Shown piece by piece: positions 1 to 64,000 of a stretch of 64,000 nt of DNA. How positions within the stretch are numbered: the first letter of the stretch is position 1; each line of letters opens with the position of its first letter. Below the pieces are notes generated by a model. The model saw nothing but the letters and a program-made list of their open reading frames with translations. It was not told the DNA's origin and did no database searches. A program made the position numbers and the translations under genes. The stretch spans positions 14,880,001 to 14,944,000 of the forward strand of contig NC_047062.1 of assembly GCF_902459465.1 (NCBI RefSeq), written 5' to 3'. The stretch comes from Asterias rubens (lineage: Eukaryota).

Positions 1-463
1 TAACAAAATATAATGCGTTATATAACTCTGAATTACTGCTAAAAACTGGTTTTACTTAGGGTAACTGTCAAAGACTAGTATCCTCACTTGGTGTATCCCA
101 GATACGCACAAAAAACAAAATCAGTGAAAGATTAGGTTCAATTGGTTGTCAAATTTATAAGAAAATAATGAAATGAACTACCCTTGCTGGATAGAATTTT
201 GTGTTTCAGATGCCTAAGCTACTCTTTCTCTAAATCTACATTACTTCAAAGGGGGTCGTTTCTGACAATGTTTAATAATCGCCGATTTTAAAATCGATTT
301 TAAAAACGTATAGCGTTAAGGAGGTCCAAAATATTTTACCCCTATGAGGCCTTATAGTTTCTAGAAGTAATGACCGAGGCGAGGGTCTAGTGTTGACAAT
401 ATGTTTGATATCTTTTAGAAATTTATAAACTTTAGCTATTTTATTTAGTATTTACTAGTTACT

Positions 464-2091
464 GGGAATACCGGACACTTCGGCACCTCGTAAACTCGGC
501 ACCTGCAAACTCGGCACCATGCAAACTCGGCACATTGCAATCTCGGCACCCACTCGGCACCAAGAATGTCGGCACCATACAAACTCGGCATCGGCCTTTT
601 ATAATATTGACTAACAAACTTGGCACCAAGCAAAAATAACCTCGAAAGAGTTAAGTGGTTAAAATAAAGTAACGTACATGTAATAACACAATAAAAAAGG
701 ATTTGATAATTAGTAGCTTTGTAAATGCTGTTAATGGCAAAATCACTAGTTATGGGGGTTGATAAGAATTCCGAACTTTCGGGAAAATTTGGGCCCACAG
801 GAAATTTACCGTGGCGCCGCACCGAATTCAATCATGGTTCACTGAATCTACAAGTTTTTAAAATGATGTTTATGTTGATTGTGTCCATGTCGGTGAAAGT
901 GCGGCGCAATTTTTTTCATGATTTGGGTTTGGAACATTTTTTTAATTTGGTTAATGGTTTTCAATGAAATTTTTCTTTAAACAGAGCGTGATTTGCCGAA
1001 AGGCGCTGGCCGTAATCAGGGACTGATTTACCGACGGACCAGTCGCGACACTGGTTTCTGTGCGTGAAAGATCAAAGATCGTTTGGTGCACATGATCCTT
1101 TCATTGTTATTTTTTCCGTCCCGTGCTAAACGTCACTTCTACTTTCTGGTAAATTGTACGATAATTAAAATAAGTGTTATAAATAATAACTTATAACAGG
1201 ATCACACTTTTTATTGGAGTGGGGGCTGAAAATCACAGTGTGAAAATCGAACTGGGTGCCGAGTTTGTACTCCTAGAACTATTTTGGTTATCCCGAATGC
1301 ATAGCGAAGTCACGACACGTGACGAGCGTGCGCATATTATTTTTTTTTCAGGACAAATGTTGAGAATTATCTACACACGTTTGTCCTAGAATAAAAATAC
1401 ACTCAATCCGTGCTTTGCGTACAAAAACATATGGACACGTGTCTGGGAACCAGACCTCTGATTCCTAGATGTGTGTCTATATGTTTTGTACACAAAGCAC
1501 GGATCGAGTGTTTGTTTGTTTATTCTAGGACGGACGAACGTGTGCGATAATTCTCCACGTTTGTCCTGGGAAAAAAATAATACGAGCACGCTCGTCACGT
1601 GTCGTGACTTCGTGATGCGTTCGGCCGAGTTCGGGGACAATCAGCATTTGTAGTGTAGTGGTAACACGGAGTATTTTGGGACTGAATTACGGTAAGAATT
1701 TATAACTTTTAACATTTTTTGAGATTGCAGAGTGGGTTCTCTGGTCGCCCCCTCGGACATTGAAATATCAAAGGACACATAGAGCCTAACTTTGGCGAGA
1801 TTACAATAAAAATAAAGAGAGATTTCTGATTCCAAAATTCATTGAACAATGATTGAACAATGATTGAACCATGATCGTTTGACGCGTGAGAGATATAAAC
1901 CTATGACGAGGTTACTGGAGACGATAGCCGGACGAAACCAGAATAGTTCTAGGAGTACCGAGTTTGTATTTGTACATGTGCCGAGTTTGTGGGTGCCGAG
2001 TTTGCAAGGTGCCGATGTTGTAAGTGTCGAGTTTGCAAGGTGCTGAGTTTGCAGGTGCCGAGTTTGCAAGGTGCCGAAGTGACCGGTACCC
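464..2091. mobile_element. Foldback-type non-autonomous DNA transposon with terminal inverted arrays of short AAACTCGGCACC repeats
   Basis: Left end GGGAATACCGGACACTTCGGCACC and right end GGTGCCGAAGTGACCGGTACCC are inverted. The left array of (A)AACTCGGCAC units (~475-630) is mirrored by GTGCCGAGTTT units (~1955-2080). TTACTGGG occurs at both junctions (459-466, 2093-2100), so the exact TSD length is ambiguous. No transposase ORF. Confidence 0.75.
1294..1623. mobile_element. Palindromic MITE nested in the foldback element
   Basis: Imperfect inverted arms of ~150 bp (CGAAGTCACGACACGTGACGAGCGTG at 1305 versus CACGCTCGTCACGTGTCGTGACTTCG ending 1612), centred near 1455. Confidence 0.7.
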
Positions 2092-3039
2092 ATTACTGGG
2101 TCTATTACAAAGCACACATTGTGACATAGTTCTAATATTAAATATTCATCTATGTAGGCACTTGGAAATACCGGATATTCCGCTGCGCGTCGCTGTAACT
2201 AGAAATTGTGATCACTTTTAAAACTCTCGCTCGCCCCCTTACATTAAATCGCTTGTAATGGCTTGCTCTGGAATCATCAATTTCAACCTCGTCCCTAGCC
2301 ATGACACCGCAAGAGGTCGCCCTTCTTTATGTCTTTGATCGAGATCGATCCGTCAATTAGAACAAAAGTTAGCAATTTTTTTTGTAAAAGTCCATCAAGT
2401 TGGACGCATATTTTGGTCTGAGCTGATTAATGAACGCACCTAAAGCAGGTTTGTACACCTTTTATAACCTCTTAACTTACTGTATACCGAATTTCATGGC
2501 CATATCTGGCGCCGCACATATTTTTTTTTGATCCACAATTCTGTGTGTCAAGGTTGAGTGAGCCGATTTGTTTACGATTTTTCCTGATTTCTCCCGAAAA
2601 TTGTCAGCGTTCTAATGGCAATAAACATCTGCTATTTGGTTCATCGGACATAAATAATATCCAAAAAGGGGAGACAAACTATTTTATTTGATACATGAAT
2701 GATTTTTGTTTGAATTAAATTAATTATAAAGCAAGGATGGCGTAGATTATTGAGCCATTTTCTCAAGATATTTTCACCCGATCTGCCGAGTTGTGGTCAC
2801 GTGATCACCTGCTCGGCCCCTGATTGGTCCTATCTTTAATAGTTGTAAACATTGATGTTTTATTTTAACAGCTAGTTTTTGTGAATGGAAATTGAAATAA
2901 AAGGAAATAATTTTGCAGCCAACCACCAACTTTTCAGTTGTAAACAAAATATATGTGAAGTCATGAAAATTGTACAGTATTTTTTAAGTAGTTTCTAGAG
3001 AGTTTAGCCTTGTTTGTGGCACACAAAATAGACTATTAA

Positions 3040-3075
<36 letters not shown>

Positions 3076-3553
3076 CTCACACCATTTCGGCCAGTTTTTT
3101 TTGCGCAATTATCGTGCACAATATGCTTTCTACTGTATGATCAAAAGCAAAATACCCCCCCCCCCAGTATAACCAACCATAATATTAATTTGGTAAAAAA
3201 AGTGGCATTTGCCTGAGAAATAAACAAAATTTGACATTTTGTTTTTAAATCTCACAATACCGAGCCTTATTGGAAAGAATTCTTTCTGAAATTTAAACAC
3301 ATTTTTTAGGCTGTTTTTTTAATTCATAAAATCAAGTGATGTAATTGTATGTATTATAGAGGGAATCTGTTTAAACAAAATAGGTAGATTTTTTCTTTTT
3401 CAGCCATAGTTTTCCATTTGAGTCATGTCTTGATCATTTTGATACCAGACATGACGTTTTTGGATTATTTTTGCATTTTCAACTAATTTATTCAAAATGG
3501 CCGCCAGACCCTTTAAGACAAGATGGCCGCCACTGATGTAACAAAGTTTTCCT

Positions 3554-3654
3554 GCCATTGAGGAGTTTATCTATACTCAACCTCTGATCATCAAATAGTA
3601 AATACATCCATTTTGATGATCAGAGGTTGAATAATAGATAAACTCTCGAATGGC
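3554..3654. repeat. ~100-bp imperfect inverted repeat (hairpin)
   Basis: GCCATT..GAGTTTATCTAT..TCAACCTCTGATCATCAAA pairs with TTTGATGATCAGAGGTTGA..ATAGATAAACTC..AATGGC. Confidence 0.7.
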
Positions 3655-3929
3655 AATTAGACCTTTGAACGCTTGATGTTGTTGACCTCTCAACTTGACT
3701 TAGGTCATCAATGGATGACATTTGACCTCATATCTCAAAGGTCACTTAGGTTAAAGACTTTGGGCCTAACATTCAATTGTCCATTCAGTGGAGACGTCAC
3801 CCTGAAAATATTTAAGAAAAATATTAATTTTTCAATGAGTTATGGCAATATTGCATTATAAATAGTACTATAATATTAACGATTTAGGATCAGTGCCTAA
3901 TCTATGTTTTTTTGCCGTTTTTGGGGTAT

Positions 3930-4316
3930 TTAAAACTTGTTGTCGGCGTTGTCGCTGCTCTGAACTTGTTGTCGTCGTTGTCGACTTTTTAACCTAACTA
4001 GATAGAATACTACTCCTAATATTATTATTAATAGTTCTAAATAAAGAGTAATCCCGTCCGTACCTGATGCAGAGCTGACCGGAATGCCAACAACTGTTGT
4101 CGCCACTTGTGGTGCCGAAGCGATGTCCATTGAAGTGTCGTACGCGTCTATATCTATTTTAAATTGGTCCAGTTGTAATGGATCACCTCCTCCGTACTCT
4201 TGAAAGCCTCTTGGTCCACCTTTTGTCATATTATTTGGAACGTATCTTCCTCGTAATTGATCTTTTTCGGGCTCCGACGTGGACACTTTGCCGTCAAGGG
4301 ACGTGGGCGCCGCCAT
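3930..4316 (-). CDS. Intronless 128-aa hypothetical protein with a C-terminal transmembrane helix
   Basis: The ATG is in an AACATGGCGGCG context, preceded by two CCAAT boxes. The ORF MAAPTSLDGK...ITLYLELLIIILGVVFYLVRLKSRQRRQQ has a hydrophobic helix followed by a basic stop-transfer cluster. No family recognised. Confidence 0.45.
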   Translation of the reverse strand: MAAPTSLDGKVSTSEPEKDQLRGRYVPNNMTKGGPRGFQEYGGGDPLQLDQFKIDIDAYDTSMDIASAPQVATTVVGIPVSSASGTDGITLYLELLIIILGVVFYLVRLKSRQRRQQVQSSDNADNKF

Positions 4317-4446
4317 GTTTCCTTGATGAGTAATACACCGAAATGATAAGTGAACGTGTACTTCATTGGATAGAAACAGATAGAAATTGCCCAAAGGACC
4401 AATCAAAGTTCAGTTTTCTTTTTGGCTTTGGGATCAACAAACTTAG

Positions 4447-4938
4447 TCACGAGAGGGCGCTGACACTGCGAAAAGGAAAACTTCTGAAAGTTTCCTGTTT
4501 GCGTGCATCTTTTCTGCCATCATGGAGTTTGGCACACAGCCAGATGTCATAGAATTGTAGTCCTTGGTTCATCAACAACCATGCACGCTGCTGAGCCACG
4601 TTAAATTTGTCGAATTTGTATTGCTTGTAATGTCTCCCATTGAATGGAGGAAGGAATTCCTCTTGGGCCGGCCGGGTATCCCAGGATCTGTCCACCGGAG
4701 ATTGGTCTAGCTCACAGGAGGAGGAGGGTGCTATTAGAAGATACTATAATTCCTAGAGGGTTCTATCAGAAGATTTGGTGCACGTGCCATCATAAATGGG
4801 GGACCGAATCTCCAGGGCAAAATTGTTCTGCCCGGTTCTCCTAATTTTTACTACAGATATATCTCCTGTTTTAGCTATCTGTTTTTCGTTTGCATTTATT
4901 ACTTTCCATACTATATAGTTTTCCCATTCGGTTGGCAA
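4447..4938 (-). pseudogene. Possible interrupted coding sequence (two collinear in-frame ORFs separated by two TAG stops)
   Basis: ORFs 4753-4938 and 4447-4695 are in the same frame; the 57 nt between them read EL*YLLIAPSSSCELDQSP. No homology recognised. Confidence 0.25.
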
Positions 4939-5185
4939 AATCTCGGGCTGTGACGTTGCAATAGAAAGTTCTGTGGCGAAGCAGACTTTTGTATTATAGT
5001 AGTCACCAGCATAGGCGCAACATCGACTGGCTCGAATGTTAGTGCGCTAATAATTATATCCCTTCGAATGTAATTCTAATGTTGCGGCCATTTTCTTGAT
5101 CATTATTGTCAAAGACCCGTATTCTCACTTGGTTGGTGCATGGTGTATTAGGCAGGAAATAAAACATGTGAACATTTCGAATCAA

Positions 5186-5332
5186 TTGGAGACTTTCCAA
5201 CGCTAGGTGGCAGCAGACATACCGGGTAAATTTCCATTGTTTACGTAGTTCTGAACATGCGCATAATTCTGAGAACAATGGATTTACCCGGTAAGTCTGC
5301 TGCCCTCTATCGTCCCAGAAAGTCTCCCATTG
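5186..5332. mobile_element. Small palindromic MITE (related copy at ~28785-28918)
   Basis: GGAGACTTT..CTAGGTGGCAGCAGAC..GGTAAAT..ATTTACC..GTCTGCTGCC..AAAGTCTCC inverted structure; a similar sequence lies at 28785-28918. Confidence 0.6.
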
Positions 5333-5996
5333 GTCGTCGATGTGAGAGAATGAATACAATTCAAATGTTTTAGTGAGAATTAACTTCTTTCTCAAAAACT
5401 ACGTGGCTTCAAAGTGAGCCGTTTTTCACAATGTTTTACCATCAACAGCTCCCCATAGCTCGTTAGTAAGTTTCTTAGCGAACAATTATTTTGAGTAATT
5501 ACCACGGTGCCCAGTGGGTGTTTGGTCGTGAGATTTTGCACCCATTTGAAATCATTAACGTTTGACGAGGAGGATGTTTCAAACGAGGGAGCTGAGAAGA
5601 AGTTTGTACACCGTTCGCCGCGTACTTTGTTGATTTTGTTAGAGGTGTGGGGGTACGGGGGCAACTGAATCTCTCCTGCCAAACAGTACCGGTGTCGCAT
5701 GCAATTATGTTCTCTATGTAATACTATACGGAGGACATTATGCATATGCAATAATGTCCGCCGGACGGGTTTTGGATATGCAATCGTGTCCGCCCGGACG
5801 CTGCTGCATAATGCAATTGTGTCTGCCCGGACACATTTGTATATGCAGTTGTGTCCGCCCCGTGCAAAACCTTGCAGTAAATTAAACGCCCTTGGTCGAC
5901 GGAACACGTTCTCATTTTTGTTTTACAAGCGTGGAAAATATTCAGCCGTTGGGTATTCGCTGCAATCACAAACTACGTGAATAATTCATGTTGCAT

Positions 5997-6472
5997 TGAA
6001 AAGAAGGTGTACTTGAACTTTGATTTATTGGTGATCATATACCCGTGGTTCTATAGAGAAAGCAGAAATTAACCCCAATCAATTATACATATTGGGCTGG
6101 TAACAGTAATCATCGTTATACATTATACGCTATGATATGGGCCTACATGCATTTATATGCATTGTCACAATGTGGATGTAAACAAATCGAAACGTGAATT
6201 ACATGGAAAACCAACTTCCCTTAAAATCACCCTTTGTAATAATTAAAACAGTACTCACGATTAGGATGCACGCACGGGACTTTGGTGATTAATAGAAGTG
6301 ATTCGATGATTGGATTAACCTGGATATTTAGGAATTATTTGAGGAATTTACGTGATTAGTTTGGATTTGGACTTGTAAAATGGCGATTGGTATGATCATG
6401 GAAACATTGGAGATTTTGATTCAAGAGAGGGCGCTATAACGAAAACTGTCCTGTTGCGGAGACTTTCTGACA
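5997..6472 (-). repeat. 3' LTR (476 bp)
   Basis: Direct repeat of 12650-13125; no mismatch found on visual alignment. Confidence 0.95.
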
Positions 6473-6484
6473 GCCACCCCAAAT
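6473..6484 (-). other. Polypurine-tract-like site of the BEL element
   Basis: Minus strand reads ATTTGGGGTGGC immediately before the 3' LTR TG. Confidence 0.55.
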
Positions 6485-6545
6485 TTAGGCTCTAAATTTT
6501 ATCAAACAGAGAAAGTCTTCAAAAGTCCACGATAGGTGTCCAACT

Positions 6546-9500
6546 CTAGGGGTCTTCACTATCGGTGATCTCAGGTAGGCGTATCAGACGCGCAACGGGT
6601 CTGGTGTATTCGCGATCAGCGACTTTAACTCTGGCTGCTCGGATGCGATCATCAACTCCAGGAAGTGTCTCGATGACTCTACCAACTAGCCAATGAGCTC
6701 TAGGCTGCTGAAGGTCGGCAATCATGACAACATCGCCACAGGTGAGGTTACGGCAGTCCTTTTGCCATTTTGGGCGAAGTTGGAGGCTTGGCAGGTAGTA
6801 TTTCAGGAAATGTGACCAGAACTGGTCTGCTAGTACTTGGCTGTGGCGCCTTCGGCGTCGTCCTATCAGCTCGTCGACAGGGTATACTACTTGCGGAAGT
6901 GACGGGTCATGGCGTCCCATCAGTAGGATATTCGGAGTTATGGGATTGATGTCTGCAACATCAGATGAGATGTAGCCCAATGGCTTGGAATTGAGGATGC
7001 CTTCAATTTCTATCAGGACGGTGCGTAGTACGGCTTCGGTGACTGATTGGTCCTTGATTACAACCTTCAGACCGTCTTTAATACTCTTGATCTCTCGCTC
7101 CCACAGTGAGGTGCACTGGGTGGATTAAACTTGAATCTCACTTTCTGGTCGCCTAGTTGTGCAGCAAGGTCAGGTTTCATGGCATGGAATGCTTCCTGTA
7201 ATTCAGTTTCAGCTCCCTTGAAATTGGTTCCGCAATCAGATAGCAACTCATAGGGCTTCCCTCGTCTGGAAATGAAGCGCCGAAAGGACATCAAGAAGGC
7301 ATCGGTGTCCAGGCCTTCTAAGAGATCTATATGAATAGCTCTGGTCGTCATACACTTGAAGATCACCCCCCACCTTTTCTCGGAGCGGCGACCAATCTTG
7401 ACATGCATCGGACCGAAACAGTCAACACCGGTAGAGTAGAAGGCTGGCTTAAATAGACGGAGACGGGACGGAGGAAGATCACCCATCTTTGGTACTTCGG
7501 GTTTTGCGCGCCATTTGCGGCATTCAAAGCATTGATGCTGATGACGACGAATTGCCTCCCTTCCCCGGAGTATCCAAAACTTGCGTCTTAATTCAGCTAG
7601 AATACGTTCTGGACCATAGTGAAGAAGCTTCTCGTCATAGTCACGTATTATCAGCTTGGTGATGTGGTGATGAGGATCAAGGACGATTGGGTATTTAACA
7701 GCATCGGAGAGGATTTCTGCCCTACGTAGTCGTCCTCCAACTCTGATGAGCTTTGCGGTTTCGTCATAGGCTGGGTCCAACTGTGAGAGCTTGCTCCCGG
7801 ACGGTATTCCTCGTTTGGCCTTTAAGGCAGACAGCTCTTCAGGGAAGCTTTCAAGTTGACATTTTTGGTACAGAAGACTTTCGATGTCCTCCCGCAACTG
7901 TGCTGTGTCATCTCCAGGTTTGGCCACCCTGTGAAGGGATAGTTTGAAAGCCTCTACCAGAGCGTCCCAGCTGTTGTACTGATGGAGATCGGGCTGCAAT
8001 GGGTTTTCTACAATGGCAGTCTTACCACAGAAGGTTGCTTTCTTCAGCTCTGTTGCATCCTCTGTAGGGTCAGTGATTGGACTTTTCGGCCGGTGAGACG
8101 GAGGTTGACGAAGATAGAGTGGGCCTGTCTTCCATCGGGATTCTTCACTCAGTTCTTTGAGTGACTTACCCCTGGTAATGTCATCGGCAGGGTTGTTCTG
8201 GGTGTCCACATAGCGCCAGTCCTGCACATCTGTAAGGGTCTGTATTTCGGTGACACGAGTACCAACGAAGACCTTATATCGGCATGATTCTGACTTCAAC
8301 CACTGCAGGACCGTGGTCGAATCGCTCCATAGGGTGACCTTGTTGATCTCTAGGGTAAGTTCCTTACGAAGGAGATCGGCTAGTTGTGCACCAGTGAGAG
8401 CTGCTGATAACTCGAGTCGTGGCATCGATAGTTGTCTTTTCGGTGCCACTCTGGATCGAGACATGAGAAAACTGACGCTGACGTTCCCCTTGTCATCTTC
8501 AGTGCGGAGGTAGGCAACTGATCCGTATACTCGTTCAGATGCGTCACAGAAAACATGTAGTTCTCTATTGGAAGTCACTGTGTTGACATCAGGCGGGGTG
8601 TAACATCTCGGCAGTTTAACCAGAGGAAGGTCGGAGAGCTCCTCCTCCCAAGTGAGCCACTGATCACGGATCTTTCCTGGTTCCAGAGGGTCGTCCCAGT
8701 CTCGTTTTGTCTTCCAAAGGTCTTGCACTAGCACCTTAGCACGTGCTGTGAAGGGAGAAATGTAGCCAATTGGATCATACTGGCTAGCAAGAATCTTGTA
8801 GATAGTTCGTAGGTTGAGCGTCGAGTACTCAGTTGATCTGTGTTTATAACTGAGTTCGTCTGTTGAACATTGCCATCGAAGTCCAAGGGTGCCTTCGGAC
8901 AAGTCGTTCTGACCAAAGGCTAACCAGAGCTCGTAGCCTTCAGATCTGGCATTAGATGGAAGTTCATCAACTACTGAAGGGATGTTGCTGGCCCATTGTC
9001 TGATGTTGAAACCACCAGTTGAGAGTAGCTTTCGCATCTTCATAACGAGCTCCTTTGCTTCGGATATGGTAGGTTTACTGTCAAGGCAATTGTCGACGTA
9101 GAATGCCTGGTCAACTGCACTGCAGACATCCTTGTCATCGCTGACGTGTTTGCGTAGTGCAAATGTGGCACAGCATGGGCTGCACGTGGTGCCAAATGGT
9201 AAAACTTGCCATTCGTAGATATCTGGCTCAACGTCTCGGTTCATCTTACGCCATACAAATCGAAGGAGAGGTTTGTCTTCAGGGAGTAGTCTCACTTGAT
9301 GGAACATTGCCTGAATATCCCCAGATATGGCAACAGGGTGTTGGCGGAATCGCAGGAATACGCCGAGCAGTGAAGCACCTTGTGTTGGCCCTGGTAGTAG
9401 GTGATTGTTGAGGATCTTGCCTTCATACTCGTAAGAGCAGTTGAATACCAAGCGGTGTTTTCCATTGTGCTCAACTACGTGGTGCGGAATATACCAGGAC

Positions 9501-12500
9501 TCTTCAGTTTTCAGAGCTTCTTCGTTGCTGATGATTTTCACAAAGCCTGTGTCGACAAGGGTTTGGATAAGCTTGTTGTGAATTTCAGCTTTATCTGGGT
9601 GTTTTTGGAGGCGTCTTTCGTTCCGCTTCAGGTTTTGCATGACGGCTTCCTTAGTAGCTCTGAATTTGTTGTCGTCTTTGGTGCGAAGTAGAGGAGTGGC
9701 GTAGCGCTGAACTCCGTCAATCTCTATTCTGATGGTTTTCTCTTCAAGTGTCGCTATGGCTTGCTTATCTTGTTTCGAGCGAGTGACTTGCTTTTCAGAG
9801 TAGGGTAGGATGTCTGCTTGCCAGAGTCGTTCAACATTTTTAAGCAGATCTGTGGTTGGCTGAAGGGTTGTCGTGAACAAGCACTGTTGCTCTTCTGATT
9901 GGCTTTGAAGGAGATTGGCTGGACCCTGTAGAGACCAACCAAGTTTTGTGCATACAGCTAATGGTGCTCCTCTGGGGCCAAATCGAACTGGTTGTATCGG
10001 GTGAATGAGATCAGCATAGTCTGAACCAATCAGGATTAGTGGGCAAGCCTTATTGATCGGAGGCAAGGGTATCTGACGAAGGTGTGACCATCGTTTCTTG
10101 AGGGCTTCAACAGGATACGAGTACTCAGAGAGGCACAAGTTGTTGGCAGCAAAGGCACCATTGATAGGATATCTGACGTCAGAGTTGTCCCTGGGTGACA
10201 CTTGCAGGTTAACTGATTTTCCTGCACATAGGAATGGCTCACTGCGCACTGTAGCCAGGAGTATGTTGTCTTCTACCCCAGAAAGCTTCAACGCTTGAAC
10301 AGCTGGCATCAGGATCATGGTTCGCATTGAACCGTCGTCAAGGATGGCATAGGTCTCTATCATCCCTCCTGGTCCATGAAGCAGAACTTTTACCACCTTT
10401 AGCATAATATGATGTGGTCGGGAGGGTTGGTCTATGAAGAGGGCTTGCGTTACTGCTTCTGTGACGTAAACCTTACTAGCTCCGCTCTGGATGGCAGCAT
10501 GGAGGGCAGTCAGGTGCTGTTCTTTGCAGGTGTTACAAGGTTTCTTCAGGGTGCAGTTTTCTGGCTTGTGGGAACGCCCACACCTCCAGCACCTATTCTT
10601 TTCCTTGATCCAGTTAATGATCTGTTCGGTTGTCAACTGTTTAAACTCTGTACAGCTGTTGAGGTAGTGTGTTGTCTCGTTACACTTGGGACAGTAGGCT
10701 TTGGGTCTGTTTGGGCCCTTCTGTCCAGAGTAAGTGGTGTTCGTCGATGGGGGCATCATTGGTGTTTCGTTTGTGACGAATACTGCTGTTGCAGGAGCAT
10801 TCCTCTTCTGAAAGTGTTTATCCTTCTTATCAGTAGAAGGGTTGTCACTCTTCTGGATAGCAGTAGCCTGACTGACAATTCGCCTCGCTCGGGACTTCGT
10901 TTGCAACCAGTTTACAAAGTGGAGTAGGGTATAGGTGTTGTTGGAGTCTACCTTAATTATGTCTCTACTAATGCAGTGCTCCACAAATCTATCTCTGTAG
11001 CTTGATGGAAGTTTGCTTAGGAGTCGGTCGACATGAGAACCGCACTTTAATTCATAGCCATTCTCTCCCTCCAGAGATTTAAGCATCCCTACCAATGAAT
11101 GCACGGAGAGGGAAAAGTTCTCAAAGGCGTCATTGTCGTTGTACTTCACAGGGGGCATACTCAGGATGGAGTTGATTTCACTCTGTATCAACTGCCGTGG
11201 TTGACCGTACCTTTCTTTCAAGGCTTGCAGAGCTGCAGTGTATGGCTTGGCTTCATGGATGAAAGCTTCTGCTAACCTCTTGATGTTCCCACTGAGTTTA
11301 CCCAGCAAAACCTGGTACTTGTACGGCTCGGTTAAGTGGGGATGAACGTCGATCAGGTTATCGAGTGCCATTTTTAGGAGGGCAAAGTCTTTCTCCTTTC
11401 CACTGCTGAAGGTAGGTAGTACTGGCCTTGGTATGCCATATGAAGAGGCAATCAGCATCTCCGTGGAGTTCGGCATCATCATTTGTGCTGGAGCTGGCCC
11501 CATTGGATGTGATGGAGCCGGGTAAGGTTGTGCGAAGGGGTTTGGAAAAGGTGGTGCCCAACCAACCGACTGTGTTGGTGCAGTCATAGGGTAGGGATTG
11601 GTAACTGCCGGCTGCATGGACGGTGGTGTTACTTTAGATGGAGAATAAACAGACGGAGTGGTGACATCAACTACGTGTACTTCAGCTTTGTGCTTATGAG
11701 CTGCAGTATTGCTGTATGTAGGGACATCACTCAAGTTGTCTATGTGAGTATTCTCAGCACTGACTGTGATTGTTTGACCCTGGGTTGGTGAGTCAGACAA
11801 TGTTGTTTGGTTGATAGAAGATGGGGTCACAGTTTGATGCTGTTTCTCTATCTCTGGTTCTGGATCACTGTTGACCATGGCTGTGATCAGTCGTGCTTCA
11901 TTTAGCTGTTGTTCCACTTCTCGCAATCTTCTTTGTCTTGATAGTCGTGTGTTCAGAGACTCGCGCTGACGAAAAGCATTTCGCTCAATTTCTTCGGCAC
12001 GTCTACGAGCCGCAAGGGCTTCTTCGTCTGCGTGTATCCGTGCGGCATATGCCTCATCGTCTAGCCTTTGTAACTCTTCATCTGCTGATTGATCTTCCTC
12101 AATCTGGCGTTTCATCTCTTCCAGTTCAGCCTGTTTGCGTTGCTGTTTGAGTTTCGCTGATTGGGAGTCACTCAGTATTGACTTGAAGGAAGATTTACTG
12201 TGACGGGACTGTCCGCTGTAGAGTGAGTTCGATGAGTGAGAACTCCTCCGTGAACGAGATGTTTGTGTGGTTACAACGCTATGTTCATCTGTTCTGCCGG
12301 AAGTTGAAGGATGGTGGTCAATAACAAAGTCCTGAAAGTGGGCCGGCATACGTCTGTCACGAGAGGACCGAGAACGGGATTGGACGGTAACAGCACTTGT
12401 CTGTAGTCCAACTGCTGCAGCTGTAGCTGTGCTGCAAACCCCGGTAGAGGAAGGTGAGGTCTCGACGATGGTGACAGTAACTGGGACTGGATGTGTACTG

Positions 12501-12616
12501 GTAGCTGGACTTGCAACTGGAATAGTAACACCGCCAATGGTAACTGCATGGGTATCATCGAGAGGGGTTGTCTGGTTAATGTTCTCGGTCTCCATTTCAT
12601 TCGTAGCCATAGCCAT
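6546..12616 (-). CDS. BEL/Pao Gag-Pol polyprotein, frameshifted in the integrase near 7105
   Basis: Three Gag zinc knuckles (CPKCNETTHYLNSC, CWRCGRSHKPENC, CNTCKEQHLTALH), protease ILDDGS, RT YVDN, RNase H VFCDAS, integrase HHCC plus GVDCFG and SDCGTNF. The reading continues in another frame as WEREIKSIK...GYISSDVADINPITPN to the stop at 6546. The start at 12616 is inferred, because the track's start at 12691 lies inside the LTR. Confidence 0.93.
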
Positions 12617-12649
12617 AGGTCGCTGGTTCGAATCCGGCTCGAAGGACCA
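12613..12649 (-). other. Primer-binding site complementary to the tRNA-Tyr 3' end (extended)
   Basis: Minus strand TGGTCCTTCGAGCCGGATTCGAACCAGCGACCTATGG directly follows the 5' LTR. The plus strand reads as the 3' half of eukaryotic tRNA-Tyr plus CCA (tRNA sequence from memory). Confidence 0.85.
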
Positions 12650-13125
12650 TGAAAAGAAGGTGTACTTGAACTTTGATTTATTGGTGATCATATACCCGTG
12701 GTTCTATAGAGAAAGCAGAAATTAACCCCAATCAATTATACATATTGGGCTGGTAACAGTAATCATCGTTATACATTATACGCTATGATATGGGCCTACA
12801 TGCATTTATATGCATTGTCACAATGTGGATGTAAACAAATCGAAACGTGAATTACATGGAAAACCAACTTCCCTTAAAATCACCCTTTGTAATAATTAAA
12901 ACAGTACTCACGATTAGGATGCACGCACGGGACTTTGGTGATTAATAGAAGTGATTCGATGATTGGATTAACCTGGATATTTAGGAATTATTTGAGGAAT
13001 TTACGTGATTAGTTTGGATTTGGACTTGTAAAATGGCGATTGGTATGATCATGGAAACATTGGAGATTTTGATTCAAGAGAGGGCGCTATAACGAAAACT
13101 GTCCTGTTGCGGAGACTTTCTGACA
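12650..13125 (-). repeat. 5' LTR (476 bp)
   Basis: TGTCAGAAAG...CTTTTCA on the minus strand; matches 5997-6472. Confidence 0.95.
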
Positions 13126-13659
13126 TGCATATTATACGTAGGTTCGGTGCATGCACGCCCGCTTACGCGCGCACAGTACATGTACAGTCATGTACATGTC
13201 CACCGGACGGTTTTTGCATAGCCCCGGACACGATTGCATATGGAAAAGTGTCCGGAGCGGACAGTATTGCATGGCGGACACAATTGCATCTGACACCGGC
13301 CACAATCCCAAAGGGGGAATTTTAAAATCAATACAGGCCTAAACAATCAAGGAAAATAGCAATGGTGAACCTATTTCGATGCGTTCTTTTATTTATAAAA
13401 TTCCCAAACTTAAAAACAACAACATCTGAACAGGCCTATTATAATAAAAGGCCTATACGCCTACAACCGCAAACAATAAACCAATAGCTTTGAAAATCAT
13501 CCCCTCCACCTTTCAATTTTGATCGAGAAAAAGTCAGTAAACCTCATGGAGAAAGTGTAATAACTATGTGGGCCTATAGGTTAGCATTTTGGGTCACAAA
13601 TAAATTGTTAGTGCACACCGGTTACATTTCAATTAATTTGATTCACCGTGTGTTTAAAG

Positions 13660-14012
13660 ACACTGGACACTACTGTTAACTGTCAAAGACTTGTCTTCTT
13701 TGATTCACAGTGTGTTTAAAGACACTGGACACTACTGTTAACTGTCAAAGACTTGTCTTCTCACTTGTACACAAAACAACAAATCTGTGAAAATTTGAGC
13801 TCAATCGGTCGTCGAAGTTGCGAGATAATAATGAAAGGAAAGGCACCCTTGTCACACGAAGTTGTGTGCTTTCAAGGCGCTTGATTTCGAAACCTCGAAT
13901 TCTAAATCTGAGGTCTCGAAATCAAATTCGTGGCCCATTACTAGTTACCAAGTAAGGTTTTATGCTAATCATTATTATGAGTAATATTACCAATAGTGTC
14001 CACTGCCTTTAA
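13660..14012. mobile_element. Kolobok-type MITE family A, with a ~60-bp tandem duplication of its left end
   Basis: TTAAAGACACTGGACACTA...TAGTGTCCACTGCCTTTAA; the left end is repeated at ~13648-13700 and ~13708-13760. Confidence 0.75.
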
Positions 14013-14093
14013 TTTAAATGAAAAAAATATATATTTTTGATTGTGCGCATTGCGCCTTACAATCGTTCCCATCACCATGTATCTCCTTCCGCT

Positions 14094-17000
14094 TCACCCG
14101 CGAGGTGGCCGGTGATATCCTGCTCTGAGCACCTCTTGAAGCTCACTCCAGCTGATGGATTCGTCGAGGCGTTCCAGCATGCAAAACTTGTTAATTTTGA
14201 TGCTGGTGTCCTCGTTGCCAAGGATGATTTCGCTTACTGTCACTTGGTAGTTCTTGCCGTTGTCGCACAATACGAAGCTATCTGACGTATGTGCTGAATC
14301 TACGTTGTAATCTGATGGAGAGATAATCATGGAAAGGTCCTCTAAATTGCTCAATTTTGGCTACAAACTCAGCTGCCTTTTTCTCTGCAAACTGATGTTT
14401 GTTGTAAACACACATAACAACTTTTTAATCAATACTTTGTGTGGCCCACATTCCATCATCTGCAAGTATCGGAATGACATGAAACAAGTGCCCCCCCCCC
14501 CCCCCCCCCACTCTCCCCATGATGTTTTCACTTATGTTTTAGTGTTGGAGCTCGAAACATGCTGACTCATTTTTATTTTATTTTTAGCATTTAAGGCCAA
14601 TTTGCGTACATTTTTGTTTGCGGTTACTTTATTATAATACAAAGGCCAGGGAAAACAACATGAATAAATAAGGTAAAAATAAGAAGTATATGCCTTCTAA
14701 ATATAAAAATTGCTACTTTAAACAAGAAGAGCACGTGTTTTAGGTTATTTTATTGATGCAATTATGTTGAATTACCTGGAACCGTTTCTTTAAAAACTCT
14801 GTCTGTTTCGACATCCACTGCAAAGAATGCTTCTCCGTTTGTGTAATTTACTTCGGCGAAAATGGTGTCTAGGCATACATTAAATAAATGAAAACAGAGT
14901 TATTATCATGAGGTCATATCAGAGACACGGGTCTGTATGACCCAACTTGCTGGGCTGTTATTTTTTAAAGCCATTGGACACTTTCGGTACAGAAAAAAAA
15001 GTTCACTGATTTACAAATAACTTACAGGGTTTACAGCACGTAATGGAGAAAGACTTCTCTTGAAATATTATTACATGAAATGCTTTACTTTTTGAGAAAA
15101 CATTAGAACAATATCAATTCTCGATATCGAAAATTCAAATTTCTTTTAAACGTATGTCATGACACGGCGAAACGTGCGGAAACAAGGGTGGGTTTTCCCG
15201 CTTTTTTCTCCCGACTCCGATGACCGATTGAGCCTAAATTTTCACAGGTTTGTGATTTTATATATAAGTTGTGATACACGAAGTGTGGGTCTTGGACAAT
15301 ACTGTTTACCGAAAGTTTCTATGGCTTTAACATCGGTCGTGTCACAAGACCAATGTTAAAGGCACTGGACACTATTGGTAATTGTGAAAGACCAGTATTC
15401 TCACTTGGTTTATCTCAACCTATGCATAAAATAACAAACCTGTGAAATTTTGAGCTCGATTGGGGTTGGAGTTGCGATATCACTATGAAATAAAAAAAAA
15501 ACACCCTTGTCACACGAAGTGGTGTGCTTTCAGATGCTTGAATTCGAGACCACAAATTCTAAACTTGAGGTCTCGAAATCAAATTTGTGGAAAAGTACTT
15601 CTTTCTTGAAAGCTAAGCTACTTCAGAGGGAGCCGTTTTCACAATGCTTTAAACTATCAACCTCTCCACATTACTCATTACCATGTAAGGTTGTATGCTA
15701 ATAATTATTTTGAGTAATTACCAATAGTGTCCACTGCCTTTAAAGGCATCGGATACGTTTGTATTGCCAACGACCAGTATTCTCACTTGATGTATCCCAA
15801 CATTATGTATAAATAACCAATGTTTGTAGGATTTGAGGCATTGCATGGTGAGGTATCAATGTATATTTGGTTTGCGGTAACACCATGTGTGTATCTACTT
15901 GCCAGGTAGAGTTGTTCTTAGGGAACTGTCTTGCTTTATTCTACTGCCGTGGAGTAGATCGATGTGTGTATCTACTTGCCAGGTAGAGTTGTTCTTAGGG
16001 AACTGTCTTGCTTTATTCTACTGCCGTGGAGTAGATCGATTATCTCTACTCCACGGCAGTAGAATAAAGCAAGACAGTTCCCTAAGAACAACTCGTATAC
16101 CTGGCAAGTAGATACACACATGGTGTTACCGCAAACCAAATATACATAACCAATGTTGCGAACAAGTTCGGCTGAATTGGTCATCGAAGTTGTAAGAGAG
16201 TAATATGACAACCGTGCGTGCACAAATTGGTGTGCTTTCAGATGCCATCACAAATTTTTGAGTGCAAATTATACTTCATTCTCAAAAACTAATGCTACTT
16301 CAGAGGGAGCCGTTTCTCGCATGGTTTTATATCAACAGCTCTTTAATGCTCGCCACCAGGTAAGTTTGTATGTAAGTAATTACCAGTAGTGGTCCGTGCA
16401 TTTCAAAGAGAGCCATAACAGCCAACAACGAGGGCTAGGGTCCGTTATAGGATGTAGGCCCAACATAGAATGCATGGGTTAGGGCACCGAATTCTCAACA
16501 TGTAAAAAAAAGTCAGATTTCCCCTCTGTGCTCCATTTTGTTAACAATTTTAACAATGAGCTTCTGTCTTCTTACGAAATGAAAATATTGTTGAGTTTCA
16601 AAATGAAAAACAAAATAATAGTAACAATAAAGCATAGACAAATGAAAAGTAGTTTAAAAAATAAGTGATTAATCTTGATTAAACAATAGTAAACATATGG
16701 ATTGTTTATAAATACAGAAATGTGTGGAATTAAATCTTATGTACATACCCTCGCTACAAGGTGACGACATCACATAGTAGCATGCAGATTGTATGCAAAC
16801 TTCCTCAGTTATCTGGAGACAAGCTAAATACAAGAAAACATTGCGAAGAAGTTATAATTAGGCCTACACTTACAGCATTTCGCATGACGGTGTTTCTGGA
16901 AGAATCCCGAAATCCTGCTCTAAAGAACTGTCATCCGTGTTTCAAAGGCTGTTTCAGTGGTCTCTTGACTATAACATAATTTCAAAAAATTGTGAAAATT

Positions 17001-18260
17001 TCAATTGTCTTAACCTTCAGATCTGAATGACTTTAGATAAACCGATTGCTCTCACCTCGTCAGTTGTGAAATGCTTTGAATTACTTGTGCATTGTGAATT
17101 TATTCTAGTGACACAGACATGTGATACTTCATGTCATATTACTAAATATCCTGATGGCACGTCACTAAGACGGTTTGATTTCTATGAACAACGAATCTTC
17201 TTATTGCCAAGAGGTTGGTATTTCTGTTAACAAACACATAAACAAGTGCAAATAGCATTCCCTCCAAAAACAAATTCGCTCAAGTTGGATGGCGCATCGA
17301 GGGTTGTGTGTTAGAGTGGTGGAATTATTGTCGACCAATATTTTTGAGTAAAAGTAACGTAATTGGTGCGGGTAGTATTGTTGTAAAGGGAACTGGACAT
17401 TCGTGTTTGCGCCGTGTTCTCTTGCGTTATTTGTTTGGTACGTTTTGGTTGCCTGGCCAGTTAGTTTAGATATTACACACGTGCGTTTTATATGTTACTC
17501 TGTTAACTTTAGCTTACCAGGAGGGACCGTGCGCTCTGTCTCCAAAGCCTGTATAAAATAAATAAAGAAGGCAGGTCATTTCGGGAGTGCGACACAAGTT
17601 CCTGAACAAGTTAATCAAGAAAATGAGTCGGGGTAGTGAGCAGGTTTAAGGAGGACCGAGAAGTATGGGGGTAGGGAAAGAGCTCATCACACATAAAACC
17701 CGCTGTTGCGACATTGAATCCTTTTTTTTTTTATGTTACAGAAGTTTTTGATGATTAAATAATAATAATAAGTTGGGATAGTTTTACTTACTCACAAACA
17801 GGCCGATCATTCGCTATCTTGCAAACAAAGCTTCTAAAAATTAACCGTACCTACGCGCTTTTTTTTTGCCAATAAAGGATACAAAGTGCCATGTATTTTT
17901 AACTGCACTGTGATTGCCTTATGGACCTTGTAATTTTAATGGTTACAATGTTCTGTGGTGCAATATATTTTTAGCAAATACATTATAAATTGATGTCATG
18001 TTTAAAAAAAGGTTTTTTCTTTGCATGGTTCTAGAGCCTTGAGCACCTTGTTGGTGGATACGTGCGCTATTTATAAGACTCCAATGATATTTGATTATAA
18101 TAGTCCAAAGCGTGGGTATCATGTTCACTCTCCAACTCACCCTTAGAAGTTCTTCCTCCAACTCGATCTCACGACGAGTGTTGCTGGCTACTGCGGTGGC
18201 TTGTGCATCTTGAACAAACAAGGAGCACACCGCCACGGTGATTGCCAGAAATCGAAGCAT
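14094..18260 (-). CDS. Putative two-exon secreted protein, possibly frameshifted
   Basis: Exon 18141-18260 encodes signal-peptide-like MLRFLAITVAVCSLFVQDAQA and ends at an AGG|GTGAGT donor (phase 0). A coding-like ORF at 14094-14354 ends RPPRG*. The acceptor is uncertain (14391 or 14360). Confidence 0.4.
15859..16147. mobile_element. Palindromic MITE with an exact 77-bp tandem duplication in its left arm
   Basis: Arms ATGTATATTTGGTTTGCGGTAACACCATG.. and ..CATGGTGTTACCGCAAACCAAATATACAT; 15885-15961 is repeated at 15962-16038. Confidence 0.85.
16880..17095 (+). pseudogene. Degenerate non-LTR retrotransposon RT fragment (Rex1/CR1-like)
   Basis: Translates in pieces to KELSSVFQRLFQWSLD and PIALTSSVVKCFELLV, matching the LINE RT motif NDYRPIALTSxxxKCFERLV. 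Confidence 0.65.
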
Positions 18261-20458
18261 ATTAGTGGGTCTAATCGTCAAGAACTACAAGAAAAGTATT
18301 TCGTGTAGGCCTAACACAGTGTTTCGTGGTTTGAAGCAGCAGCAATGACATGTCACACTGGCAACCCCTGACAAACATTTGTTTTCGTGCCGCACCTTTT
18401 CAAACATAGCATTGTGAGCAGCCGCTGATGTATTCAAAACATTCGGTCGCACATTTTATTTCAGGGTCATGTGGTTCGTTCCAGTTTTGGAATAAAATAC
18501 AATACAGTAAAATACAATACAATAGTCGCCTACGGCGTAAACCTTTTTGAGTTCGCCATGAATTATAGCGAATATGAGGCCACCATAGAACATACATAAT
18601 ATTTGTGAATGTGGAAATAAAGGAATAACCCCACACTGATCAACATGTCATGTGGTGAAGTTTTGAATAAGGATTTATGCATGGTTTATGTGTATCGTTC
18701 CGGACTTTAATCTTTTTCAATACGACATCTAGCTTGATGAATATACACCTAGAATGCTATACTGCTTGTGTCGAAGCTATACAGGTGCAAACAATCGAAC
18801 CAACAGAAAGGGGGATGTATTTGTTAGTCGTTGGATGTAATACCTGGATGATATACATACAGTAAACGAATAGTGTGCAGAAGCCTATATCCTTATCCCC
18901 CCCCCCCCCCCTCAAGGACCTGGACCCAATTATTTCATAAAGCTGTTAAGTAGAAAATACTGCACGACAAATTTATTTGCTAATCAAAAAATCAGTGGGG
19001 CACCAGTCACAACAGTTAACTTCTGTAATTTATTTTGGATGGTAACCTGTTTCTGTTAAAAGCAATACTTTACGGTGCTTAGCATTTTTTTGTTGCTTAC
19101 AGGCTTTATGAGATTGTGACACCCCACTTTGCTTGGCAGTTGATAAATTTGTTCACCGACTTGACAGTTGACATTGTTAACAGGCTGGTTCATGAGTCCC
19201 CAAAAGTTGGTGTCGAAGTATTTTGAATTTATCCTTGATATTTCCTTAAAGGCAGTGGACTATTGGTAATTACTCAAAACAATTATTAGCATAAAACCTT
19301 ACTTGGTAACGAGCAATGGGGTTGATAGTGTAAAACATTGTGAGAAACGGCTCCCTCTGAAGTGCCATATTTTTCGAGAAAGAAGTAATTTTCCACGAAT
19401 TTGATTTCGAGACCTCAGATTTAGAACTTGAGGTTAGCTGCAAGGGACTAGTGTTGTGGGATTTCGTTTGAATTATGAGAACTACTTATACTCCTTTTTC
19501 TATAGCACCATGTAATGGTTTACATGGTGCTGTGGCCCAATATGCTGCCAATCCAGCCAGGAACACCGGGCGAACCCCTTCTCTTTTCGATGTGTATGCT
19601 GGGTTCTTTTACGTGCGTCAATGCCTCATGTTTATATATATTTTTGTATTCATTCAAAGTTTTAGTTTATACAAATCTGAAAGCTTTCACCCCATTGAAA
19701 GGTATCAATGGTCAAATAATCTTATCACGTTAGAAAAAAGCAGTGTATACCGAAGTTAAAAATATGCCAATTTTGGGTCTCAAATAATCAAAATATAAAA
19801 CAAATACAAAAAAGCTCTCATTTAAAATTTACAAAAAGAAAACACATAGCGACGACTAAATCAATAAATAACTGCAAGGGTGATTAAACAAAATTACCGG
19901 ATGAAAACGTTCAGTCCAGACTTACCGAACGGAGCAGCCATCTGATAGTAGCATGCAGTTAGTGAGCAACTCACTTCAGATACGGCGAGACAACCTATCC
20001 CGAAAAAGAAAAAAAAACAATTTTGCAAAATAATTAACATAATTAACATAATTAACTGTTAATCTTTCTTGGAATGGGGGGGGGGGTAGCTGCATGGTAA
20101 ATTTCGCAATAGGCTACCCATTGCACAAGCGCTTACTGTTGAATGAGTTGCATGCTGGTCTTACGCCGAATTCCGCGTTTTGTATCACGATTCCCTCCGC
20201 TTACGTGCAAGTGGCCTTGTTCAAGGATCTTTACGCAAGAACCGGCCCGCTCTGAATTCACGAACCGCATACGGTACATAACAGTACTTAATACCGTGGG
20301 GTCGAAGCATGTTTTTTTCGAGGTTTCGACCTCGTAATGACGTTGCGGCTTCGTTTGTACGAGGTTCAAAAACCTCGAAAAACCATGGTTTGACCCCACG
20401 GTATCAAGCACTGTACTGCACCGTGCAGTATGCAGTTCGTGAATTCAGAGAGGGCCGG

Positions 20459-22041
20459 TGTCAGATGCAATTGTGTCCGCCATGCAATAATGTCCGATCC
20501 GGGGTTATGCAAAAACCGTCCGGCGGACATGTATAATGACTGTTCATGTATGTGCGCGCGTAAGCGAGCGTGCATGCACTGAACCTACATAATATTATGC
20601 AGCATGAGTATTCACGTATGTTATGATTGCAGTAACGGATTCGCAATCCGTTATTACGGATTAGTAATCCGTTATTACGGATTAGTAATTCGTTATTACG
20701 GATTAGTAATCCGTTATTACGGATTTGTAATCCGTTTTTACGGATTCACAATCTGTTATTACGGATCAGCAATCCGTTATTACGGATTCCCTCGAGGATC
20801 CCCCGAGGGCGCTATGTGCTGGTTACTCAGCCTAGAGTGCAGTGGTTTGATTGACGAGAGCTATCGAATGGCGTCCGCCATTTTGTGGAGTCAAAGATTT
20901 GACACCACCAACAAATTACGAACAGTTTTACTTCACGTAGTATAAAGAAAATCACACAAATGGCATTGTGTGCGGTCATTACATTATACTTTAAAAACAT
21001 CTTTCCAACCATTTAAATTTACTTCATAACATTCGCCAAATCCAGGGCAATGTGTACTGTTTTTAGGGACCGATTTCTGCAACGTTACATGTTAAATGTT
21101 AAATGTTCAACAAAAAATAATAATAAAAACAACTGTTCATGTTTCCATCATGGTTTATTGGACTTGAAATCATAGTTTTTCTGTTAAGCAAATAACGAGC
21201 GTTTTCGGAAATTTGAAGGGTATGGATACATGTAGATATATCATGACAAAAAATGCTTCACGGTGGAGACTCGACTTGATGTATTTCATTAAAACTACTC
21301 AGATGTAATCAATGTCAATGTTGCCAACCAAGTGATGTTAGTTTGATTTTTATCCTTTTATTTATTTCACTCTGGGGACTTAGTAAGTCATTGGGTCACC
21401 CAGAATTAATAGAACTACAACTGTCTTCTATAATCACTGTTCTTAGGACAGTTATATAATTCTCTGAAGCATCTTCCTTACACTTAACTCCGTCGGGATC
21501 TAAGATTCCTAAAAAAACGGCGGACAGTTCCCTGTCCAAATTGCGAATCCGTAATAACGGATTATGAATCCGTAATTACGGATTGCTAATCCGTAATAAC
21601 GGCGCTCATCCGTAAAAACGGATTACTAATCCGTAATAACGGATTGCTCATCCGTAATAACGGATTGCTCATCCGTAAAAACGGATTGCTAATCCGTAAT
21701 AACGGATTGCTAATCCGTAATAACGGATTTGAAATTTATTTTTTACTGGCGCTAATGGGCTTCCGTAGAATACCAAACGGCAGAACATTTCCCATGTCAT
21801 TCATGACATGCACTTGGCTTGTAAACAAATGGCGAACGTGTTCCGTCGACCGAGGGCGTTTAATCTACTGCAAGGATGGTTTTTCACGGGACGGACACAA
21901 CTGCATATGCAAATGTGTCTGGGCGGACACAATTGCATTATGCAGCAGCGTCCGGGCGGACAAACCGTCCGGCGGACAATATTGCATATGCAATCATGTC
22001 CTCCGGATAGTATTTCATAGAGGACATAATTGCATGCGACA
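20459..22041 (-). mobile_element. TGT..ACA/CCGG MITE copy 2, interrupted by a foldback element
   Basis: CCGG|TGTCAGATGCAATT at 20455 and AATTGCATGCGACA|CCGG at 22028-22045. The host breaks after GATTGCAG (20632) and resumes at AATACCAAACGG (21769). Confidence 0.8.
20633..21768. mobile_element. Foldback-like element with inverted arrays of 21-bp self-complementary units
   Basis: Left array of AATCCGTTATTACGGATTAGT units (~20640-20790) and inverted right array of AATCCGTAATAACGGATTGCT units (~21543-21730). The right terminus is CTGGCGCTAATGGGCTTCCGTAG; the left terminus is missing. Confidence 0.7.
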
Positions 22042-23879
22042 CCGGTGCTTGCGTAAAAAGCCTTGGACAAGGCTTTTCGTACAAGCGCCGAAGTTCTGCG
22101 CTAACCTTGTAGAGATTACCACTAGTAATGTCTGGTAACATTGAGTATACGCACGCGCAGAAGCCAAAATTCACCGTGAAATAGTATACGCTTGCGTAAG
22201 CACAGAATTTCCCGATTTCGTAAGTGCCGATTCTGCGCTTAAGGTGGAAGAGGGCTACAGCACGGCCATAATCCTGCCCTCAGTCCATGTCGCTATTCGC
22301 TCTGGTCCTTATCGAAACCTCACCAGCAATCCCTCAAGTCACAAACTATGAGGCACCATGGAAATCAAATCCCCTTTCCACGGCAATAACTATTTTTATG
22401 TAAAACAAATCGCTGCGTTAATATCATTATCTTACCGGACTGACTGCGCTCCATCAACAAAGCCTGAAAAGTAATTTAAAAAAATAAAAAAACATAATAA
22501 AAAAATGAGAAAGAATGCAAGTAATTTTTACTTAAAATTTCAAAGATTTGTCCCTGGGAGTCTATGTTGGTCTTGTAGCCTACACACACCAAACTTCCAA
22601 ACTGGTTTTATAAAGTAAAGTATAGCAGGATACTCGTTAAAAAGATTGGGTATACTCACAGCCTTTAAACCCTTTCTCTAAATGTTCGTTCCAACTCAGG
22701 AAAATTACTGAAATTCTAAAATTGATATTTAAAAAGTAGCAGGATATACTTTTTCAACAAAGTTTTGTAATGCATATCACATTATGTGGCATTATACCGT
22801 CTTTTCGTTCATAACAGTGTCTTCTGAACGTTTCTATTTGCTATTAAAAAGCACTGAAAAAGTCCAATGGGAACAAGGGTTTATGTCTGGTTCTAAACCG
22901 GAACCCGAGGTCGTCTTTGAGGCGCCGAGCCAACAATATCATTTAAATCATATGCCCACTATAAGTATTAGATTCCAAAATAACATCTATAGAGGAATTG
23001 TAAACACATCTTCAAAATAATTTTGTTTCCCCCATTACGTTGTATTTTTAAAATCGTGTGTCCTTCGGGAATTTAGTCTCTTTCAATCGGCCATGTTGCT
23101 TACTTGACTGAAAAGAAGCTACAGTTGCACCACAATGGAGCCAACAAACGAGGGGGTCTAACTTTTTTTCTGCTTACCGCTTCAAGGAAATTGGGCCCAG
23201 CTCGATGATAAAATCCAGGGGGGTGGTTAAGAAGTGGTCAGCAAACTGTGGTCAGGTCAGAGACCCCAGTGAAGTGCCCCCCCCCCCCCCTGCTCCACTC
23301 CGCACTTCATGGCGAACGGCGACGTGTGTGTAGTGTAAGAGTAGTGATTTGAATTCTGAGTTGGTGGCCTGCCGTTTTGACCCTAGGCTGCAGAGCCTTC
23401 GAAAAAGACTCTTCTATATAGGGCCTAAATGTCAGGCAATTTGCGATCATTTTTTATTCAACCTTTTGGTTGGTATTTAGGTTGAAACAAATTTCCGCAT
23501 AATATTATTATATTTTTTATAACAAAATTATAGTTCCCTTCTCAAGCTCCATCTCGCGAAGGGCGTTGGCTGTGGTTTGCCTCTTGATCATGGTATTATA
23601 AACATCAAAAATACTTCAAAAATTAGAGGGGTTTGGCGTGTGTATTGTGGCAGAGCTGACAATAAGACGTCTTCAAGTTGAACAGCAAGCAAAAGTCAAA
23701 CCACCAAAGCACTCGGCTGACATTTAGATCGACTGTGGTTAAGTTTGACTCTTGTCGGCCACCCGAACAGAAACTACTTTACTCGGTGTGTTTTTTTCTA
23801 ACTGTTTTCTAAATGTATTTCTTATTTCCTTCTGTCGATGGCCCTAGTAATAGCTTGAACATCTGAAGACAGGGGCCGG

Positions 23880-24313
23880 TGTCAGATGCATTTGTGTCTG
23901 CCATGCAATAGTACTATCCGCTCCGGACACTTTTGCATTATGCAATCGTGTCCGGGCTATGCAAAAACCGTAAGCGAGCGTGCATGCAGTGAACCTTTAA
24001 TATGCAGCATGAATAATCACGTATTTTATTATTGCAGCGAATACCCAACGGCCGAACATTACCCATGTCATTCATGACATGCACTTAGCTTGTAAAAAAA
24101 TGGCAAACGCGTTCCGTCGATCAAGGGCGTTTTATTTACTGCAAGGACGGTTTTGCACGGGGGCGGACACAACTGCATATGCAAAAGTGTCCGGGACAGC
24201 AGCGTCCGGGCGGACACGATTGCATATGCAAAACCGTACGGCGGACATTATTGCATATGCAATAATGTCTTCCGGATAGTACATGTATGCATACAGGACT
24301 TTTGCATGCGACA
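23880..24313 (-). mobile_element. TGT..ACA/CCGG MITE copy 3
   Basis: CCGG|TGTCAGATGCA at 23876 and TGCATGCGACA|CCGG ending 24317; the body matches the other copies with internal deletions. Confidence 0.85.
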
Positions 24314-24569
24314 CCGGCCCAGGCAAGGAATGGCTCTAGATGACCTAGAGAGGTCGCTCTAATTTAGCCGGTCACCTGGTCTCCAAGCTCATTTGTGCAC
24401 GTTTGCCTGCTTTACGTTTGTGGTGACCTGACTATTATACGATGAGCAGTCAAAACATGAAATTTTCATCAAGAAGGTTACTCATTCTGGCCGGACTAAT
24501 CGGCTATTTACTTTAGTAAGAAAAAGTTAGTTCGTAATAGAGTAAGTCTTTATAAACTTCTGTCTTGGA

Positions 24570-24862
24570 AAAGTTTCCGTATGGCGTCACCACTTTTTCA
24601 TTCGATAAAAAATAATATAGGAACTTATTTACCTGATTGGTATATCCCTTTTGAAGTTTTTGTAAAAATGAGTGAAAAAGTGGTGGCGCCATCCCATATA
24701 CGGAAAGTTATCCACTGTCTTATTTGCTTCGGAAAAGTTTCCGTATGGCGCCACCACTTTTTCATTCGATATGAAATAATATAGTATCTTATTTACCTCA
24801 ATGAGATATCCCTTTTTGTAAAAATGAGTGAAAAAGTGGTGGCGCCATACGGAAAGTTATCC
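24570..24862. mobile_element. Two tandem copies of a small palindromic MITE (third copy ~34716-34838)
   Basis: TTCCGTATGGCGCCACCACTTTTTCA...TGAAAAAGTGGTGGCGCCATACGGAA inverted ends in each unit. Confidence 0.75.
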
Positions 24863-25039
24863 TTTGCTTCCTCCATTCATCTTTTCAATGTCTGGTTTTA
24901 ACTCTAGAACCTAGTTTGGCCTGTTCTCATAGTCGTAGAATTTTTTTTTTTAAGTAGGCTAGATAGAAGATACGATAGGGCACGTAGCCTGGGGAAGGGT
25001 GGGTTGGGACTTACTCTATGGTTGGGAGTACTATGTGTA

Positions 25040-25355
25040 GTAGACCCAGTAACTGGGGCGCTGTATTCCTTTTTTTGAAATTTTGACATTTTCTGTCGTA
25101 CTAGCCGATAATGTCAAAATTCGAAAAAAGGAGTACAGCGCCCCAGTTACTGGGTCTAACTGTGGACCATGCTTATTATGACTCGGGTCAGGAGGTTCAC
25201 TCCGCCGCCACCATGTCCATACACATTAATACTAATAGTGATAATGTGACACTATCACTATCACTCAGTAGACCCAGTGTGACTGGGGCGCTAGATGACC
25301 GATAATGTCAAAATTTCGAAAAATGGAATCTAGCGCCCCAGTCACTGGGTCTACA
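25040..25355. repeat. Two related short palindromic elements (AGACCCAGTNACTGGGGCGCT..AGCGCCCCAGTNACTGGGTCT)
   Basis: Inverted ends at ~25041-25160 and ~25270-25355. Confidence 0.6.
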
Positions 25356-26238
25356 CTATTAGTGTCAGTATCATCGCTAACATCAGTGTGACAGATCTTA
25401 GCTTGTGGGTGTGTGTGTGTGTGTGGAGACACGCACACAGTGCAGTGAATGATTAATATTTAATTTTTAATTTTTATATAAAACAACAGAGCAAAATGAA
25501 AAAACAGATGTATCAGCTGCTACTCAAATGGGAAACCAGTCAACTCGCCCCCAGCAAAGTCGTCCAGTACAAAGTAACCCCCTAGCAAAGTCGCCCTCTC
25601 ACTTACAAAGTCGCCCCAAACAACTAGTTCCTGACACAGTCGCCCACTAACAAAGTTGCAAGTGTAAATAAAATTAAATGGTTGAGCGACGTAAAGCAAT
25701 TATCACATAAGTCAGGGCGCTTCTGATTGAAGGGGTTGGGTTGACTGGCATTCTTCAACTAATGTCAACATTTGCTACTAAAATATTCGCATTCAGCCAT
25801 GTCAGTTTGCACAAAATAAGTTCACTCTAATCCGCAATTGTTTTGCTACACAAATTTGCTGGACGACATCACTGTTGTTAGATAAGATCACAGACTAGTT
25901 TTGTTTGTTTTACACGGAGCCGTCCATCCCCCAATCTAACCATCCATTGGACCACGGCGACACACAAATAATTGGGTGGTAGGCTGACATTCAGTGTGAC
26001 CGACACTTCCTCATTCACTGCAATTGACTTTGAGAAAAAGACTGACAATGACTTTGTTTGTTTTATTGCCTCAAATTATGCTAAGGTCACTAGCAGTTAC
26101 TATTATATAGTGAATTAATGTGATAACTGTTTTGATACTTCAACTTGCTGCATAAAATAAATAACACTTTCATGTATTAATTTTGTTTCAAGATCTGCAG
26201 ATTTGAGAAGTTGGTTGCCCATCTATTTTGTGATAACA

Positions 26239-27185
26239 ATGTTTGGAAGTGCAGTGGTGTGGCGCTTGTCAAAGTATTTAATTGCTGCTGAAGTAGTCTG
26301 CTTTGGAGGTGCTTACTATGTGTGGCACAAAATGAATATCAACCAAGGTAAATATTAGGATTCCATACTAAGACAACCTGGATAAAACAAGTGTGCCTGA
26401 ACACTATCACTCAAAGCCAGCATATCCAAACCTGCATGGTACTATCACAGTGGGACTCTATGCTCTTAGTATTTTTTTTGGTAATACAGTTTGTTCATTT
26501 CAAAAGACTATGTTTAACATGAATTATGTCTTTTTATAATTTTCTGCAGAATACAGAAGACGCATGCATGAAACCCATCCATACGTGCTGGAACGTGAGT
26601 AATATGTTAAATCGATGTGATATTTTAAGTTTGCCCTGCAGTGCTGTATGATAACATTTTCAGTGCTGTCCATGTTATGGAGGGAAAAGAAAAACACAAA
26701 AATGAGTCACCAGCCACAAGGTCAGCTTCAGGCCTGATACTTCATGGAGGCAACAAAGGTGATTGCCTTCATGCCCTCTTGTTATGTAATCAGTATTGAA
26801 TTTGAATGTTTTTATACACACAGGGAAAACAATTTGGCTTTTACTTGTACACTGTGATAAAATTAATAAATAAATTTAATTCAACTAATTTGAATTTTCA
26901 TTGCCTTGAAATGCTCCAGTAGAAATTTACAATTTCCTCATAGGTTGCCCTTTACCAAGAAGAAAATGTTTTGGTGCACTTGCCCTTTCAAAAACGAATC
27001 ATACAGGCCTGTTAGCTAATGACTTTCTTAGTGATTGACTAAGCTTATTGTATCTGTCTGATCTTCTCACAGTCTTCTATAGGACAGCTGAGATGGGACA
27101 GATAAAGGATGCCAGACCCAATGACTACAGGCAATGGGGAATTTTGACTGACACTGACACAGGATCTGAAACTGGATCGTCGTGA
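26239..27185 (+). CDS. CEBPZOS: CEBPZOS-like 88-aa microprotein, 3 coding exons
   Basis: Exons 26239-26347, 26550-26594 and 27073-27185, all GT-AG with consistent phases. They give MFGSAVVWRLSKYLIAAEVVCFGGAYYVWHKMNINQEYRRRMHETHPYVLELFYRTAEMGQIKDARPNDYRQW..., which aligns from memory with human CEBPZOS ([42 protein letters not shown]). Not in the ORF track. Confidence 0.88.
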
Positions 27186-27689
27186 TGATCTATTACACCA
27201 TAGTTACCTGCGAACAATAACCAAGTAGACTCTGCTTAAGATCTGCTTAAGTGCCTTCTTGCATCTAGCTGGCTCATCAACAGGCTTGAAAAAACATAAA
27301 GGCCACGGAGGCCTCTGTTGCTCCTGATCTCGGCCTTGGTGCCCCCTGCCAAAGTTTCCATAGACTTTAAGATTTTCTAATGGAAGTACCATTTGCCAAA
27401 TGATAATGGCCTTTCCCTCTTAAAAATGGAACTGTTAATGACCTTTTCAGGTTTTGTATAATTATTTGTGCTATTACTCAATAATTACACATGTTAGTGC
27501 ATGACTCAAAAGATTAGTCAGTTCCATAAATCAGCATGTGGGAATGAGATAAAAGTGAGGTTTGTTAGGAATTGCTGACAAGATTCTTGATGAAGTTTAC
27601 CCAGTTGCCTTGGGCTCCCCCCCCCCCCAATTAACCAAACCAATATTCCCAGGTTGTATCGTAATTTGAGTGTGATCCATGGCTACACA

Positions 27690-27858
27690 GCAGTTAACGG
27701 TTGTATGGCTTCTGACTGGCACCCCTGAACAAAGATATTGACAGAATAGGGAGACTGCCAAATAGGGCTTGATAGTTCAGTTGGTAGAGCGTGTGCACGT
27801 TATTCTGGAGGTTGTGGTTCGCGTCCCACTCTAATAACTTTTCTCTGTTCAACCCCAA
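27690..27858 (+). mobile_element. Repeat containing a tRNA-derived segment (related copies ~36822-36920 -, ~36938-37030 +, ~41520-41745 +)
   Basis: A-box TAGTTCAGTTGG and B-box-like GGTTCGCGTCC followed by a shared tail TTTTCTNTGTTCAACCCC; no complete cloverleaf. Confidence 0.7.
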
Positions 27859-28100
27859 ACCATTTACAATTTACCAAATCTGTTTCCCTAGTGGTTTACA
27901 ATTTTTGGTTTCTTTTAATGTATTTTTAACAGTTTTATTGAGACAAACTTAGACAAATGATTATTTGTTTTTAATTGGGTCTAATGCAATTTTTCAGATT
28001 GAGGATTTGAATATGATAATAATAAGATTTTAATAAACCTATCGAAATAACTATTGTTTTAATGTAATTTGACCTTTCCTTTTCTTGGTTTGCCTTTTAA

Positions 28101-28439
28101 AGGCAGTGAACACTAATGGTTAACTACTCAATTTTTTTTTATTAGTATACAACCTTATTTTGTTACAAGTAATGGGGAGAGATTGGTAGTATAAAACATT
28201 GTGAGAAACGGCTCCCTCTGAAGTGGAATAGTTTTCGGGAGAAAGAAGTATTTTTCCACGAATTTGATTTTGAGACCTCAGATTTTGAATTTGAGGTCTC
28301 GAAATCAAGCATCTGAGAGCACACAACTTCGTGTGACAAGGGTGTGTTTACTTTCATTATTTTGTTATTTTATGCAAATGTTGAGATACAGCATGTGAGA
28401 GGACTGGTCTTTGACATTTACCAATAGTGTCCAATGTCT
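28101..28439. mobile_element. Kolobok-type MITE family A
   Basis: TTAA|AGGCAGTG...ATGTCT|TTAA, i.e. AG..CT termini with a TTAA TSD. Further full or partial copies lie near 1-290, 15360-15742, 19250-19435, 31323-31710, 37850-38180, 38530-38738, 39820-40208, 52400-52747, 53225-53518 and 60115-60460. Confidence 0.8.
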
Positions 28440-29152
28440 TTAAGTAAAAAAAAAAAAAAAAAAATACGTTTGCATAATCCATAAACAAGTGTACAAGGAT
28501 ACTTAATTTTTGTGATTAGAATATTTATGACAATGTTTAACCAGCTCCAGACGCATGACAAAGATGTAGTAGAAGCTTTGCACGGAGTTTCTTCATCACA
28601 TCAGACGATATGGTGGTTTGCAAAAGATCAATGATACAACAAAATATTGGAGTGGATTTAACCTTATGGGCCACTTATATTAAGTCTGTCAAGCTCCGAA
28701 TCTGACCGACCATACACTGCAAAACAGTTAAGCCACAAGGCTCAAAATACTACGTCACAATTCTTCATACAATTTTTTAATGGGAGACATTTGGGGACAA
28801 TAGGTGGCAGCAGGTAAATCCATCGTTCTCGGTATTGTGCGCCTGCTCAGAACTACGTAAACGATGGAAACTTACCTGGTTAATCTGCCGCCACCTAGCG
28901 TTCACAAGTTTTCCATTGGCCTCATCTAATTTTCCTTAGCATGGATTTGTTTAGGCAGAACTGTAATCATCTGTATATTTTCAGGGGAGGGCTAAAGCAC
29001 ACTAGTCGAACCCCCTAGAGAACTAATATTTACATGATGTACTCGAAAATACTCGATGTACGTTGTATACTTGAGTAAATTTTTGCCAAGTTAAATGTTA
29101 AGAATCTGCAAACACAACATACTCTACAATGTAATCAAATTAAAAATGGTAA

Positions 29153-32100
29153 TTAATTAAACACATGCAGTGCAATCATCAAAAGTGCGCCAAAAATAGT
29201 TTTCGTTGCGGAAGACGAGCCTTCATTTGTGCCGCTCGTACCTGGAGATGTAGACATGCTGAACGTGACGTCATCCTTCGAATAATCCAGTATGCCCACT
29301 ACTGGGTAATGGTCAGACAGGTCCGTCACCCTTTTGGTCACTCCACAGTCTTTCGAATGAGGATACTGGAAGAATTTTAAGAAGCGCCATTTTCTGCACA
29401 CCGTGAAGGCGTCGTCACTCCGGGGGCGAATGATCTCGAGAGTTGCCTTGGAGGGCTGCTCGTGTGCGTTGCTGGTAAGGACATAGTCCAAGAACTGGCT
29501 TTGGCTGTCTATGATGGGGTCGAGGTTGTCATTGTCTTCTTTATCGTAGGTGACTGTAATCGGTCCTATACGTTCTAGCATAGACGAGTTCAGAGCAGCG
29601 ATAATTGCTAAGGCGTTTTCTTGTTTACCAATCAAGTCCCCGTTCAGATCGCCTGCATAGAGCACCGGTTCATCAGCAGGGATCTTCATTTGCTCCATAA
29701 AGTTATGCATCTCTTGAGCTTGAAGAACTCGAACTCCTGGGGAGTCCGGTTTCTCGGTTGCCTGCATGTGGGTGCCAAAGATGTTAAAAGTTTTGCTCGA
29801 TCCATCGACAGTTTTTTGAATGCGGGCATACATCACGCCTTTGGCAGCCAGGGCATCAGAAGTGGTCTTGTCAAAGTTTTCATAGACCATTTGCTCTTCC
29901 TTGATGATGGGCCATCGTGAGGTGATGAAGACACCGCCGTTATCCGCCGTGGTGTTACGCTTTGCGAGTACAGCTGCTCGTGACGAGGGTAGGAGCGCCT
30001 CGGTGTCCCCAACGGTCCGTGTGTAGTGGACAAACCCGTAGTCTGTGAGGATATCACGAACAGTCAGGGAGTTGTTGACGTTCACGATACAGCCACCCAT
30101 AAACATCTCTTCGAAGACGATCACGTCCACATCAGGTTGTTGTTTGAAGAGTTCATGGGGGATGCGGCAGGTTCGCTCTCTCTGCCCGATCTGCGAGACT
30201 AGATATTTCAGCTCCCAAACGTTGTAGGCGATCACTTTTAGGGTGGTGGCCGGCAGGGGTGCTGCTAGGGGCGTGGTGGGTGGGTAAAGGCACATCACTT
30301 TGGTTCCTCCAAAGCACGCGTTGGTGTCGTCTGTTATGTTGTTTGTGCACATGTAATCCAAACCGAAATGGTCGCAGTAGGTTGAGTTGGCTTGACAATC
30401 AGGAGCATTGTCTGAAAATTTAACAATTTGTTGGGGGTTAAATTTAAAATGTCACACGCTTTTTTTACCTTCATTAATTGTCAAAATTTATATGTACCAC
30501 ATACTTTTCTCAAATTAAACGTCGCTCTTTAATACCACACCTAAAATATGTCAAAACAAAACTTACCAATCCATACAGATGGTCTTTCAGTTTCAGGGCA
30601 CTCCTCAAAATCTGATAAAGACAAACATACATGTTTTTTATGTTTTGGGGGATAAAAGTAGCTAAAGCGAAGGTACACGTTTGGTATCCACTCTTTAAGT
30701 TTTAATGACAATTAAATCGGACTTGGTTGGCAGTAAAGCAGCTTTCGGTAGTAGACCTGGGTTCGATTTCACAAAGAGTTAGGACTAGTCCTAACTTAGG
30801 AATAGTCCTAGGAGATATACAAATTGCATGTGATAGTCCTAAGTTAGGACGAGTAACTATTCCTAACTCGTGATAAGACTAGTCCTAACTCTTTGTGAAA
30901 TCCACCCCTGGCCTATAGAGCATTTTCAGAATCTTTTCACTAATAAGTCAATGTGATTATGGACAAATTTATCTATTTATTTATCCCCAAAATTAGCTGA
31001 GGAACTTTTCTGGCTGTTAGATACGTTTCTCAGATTGTGTATTCCAATCACGGATTATTCTTCCTAGCTTGACATAATATACTTCACCAGATTTCCTGCG
31101 AATTTATTTTCTAAAACGTGACCACCTTTTGAACTGATATTTTCACTTAGTTTGAGCATTTCTAGCTGGAATAGTTAAAACAGTTGGATTGATCCAAAAA
31201 CCAAAGCCATTTTTTAATCGGATACTGCGTCAGCTTGAACTATTATGTTGTAATTTTGACACTGATTCAGGTCCCTTCTGAAGTCACGGTCTGACCCGGA
31301 AGTTTAAAGTGCAGGTGCTTAAGACACTGGACACTATTGGTAATTGTTAAAGACCAGTCTTCTCACTTGGTGTTTCGCAACATTAGGGCCTGTGCATAAA
31401 ACAAACCTGTGTAAATTTGAGCTCAATTGGTCGTCGAAGTTGCGAGATAACTATGAAAGAAAAAACACCCTTGTCACACGAAGGTGTGTGCTTTCAGGTG
31501 CTTGATTTCGAGACCTCAAAATCTAATTCTGAGGTCTCGAAGTCAAATTCGTGGAAAATTACTTCTTTCTCAAAAACTACGTCCCTTCAGAGGAAGCCGT
31601 TTCTCCTAATGGTTTAAACTATCAACCTCTCCTCATTACTCGTTATACACCAAGTAAGGTTTTATGCTAAAAATTATTTTGAGTAGTTACCAATAGTGTC
31701 CACTGCCTTTAGGCCTATAGTTTTAGAGACCTACTTTTCGAAAAAAAATATAGTATAATTGCTAATGAAATTGTTGTTCCATGTTGTAAATGAAAGGTGG
31801 GAGGGACTCATCTTGGAGTGGGAATAGCGACGTATGGCTGGATGGTTTGTAAAAAAAGTCATTTAATACTCATACGCTTGCTTTGTTGTAAAGAAAAATC
31901 AAAGCAAAGAATTCACAGGTTGAGTTCGGGTGAATAATAAATGATCAAGGCGCCAAAAGGAAGTCATGATAATGAAGACAACAAAACCGAAGGAACTATA
32001 TAATTAGAAGCAACCCCATCAGATGAGTTTTTAGCTGCTGCTTAAAGGCAGTGGACACTATCGGTAATTACTCAAAATATTTATTAGCATAAAACCTTTC

Positions 32101-32730
32101 TTGGTGGCGAGTAATGGGGAGAGGTTGATGGTATAAAACATTGTGAGAAACGGCTTCCTCTGAAGTGCCATAGTTTTCGAGAAAGAAGTAATTTTCCACG
32201 AATTTGATTTCGAGACCTCAGATTTAGAAATTGAGGTCTCGAAATCAACCATCTAAACGCACACAACTTTGTGTGACAAGGGTGTTTTCTTCTTTCATTA
32301 TTATCTCACAATTTTGATGACCGATTGAGCTCAAATTTTCACAGGTTAGTTATTTTATGCACATGTTGAGATACATCAACTGTGAAGACTAGTCTTTGAC
32401 AATTACCAATAGTGTCCACTGCCTTTAAATGTTGATATGCTGGTGCATGACCTAATGGATGGTGGTAAAGAGTTCTAGAGACGAGTGTGAATGTAAACCC
32501 ATCGTCACTAAAGTCACGACAACCACTATAGTCACGCACATGAATGTTCCAACTAAGTTACAAAGTTCAACGCTGATAATTTAGCAAACATATTAATATC
32601 ACTCTCGTCCTTCAATAACTGAAAGGTCAAACAAAATTGCTTCGAACAAGCTATACTTCTCACCATCTTGAGCCAGGCCAGAAAAGATCCACATGAGCAT
32701 CAACAACACATAGCTCAATGCCTTCATCAT
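29153..32730 (-). CDS. Bacterial-type sphingomyelinase C-like EEP-family enzyme; signal peptide and GPI-anchor-like C-terminus; 456 aa, 3 exons
   Basis: Exons 32664-32730 (signal peptide MMKALSYVLLMLMWIFSGLAQ), 30567-30611 and 29153-30411, phase 1/1. Motifs AYNVWEL, VFEE, NGGVFITSRWPI, AAKGVMYARI, GTHMQA, AGDLN, LDYVL and SDHYPV are typical of SMase C. A Ser/Thr/Gly spacer is followed by the hydrophobic tail TIFGALLMIALHVFN. Confidence 0.9.
30760..30908. mobile_element. Small palindromic MITE with TAGGACTAGTCCTA repeats
   Basis: GATTTCACAAAGAGTTAGGACTAGT...ACTAGTCCTAACTCTTTGTGAAATC inverted ends. Confidence 0.7.
32046..32424. mobile_element. Kolobok-type MITE family A, in SMase intron 1
   Basis: TTAA|AGGCAGTGGACACTA...TAGTGTCCACTGCCT|TTAA. 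Confidence 0.85.
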
Positions 32731-34381
32731 TGTGTGAATGCGGCTAGTAGCAAAAGGGGTGTAAATTGTTATTTCGACCACTGTTCTTCTTTCAACCAAA
32801 GCTATCAATGAAGTGTACCGTAATATCATGCGACTTTAAAATGATATCAACCGGACAAGATAAGAGCTTTGAAATACATAACTTATTAAAGTGATTATAG
32901 TCAGATTTTTATCTCATTCCTTTGATTGGTCACGACATGGTTGATCTTTGTTGTTTGGAGGGTAAGTAAATAATCAGTTGTATGGCATTTAAGTCAAAGA
33001 GTGTTTTGTTATTGATAGTGTCGAGTGGCCAGGTATAAAGGACTCGATTGATAATATCAAACCGATGACTATAAAATTTCATAAAAGTAATAATTACCAG
33101 GTGTTGTCCAGGTTACTTGGATACTTGGGCAATATACCAGTATTCAATCAGGAAAAACCTTAATTACCGTTAAGCAAAGAGAATGGGAAGGAGTCCTAAC
33201 GAATGAGGTGTGCACCTCAGATGTTCTGTGACTTACAAGAAACAGTTAACTATTCTCACTTGCTGTATCGAAACATAATTATGCATAACCTAACAAAATC
33301 TGTGAAAATTTTGACTCAACTGGTCATCGAAGTTGCAAGAGAATTATAATGAAAGAAAAAACATGTGCTTTCAGATGCCTAAAAAGGCTTCACCTTTTGT
33401 TAAATTCAAACAATTATTATATTAATTAAGAGATTACCGCTTTTTCTAAAACTACGTTACTTCAGAATTAAGGGGCCGTTAATGCTATAAATTACAGCTC
33501 TCCGTTGCTCGTAACCAAGTACGGTTATGATAACAATTATTTTGAGTAGTTAACAAAATTGCCCTAGTGTCGCGTCACTTTTTACTCAGTAATTGTTTTA
33601 TTAGTTGGAATTTTTTGTATTTCATGGTGTGCAATGTTCTCCCATCTGATTTGACCTAATGCATTGAATCGAATTCCTCAATTATGGCCAAGTTTCTCAA
33701 TTTGTGTCACCAAATAAACACTGGACTTCATACAAGTAACAATTAATAAGGCAATTGGGTAAGGTGTGTGAATGACATTTCCAAATCATATTTTTTTAAC
33801 AGGTTGGGTGTAATCACAATTTATCACAAAGTGTGGGTTCTGTGCTTCAACTTTTGAGGAGACATGATATAATTTGGTTTAAGGCTTTGTCCTGCCGGTA
33901 TTGGCTTCGGGATTAAACAGATACTTAAAAACTGGTAGCAAGTCGATTTGGAAAGAGCAATTATTTGATATTCTTTATCCCCGATGCAAATATAACATAA
34001 TAGCAATTATTTGGGCGTGCCACCGAGTTTCTTGGGGGTGGTTATATATAATTAGCTAACTGAATAGCAACAATTTTTCTATACGGCTGATCTGCCAAAT
34101 TTTGAACAGAATTTGACAAAATTAACTACAATTCTTGGCTCGGCATTGTTACAAAACAGATCGACTCCTGCAAACTTAAGTTTTGTTTAACCTCAGGGAA
34201 TTATTATCGCAAGCCTATCCACTGTGTAAAAAATAATAACTAATGCTTGGGCGAGACGGCGCCCTCTATATGTAATGTTCGGTTAGGCAAAATCTCCTGT
34301 AAACATGGCGGCCTCCATGAACAGAAACATGTTGTAACAATCAGAACACGTTATTGGAATATCGGTGATTTACTCGTAAAA

Positions 34382-37300
34382 ATGCTGCAAAAATCCAACA
34401 TACTCCTTATCCGGGATGCGATAAGAGTTTTTTCAGCTCAGGTGCACTTGGTGAGTACACTTTGATTGAAACCATTCAAAAATCTATTCCCAACATCAAC
34501 AACGAACTTGTCCTTCTTACTTAGTTATATATGGACACTCAACTATGCTGTGTGCTTTTACTTCGCATCCTTAATAAAGTGTGCGAGTGGTGTTGATGGT
34601 GAAACTAGGGTTAAAAGACTGAAACAAGAAGTGAAATGTTCATAATTTATAATTTTAGTTATAAATTCACAATTAATAACACTAAAAAAGTAACTAAATT
34701 AAAGTTTGGATAACATTCCGTATGGCGCCACCACTTTTTCACTAATTTTTACAAAAAAGGATATCTCATTGAGGTAAATTAGATACTATATTATTTCATA
34801 TCGAATGAAAAAGTGGTGGCGCCATACGGAAACTTTTCCTAAAGTTTATATAAACCTCCTCTTGCCCAGCCAGGTTGGACTCCTCCCCCGGTAAATTGCA
34901 TACAAAAAGAAATACAAATGTGATGTGCAAGTCGCACTGATGTTTAGAGAAGTAAGTACAGCACCCTGCCCTGTAACACATGGTGGTAATATAAAAGGAT
35001 CCGATTTATAGGTCTCATAAATCATATTCATAAATAGTATAGTTGCAATAATAATAATGTAACCCTCCTGCTTCGCCGTCGGCAGGAGGATTACGTTATC
35101 GCAACTAATTCATAAAGCACCCTGTTTTATATTAAAGCACCCTGGACAGTTGAGACTGATGGTTGATCACAAATTCAAAACTATAAATATATGAGGTTAT
35201 GCTGACATTGTCAGGTTCTCCCCTAATCCCTATTGAAAAGAAATAACTTGAAGTACCTGTGTAACAAACAAGTAAAACAACTGTTGTCTTCCTTTGTTGA
35301 CATCCAGAGTTCCGTGACTCAAAGACCAAACATAATCCAGGTCCCCAAGGGAATCATCACCAAACTAGAGACCATCAAGAAATCCAGGGGCGCCATCAAG
35401 TGGCGAGGACGAGTCTTCAATGCTCGTCCAGGGAAAGAATTAATCTTCGCCAAGAGGAAGGAGTTTAACTACTATCAGAATCAAACTTATGATAAATTTA
35501 TACCCCCAAAGCTCGCTAGCGATGGTTGGAAACACAAAGGGTCGTGTGGGGATCATTTTACTATCCTTGCCTACAGAGGGGTAAGTTAACTTTTGGTGAG
35601 ACGCTGTATATCTAAGTACATGAACTGCTCTTTATTTTATTTATTTTTTATTCAAGAACACAGGTTTGCTTTAAAGGGTTTGGGAACGTTTTGTCAGACA
35701 CAAAACACAAATTCCATAGATTTACATTAAACTTACATTGTTTAAAGATAATGATGATAGAAAGCTTAAAATATTACTTGCTGAGGTGCTGTTTTTTTTT
35801 TTTTAAATGAATTTAAAAACAATTTCTGGAAAATAATTTAAGCATGTTAAACGTACATGTATTTCCCAGTTTTGGTATTTAATACCAACAAGCGTGTGTG
35901 TTATTATTCTCTTACAAATTTGATGACCAATTGAGTCAAACATTTTTACAGAGTTGTTGTTTTATGCATATAATGTTGGGATTCGCTAAGAAACAAATAC
36001 TGGTCTTTGACAATTACCAAAGGTGTGAGCGTAAGTTTTTCCCTTTTTCGTCCATTTTAATTGCTGGTAAACTTGTTAACATCTTGATTGATACAGAATC
36101 CATCAGTGCAGGACAGTGAGGATGGCTCCAGTAAACCAGTTGATTTTGAGAGTCTGACGCTAAATAAGACCCTATTAGAAACGCTTCAGTCGATGGAGGT
36201 TTCATCACCGACAAGAATTCAAGTAAGAAGCTGTTTCCCTTTGTCTATTTCTCCTCAGCAATCCTTGGTTTTGTGTGATTCTGTGCTTCTGGGAAAAAAT
36301 AGTTCTGCAAATGCCTAGAGATTAAACCGAAAGTTACAATCAACTTTCATCATATTTTAGCCTTTGAGGTAGACTCTACTAGGGTCAAAACGTCAGGCCA
36401 TTTTAATGCTTTTTGGCATTTACAATAACCATGGGTCCTTTTGGTAGATAAGCAGTTTGCAACAGCTAATTCTATTTACTCATATAAAATGCGTATTTTT
36501 TTCTGTGATGCAATGTTCCATTCCCTTGACTTTACAGGCTGCTGCCATTCCATCTATTCTACAAGGGAGAAATGTTTTATGTGCAGCTGAAACAGGTAGC
36601 GGCAAAACCATGACATATTTATTACCCATCATACATCTGTTGCTGTTGGATACATCGAAAAATGGTACAGTTGCAAAAGCCGGGCGACCGAGATGTTTGG
36701 TACTGGTGCCAGCGTGGGAACTTGCCGAACAAACCAAGGTTCGTGTATGATTCTGTGAACCAGCTGAGAATAACTTTAAACCATTTGAAAAATTGATCGT
36801 CTTTCTGTTTTCTTTTTGATGTAGGGTTGAGCAAAGAATTTTTTTTACGAGAGTGGGACTCGAACCAATGACCTCTGGATGAATGTTCCAGCACTCTTCC
36901 AACTGGGCTATCTAGCTGGTTGGTGGTGTCCCTAAAGAAAGCTCAGTTGGTAGAGTGCCAGCATATTAATCCAGAGGTCTTTGGTTCGAGTCCCACTCTA
37001 GTAGATTTTTCTTTGTTCAACCTCAAATTCTTTGGAATTAACCCAGTCATATTTCCTTGTAGTTTATAATATTTGATATCTGTATTCTTTTTACTATGAA
37101 TTCAAGAGATATGAACAGTGTTTGAAAGGGGAGGTTGTGTGAGATTTCATTAAGGGAGCAGGGACAAAAAAAGTTAAGGTATGTGGATGAAAGAAAAGAA
37201 AAAAGAAAAAAAAGTCCGTCTTGTCATCAATCACAGGTTTTTGCCAAGATGTTGTTGGCAAAAGTTAAGATATGTGTATGAAAAAAAACTAACAACGAAG

Positions 37301-40300
37301 TCCTTGTCATCCATCACAGGTTGTTGCCAAGACATTGTTGGCAAATACAAGTCTAAATGTAAGACATCTAGATGGCCAGAAGGTAACCAAGACACTCAAG
37401 AATACCTTCCTCTCACCGGTGGATATTCTCATCAGTACACCTGGACCCATCCTGAATTGTCTCAGACGGGGTAGGTCTAACCTGCCTCCCAAGAGGCATT
37501 ATGGCTTCTTTCATCTTCTTGTAGGGTGTCATGGCCGAGTGGTTAAGAGCATCGATTTCAAGTTCTGGTGGTTAAGTCATCAGAGTGTGGGTTCGAATCC
37601 CAGTCATGGCACTTGTGTCTTTAAGCAAGACGCTTTACTATATAACTGCTTCTCTTTACCCAGGGGAAGGTACCTGCACGGGTAGAGGTTGGTATTGTGT
37701 ATGAAAAAGCCACAAGCGCCATTAGGCAGCTCATGGCTGCATACTCTCCAGGGAGCTGAGAAAATGTCAATGTTATTGGCCCAATGACCAGGGCACTAAT
37801 GTAAAGCGCATGCTGTACCAAGTCAAGTTCTTGAAAGTATGTGGCAACACTGGACAACTTGGACCAGTATTCTCACTCGGTGTATCCAAACATATGCATC
37901 GGATAATAAATCTGTGAAAGTTGGGACTCAATTGGTCATTGAAGTTGCACAAAAATGTTCAAAGAAAAATCAGTCTTGTTGTGCACCTAATTTGTGTGCT
38001 TTCAAATGCCTAAAAAAAGAGCTTGAGTAAGAAATTACCTTTTTCTCAAAAACTATGTTACTTCAGAGGGAGTTGTTTCTCACAACGTTTTATACTATCA
38101 GCAGCTCTCATTTGCTCATTACCAAGTAAGTTTGTATGCTAACAGTTATGAGTAATTACCAATAGTGTCTAGTGCCTTTAAGCAATGCCTGATGTATCTT
38201 TGTCTTGTATCGGCAGAGTTTGTATCTCTTGAGGGTGTGACTCACATCGTCATCGATGAAGCTGATACAATGTTGGACGATAGTTTCTCAAGGAGTACTC
38301 TCAATATCCTTGGGAGGATGCATGTGAGTAAGATCGCCCAGTTTCCGTTCATTTCATTAACTCTGGTGTGAAGCCAAGCACAGGGAAGAAAGTTTCAGTT
38401 TTAGATGTGGGAGGAAAACCCTAGAGAAATATTCCATGGAAAACTCACAGAGTCGGGTAGGGACCGAAAACCCAATCCAAGTACTGCCCCTGGCATGATT
38501 CAACCATTATTCAAATAAAAAAAGGCTTCGGCCTGAAGTCATAAAAGGCGTCAGGCCTGAAGTCGTTTAATATTTGAGTGAGAAATTACTTCTTTCTCAA
38601 AAACTACGTCACTTTAGGGGGAGCTATTTCTCACAATGTTTTATACTATCAAAAGCTCTCCATTGCTCATTACCAAGAAATTAAGTTTTTATTCTAACAA
38701 TTATTTCAAGTAATTACCAATAGCGTCCAGTGCCTTCAAGTGGCATAGCTTGAAAGAGTTTAACTTTCTGTGACTACCCATATTGGTCAGAGATGGTTTT
38801 AAAGATTTCAATGACTATATTATTTTTACATTCTTTGTTTCATGTGGTAGGTGAGCACCTTGCCTCATTCTAAACAGAAACCACTGCGTGAGACTCAAAT
38901 GATCCTGACTGGTGCTACAATGCCGAAACAAGCAGCCAACACACTGAAAGAGATTCTGCCGGTAAGGCTGATATTACAACACTATTTTATATCATACCAC
39001 TTTAATTTTTAATTTTGTACAACATTAGTTTAAAAGATTACCAATAGTGTCCCGTGCCTTTAACTATAAAGAGAGGTTTGCGGTGACACCATGTGAATGT
39101 CTCTTTTGAGTAGTGATTGGTTCTGAAAAGAAATAGAGGCTCTTAAATGCTGAATGCAGAGTCATTAACCTCTGGTTCTTTTCAGAACCCACCGGTTCTT
39201 TTCAGAACCAATCACTTTTCTTAGTTATACTTCCACAATGCAAAGTTTCAAATCCTGTAAGATATTATTTCATGTTTTTTTCCAGGAGACAGCTCTGGAG
39301 ATCATAGCAACTCCTCACCTTCATCGCATCATGCCGCATGTCAACCAAAAATTCATTCGGTTACACTCTCAAGACAAAGCAGGTTGGTTAACTGATGTAT
39401 CTTTACACATTTGGGTTAACATAGAACATTTTGGGAAACTCTTTAATGTAAAAGTATACACAAAGAAAAGTACCTTGTTGTTAAAACATACTGATCCCTA
39501 ATATCTGTGAGATGGTCCAAATGACATTCATGTGAAGTATACAAATACTGAGTTTTCTTTTTTCCTCTCAGCAACAATTTTAGGAATTGTGACTCGGGAT
39601 TGTAAGCAGAGAGTGCCTGTCATGATCTTCTGCAATGAGATCACTACATGTAATTGGCTGGCCTGGTTTCTTGAGGAGAGTAACATCAAAGTGCTGAGGT
39701 TGAATGGTGATATGGATCCAGAGGTATGTTTTCATGAATTAGAGGGTTGGGGTCCTTTTGGACGACACAAAACACAAACGTCCATGGATTTACATTAGAC
39801 TTAACAAGGTTTTAAAGATAGGCACTGGACACTATTGGTAAATACTCAAGTTAATTGTTAGCAATAAAAGAACTTGGTAATGAGCAAAGGAGAGCTGCTG
39901 GTGGTATAAAACATTGTGAGAAACCGCTTCCTCTGAATTAATGTAGTTTTTAAACAAGAAGTAATTTTCCACTTAAGTTTTTGAATTTGATTTCGAGACC
40001 TCAGCATTAGATTTTAAGGTTCCGAAATCAAGCATCTGAAAACATACAGCTTCGTGTGGCAAGGGTGTTTTTTCTTCCATCATTGTCTTTCAACTTTGAC
40101 AACCAATTGAGTTAAAGTTTTCACAGGTTTGTTATTTTGTGCATATGTTGAGATACACAAGGCGAGAAGACTGGTCTTTGACAATGACCAAACGTGTCCA
40201 GTGCCTATAAAGATAATGATGGTAGAAAGCTTCCCTTTAAATATTACTTTCTGAGATGGTCTAGTTTTTTAGAAATTAGTAAAACAACCATGATAATTAT

Positions 40301-42905
40301 TTTAGCATTTACAACAGATTTCGACTCTCCTGAAAACATTGCTCCCTGATTTGTTCTCAAAAGCTTTACGACTAATGAAGGTTAAACTTCTACAGGTAAA
40401 TGACAAAAGATACATCTTTATTCACAGTGAGCGGTGGTTTATTTCTACAGTGATCTACAAAAGGTATAAAAACCCTTTTAGCCAACTGGAATTCCACTCT
40501 GTGAAACCCCTCCTCAGAAGTTCAGCAAAATTAAGCATGGGCGAACAGTGCGACTAGTGTCGAAGTCGCGACTAGTGATTGCTTAGTCTAGAGTTGCGAC
40601 TACCGTTTTTCAACTACTCAGTTATATGACTACTACAAAAATAGTCGCAACTTCCTGCTCGGTGAACCAAATTTTTCACTCACGACTATTCACAACAATA
40701 TAATTTACTTACGAAACACAATCAGACATCAGTGACACAATCCTTCAATCCTTTTAGCATGAACTTTACTATATTGCACCACAATGCATCTTGGGAATTA
40801 TTGCAACTAGTGTCAAAGTCCCGACTATTTGAGGCACGAATAATCGAGTAGTAAATTTCACTAGTCATCCAGGCTTAATCAAAACCATTCAAAGAGACAG
40901 ACACGTACAAGAAGCTCCACTAGTGTGTGCATAAGCATTAAGTACTTCGTAAGTAATTTTGAATATGGCTCTTGTGTTAAATTGCTCCTTCTATACAGTT
41001 TGTTCTTCAGTAAGTCAGCGGTAGCAGTTTTTGTCTCCTTCCCCCTGTTATCAATGAATTAATGGTGTTTAAGTATTGTGTAAGGGTTGGCTTTATGTAG
41101 AAATACTGTATTTTGTTGAATTATTATTGAACTGTTTTTTTTTGTTGTCCTCAGGAACGGGTTGGGATAGTAAGTTCTTTCCAAACAGGAGTTAGTAATG
41201 TCTTGGTTTGCACGGACATCGGTTCAAGAGGCATGGACATGATCCAGGTAAAAGTCAATCCCTTCATTTAATTTCTGAGATAGAAGTATACAAATTTTAA
41301 TTAGGCACGTCAATCCGAAGGTCGTTGGTTCAAATCTTGCTCTAGTATATTTTTCTTTGTTAAACCCCAAATCATTTAAAATGTACCATGTAAATTTGCC
41401 TTGTCTTTCGTACTTGAATGACATCTGAAACAAAAAGTTGCATCCCCTTTAAAGGTGATCCCCTGGCTGCCGCTTCTGAGGTTGTATCATAAACTTGGGT
41501 GTGATCTCTTCCTATATGACAGTTAACCTGTTGTATGGCTTCTGACTGTCATCCCCTCTTCCTATATGACAGTTAACCTGTTGTATGGCTTCTGACTGGC
41601 ATCCCAGACAAAGATATTAACACAATAGGTAGACCACCAACATAGGGCTAGATAGCTCAGTTGATAGGTAGACCACCAACATAGGGCTAGATAGCTCAGT
41701 TGATAGGCCGCCTGCTCGCAATTTTGTTTCAAATCCCGCTCTGGCAAATTTTTATTCAAAAACACCACCTGGTCACAAATATACTGTAAAAAAAAAAAAA
41801 AACATAAATGTAATTTTTTCTATAACCAATCTGTAACAGGTAAGGCACGTCGTCAACTTTGACTTTCCGACTTTCATGTCAGACTACATCCACAGAGTGG
41901 GCAGGGTGGGGCGAGTGAACAGCAGTGGCATTGGACATGTGACTAATTTTGTTGTGCAGAAGTGGGACGTGGACTTGGTGAAAGCCATTGAGGTAAAATA
42001 TACCTTTAGAAGTCATTGTCAATAAAATGTTGAACTTGGATTATTTTTACTTTTCCGCGGATTGTACTGTAAAATCCCAATGTTACTACATGTGTTTAAT
42101 TTTATTAGAATTTACCCTTTTCTGCATGATCAAATTGGCCCATTAGAAACACTTCAGGAAAAGCTTTTGTATCTAATTTGATAATCAAATACAGAGAAAT
42201 TTAAACACTACAAATTGTTTCTGTTTTCTTGAAAGAATTACAGTAAACTAATCCAAGAATTGAAAAAAGGTGGTTGGGTAGATTGTTAAAAGGTTTACCT
42301 TAATCACAATGCAAATGTTTCAAAATGTGTAAAGAGTACAAGAATACTATTTAGTGTTTATATTACGCTGGTGTGTACCGTGGTTAGCACCGTATACCCA
42401 GTGCTTTCCCGATTCCTGCAAGTACAAAACCCAAACACCACAGACATACATCTAAGGTGGGGTTTGAACCTACAGCCCCACCATTCTATAGCAAATGTCT
42501 CATCACTAGACCATCAAGTGTGCTCGGTAACAAGTGACCAGGGCCCAATTTTATAAAGCCTGTAAGCACAAAAAACTTGCTAAGCTCAGAAAAGTACTTC
42601 TTACCAGAAATAGAGGTTACCAGGCAAAATTACAATACATTTACATTGTTGTGATTGGTGCCCCAATTAATTTTTGCTAAGCAAACAAATTTGTCAAGTG
42701 ATATTTTCTGCTTAACAGCTTAATGAAATTTGGTCTAGTTTAAACCAAATTTAAGAATTTTACAAATTTTAATCAATTAACTATATTTGTTTTTCAGAGA
42801 GCTGTAAGAGTTCGGGAGAATCTTCCTAGAGTTGATGCTAACATCAAGCAGAAGCATGTAAGGAGACTGGTTGACAATGATGAAACCAACATGTTCTTAC
42901 GCTAA
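34382..42905 (+). CDS. DDX28: DEAD-box RNA helicase DDX28 (mitochondrial), 12 exons, 546 aa
   Basis: Exons 34382-34450, 35308-35580, 36097-36222, 36538-36738, 37320-37470, 38217-38323, 38851-38961, 39286-39382, 39572-39723, 41155-41247, 41840-41992 and 42798-42905, all GT-AG and phase-consistent. Motifs AETGSGKT, DEAD, GAT, TDIGSRGMD and HRVGRVGR, plus the DDX28-type N-terminal ASDGWKHKGSCGDHFTI. Exon 1 is the least certain. Confidence 0.92.
37524..37845 (+). mobile_element. tRNA-derived SINE in DDX28 intron 5 (relatives ~43250-43520 -, ~47650-47830 +, ~19500-19620 -)
   Basis: GTGTCATGGCCGAGTGGTTAAG (A box) and GGTTCGAATCCC (B box), followed by the CTTGTGTCTTTAAGCAAGAC core-like segment. Confidence 0.8.
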
Positions 42906-45246
42906 CAATGTGTTCACTAAGAATAAACTATAAATATTAGTAAACTTGCAGGTACAACCATGTAATAAATCTCTTTTGAAGGAGTGTTGGCTCTAAAAAC
43001 AGCCGGTTTGGTCTTGATGTTTTGTACCTTGCTTGTCTTCAAGAGACAGCTTGAATGTCAGTGGTGATGCTGCTTATGTGTTTACTCATTACGCACCATG
43101 ATCCTAAGACATATCTTTGTACATGACAGAATTTGTGTTGGAATAATATAACTGTCGAAATAATATAAATAAAATAAATAATAATAATAATGATAATAAT
43201 AATTGTGGCTTTTTATATAGCGCACATGTGCGTCACCCAGTGACGCTCCTGGCGCTATAACATACAGTATTGCCTGCCAGATGTGGGACTTCGTTTGAAT
43301 TATGAGACCAAATTTTGATAGCACCATGTAAAGGTGGTGTGGCGCAATTTGCTGCTGAAACGACCAGGAATACCGGGGCGAACCCCTTCTCTTTTCGAAA
43401 AGGGCACTGGGTTCTTGTACATGCGTTACATAACACATGGCCTCTTGTCCCATCCGAAGGACGAAGCAATGGTTAAGTGTCTTGCCTAAAGACACAAGTG
43501 TCACTGCTGGGGATTCGATTTAGTTTTGTGGTGCACTCATTTTCTGATTCATAGAGTCCTTATGAAAGTAGGGGGGGGGGTAGCCCTGGTTACCGGCCTG
43601 TATTGCAGCCACGGCGCAAATTAATACATTTGTACACATTTATAGTAATTGTTCATGTAATCGTTTGTGTTTTTTTGCAATAAAATCAGTTGTAAATAGT
43701 GCTCTCAAAGGATTGGTTGTTCCTGTTTCTTTGTGTCTTACAATATTTCATTTAAGTTTTACTGTCCTGTGGAGTTTTTTTGTTTGTCTTGATTTGGACA
43801 GTATAGTTAATGAATATGTATTTTTTTTATCATTCAATTACGACCTCCTCTCAACCTTGTTTCCAATGGTGTACAAACTCGCTGCCCCCCCCCCCCCAGA
43901 TTGCCTAATACCAGTACTTGATCGATATGAACTCTGCAAACTCGATTTTCAACCTGATAACTGTTAAACTCTGATTAGTCCTAAACATATGCCTACAAAA
44001 ACTTAATCGGTTTACTTCTGTAGTACTCAACCCAGAAATGGTTGGGTTTATCCCAGAGTGTCCTGATTAGAAAAATATTTTGTTTTCACCAAGAGAGAGC
44101 AACAGAGTGACAACATTTTACTTTTTTGAAATGTTGTGATTTATATGGGCCAGAATAAGGCTTTCGTTGTACAGTTTTTTGGATATCTTTCTAGTAAAAA
44201 AAGTCTGTATTTTTAAGTACAACAGTGTAACAAATCTTCTCAAGCAAATTTTGGAGATTTTTTTTTCCAGAAATGAGCTGTTTGAAAGTAACTACTTTAA
44301 TTTATGATGAATGATTATAAACTATGTCATCCTAGCTGCTTACTTTACAAATCTTAATGTACAAAAAGAAATCCGTTTTACTTTCGTTTTTGTAAGAGGT
44401 TAGGAAATGACTGTAATACTAAAATAATATTGAGTACATTTTTTGTTGTATTCAAAATGGAATGATTATTTTGTATGTAAATTTATTGTTATCCATCCAT
44501 CAGTAATAAAAAATATTAACTTCCGATTGGGCCAAAGTTACAAACATAGTATTACACGGGCATGCGTGCTGCATTCCCGTGTCACTTACGTGGTAATCAG
44601 CTGTTGACCCCATGACGTCATTATGTTTTGTCCGCGGAAGTGCAGTTCTCTTTAATAATTAAAGGTCTCGAACTGGGCATTTTGTGCATGAATTTTAGTA
44701 TTGTTCCCGAACGGTTTGCAGTGTACCACGCTGAAGGAATATCAAGGTAGGTTATTGCGACGAGTTGGTTTGTAAAATAAGGTAATTGTGGACTAATTTC
44801 CACCCAAATGTACGTAGAGAGCTCATATAGAGATGACTCGATTTTGGTGGCAGCATTCCATTCCTTCCTGTACTGTGCTGTGTTTATGCATGCTGACTGA
44901 CTCATGGACTGTTAACTGTAGTATGGGATGGGTTGCTGATGTTGTTGTGTTTATTTAATGAATGTGTGTATGGTACTGCTGCTGTATGTGTTGTTAGTGC
45001 AATGGGGATGGCCATAGCTTAGAGACATGCGTGCAAACAAGAGCAAGGATATTTTAATACAGTCTTGAATTATTATTTCATGTTGTGTTTTGTCAATGTT
45101 ATAAAAGGGAATTGAATTGAAAACAAAAATGTTATCTTTTTGACACCAAAATGGTTATCATCATTTTACCCAAAGATTTACTGATATTGAACATGCGTGC
45201 GCACGTCGTGCACAACTACACTGCAGCGTCGAATGACCCCTCCGCC

Positions 45247-45265
45247 TACCCATAATGCATTGTGG
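45247..45265 (+). promoter_or_regulatory. ZNF143/Staf-like site in a CpG-rich promoter-like stretch
   Basis: TACCCATAATGCATTGTGG, with a TGCGTGCGCA (NRF1-like) motif ~50 bp upstream. A second ZNF143-like site lies at 40779-40797 (-). Confidence 0.55.
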
Positions 45266-45347
45266 TTCTGAATCGCGATAAACCTTATGGATTCCTTTAA
45301 CAATGTCATAACTCACCAAGTCAACTAAAAAAAACAAGAATAATCAG

Positions 45348-45985
45348 TCATGGAGGAAGGAAGAGAAGGAGCTCGAACGACCCGCAAAACCGCAGAGTAA
45401 CAAAAAAACAGCCTGACAATGCCCCTGTCTGACCAGTGGAAAAAGATAGGAGACCTCCAGCTGGACGGCCGATTAACGAGCAGGATTAGATCTCTTCGTA
45501 CAGAAGGTGTGGTACCGCCAGACTGCGCCGTTGCCTTCGTGTTAAGTTGAATCATTGGAGACAAGAATTGTGAATATACACGTTTTCATTTACCATTTGT
45601 GGTGTTTCACGAAAACATCATGGCATAGTTGTACATTTTTTGTGACTTTCGCTAGCTAGCAGTGGTTCAAAATTTGGGTACTAGCACATGAGGGTGGTTG
45701 GTATTCAATTGTGTTTTTCGATTTAGGGGCGAAAGTGTACACAATTTTTATCAGGTCTCAAACAAAAAAAAAAATTTTTGTATTATATCCATACGACACA
45801 CGACACCATAGTTGAGAGTTGAGTGAAGAACCAAGTGCGCACGCGCCAACTCACATAGCAGCAGGTTGCCCATTGTTTGTATAAGGTATGTGGATGATTA
45901 CGAGGTGTTGTTAAACGACCGCGGTAACAAGGGTTCGACTTTTGAAGTCCCTTCGTTCGAGCTCCTTCTCTTCCTTCCTCCATGA
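45348..45985. repeat. Perfect 33-bp inverted repeat pair bounding 638 bp
   Basis: TCATGGAGGAAGGAAGAGAAGGAGCTCGAACGA (45348-45380) is the exact reverse complement of 45953-45985. Confidence 0.85.
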
Positions 45986-47364
45986 TCCAGTGAAGCGGCT
46001 TTAAGAAAAACATCGTCACCTGTTTGACCAGTTCAGGATCAGTTGATTGTATTATGAATCAATAACGTGCCCTCTGTTGCAAACCCATAAAACTATGGAC
46101 CCCTCACCCAAATCATGGAGGTAGAATTATCAAAAGACACACAACTTTAGAAGTTATTAGTTGCCAAGGATGTGGACTTCTTTTGAAAAGAATCTTTTCT
46201 CCTCTGAACGTCATGTAAATGTGTTTAATCAGCAGTGCAATAAAACAAACACACAAAACAACTGCGCAGTGATTATTTAGTTTTGCCTAAATGCCTGCTG
46301 TTATTAATATTATAAAACAATAGATCAGTGCAGAAAATGATTATTGCAGTTGAGATCAAGACATTCTGCTGAACTGGTGCTCATATGTATTTCATGTTGC
46401 AACATTGGATAGAGCCCCACAGCAATACGCTTTTGTTCATGTAATTGAAGGGGCTGACCAAAAAACTAAAAACCAATGATGTGCTGTTTTTGGGAGTTGA
46501 TGTTTTTAAACTTAAATTTCCATTAAAAAAATATGTCAATTAGGACCTCAATGTTTGCCTGGCAAAACAACCCTCTTCTGGAAAGCAGACATTTGATAAG
46601 CAATTTAATAAGCTATTCAAGTTGTCACCCTACCCATCCCATCCCAACCCAACCACTCCCTAGTGTTTGCATTTTGCCACCCAGTCCATCAACCCATTTA
46701 TACATAAGCAATGTTGAGTATGTCACTGTCAGCCCTAGTAAGCTCTAGGCCTATATGGCTCTATTCACTCAGCCTGCATGGAGAAATGAATATTGATCAA
46801 TGTGTAATCTCTCATTCTCTGTACCCTGTTGTGTGCAGGTACTGTGTATGCACAGATCTTCAGCAAACAGCCTCTATAGGCCTTCACATCTAGCAATCAG
46901 CTGTTCAATGTTTTGCATATAACGTCAGTGGGTTGCAGAATACAGCATTTCATTCCGGCTGTCCATAACTACCTCCATGATACATTGTAGCTCAAGAGAG
47001 TCAGATTGAACGCATCTCAAAGGCAGAAGCTACAGCTTGATCTTAAAATACAGGTAATTTATGCACCAAGAAGTAGTAATTAACTGAATCTAACATGGCT
47101 TTTTTGAATGGAATGTCAAGACGAAGAAAAGTGCCTTGATGGGATGAAAACTGATTGAATGATGCCTGTTGAAATAATGTATGCAACTACACGTATGAAG
47201 GGATTGTACACATTTTGTGTAAAAAATGTTTCTGTTGCTGCTTATCTTGATCATGTAGAGACACATCACAGCTACCCGCCCTAAAGAATCCTGTTATGTT
47301 TATGGGTTTTGGTATACAATAAGAACATTTTTGGCTTTTATAGTCCATTCATACGCATAAAGCA

Positions 47365-47520
47365 TAGACCTTATGCATTGACGTCATCCAGCCGCCATCT
47401 TTGAGGTCAAACGGTGACGAAACAATCGAAACGCACATAGATTGGCCAATGAACAACCTCCTTTTGACCTCAATGCGGGGGCGTCATACTGAAATGACGT
47501 CATGTGCATTAAGGTCTATT
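47365..47520. mobile_element. Small MITE carrying two TGACGTCA sites and a GATTGGCCAAT box
   Basis: ATAGACCTTATGCA...TGCATTAAGGTCTAT inverted ends. Confidence 0.6.
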
Positions 47521-48051
47521 GAATTCACCCAACAATGTCAGGCAATTTTGACCTAAAGAACGATGCTTTGTACTATCAAATCCTTTTGTCCTCTCTACAA
47601 TAGCTTTTTTCGTCAGTTTTTTTTTTCCTGATAGATAAATGTTTTATTGGTGGCCGAGCGGTCAAGCATACTGGACTCAAGCTATGGTGTTTTTGATCAG
47701 CAGAGTGTGAGCGGTTTTGAGTCCTGGGCTTGACACTATGTGTCTTTACATTAAAAGCAAGTTGCTTAAATTGCTTCATCCTTTGGATGGGGCGTAACAC
47801 CCTAAGTCCTGTGTGTTTGTAAAATGGTAAATGCATGTAAATAAACCTATTACAAGGATTTTGCGTTGGTCTTGTTTTGTATGATTTATTCCTCCATGGT
47901 TGGGCCTTTTAAGTTGAACATAGCTAGAAGTACCTAAAATAATAAGCATTTTAGAAACAATTAATAGCGTTAGCCTATACGTGTAAATGATGGCCGTTAT
48001 TATAATTTTTTCCCCCCAGAATATTTGGAGATAACAAAGGAGCCAGACAAC

Positions 48052-48411
48052 ATGGGGAGGATATTTCTTGAGCATATTGGAGGCACGAGATTATTCTCTT
48101 GTGCAAATTGTGACACCGTTCTAACAAACAGGATTGAGTTGATGTCAACACGGTTTACTGGCTCAACAGGTAGAGCGTTCCTCTTCAAGAAGGTCGTCAA
48201 TCTATCCTTCAGTGAGGTCCAGGACCGTGTCATGCTCACTGGGAGACACATCGTTCGTGACGTTTTCTGTAAAAACTGCGACTCCAAACTTGGTTGGATC
48301 TACGAGTTTGCCACGGAGGAGAGCCAACGCTATAAAGAGGGGAAAGTTATCTTAGAGAGGGCGCTCATCACGGAGAGCGAAGGAATCGAGGAACACCTAG
48401 GAGAAATATGA
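48052..48411 (+). CDS. YPEL5: Yippee-like protein 5, 119 aa, single coding exon
   Basis: [27 protein letters not shown]...[45 protein letters not shown] is nearly identical to YPEL5 as recalled. A splice acceptor CCCCCCAG ends at 48019, implying non-coding upstream exons. Confidence 0.97.
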
Positions 48412-50554
48412 ACATCGACCGTTTAAATGTCCCTTTGAAAGATGAAATCATGAAAGGGTTTGGAATCCCCGCCATGCTGCACCACATTGAAGCTACACTG
48501 ACAGCCACGATGTTTAGGAAATACTGACTTGAGTCTGTTTAAAGTGAAGATAGAGATCGTGAATGGCACAGCTGCTATTCTAGAAAGATTTTTCGTCATT
48601 CAGATAAGGATTGAACTGTCTGAATCACATGTTGCACTGGATGGATGCCTTTTGTAGGAAGAACAAAAGTATGGCTTTGTCAGTAGAAAGTGCTTTGTTC
48701 ACCGTGTAGCCATGGATACAGAGAGTGACATCATTATCATAAGTGATAAAACTGCATGGAGATGTTTGAGCATTATGTAAACATACAGCAAGGATGAATT
48801 ACATGTCATGGCTGTGTGATGGTACACCTACATGTACATGTAGTTTCAAATCTTATCTACATGTACATATGTACATCTACATGTTTACTACTGAGTGTAG
48901 TGTGATTGAAATACTAATGTGGGATCCATGGACAATATGGATAATTTACATTTTTTTATGTCAATCACTTTGCACACAGGATAGAATAAGCTGTCATTTT
49001 TGCAAGGTGCTTGATTTTAAACATACTGTAATGATTATTTGCATCATGTAATATATTTTTAAGATGAGACTAATTTTATAATTGTGATAAATGAAAATTT
49101 TGTGTACACATGCTGACTTGTGCAATGTTGGAAAACCCAGACTTTCAGGCATATTGTAACAAGTCATGGGTCATGTGTTTACAAATAACAAACCTTGGGC
49201 CCTAAATTTCAAATAGAGAGCTGAGAGCACTATGTGCTAAAATGTCCTGCTGCTTGCATTTTTTTAACGGAACCACTTTACATGTCAAAGTGCAGTTTGA
49301 GGTATACATGTAGTTGTCACTGACTCACATCAATCTATAAGGAAAACCCCCAATATATTTTGCAATAATCTACATGATATACTAAGTCCACATCATTTGT
49401 ACATGTATGGCCAGCACTAAGCTGCATGGGTGTGAATAGAATAATATTATTATTATTCTGAGCTTATTCAAGTTCACAGAGAGATAAAAAACATGCTCAA
49501 ATTCCTAAAAACAAAGAATAAAAGATACTCACACAAATACTCGCAAGTAAGAATTATCTCTGGGCGATTTAGATTTTTTGTATCTTATGGTTTGGTAAAG
49601 AGGACTGGTGAGTTGGTTCGAGTTCCGAAGATTGTTGGACCACCATGGGCTTACACAGACGATGACAGAGTAAGCCATTCTCTGTGAATCTGAATCTAGA
49701 AGTTATCTTTTGTGTCTTATTTTATTTTTTATTTGAAATTAACCATCTGTGGGACGCAGGATCCTCAATGGAGTGGGGAGATCAGAGAGCTATTGACCAG
49801 AGCACTTAATCTAGATTCCACCAGAAGCACACATTTTTTAAGCATCCTGAATTTACACTTGTTTGAGGCTTGTTCATGAATTTCTAGAAACCATTTATAG
49901 GTTTAAATTTTCACAGAGATATCACATTTGTGTTGACATTTACATACTTGCATATTTGCGTTATGCTCGCAAAAGTTGGCACATTTACTGAAAGGGGTAA
50001 AAAAAACACTGCTACATAATTGCCATACAGCTGTACAACATTTTATGCTCTTACCTAGGTCTGTACACAAACATCAAAACACTTACCCAGCTACATGTAT
50101 TGCATGATAGAAAAATGCATCAGATGGCATCATAACTCATTAGACTGAATAATCTAAGGGAAATATTTCTGAACTTGGGCTTGTAATGCTTTGTTTTTGA
50201 AAGGCCAAGGGCACCAGGGCATTTTCTCATTGGTAGAGGGCACCCTACCGGACCTTTTCAAGGGCACCAAGGCAATGACCAGGGGGCACGGAGAGGAGAC
50301 AGCCTTCATGAAGTATCAAGCCTGTCTAAGTGTCAGAAGGAGTTACTCGGGAGCAGTAGCTGGCTGGTATCACCAAACACCTTGTAAAATTTAAATACAT
50401 CAAGAAGATTAGAGGTCAGGGTTGAGAGGTTAGAGTTAAGAGGTTAAGGTTGATGCAGACTTTCAACTTGAAAGTCTGCATCAAACTGCTTCTAATAGGC
50501 CTTTCCATTGTTGATAAACAAATCAAGCACTCAATCTGTTATCATATGTTTTAA

Positions 50555-50959
50555 AGGGTATCTGTACTTTTTCCTTTAAAAAAAAACACAATGTCCACAG
50601 ATTTACATTAAACTTACACAGTTTGAAGATTATGATAGTAGAAAGCTTCCCTTGAAATTTTACTTACTGAGGTGCTGTAGTTTTTGAAAGATGAGTAAAA
50701 GTAACAATTTTTGTCTCAGTTTTAGCATGTAAAAACTTATTAACCAGTTATGCTATGGTTTTGGTATAATATTATAACTGGTTATGGGGATTTGACATGC
50801 TAAAATAATTTTGGTCTCATGTGACCAAAATTCTTTTGTGACTTGTTTCACTCAACCTTAGTTAGTAATATTTGAAGGGAAGCTTTCCACTATCATTATC
50901 TTCAAACCCTGTAAATTTAATGTAAATCTGTGGACATTTTGAAAAAGTACCCGAATCCT
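50555..50959. mobile_element. Kolobok-type MITE family B
   Basis: TTAA|AGGGTATCTGTACTTTT...AAAAGTACCCGAATCCT|TTAA. Relatives lie near 14965-15355, 35670-35830, 57470-57800, 61790-62060 and 63200-63340. Confidence 0.8.
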
Positions 50960-53900
50960 TTAACCAAATCAAACATTTTCTGCAAACCATGAAATAAATA
51001 AAATACCTCCCATGATTGCTTGCTTTGTTTCCAAAAAATTCAACATTATGTTTGAATATTTGTGTAACCTTCTTACAAACAGTAGCTATATGTTTTTGCT
51101 TTGCATTTATTGCTTTCCATAGTTTTCCAACGTTGGTTGGCAAAACTTAGGCTGTGATGTTGCCACAGCATGTCTATACAATTACCTTAGGAAGTCTCTG
51201 GTTGACTGGTACAAGTTGTGGCATTGTTTAGTTAAAGACAGGTTTGAGCGTATTGTGCACCAGTCTTTTTTGAAGTGTATAATTAATATTTAATTAATGA
51301 CGGAAAAAGTATTGTTTATATTATTTGAAGACACATTCGTTGTTTTATTGTCAACTTTATGTTTGAGAGGTACTTCACGAAGACGACAAGTTGGTGTGAA
51401 TTCGGAAGTAATTGAATTGAAAGAAAGGTACATTTTTAGGCAGTTTAGTTGATTACATGACAACTAAAAATGTGAAACTAATTGCAGTCATACTGTGAGG
51501 AATGATTTGTGCACTCAGTGCCAGTGTGTGTTAGCCTTGTGTTGGCCTTATAATAGTTCCATGACTCTCCAACCGTGTAGTCATAAACACATTTACGTCA
51601 GGCAATTAAAAAGTGTTTGCATGAACACATTTTGTCACAAAAACCTTGTGACTTCATGTTTTTTGTGATTATTATGCAATTGGTGCATTTGGGAACAAAC
51701 AATCTTTGGTGTGTACATTAAATAAGGGATGTTGCAATATATATCATGTACGATGTGCATAGTTTTGTACGATGTGCATAGTTTTGCACTGTAACAAAGA
51801 ATGAACCATAACAAATTTTAGTGATAATTTTCACCTTTTTCCGCTTGTAATTTCCTTTTTGTTAATTTACTGTTTTAGATGTCATTAGATTTTATGTGTT
51901 TCTTAATTTTCCAATTGAGTAATTAAATTAAGAAGCTGATTGAGATTGTATACCATTCTGTTGATTTTTACTTGATCTGGTTACTTTTCTTTCAAAGTTC
52001 TAGACTTGATTGACAAGACTGGTTTTTTCGTTTGTCATGGGCAACGTGGACTGGCCTGGACAGACTGAGCAAGTTTATGAATCTGGTGGTATTATTGTTT
52101 GTTTGATACTTATCTGTAAGTCTTCTCTAGTAAATTCTATTATGACTATCTGCGACTACGTAAACGAAACAAACGTCTCCAATCAAGACCAACAAAATGC
52201 CTACCAAGAAATACAGTAGTATTTCATTTGTATAGGCAGGACAAATCCTGGAGTCACTTCAGGGAGGTAAAAGAGACATTTGCCTCCTTACCCCTGGCTG
52301 GTCATTGCCCCAAAATGTTCCAGTACAAATTATTCCCCAAGGGACCTTACAAGAATGTTGTAATCATTACAAACTAAGTTGGACTTAAGATTATCAGTTG
52401 TCTTTGGTAATTGCTCAGGATAATTTTCAGAATAACTTATTTGGTAACGAGCAACGGAGAGCTGTTGATAAAAACTGTATAAAACATTGTGAGAAATGGC
52501 TCCCTCTGAAGTATTTTAGGTTTTAAGAAAGAGGTAGTTTCTCACTCAAAGGACTTCAGGTCTGAAGCCTTTTATGAAGCATCTGAAAGCACACAAGTTT
52601 GTGCAACAAGGGTGTTTTTCTTTCATTGTTTTCTTGCAACTTTGATGATCAGTCGAGCTCAAATTTCACAGATTTGTTATTTTATCCACATGCTGAGATA
52701 CACCAAGTGAGAGTAGTCTTTGACAATTACCGAAGGTGTCCAGTGCCTGTCTGTGAAGAAAATTTAGTAAAATTTACCAATTTTAGTTGGTTTCAAGAGC
52801 TGATGTTTGAAACAGATAAAACTGACCTCTGATCTCAATTACTTTATGATTGAAATTACTGCGCTTTGGTTTGCACACAGAAAGGAGTTACTTTTCAAAA
52901 AGGTATTTGATGTCCGAAAGCATCTAGAAGTTCTGAGCAAAATGAACATTGAGCACAAAACATAAAATCTGGTAGAGTGGTTCCGAATGGTGTAGTTTAT
53001 TATTTCTTGAAGTATTTAGGGCTGATATTGATTGCATTTTTTTTTTATGGCAACTTTGTGGAGCCCTAAATACATGCAATCTCATTTATACCATGGCCAG
53101 TGAATTATAGTAATTGATTTCTCAGGAAGGAATGGTTTGATTAATTTACTAATTATTTCATCAATAATGCTGAAAGCTATAATGGTGCAAAGTTCCAATC
53201 TGTCCTTGATGAACTTTTAATAATTATCAGCATAAATTGGTTGCAAGTTGAGAAACGGCTCCATCCGAAGTGACGTGATTTTCGAGAAAGAAGTAAAGTA
53301 ATTTTCCACGAATTTTATTTCGAGGCCTCAAGTTTAGAATTTGAGGTCTCGAAATCAAGCATTTTAAAGCACACAACTTCGTGTGACAAGGGTATTTTTT
53401 TCCGTTTTTAGTTATTTCGCAACTCCGATGACGGATCGAGCTCAAATTTTCACAGGTCTGGTTGAGATACACCAAACATGAGAAGATTGGTCTTTGACAA
53501 TTACCAATAGTGCCTTTAGGGAATGTCATGTGGGGTTAAAAAAATTGTAGAAAAACAAAATCAAGCGTGCACACTTTCAAAAATAAGGCCGAGAATACAC
53601 TATGACTTAGGATGTTGCTTTTTATCCTCACACTGCATTGAACAGTGTTCATGAAAAAAAGTACAGGTACATTTGGTTTGGATGTTTTTTGTATGATTTC
53701 ATAAATAATCCCAAAGGGCTTGAAAATTCAGGTACGTGGCTAAGATATTGTCGTTATATGATTTTATTGTGATTGGAGGGGCCTGGGTTGCAGTTGTCTG
53801 TATCTCAAACTCTACTTTTAGTGAACAGGTTAAAGGATTCGTGTACTTTTTTCAAAACGCCCACAGATTTCCATTGAACTTACAGGGTTTAAAGACAACT

Positions 53901-53962
53901 AAGGTTGTGTAGTTTTTGAGAAATGAGTAAAACATTTGTCACAAAATAGTTTTGGTCTTCCT

Positions 53963-55433
53963 AGGGATGTACCAGAACCTAAACGAAAGGACGTACGGAA
54001 ACCTAAATAGGACGTATGGTAAATGCTCGGGCGTGTAACCAGAATTTTGATTGGTCACTCGATACTCTTGCACCAGCAGCACTGCCTGTCCCCTCATTAC
54101 TGGAACGTATGCAAATCTTTATTGTCCGAGAGGCGGTCTGAAGGGCGCACCACGACCAGGCCCAGATTAACCTGTATCCCTATTGTCCAATTGTGGCGCA
54201 CTAAGGATGGGCATACCTCCCACAGAAGAGATAGTCGTGTGCAGTGGGACAGCTTAGAGCCGACGCACAGTGGGCCAGAATGGGATGTAAGTGCGCCAAA
54301 AATATAAATCATTAAGTTTTGTGCATGAAGGTTCACCTACTTAGCTTTTCCGACCCGTAGAATCCAATGGTGATAATTAGATCGGAGTATGACGTCAGCA
54401 AAATACCGATTTTTGATTGGTCCTGATGTAATGGACTGTTTATCGCGGTTAAATTGTGACTAATTGCTTGCATCTGTGAATAATTCTAAGCAACCACGAC
54501 AAGAGTTTTCAATGTTTGATGCATCATCAACAGAACTAACAACTTCAAATAATCGCTTTCTTGATGAGGACGCCATCGTGCACTGTGGTACAGCTGACAG
54601 ATACATTTAAAGACAACTAGCGGCAGTATCCCTCATCACAACATACGAGACACCAAGTACATTAAAATTTCAACTGCGCAATCAGACATAAATAGGGGTA
54701 TCATATTGCACCTTTCCGGCGAGCGCAGCCTTGCTTGGGTGTCGTGTTTCTCAGTGGAGCGCGCCATATGTAATAATCAGAAAAGGGGCGAAAACGTACA
54801 GTGATCGCTTCAGAAAAACTGCTCTAAAACCGTGTATCGCAGGTTGTCGCAGCTAAATTTGGTACCAAAATGATGCAAACAAGTTGCTCTATTAGAAATG
54901 AGTAGACTTTAGGCAGCAATCGACGGCAATCTTTAGTTTCCGTATTGCTGAACACAGAAAACGTAAATTTAATGTCAATGTTGACACAATTGTCAGTATT
55001 TATTCATAGAAAACTTCAACAAAAATAAAAACTGATTTAATTTCCTTCAAATATGAACTAGAGCCAAGTGAAAGTTTAGCTCCGTAACTCAATGCAAGGT
55101 GTCTAATTTTGCTTTATGAAGATTTCTGCAACTATTTTCATTTTATGGCCAATTTCTGTGGATTTGCATACCTTTAAGAGGTCATGACAAGTCAATATAT
55201 ATATTTTTTGCTTAATTTCCCCATAAAATTGTCCCATGGGGTATAAGCAACCTCAAAAGTGTTGAAAAAATTAAAACTAGCAGGGTCACGTTTCACCCTT
55301 TTTGGCGCACTTTGGTTTCGGCCTGGCCCACTGTGCGACGTTGGTTGGGTTCAACCCGCCAAATTGAATTGAGTGAAGTGTAGAAATTTTAAGGTTTCCG
55401 TACGTCCTTTCGTTTAGGTTCTGGTACATCCCT
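53963..55433. mobile_element. Non-autonomous TIR element with 42-bp TIRs and a 3-bp TSD (CCT)
   Basis: AGGGATGTACCAGAACCTAAACGAAAGGACGTACGGAAACCT at the left end and its exact reverse complement at the right end; CCT at 53960-53962 and 55434-55436. Superfamily uncertain (a 3-bp TSD suggests Harbinger-like). Confidence 0.8.
54266..55335. mobile_element. Transib/RAG-transposon-like non-autonomous element with RSS-like bipartite TIRs
   Basis: Both termini read CACAGTGGGCCAG-N10-AAGTGCGCCAAAAA; perfect 5-bp TSD CGACG (54261-54265 and 55336-55340); no long ORF inside. Confidence 0.85.
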
Positions 55434-57259
55434 CCTGAGACCAAAATTATTTTAGCATGTAAAATCCCCTTAGCATGTTATGAAATTATACCAAAACCAT
55501 AGCAATAACTGGTTAATACATTTTTACATGTTAAAACTGAGACGAAAATTATCACTTTTACTCATTTCTTAAAAAATACAGCACCTAAGTAAATTTCAAG
55601 GGAAGCTTTCTACTATCACAATCTTCAAACTGTGTAAGTTTTATGTACATCTGATTCTGTAGACATTGTGTTTTATGTTAGGAAAAAGTACATATACCCT
55701 TTAATGCCTTGTTATTACTTGCTTGTCATTGCAAACTTGCAGTAAAAATCTACCATCATTTTTCATGTTAACCATCCTCTAGGACTCGCACTCGAGTTTG
55801 CTATTTAGAGTGTATTCACCATGTCTTCTTTATGAAGACGAGCTGTACTGGCAGATTTCATAAAGATTTCGAGCTGACTAAACCACTTGAGAGAAGCGAA
55901 AAGTTACCACCATAATGAAGGCCTATGGACTATTTCTTTTGTAACGTCACACAGCCCGAGTTTTTGCCAACCCTGGTTGGGTAACTATGAACAGCCATGG
56001 ATGCAAATCAAAAACAGATATCTACTGTTTGTAAGAAGGTTACACTTTTGGGGAAACCAAGCAAACAATCATGGGAGGTATTTTATTTACTTGAAAAATT
56101 GCAGAAAAAGTTTAGTTTGGTTATCTGAAGAACCTGGGAAATTATCTACACACTTTCGTCCTGGGGAAAAATAGGCGACTTTTACAGGACGAATGTGGGT
56201 ATCTGCCCACGTTCGTCTTGGGAATAAAATACGCCACCCGGATGAGCACACCGGGGTCGACCCGGGGAAGCTAATTGAACGCACCCAGTGCAGTGTGCAT
56301 TGTATACTTTGCATTATGGGTAAAATGTTTCCACGAGGAGCAGTTTACCCAATTGCGTGCAACATTGTACCACAAAGAGAGCATGTCCGGCTTTTTTTCA
56401 GTCACTCGCAAGGTAAAACTTGACCCTTTGGCGAGGAAAATGTGTTGTACACTTAAGTTGCTTTCACTGGCAGATATTTTAAAGCAACTTTTAAGTACCT
56501 TTTTTTTAAAAGGTACAAATTATTTTCTCGGTAGGCCTATACATAGCCAACTCGCCACGTAGCCCAACATATTAAGAAGGTAGGCTACTCAACGTTCGTA
56601 CCCAACAAATTTAATCAGCAAGTTTTTACACGTCTTGTTTTTGTAGAAGTTGAACGTGACCCCTTTTCTTCCTCAATATCCCTTTAATGCTCTCACACGC
56701 TATGGAGTTGCCATTCAGTCTTTTTAGAAAATTTCATCCAAGCTTTTTATTGAAGGACATAACAATATTGAGGTCTATGGAGGAGTGGGGCCAAATTAAT
56801 CGAGCTGCATGATGCAATTACTGACATGAACGAATTCTGCTGAGCTGAATAAATTAAGGTTACCAGCGAAAAGGGCGCATAAGCATTTGTGACATGGTTC
56901 CCTACAGAGTTTCTTAGAGTTTTGATAAAAACCTGGCTCGCGGTAAAATTAAATTGGGCATGCAGCAAGGGTTTTTTCTGTTGCTGTGGCAACGGTTGCT
57001 CATGCAACTGTTTGATCCGCGTCGTTTGCTTGCCTAATTGCCGAAACATAACAGTCAATGGGTCTAACGAGCAAACTGGTAGGCAACCAGTAAACATGTT
57101 TTCAATGGAAACCTTTGGATAATCAACAGTTAAAAAGACATGTTGAATTAGTGACTATTGTTTCTAGAGTCACTGATTGCTCTTTAGAAAAACAGCACCG
57201 GGATCTTCAACTATCGTTGTCAATGGTTGGGCGTTAGCACAGTTGTATTCACAGCAACC

Positions 57260-60200
57260 ATGACGTTCTTCGTGTTACTTCTTACGTGTGTAATTGTTGC
57301 TTCAATTGCTGTAGAAGGTGAGATATGTTCTTATGCGTCTTTAAACTGATTTGGTGATCCATTTGAACGGTTTAGCAAACCATTCGCAATGTTTGATTCA
57401 ATTCAAAATACTCATTCAAAATTCCAAGCTATGTTAATAAATTCAGTTGAGGGTCTATGTAGGCCTAACTTTTGTAGGACAAAAACACAATTTCCACAGT
57501 TACTCTAAACTTACACAGTTTGAAGATATTGATAGTAGAAAGCTTCCCTGAAAATACTACGTGCCGAGGTGCTGTAGTTTTTGGGAAATGAGTAAAACAA
57601 TGTCATGCAAATAATTTTCGTCTCATGAGACGTACATTATTTTAGTCATTTACAAACGTATTTTCATGACATTGTTTTACTCATTTCTCAAAAACTACAG
57701 CACCTCAGTAAGTAAGATTTGAATGGAAGCTTTCAACTATCATTATCTTCAAACCCTGTAAGTTTAATCTAAGTCTGTGGACATTTTGAAAAAGTACCCA
57801 AAATCGTAAAACAGCAATCATTTTGCATGGTTTGGTAATCCCTTTATGCTTTAGTAATTTGAAATTGTTGGCATGAAATAGTAATCCGTTTGCATTATTG
57901 TGTAATCTTTTTGCGTGGTTTATTAGACTGTTTCTCATGAACAGGTGCTTATAAACTGCTTGTGGGTTAAAGACACTGGACACTATTGGTAATTGTCAAA
58001 GACCAGTCTTCTCACTTGGTGTATCTCACAATATGCATAAAATAACAAACCTGTGAGAATTTGAGCTTGATGTGTCGTCGGAGTTGCGAGGTAACCATGA
58101 AAGAAAAAAACACCCTTGTCACACGAAGTTGTGTGCTTTCAGATGCTTGATTTCGAGACCTCAAATTCTAAACTTGAGGTCTCGAAATCAAATTCGTGGA
58201 AAATTACTTCTTTCTCAAAAACTACGTCACTTCAGAGGGAGCCGTTCCTCACAATGTTTTATATTATCAACCTCTCCCCATTACTCGTAACCAAGTGAGG
58301 TTTTATGCTAATAATTATTTTGAGTAATTACCAATAGTGTCCACTGCCTTTAAGTATCCAACAAATTATATTCTAATGCCCGCATATATTTGTTCACTGC
58401 CGCTTGAAACGCAGATTACGTAAATAATAATGTTCAAACTGATCAACCGCGAGAATGGATTATTTCAATCAATAATGCAATGTAGTTGATTTGTTATAAT
58501 AGCCGCTGAAGCGACACTTGATTAATATAAATACTTTTAAACCATTTGAGTTTTTAATTCCATACCCTTGAATGTGTCCAAGATCGCAAAATAATTTATT
58601 GTGCACCCAAATAACCCATGCACTCAAAAACATAATTATAAGCGCTCAATTATAGCCGGTGTCGCATGCAATTATGTCCTCTATGCAATACTATCCGGAG
58701 GAGGACATTATTGCATATGCAATAACGTCCGCCGGACGGTTTTACATATGCAATCGTGTCCGCCCGGACGCTGCTGCATAGTGTAATTGTGTCCACCCGG
58801 ACACATTTGCATATGCAGTTGTATCCGCGTGCAAAACCGTCCTTGCAGTAAACTAAACGCCCTTGGTCGACGGAACACGTTCGCCATTTTTTTGCAAGCT
58901 AAGTGCATGTCATGAATAACATGGGAAATGTCGGCCGTTGGGTATTCGCTGCAATCATAAAATACGTGAATTATTCATAATGCATAATACGTAGGTTCAG
59001 CGCATGAACGCTCGCTTACGCGCGCACATACTGTACATATACAGTCATGTACATGTCCGCCGGTGTGTCCGCTCCGGACACTTTTGCATATGCAATCGTG
59101 TCCGGGGCTATGCAAAATCCGTCCGGTGGACATGTACATGACTGTATATGTACATGTATGTGCGTGTGTAAGCACGCGTGCATACACTCAACTTACTTAA
59201 ATGCAGCATGAACATTCACGTATTTTATGATTGCAGCGGATACCCAACGGCCGAACATTTCCTATGTCATTCATGACATGCACTTTGCTTGTACAAAAAT
59301 GAACGTGTTCCGTCGACCAAGGGCGTTTACTGCAAGGACGGTTTTGCACTTGGATACAACTGCATATGCAAATGTGTCCGGGCAGACACAATTGCATTAT
59401 GCTGCAGCGTCCGCGCGGACACATCTGCATATGCAAAACCGTCTGGCGGACATTATTGGCGGACATGGTTGCATATGCAATAATGTCCTCCGGATAGTAT
59501 TGCATAGCGGACATATTTGCATGCGACACCGGATGGTTTTTGCATAGCCCCGGACACGATTGCATATGCAAAAGTGTCCGGAGCGGACAGTATTGCATGG
59601 CGAACACAATTGCATCTGACATCGGAAATAATTTCGAGTACACGAAGTTATTTCGAGTACACATAGTCCAATATTTTTAAACCACGACATTTGAATCTGA
59701 GCTTGAAAGTGGTTCATATCTTAGAGATGAGTTAGAAAGACGAATTTTAGTTGCACAAACAATTTACATGCGCTGTTTTCTCCCATTTTGCCGAAATGGA
59801 AGTTACGAATTAGTAGTGTGAATACCGAATGAGCTCAGCAACTAGTAGTTTCTCCATTGTTCTTCTGTAGGCATAAGTGACAATAAAATAATGATCAAAA
59901 TATGCCTCAGAAAATGCAGGCATTTGAAACAGGATTTTGATCGTTTTTCATGTATGCAGTTCTGTGTGCACCAACACAAAGTGACTCACATGTACATAGT
60001 TTTCCTCAGGTGCCGTGAACATGACGTCACGGGTTACTCCCTACCAAGTGCGATTTGGAAAGGACGGTCGGCCGCTCATGGAGGATTTCGAAAAAAGGAC
60101 GCCTTGCGGACAAGGTAAGCATAAACCTTCATTGGTAACGAGCAATGGGGAGAGGCTGATAGTATAAAACATTGTGAGAAACGGCTTCCTCTGAAATAAT

Positions 60201-63200
60201 GTAGTTTTCGAGAAAGAAGTAATTTTCCACGAATTTGATTTCAATACCTCAGATTTAGAATTTGAGGTCTCGAAATCAAGCATCGGAAAGCACATAACTT
60301 CGTGTGACAAGGGTGTTTTTTTCTTTCATTATTATCTTGCAACTTCGATGACCGACTGAGCTCAAATTTTCACAGGTTTGCTATTTTATGTATATTTTGA
60401 GATAGGCCTACACCAAGTGAGAAGACTATCTCAATTACCAATAGCGTCCAGTGTCTTTAATCCAGGTTTAGTACATGCAATTAAGCTCGAGTAATTGCCT
60501 GTCTCTGTAATTTATTACTATTTGTAACGTTAAAAAGACATTTTAATTCAGTCTTAATGGAACACGTTGCCTTGGATCGGTCGAGTTGGTCTTTGAAAAG
60601 CGTTTGAAACCGTTTAAAAGATGTTTTAACCCTCTAGTCACTGCACCGCCCGAGTTTCTGAAAACCAATTTTTCAAGATTCTTGCAGTAAACAACTGGAA
60701 TCATAGTTCAATTTTTAAAAGATAGCTTAATATTTATGCACAATTTTTTACCCTTTCTGTAATGTTTGTATAAAAGTACAAGCTCCCATTGGGAACAATA
60801 ATCGGCTCTCGAATATTTTTTTGTAAAGATAAAATGGACACAATAGCTTGTACTTTTATACAAACATTACCGAAAGGGTAAAAATTTGTGCATAAATATT
60901 AAGCTATCTTTTAAAAATTGAACTACGATTCCATTTGTTTACTGCAAGAATCTTGAAAAATTGGTTTTCAGAAACTCGGGCGGTGCAGGGACTAGAGGGT
61001 TAAAAGTAGAATATAATGACCCACACAAGTATCAATCGAAATTGCGTGGCATTCCTTTTACCTCGTCGACAAACACGGTCGGCATTTATGGGAGTCAACA
61101 ATTTGACTCCCAAAAATGGTCGACAGTGTTAGTTCGCAATTTCGAGGCAAATGTGTGTGGATCATTGTATTCTACTTTTAGAACATCTTTCTAACCATAT
61201 GCATTTTATAATAAACGGTTACAAACGCTTTTCGAAGACCAACTCGACCGATGCAATGCAACGTGTTCCTTTAAGGTATTGTAAACAAATTACTGAAGCT
61301 CATGAAGCAAAACTATAAATAATTTTAGTTCTCGAGAAATGTTGACATTGTTTTGATTATTTACTGACAGCACCTACTGCGGCGTTTAATGAAGCTCCTC
61401 GATCGCCATGTGACACCTACCATACGAGTGACAGTGACGTCAGGTTATACCTGTTGAATCATACAACTATCTCATTCCCCGTGAGACTGGATTTCACTCT
61501 CAAGAATCAAGAGGCTAACTTGACTGAGGTGCGCTTCATGGGAAGAGTGAACGGTGATGTGGTCTACACTGTTAGTGAGTATAACGCTCTTTACACATTA
61601 TTTTGGAAGATAGGCCTACAACACATTTTTTTTAATGGGAAAGTCAAAGTTGAAGTTTGAAATTCGAAATTCGAGGGTCGCGATTCCGATTAAAAGCGTT
61701 TGCAATAAACAAACATTTACAGTGTTGAAGGTTAACTTGAAAGCAATTAGTGCGAATCGAAAACTAAAATCTCCACGAACATCTATTTAATGTCCACAGA
61801 TATACATTAAACATACACAGTTTGAAGATTATGATAGTAGAAAGCTTCCCTTGAAATGTTACTTACTGAGGTACTGTAGTTTTTGAGAAATGTGTAAAAG
61901 TAATAATTTTCGTCTCAGTTTTGGTTTTAGCATGTAAAAACGTATTAACCGGTTATGCTATGGTTTTGGTATAATATCATAACTGGTTAAGGGGATTTTA
62001 CATGCTAAAATAATTTTGGTCTCATACGACCAAAATTATGTTGTGACTTGTTTTACTCTTTTGGGCCAGTGATCTTCCTAATTATGATAAATGATGCTGC
62101 CATGACAACCGGAAAAAGATGGAAATATGTCGACGACCTAACAATTGCTGAAATCACCCACAAGTCACGTACAAAACAGTGATTTACAAACCCATGTGGA
62201 TGCTGTGTCAGAGTGGAGCCATACTAACTCTATGAAACCCAAGGCTGAAAAATGTAAAGTCATTCAAGTTAGCTTCTTACACAGTGACATCCCTACTCCT
62301 GTGATCGCAATGGATAATCAAGTTTTAGAATCTGTGTCTTCACTGCGGCTGCTTGGTGTGATAGTCCAATCTGATCTTAAGTGGGATCTTCAAGTGCAAC
62401 AAATGATCTCGCGTGCATCTCGCCGATTGTACATCTTAAGCAAATTGAAGCGGAATGGTGTCCCTCTTAATGATCTTATCTAAATATATACTGCGTACAT
62501 CCGTCCTCTACTTGAGTTTGGCGCTCCTGTGTGGAGCAGTAATCTAACAAGTCACCAGTCTGTTTAGTATTGAAAGGGTACAACGAAGAGCTCTTCGAAT
62601 CATCATGTTTCCTGACCGGCATCATTATGAGGATCTCCTGATAGATATTGGTATTCCCTCCCTTGCATCAAGAAGAACTGAAATACTTACAAACTTTGCC
62701 AAATCTATCACAATCTCAACACGACACCGAGATTTGTTCCCCCCTGAACGCCAAACACTCTCCCGCACTTGACTGAGAAACTCACACAACATTCACTTGC
62801 CCCTAATGAGAACTCAGAGATATAAAATGTCTAGTGTTCCAGCATTAGTGAGACTGTATAATAATCGTTGATTTCATCAACAAGTATCTCTAACAGTTGG
62901 GTTCAGTTTTATCAATTTTTTTTTCAAATTTGATCAATTTCTTTTTTAAATTTGGTCAGAGTTTGTTGTCTTTTGTAATTTTTAATAATAAAAATGAATT
63001 TTCAGTTTTATCAATTTTTTTTCAAATTTTTATCTTTTTATGTGCATTCATGCCTGGAGCTTTTCTTCTCTTCTTTTAAGTCAGAGTTTGTTGTTTTTTG
63101 TAATTGTTAACAATAATGAATGTAAACACGCCAGTTTAAGTCTTTTTAACTTCTGTCGTGTATTTTGTGATATTTTTTAGAAACCTTAATGAATTGAATT

Positions 63201-63842
63201 GAATTGAATTGAATTTCTCAAAAACTACGCAACCTTAGTTAGTAATATTTGAAGGGAAGCTGTCCACTATCATTATCTTCAAACCCTGTAAGTTTAATGT
63301 AAATCTGTGGGCATTTTGAAGAAGTACCCAAATCCTTTAAAGAGGCACAAGTTTTGGGTGTAATGAATAATGTAATATACTTTGGTTGTGAAGAAACATA
63401 AGGCCTATAGCTGCATGTATTGTTTCTAAAACGTTGTCCTAATAGAACAACAGAGACGATTTAAAATTGGTCGATATTTCTATAAAAAAAATCATGGTTT
63501 AGCATTACATGGATAGCACGTGTTGGAAATTAATGTATTTAATGCTTACGCAAGAAAACAAATACTCACGAAATTTATATTTTGCCAGAGTTTACACGTG
63601 GTCAGGGTGTTGGTCTTAAAGGTTTGAATGCACACATGGACCTTCAGTTTGATGGATCTCATCGCTTCTGGGTGACTTACGAGAATGGTGAGGTAAAGGT
63701 GGGATTACACGGCCGCAATGGCGAACCGCTGCTTCACTACACCGATCCGAATTTCACGACAAATCAAGTGCGCGTTGTTGAGTTGCACTCTAAGACAATA
63801 ACTCGAACTGAGTGGACGGTTTATCAGCCATGCTTTAAGTAA
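57260..63842 (+). CDS. Secreted protein with a divergent farnesoic acid O-methyltransferase-like (Methyltransf_FA-like) domain, 206 aa, 4 exons
   Basis: Exons 57260-57317 (signal peptide MTFFVLLLTCVIVASIAVE), 60010-60114, 61371-61574 and 63589-63842, all phase 1 and GT-AG. HRFWVTYENGEVKVGLHGRNGEPLLHYTDPN resembles the FWxxW..G.I.VG..G..P.LSW.DP pattern of this domain (from memory). Confidence 0.7.
57971..58349. mobile_element. Kolobok-type MITE family A
   Basis: TTAA|AGACACTGGACACTATTGG...CCAATAGTGTCCACTGCCT|TTAA. Confidence 0.85.
58660..59621 (+). mobile_element. TGT..ACA/CCGG MITE copy 4, containing inverted copy 5
   Basis: CCGG|TGTCGCATGCAATT at 58656 and AATTGCATCTGACA|TCGG at 59608-59625. 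Confidence 0.8.
59064..59528 (-). mobile_element. TGT..ACA/CCGG MITE copy 5, inserted in reverse into an internal CCGG of copy 4
   Basis: The host site reads CATGTCCACCGGACGGTTTTTGC in copy 1. Here it reads CATGTCCG-CCGG-[TGT...GCGACA]-CCGG-ATGGTTTTTGC. Confidence 0.7.
60558..61270. mobile_element. Kolobok-type MITE family C, host of the piggyBac-type MITE
   Basis: TTAA|TGGAACACGTTGCCTTGGATCGGTCGAGTTGG...CCAACTCGACCGATGCAATGCAACGTGTTCCT|TTAA. Confidence 0.7.
60630..60999. mobile_element. piggyBac-type MITE, 370 bp, ~155-bp TIRs
   Basis: TTAA|CCCTCTAGT...ACTAGAGGG|TTAA; arms near-identical with few mismatches. Confidence 0.88.
62061..62850 (+). pseudogene. 5'-truncated, decayed non-LTR retrotransposon RT (L2/CR1 group)
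   Basis: GPVIFLIMINDAAMTTGKRWKYVDDLTIAE, then LRLLGVIVQSDLKWD...ASRRLYILSKLK and YIRPLLEFGAPVWS, with stops and frameshifts. It truncates a family-B MITE at ~62060. Confidence 0.88.
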
Positions 63843-64000
63843 GGCTTAAGATTGCCAAAAAAGTCAAACAAATTAAAGTCACCTGGAAATAGAATTTTTA
63901 TCTGTTCAAACATAATAGTAAGCCTATATGTTTAGTAACAATAAACAAATAATAATAATTGTTTGTAACGATTTATATCTTTAAAAAAATAGATAAAGTT

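What the first reader, a model, noticed from the sequence alone, without database searches (positions are those of the whole stretch)
54261..55340. Non-autonomous element with exact RSS heptamer, 23-bp spacer, nonamer-like motif and 5-bp TSD (Transib/RAG-transposon-like MITE)
Seen: both ends begin with CACAGTG. The TIR is bipartite: a 13-bp terminal block (CACAGTGGGCCAG), 10 bp that differ between the ends, then a 14-bp block (AAGTGCGCCAAAAA). Exactly 23 nt after the heptamer both ends carry CCAAAAA(TA/GG), and the TSD CGACG is perfect. Established: V(D)J RSSs are CACAGTG-12/23-ACAAAAACC, RAG and Transib make 5-bp often GC-rich TSDs, and RAG-like/Transib transposons occur in echinoderms. Inference: this is a MITE mobilised by a Transib or RAG1L(-RAG2L) transposase using a symmetric 23/23-like signal, closer to the vertebrate RSS consensus than most invertebrate TIRs I recall. 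The right end also has a weak ACCAAAGTG at 12-nt spacing.
Basis: partly seen in the sequence, partly recalled or inferred. Interest (0 to 1): 0.85.

Follow-up and report, generated by a model that had tools for sequence, protein, structure and literature searches.

The report
Non-autonomous Transib transposon (MITE) copy
This is a 1,070-bp gene-less "hitch-hiker" copy of a Transib transposon, the jumping-gene family from which the antibody-gene recombinase RAG1 and its signal sequences arose; its antibody-signal-like ends are real, but they are the published, typical architecture of this family, so the element is ordinary.

Summary
Element 54266-55335 has CACAGTG tips and a bipartite TIR: a 13-bp block, 10 variable bp, then a 14-bp block. 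CCAAAAA lies 23 nt after the heptamer at both ends, and the TSD CGACG is perfect and exactly 5 bp. There is no ORF over 48 aa and no Pfam or Rfam match.

The kind is now shown rather than guessed. The same bipartite end (CACAGTGGGCCAG, 9 variable nt, AAAGTG[C/T]GCCAAAA) bounds autonomous elements in Strongylocentrotus purpuratus, Diadema, Amphiura, a sea-star contig and marine metagenome contigs. These encode a single ~700-aa transposase matching Helicoverpa Transib transposase (PDB 6pqn, E 1.7e-99) and barely matching RAG1L (6e-4). Complete elements have exact 5-bp TSDs (CGCCG, CGCCC), and all flanks are CGNCG-like. Across 15 ends the two blocks are near-invariant, the spacer varies in sequence and its length never changes.

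Contigs from public runs indicate more than one copy: their matches stop at the TIR tips, and the window copy is about 1.3% from a full-length contig.

This is a non-autonomous Transib, not a RAGL or Chapaev element. Heptamer, 23-bp spacer, A-rich nonamer and GC-rich 5-bp TSD is the Transib consensus published in 2005, so novelty is low. First readers of this scan noted similar Transib-type MITEs on other pieces of this genome (unchecked).

The parts
54261..54265 (.). Left copy of the 5-bp target-site duplication, CGACG
   Evidence: identical to 55336-55340. The flanks match for k=5 only.
54266..54302 (+). 3'-type terminal inverted repeat: heptamer CACAGTG (54266-54272) within invariant block 1 (54266-54278), variable spacer (54279-54288), and conserved block 2 AAGTGCGCCAAAAA (54289-54302). 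The nonamer-like CCAAAAATA lies at 54296-54304.
   Evidence: It is 32/36 identical to the TIR of the sea-star autonomous element L003 and 30/36 to the L006 3' TIR.
54387..54422 (+). Conserved 36-bp subterminal motif (contains TGACGTCA and ATTGG), 121 nt from the tip
   Evidence: the same motif, with 5-9 mismatches, occurs 3-4 times at roughly 144-bp spacing. It lies in the 3' part of the autonomous elements L005 (S. purpuratus) and L006-L008, and inside L013 (Amphiura). The tip-proximal copy lies 131 nt from the tip in L005 and L006.
54303..55298 (.). Non-coding interior of the element
   Evidence: the longest ORF is 48 aa and the longest open stretch 68 aa; no Pfam match; no Rfam match; no protein homologue; no similarity to the autonomous elements beyond the TIRs and the subterminal motif.
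55299..55335 (-). 5'-type terminal inverted repeat: block 2 at 55299-55312, spacer at 55313-55322, block 1 with the heptamer at 55323-55335
   Evidence: It is 33/36 identical to the 5' TIR of the autonomous element L006, including 7/9 spacer positions.
55336..55340 (.). Right copy of the 5-bp target-site duplication, CGACG
53830..54007 (.). Context: left arm of the very abundant inverted-repeat (MITE-like) host repeat into whose central region the element inserted
   Evidence: inverted pairs I1, I3, I5; paralogues in the window at 50551-50965, 57507-57797, 61797-62024 and 63213-63340; summed word depth is hundreds to thousands of times that of the flanks.
55389..55704 (.). Context: right arm of the same host repeat

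Best explanation
The element at 54266-55335 is a non-autonomous (MITE-like) member of a Transib DNA-transposon lineage found across echinoderms. It encodes nothing.

It keeps the two about 36-bp ends that the lineage's transposase recognises. Each end has an invariant 13-bp tip containing the cleavage heptamer CACAGTG, a 9-10-bp spacer of free sequence but fixed length, and a second conserved block AAAGTG(C/T)GCCAAAA. It also keeps one copy of a conserved 3' subterminal motif.

By inference from the characterised Helicoverpa Transib enzyme, a roughly 700-aa RAG1-core-like DDE transposase supplied in trans by an autonomous copy binds both ends. It cuts at the CAC tips by the nick-hairpin route and inserts the element into a GC-rich CGNCG-type pentamer, which is duplicated. 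Here that pentamer is CGACG, inside another repeat.

Shown: the anatomy, the exact 5-bp TSD, the TIR shared with transposase-encoding Transib elements, the conservation pattern of the TIR, and signs of more than one copy.

Inferred: the cleavage chemistry, mobilisation in trans, and the presence of an active partner in this same genome.
For: - Anatomy and TSD.
- Not chance.
- Non-coding.
- The same bipartite end occurs next to a Transib transposase gene. L003 (a sea-star contig) has an open frame that matches PDB 6pqn with E 6.4e-35.
- The full-length protein P0001 (707 aa) matches 6pqn with E 1.7e-99, against 6e-4 for amphioxus RAG1L 6b40.
- Its contigs, and those of relatives from S. purpuratus, Diadema antillarum, Amphiura filiformis and Tara metagenomes, carry CACAGTGG(G/T)(C/T)CAG, 9 variable nt, then (A/C)AAA(G/C)(T/G)G(C/T)GCCAAAA at their tips.
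- TIR profile over 15 ends: mean information is 1.93 bits at positions 1-13, 0.55 at 14-22, 1.79 at 23-36 and 0.47 beyond. No spacer-length variation was seen.
- Exact 5-bp TSDs occur in the complete elements L005 (CGCCG) and L013 (CGCCC). L009 has 4/5. All eleven flanks are CGNC(G/C).
- Polarity: the right end matches the L006 5' TIR at 33/36. The left end carries the 3' subterminal motif at the same distance from the tip as in L005 and L006.
- More than one copy. Contig matches end at 54264-54266 and 55336-55337, and some run on into unlike sequence (34, 40 and 441 letters). In run X10, 18 contigs cover position 54288, against 1-2 contigs at positions from 54564 inward. Element depth exceeds the depth of the unique flank: 14.6 against 2.9 in X5, and about 1400-2500 against 80.6 in X10. 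One full-length 1117-bp contig differs at 14 letters plus a 7-bp indel.
- Literature: the Transib TIR consensus is heptamer, 23-bp spacer and A-rich nonamer; 5-bp TSDs are unique to Transib; targets are GC-rich (PMC1131882). Hztransib gives invariably 5-bp TSDs and uses a nick-hairpin mechanism (PMC4840297). Transibs with intact TIRs occur in many echinoderms (PMC10629977).
Against: - No second copy and no transposase lie in the 64-kb window.
- The autonomous elements with this TIR come from other genomes. Their loci share no repeats with the window, so an active partner in this genome is not shown.
- No empty-site allele appeared among the joints listed by read laying (most rows were not shown).
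- The copy-number estimate rests on Logan contig word depths from runs of unknown library type and is rough.
- Apart from the TIRs and one 36-bp motif, the interior has no similarity to the autonomous elements. Its origin as a deletion derivative is therefore not shown.
Confidence: 0.92

Rival explanations
1. It is a non-autonomous RAGL element, mobilised by a RAG1L-RAG2L pair such as ProtoRAG, TransibSU or RAGL-A rather than by a one-gene Transib transposase.
For: It has CAC-heptamer tips and a GC-rich 5-bp TSD, which RAGL transposons share (PMC7204232). PflRAGL-A TIRs have a heptamer, a conserved adjacent region, a spacer and an AT-rich nonamer-like part (PMC10629977). Earlier notes of this scan report RAG1-like genes in this genome (unchecked).
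Against: - Every transposase-bearing element found with this TIR encodes a single protein that matches Hztransib at E 1.7e-99 and BbeRAG1L at only 6e-4.
- Those elements have no second long ORF. The 4.1-kb L006 holds only the 707-aa gene.
- Positions 8-13 are GGCCAG, not the A-rich TR2 of RAGL TIRs. The protostome consensus is CACTWMCAAAC... and TransibSU-1_PM has CACAGCGAAAAAT.
- The ends are symmetric 23/23, unlike PflRAGL-A.
- According to PMC10629977, no RAGL element with intact TIRs is known in echinoderms.
Confidence: 0.03
2. It belongs to the Chapaev/CMC (EnSpm-Mirage-Chapaev) group, which also has CAC...GTG tips. According to earlier notes of this scan, elements of that group in this genome have bipartite ends.
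For: CMCT lineages share 5'-CA..TG-3' termini (PMC12730594). An earlier follow-up in this genome described a Chapaev with two recognition blocks per end (s1-150105).
Against: - The TSD is exactly 5 bp here and in the complete relatives L005 and L013. A 5-bp TSD distinguishes Transib from all other superfamilies (PMC1131882). Chapaev/CMC make 2-4 bp; this figure is from my own knowledge, and one search gives only the range 2-5 bp for the whole CMCT clade.
- The transposases next to this TIR are Hztransib-like along the whole catalytic core.
Confidence: 0.02
3. It is a chance inverted repeat with a chance 5-bp direct repeat, and not a mobile element.
For: Only one copy lies in the window.
Against: - Fifty shuffles gave no such pair with a TSD.
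- The same 27 conserved TIR positions bound transposase-encoding elements in at least five other sources.
- Contig matches from four public runs end at the tips.
Confidence: 0.005

Closest known systems
Transib superfamily non-autonomous elements (e.g. TransibN1_SP of the sea urchin, TransibN1-3_AG of mosquito; Kapitonov and Jurka 2005, PMC1131882)
   Same: The tips are 5'-CAC...GTG-3' with an RSS-like heptamer. The TIR is about 38 bp, built as heptamer, 23-bp spacer and A-rich nonamer-like block. The TSD is exactly 5 bp and GC-rich. The element has no coding capacity and is about 1 kb long. It is inserted into another repeat.
   Different: The heptamer is exactly CACAGTG (the insect consensus is CACAATG). 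The second conserved block is 14-15 bp (positions 22-36) rather than a 9-mer. The lineage-specific tip is CACAGTGGGCCAG. I could not compare it with Repbase entries, so whether this particular family is already catalogued is unknown.
Hztransib of Helicoverpa zea (active Transib; transposase structures PDB 6pqn and related entries)
   Same: The transposases that sit between TIRs of this type match it at E 1.7e-99 over residues 7-459 of the solved chain. It makes 5-bp GC-rich TSDs.
   Different: Hztransib TIRs have little or no nonamer similarity (PMC4840297), whereas this lineage has a fixed CCAAAA at nonamer positions 1-6. The echinoderm proteins are only 33-40% identical to insect Transibs.
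V(D)J recombination signal sequence (23-RSS)
   Same: The heptamer CACAGTG is identical (7/7). The spacing to an A-tract is 23 nt, and the A-tract covers the critical nonamer positions 5 and 6. Nonamer identity is 6/9 at both ends of the window copy.
   Different: Both ends are of the 23 type, with no 12/23 asymmetry in any of 15 ends. Sequence conservation extends into what would be the RSS spacer (positions 8-13 and 22-30). It is a transposon end flanked by a TSD, not a signal next to a gene segment.
RAGL transposons (ProtoRAG, TransibSU-1_PM, PflRAGL-A)
   Same: CAC tips, GC-rich 5-bp TSDs, and a RAG1-fold DDE enzyme family.
   Different: There is no A-rich TR2 after the heptamer, no RAG2L partner in the autonomous relatives, and the spacers are symmetric.

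Membership tests
Transib superfamily (non-autonomous member) | Target-site duplication of exactly 5 bp | tested here: met
   the window has CGACG/CGACG, matching for k=5 only. Relatives with the same TIR: L005 CGCCG and L013 CGCCC are both exact; L009 is 4/5.
Transib superfamily (non-autonomous member) | 5'-CAC...GTG-3' termini with an RSS-like heptamer, and a TIR of about 38 bp built as heptamer, about 23-bp spacer and A-rich nonamer-like block | tested here: met
   compared with the published consensus (PMC1131882).
Transib superfamily (non-autonomous member) | GC-rich target site | tested here: met
   all 11 flanks beside TIRs of this type read CGNC(G/C), although the window is 36-40% GC around the site.
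Transib superfamily (non-autonomous member) | TIRs shared with an autonomous element that encodes a Transib transposase | tested here: met
   this is met in S. purpuratus, Diadema, Amphiura, a sea-star contig and Tara metagenome contigs. It could not be tested in the window's own genome, since only 64 kb of that genome is available.
Transib superfamily (non-autonomous member) | Repeated in the genome with different flanks (a mobile family) | tested here: inconclusive
   contig matches stop at the tips and some run on into unlike sequence; contigs fan out near the tip (18 contigs at 54288 in X10); depth exceeds that of the flank. However, no flank sequences were returned and the library types are unknown. 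Unchecked first-reader notes report similar elements elsewhere in this genome.
RAGL transposon (RAG1L-RAG2L) | Autonomous partner carries convergent RAG1L and RAG2L genes | tested here: not met
   elements with this TIR hold one Hztransib-like gene and no second long ORF.
RAGL transposon (RAG1L-RAG2L) | Conserved A-rich TR2 directly after the heptamer | tested here: not met
   positions 8-13 are GGCCAG in 13 of 15 ends. RAGL consensus sequences are given.
Chapaev / CMC | TSD of 2-4 bp and a Chapaev-type transposase | tested here: not met
   exactly 5 bp; Transib-type enzyme. The 2-4 bp figure is from my own knowledge; one search gives 2-5 bp for the whole CMCT clade, with 5 bp being Transib.
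V(D)J RSS pair | 12/23 spacer asymmetry between the two partners | tested here: not met
   all 15 ends have the same spacing, of the 23 type.

The most novel reading that the evidence does not exclude
These Transib MITE ends have an exact RSS heptamer and a fixed A-tract 23 nt away, and they seem to have been kept almost unchanged across sea urchins, brittle stars and sea stars. They could be natural substrates of the host's own domesticated RAG1L-RAG2L proteins as well as of the Transib transposase. That would be the 'guardian of the genome' idea of PMC8355894, in which a RAG-like recombinase excises Transib-type elements. Nothing here tests it. The evidence only shows that such ends exist, in more than one copy, in a genome where earlier notes of this scan report RAG1-like genes.
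Probability: 0.04. Interest if true: 0.8.

Novelty: new member of a known kind. Interest (0 to 1): 0.25.

Why it matters
The element adds little that is new. It is a clean, apparently young (about 1.3% from a full-length contig of the family) non-autonomous copy of a Transib lineage whose end architecture was described in 2005.

Three by-products are useful.
- A TIR profile for an echinoderm-wide Transib lineage. Two blocks (13 and 14 nt) and the spacer length are fixed, while the spacer sequence is free.
- A clear CGNCG target preference.
- A conserved subterminal motif carrying CRE-like and CCAAT-like sites.

Together with the intact roughly 700-aa transposases found in marine metagenome contigs, these give a defined enzyme and substrate pair from deuterostomes. 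That pair could be used to ask how a Transib enzyme reads a nonamer-like block at fixed distance, which bears on how RSS recognition evolved.

Tried and rejected
- **Other copies in the window.** Searches with both TIR blocks and blastn of the element found none. The exact 14-mer at 29183 lies in an unrelated ORF and is a chance match.
- **Paralogous empty site.** The host repeat has paralogues in the window, but none covers the insertion point.
- **Empty-site allele in public runs.** No joint skipping about 1075 bp was among the rows shown. Most rows were hidden and only one read-laying run is allowed, so this is not evidence of absence.
- **First metagenome scan.** The full 27-base TIR pattern gave 0 hits. 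The shortened pattern gave 4 hits. One of these, L001, is a chance match in GC-rich DNA and was discarded.
- **Viral contigs.** 0 hits.
- **Fetching other copies through small ORFs of the element.** Exact look-ups failed, and a homology search with the longest open stretch found nothing.
- **Pfam and Rfam on the interior.** Nothing. No tandem repeats.
- **Published sequence strings.** A full-text search for the 13-mer returned only unrelated papers. The supplements of PMC4411706 do not hold this TIR, and no supplements are held for PMC1131882, so I could not compare with TransibN1_SP.
- **Identifying the source organism.** Run names are coded, and the atlas search of a neighbouring ORF was uninformative on taxon. 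The S. purpuratus, Diadema and Amphiura loci share no repeats with the window. The host is a marine animal but remains unnamed.
- **Papers on Chapaev TSD length.** PMC3093488 and PMC2727372 are not held.

Full report
**Observation.**

- CGACG occupies 54261-54265 and again 55336-55340.
- The element between them (54266-55335, 1,070 bp) starts with CACAGTG and ends with its reverse complement.
- Both ends carry an identical 13-nt tip, CACAGTGGGCCAG.
- Ten nucleotides follow that differ between the ends.
- Then comes an identical 14-nt block, AAGTGCGCCAAAAA.
- Exactly 23 nt after the heptamer the ends read CCAAAAATA (left) and CCAAAAAGG (right).
- The flanking direct repeat is exactly 5 bp. The flanks do not match for 3, 4 or 6-8 bp.

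As a chance control I scanned the window for every CACNNTG...CANNGTG pair within 12 kb. This is the only pair with at least 22/38 TIR identity and a TSD of 5 bp or more, and 50 shuffles gave none.

**Content and setting.**

The element is non-coding.
- The longest ORF is 48 aa and the longest open stretch 68 aa.
- No Pfam family, Rfam family or tandem repeat was found.
- The 68-aa stretch has no homologue among 5.8 billion proteins.

It sits in the central part of a larger inverted-repeat element (arms about 53830-54007 and 55389-55704). That element belongs to an extremely abundant repeat family, with other copies in the window. Its summed contig depth in public runs is hundreds to thousands of times that of the neighbouring sequence. 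Insertion into another repeat is typical of Transib elements (PMC1131882).

**Evidence for more than one copy.**

The window holds a single copy. I laid Logan contigs of four public runs on 53600-56000.

The match of several contigs to the window stops at the TIR tips:
- X5 record 20: a 1,117-bp contig covering 54265-55336, with 34 further letters that do not fit the window.
- X8 record 26: starts at 54264.
- X8 record 27: ends at 55337, with 40 more letters that do not fit.
- X1 record 4: ends at 55337.

In run X10 a contig matches the unique left flank (53600-53883) with one mismatch. In that run 18 different contigs cover position 54288, which is 23 nt inside the tip. Six cover 54326, four cover 54450, and only one or two cover positions from 54564 inward. 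This is the fan-out expected where one repeat meets many flanks.

Per-contig word depth inside the element is about 1,400-2,500, against 80.6 for the unique flank in X10. In X5 the figures are 14.6 against 2.9. Library types are unknown, so I read this only as several to tens of copies.

All runs share the same alternative letters at about 14 positions, plus a 7-bp insertion behind 55055. The window copy is therefore about 1.3% from the sequence those contigs share.

No joint corresponding to an empty site was among the rows shown.

**Finding the transposase.**

A scan of metagenome contigs with the full 27-base TIR pattern found nothing. A pattern without the A-tract found four contigs.
- L001 is a chance match.
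- L002, L003 and L004 carry the whole bipartite end.

In L003 the end is followed, inside the element, by an open frame of 444 aa that runs off the contig. This frame matches the solved Helicoverpa zea Transib transposase (PDB 6pqn) with E 6.4e-35. L003 is held by runs labelled starfish and echinoderm metagenome, and its flank encodes an animal-type open frame containing WGWGGEDDE.

A homology search with this frame returned 219 proteins. The top group, 51-71% identical, includes entries named from Strongylocentrotus purpuratus, Diadema antillarum and Amphiura filiformis, plus intact 695-719-aa proteins from marine metagenomes. Insect and other Transib-like proteins follow at 42% identity or less.

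The intact 707-aa protein P0001 matches 6pqn with E 1.7e-99 over residues 7-459 of the chain. It matches amphioxus RAG1L (6b40) only at 6e-4.

**The same ends bound those transposase genes.**

I fetched the encoding contigs and searched them for the tip.

| Locus | Source | Element | Ends found | TSD or flank |
|---|---|---|---|---|
| L005 | S. purpuratus | 4728-9609, 4,882 bp | both | CGCCG, exact |
| L013 | Amphiura filiformis | 5266-12133, 6,868 bp | both | CGCCC, exact |
| L009 | metagenome | 3,950 bp | both | CGCCG / CGACG (4/5) |
| L006 | Tara metagenome | 4,102 bp | both | right flank only; the contig starts at the left tip |
| L007 | Logan contig | – | one | only 3 nt of flank held |
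| L010 | metagenome | – | one | CGNCG-like |
| L012 | Diadema antillarum | – | one | CGNCG-like |
| L014 | Tara metagenome | – | one | CGNCG-like |

Every flank next to such a tip reads CGNC(G/C), a near-palindromic GC-rich pentamer, in DNA that is otherwise 35-40% GC.

I aligned 15 ends without gaps.
- Positions 1-13 are almost invariant (mean 1.93 bits).
- Positions 14-22 vary (0.55 bits).
- Positions 23-36 are conserved as AAAGTG(C/T)GCCAAAA (1.79 bits).
- Conservation is lost beyond position 36 (0.47 bits).
- The spacing never changes.

It shows that the bipartite design with a fixed-length, free-sequence spacer belongs to the whole lineage and is not an accident of one copy.

**Polarity and a subterminal motif.**

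The window's right end is 33/36 identical to the 5' TIR of L006, including 7 of 9 spacer positions. The left end is closest to the L003 TIR (32/36) and resembles the L006 3' TIR (30/36).

The left end also carries a 36-nt motif, 121 nt from the tip, that contains TGACGTCA and ATTGG (54387-54422). The same motif occurs three or four times at roughly 144-bp spacing in the 3' part of L005 and L006-L008, and inside L013. The tip-proximal copy lies 131 nt from the 3' tip in L005 and L006.

The element therefore has the same polarity as an autonomous copy read on the window's minus strand. It retains more than the bare TIRs. What the motif does (a transposase or host-factor site, or a promoter) is unknown.

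**What it is and how it works.**

The element is a non-autonomous Transib. The autonomous relatives hold one transposase gene and no second long ORF, so there is no RAG2L partner.

By inference from Hztransib, the enzyme acts alone and cleaves by a nick-hairpin mechanism. It always makes 5-bp, GC-enriched TSDs (PMC4840297). On this reading the transposase binds the two ends, cuts at the CAC tips and inserts into a CGNCG pentamer.

The chemistry, mobilisation in trans and the existence of an active partner in this genome are all inferred. The copies in the S. purpuratus and Amphiura reference genomes have fragmented frames.

**Rivals.**

- **RAGL element.** This is disfavoured. RAGL TIRs carry an A-rich TR2 directly after the heptamer: the protostome consensus is CACTWMCAAAC... 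and TransibSU-1_PM has CACAGCGAAAAAT. Here positions 8-13 are GGCCAG. The associated enzyme is Transib-type, and PMC10629977 reports no RAGL element with intact TIRs in echinoderms.
- **Chapaev/CMC.** An earlier follow-up in this genome found a Chapaev with bipartite ends, which raised this rival. It is excluded by the exact 5-bp TSDs and by the enzyme.
- **Chance.** This is excluded.

**Comparison with what is known, and novelty.**

Kapitonov and Jurka (2005) defined the consensus Transib TIR as 38 bp: CACAATG, a variable 23-bp spacer, then AAAAAAATC. They noted 5-bp TSDs unique to the superfamily and GC-rich targets, and listed non-autonomous families including one from the sea urchin. Later work states that Transibs with intact TIRs occur in many echinoderms.

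The finding is therefore a new member of a known kind, at most. I could not check Repbase, so the family may already be catalogued.

First readers of this scan noted several look-alike Transib-type MITEs on other pieces of this genome, one with a CGNCG flank. I could not see their sequences, so they are leads, not support.

**Limits.**

- Only 64 kb of the source genome was available.
It is a marine animal; the TIR lineage is echinoderm-wide, but loci from three echinoderm genomes share no repeats with the window.
- The copy number is rough.
- TSDs of other copies of this particular MITE family were not seen.

Noticed in passing
window:7067-12691 (- strand): An uninterrupted 1,874-aa ORF encodes a BEL/Pao LTR-retrotransposon polyprotein. 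Pfam matches are DUF1759, RVT_1, Peptidase_A17 (E 6.6e-47) and Integrase_H2C2. It is apparently an intact retroelement.
   Followed up: partly
window:53830-54007 and 55389-55704; paralogues at 50551-50965, 57507-57797, 61797-62024, 63213-63340: The host of the insertion is a long-armed inverted-repeat (MITE or foldback-like) element of an extremely abundant family. Summed contig depth in public runs is hundreds to thousands of times that of neighbouring sequence, and many contigs join 53934 directly to about 55436-55445, which are shorter family members.
   Followed up: partly
window:54387-54422; L005:8707-9478, L006:3651-3971, L013:10018-10251: A conserved 36-nt motif carrying TGACGTCA (CRE-like) and ATTGG (CCAAT-like) is repeated at roughly 144-bp spacing in the 3' part of autonomous Transibs from a sea urchin and metagenome contigs, and inside a brittle-star element. 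It is present once in the window's MITE. Its function is unknown: a subterminal binding site or a promoter module.
   Followed up: partly
L006-L011, L014-L017 (marine and Tara metagenome and Logan contigs): Intact 695-719-aa Transib transposase genes of the echinoderm-type clade sit in short marine metagenome contigs, some bounded by complete TIRs. They are candidate active deuterostome Transibs. L011 (P0003) has a divergent tip, CACCGTGAGCTAG.
   Followed up: partly
L003:2136-2591 (- strand): The flank of the sea-star Transib contig encodes an open frame containing WGWGGEDDE. From my own knowledge this resembles the conserved motif of beta-1,4-galactosyltransferases. It confirms that the 'metagenome' contig is animal DNA.
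   Followed up: no
window:29153-30361 (- strand): A 402-aa ORF has atlas neighbours that are Exo_endo_phos / sphingomyelin phosphodiesterase clusters from bacteria, fungi and ciliates, with no Pfam match at E 0.01. Another first-reader note (s1-175577) already flags it as a bacterial-type sphingomyelinase. The exact 14-mer AAGTGCGCCAAAAA at 29183 lies in its 3' end by chance.
   Followed up: no
window:38632-39918, 58250-60176, 15881-16125, 60563-61265: Other inverted pairs have 33-35/38 identity and begin with CACAATG, CACCATG or CACGTTG at the scanned position, but have no TSD there. They are probably internal parts of the TIRs of other DNA-transposon families.
   Followed up: no
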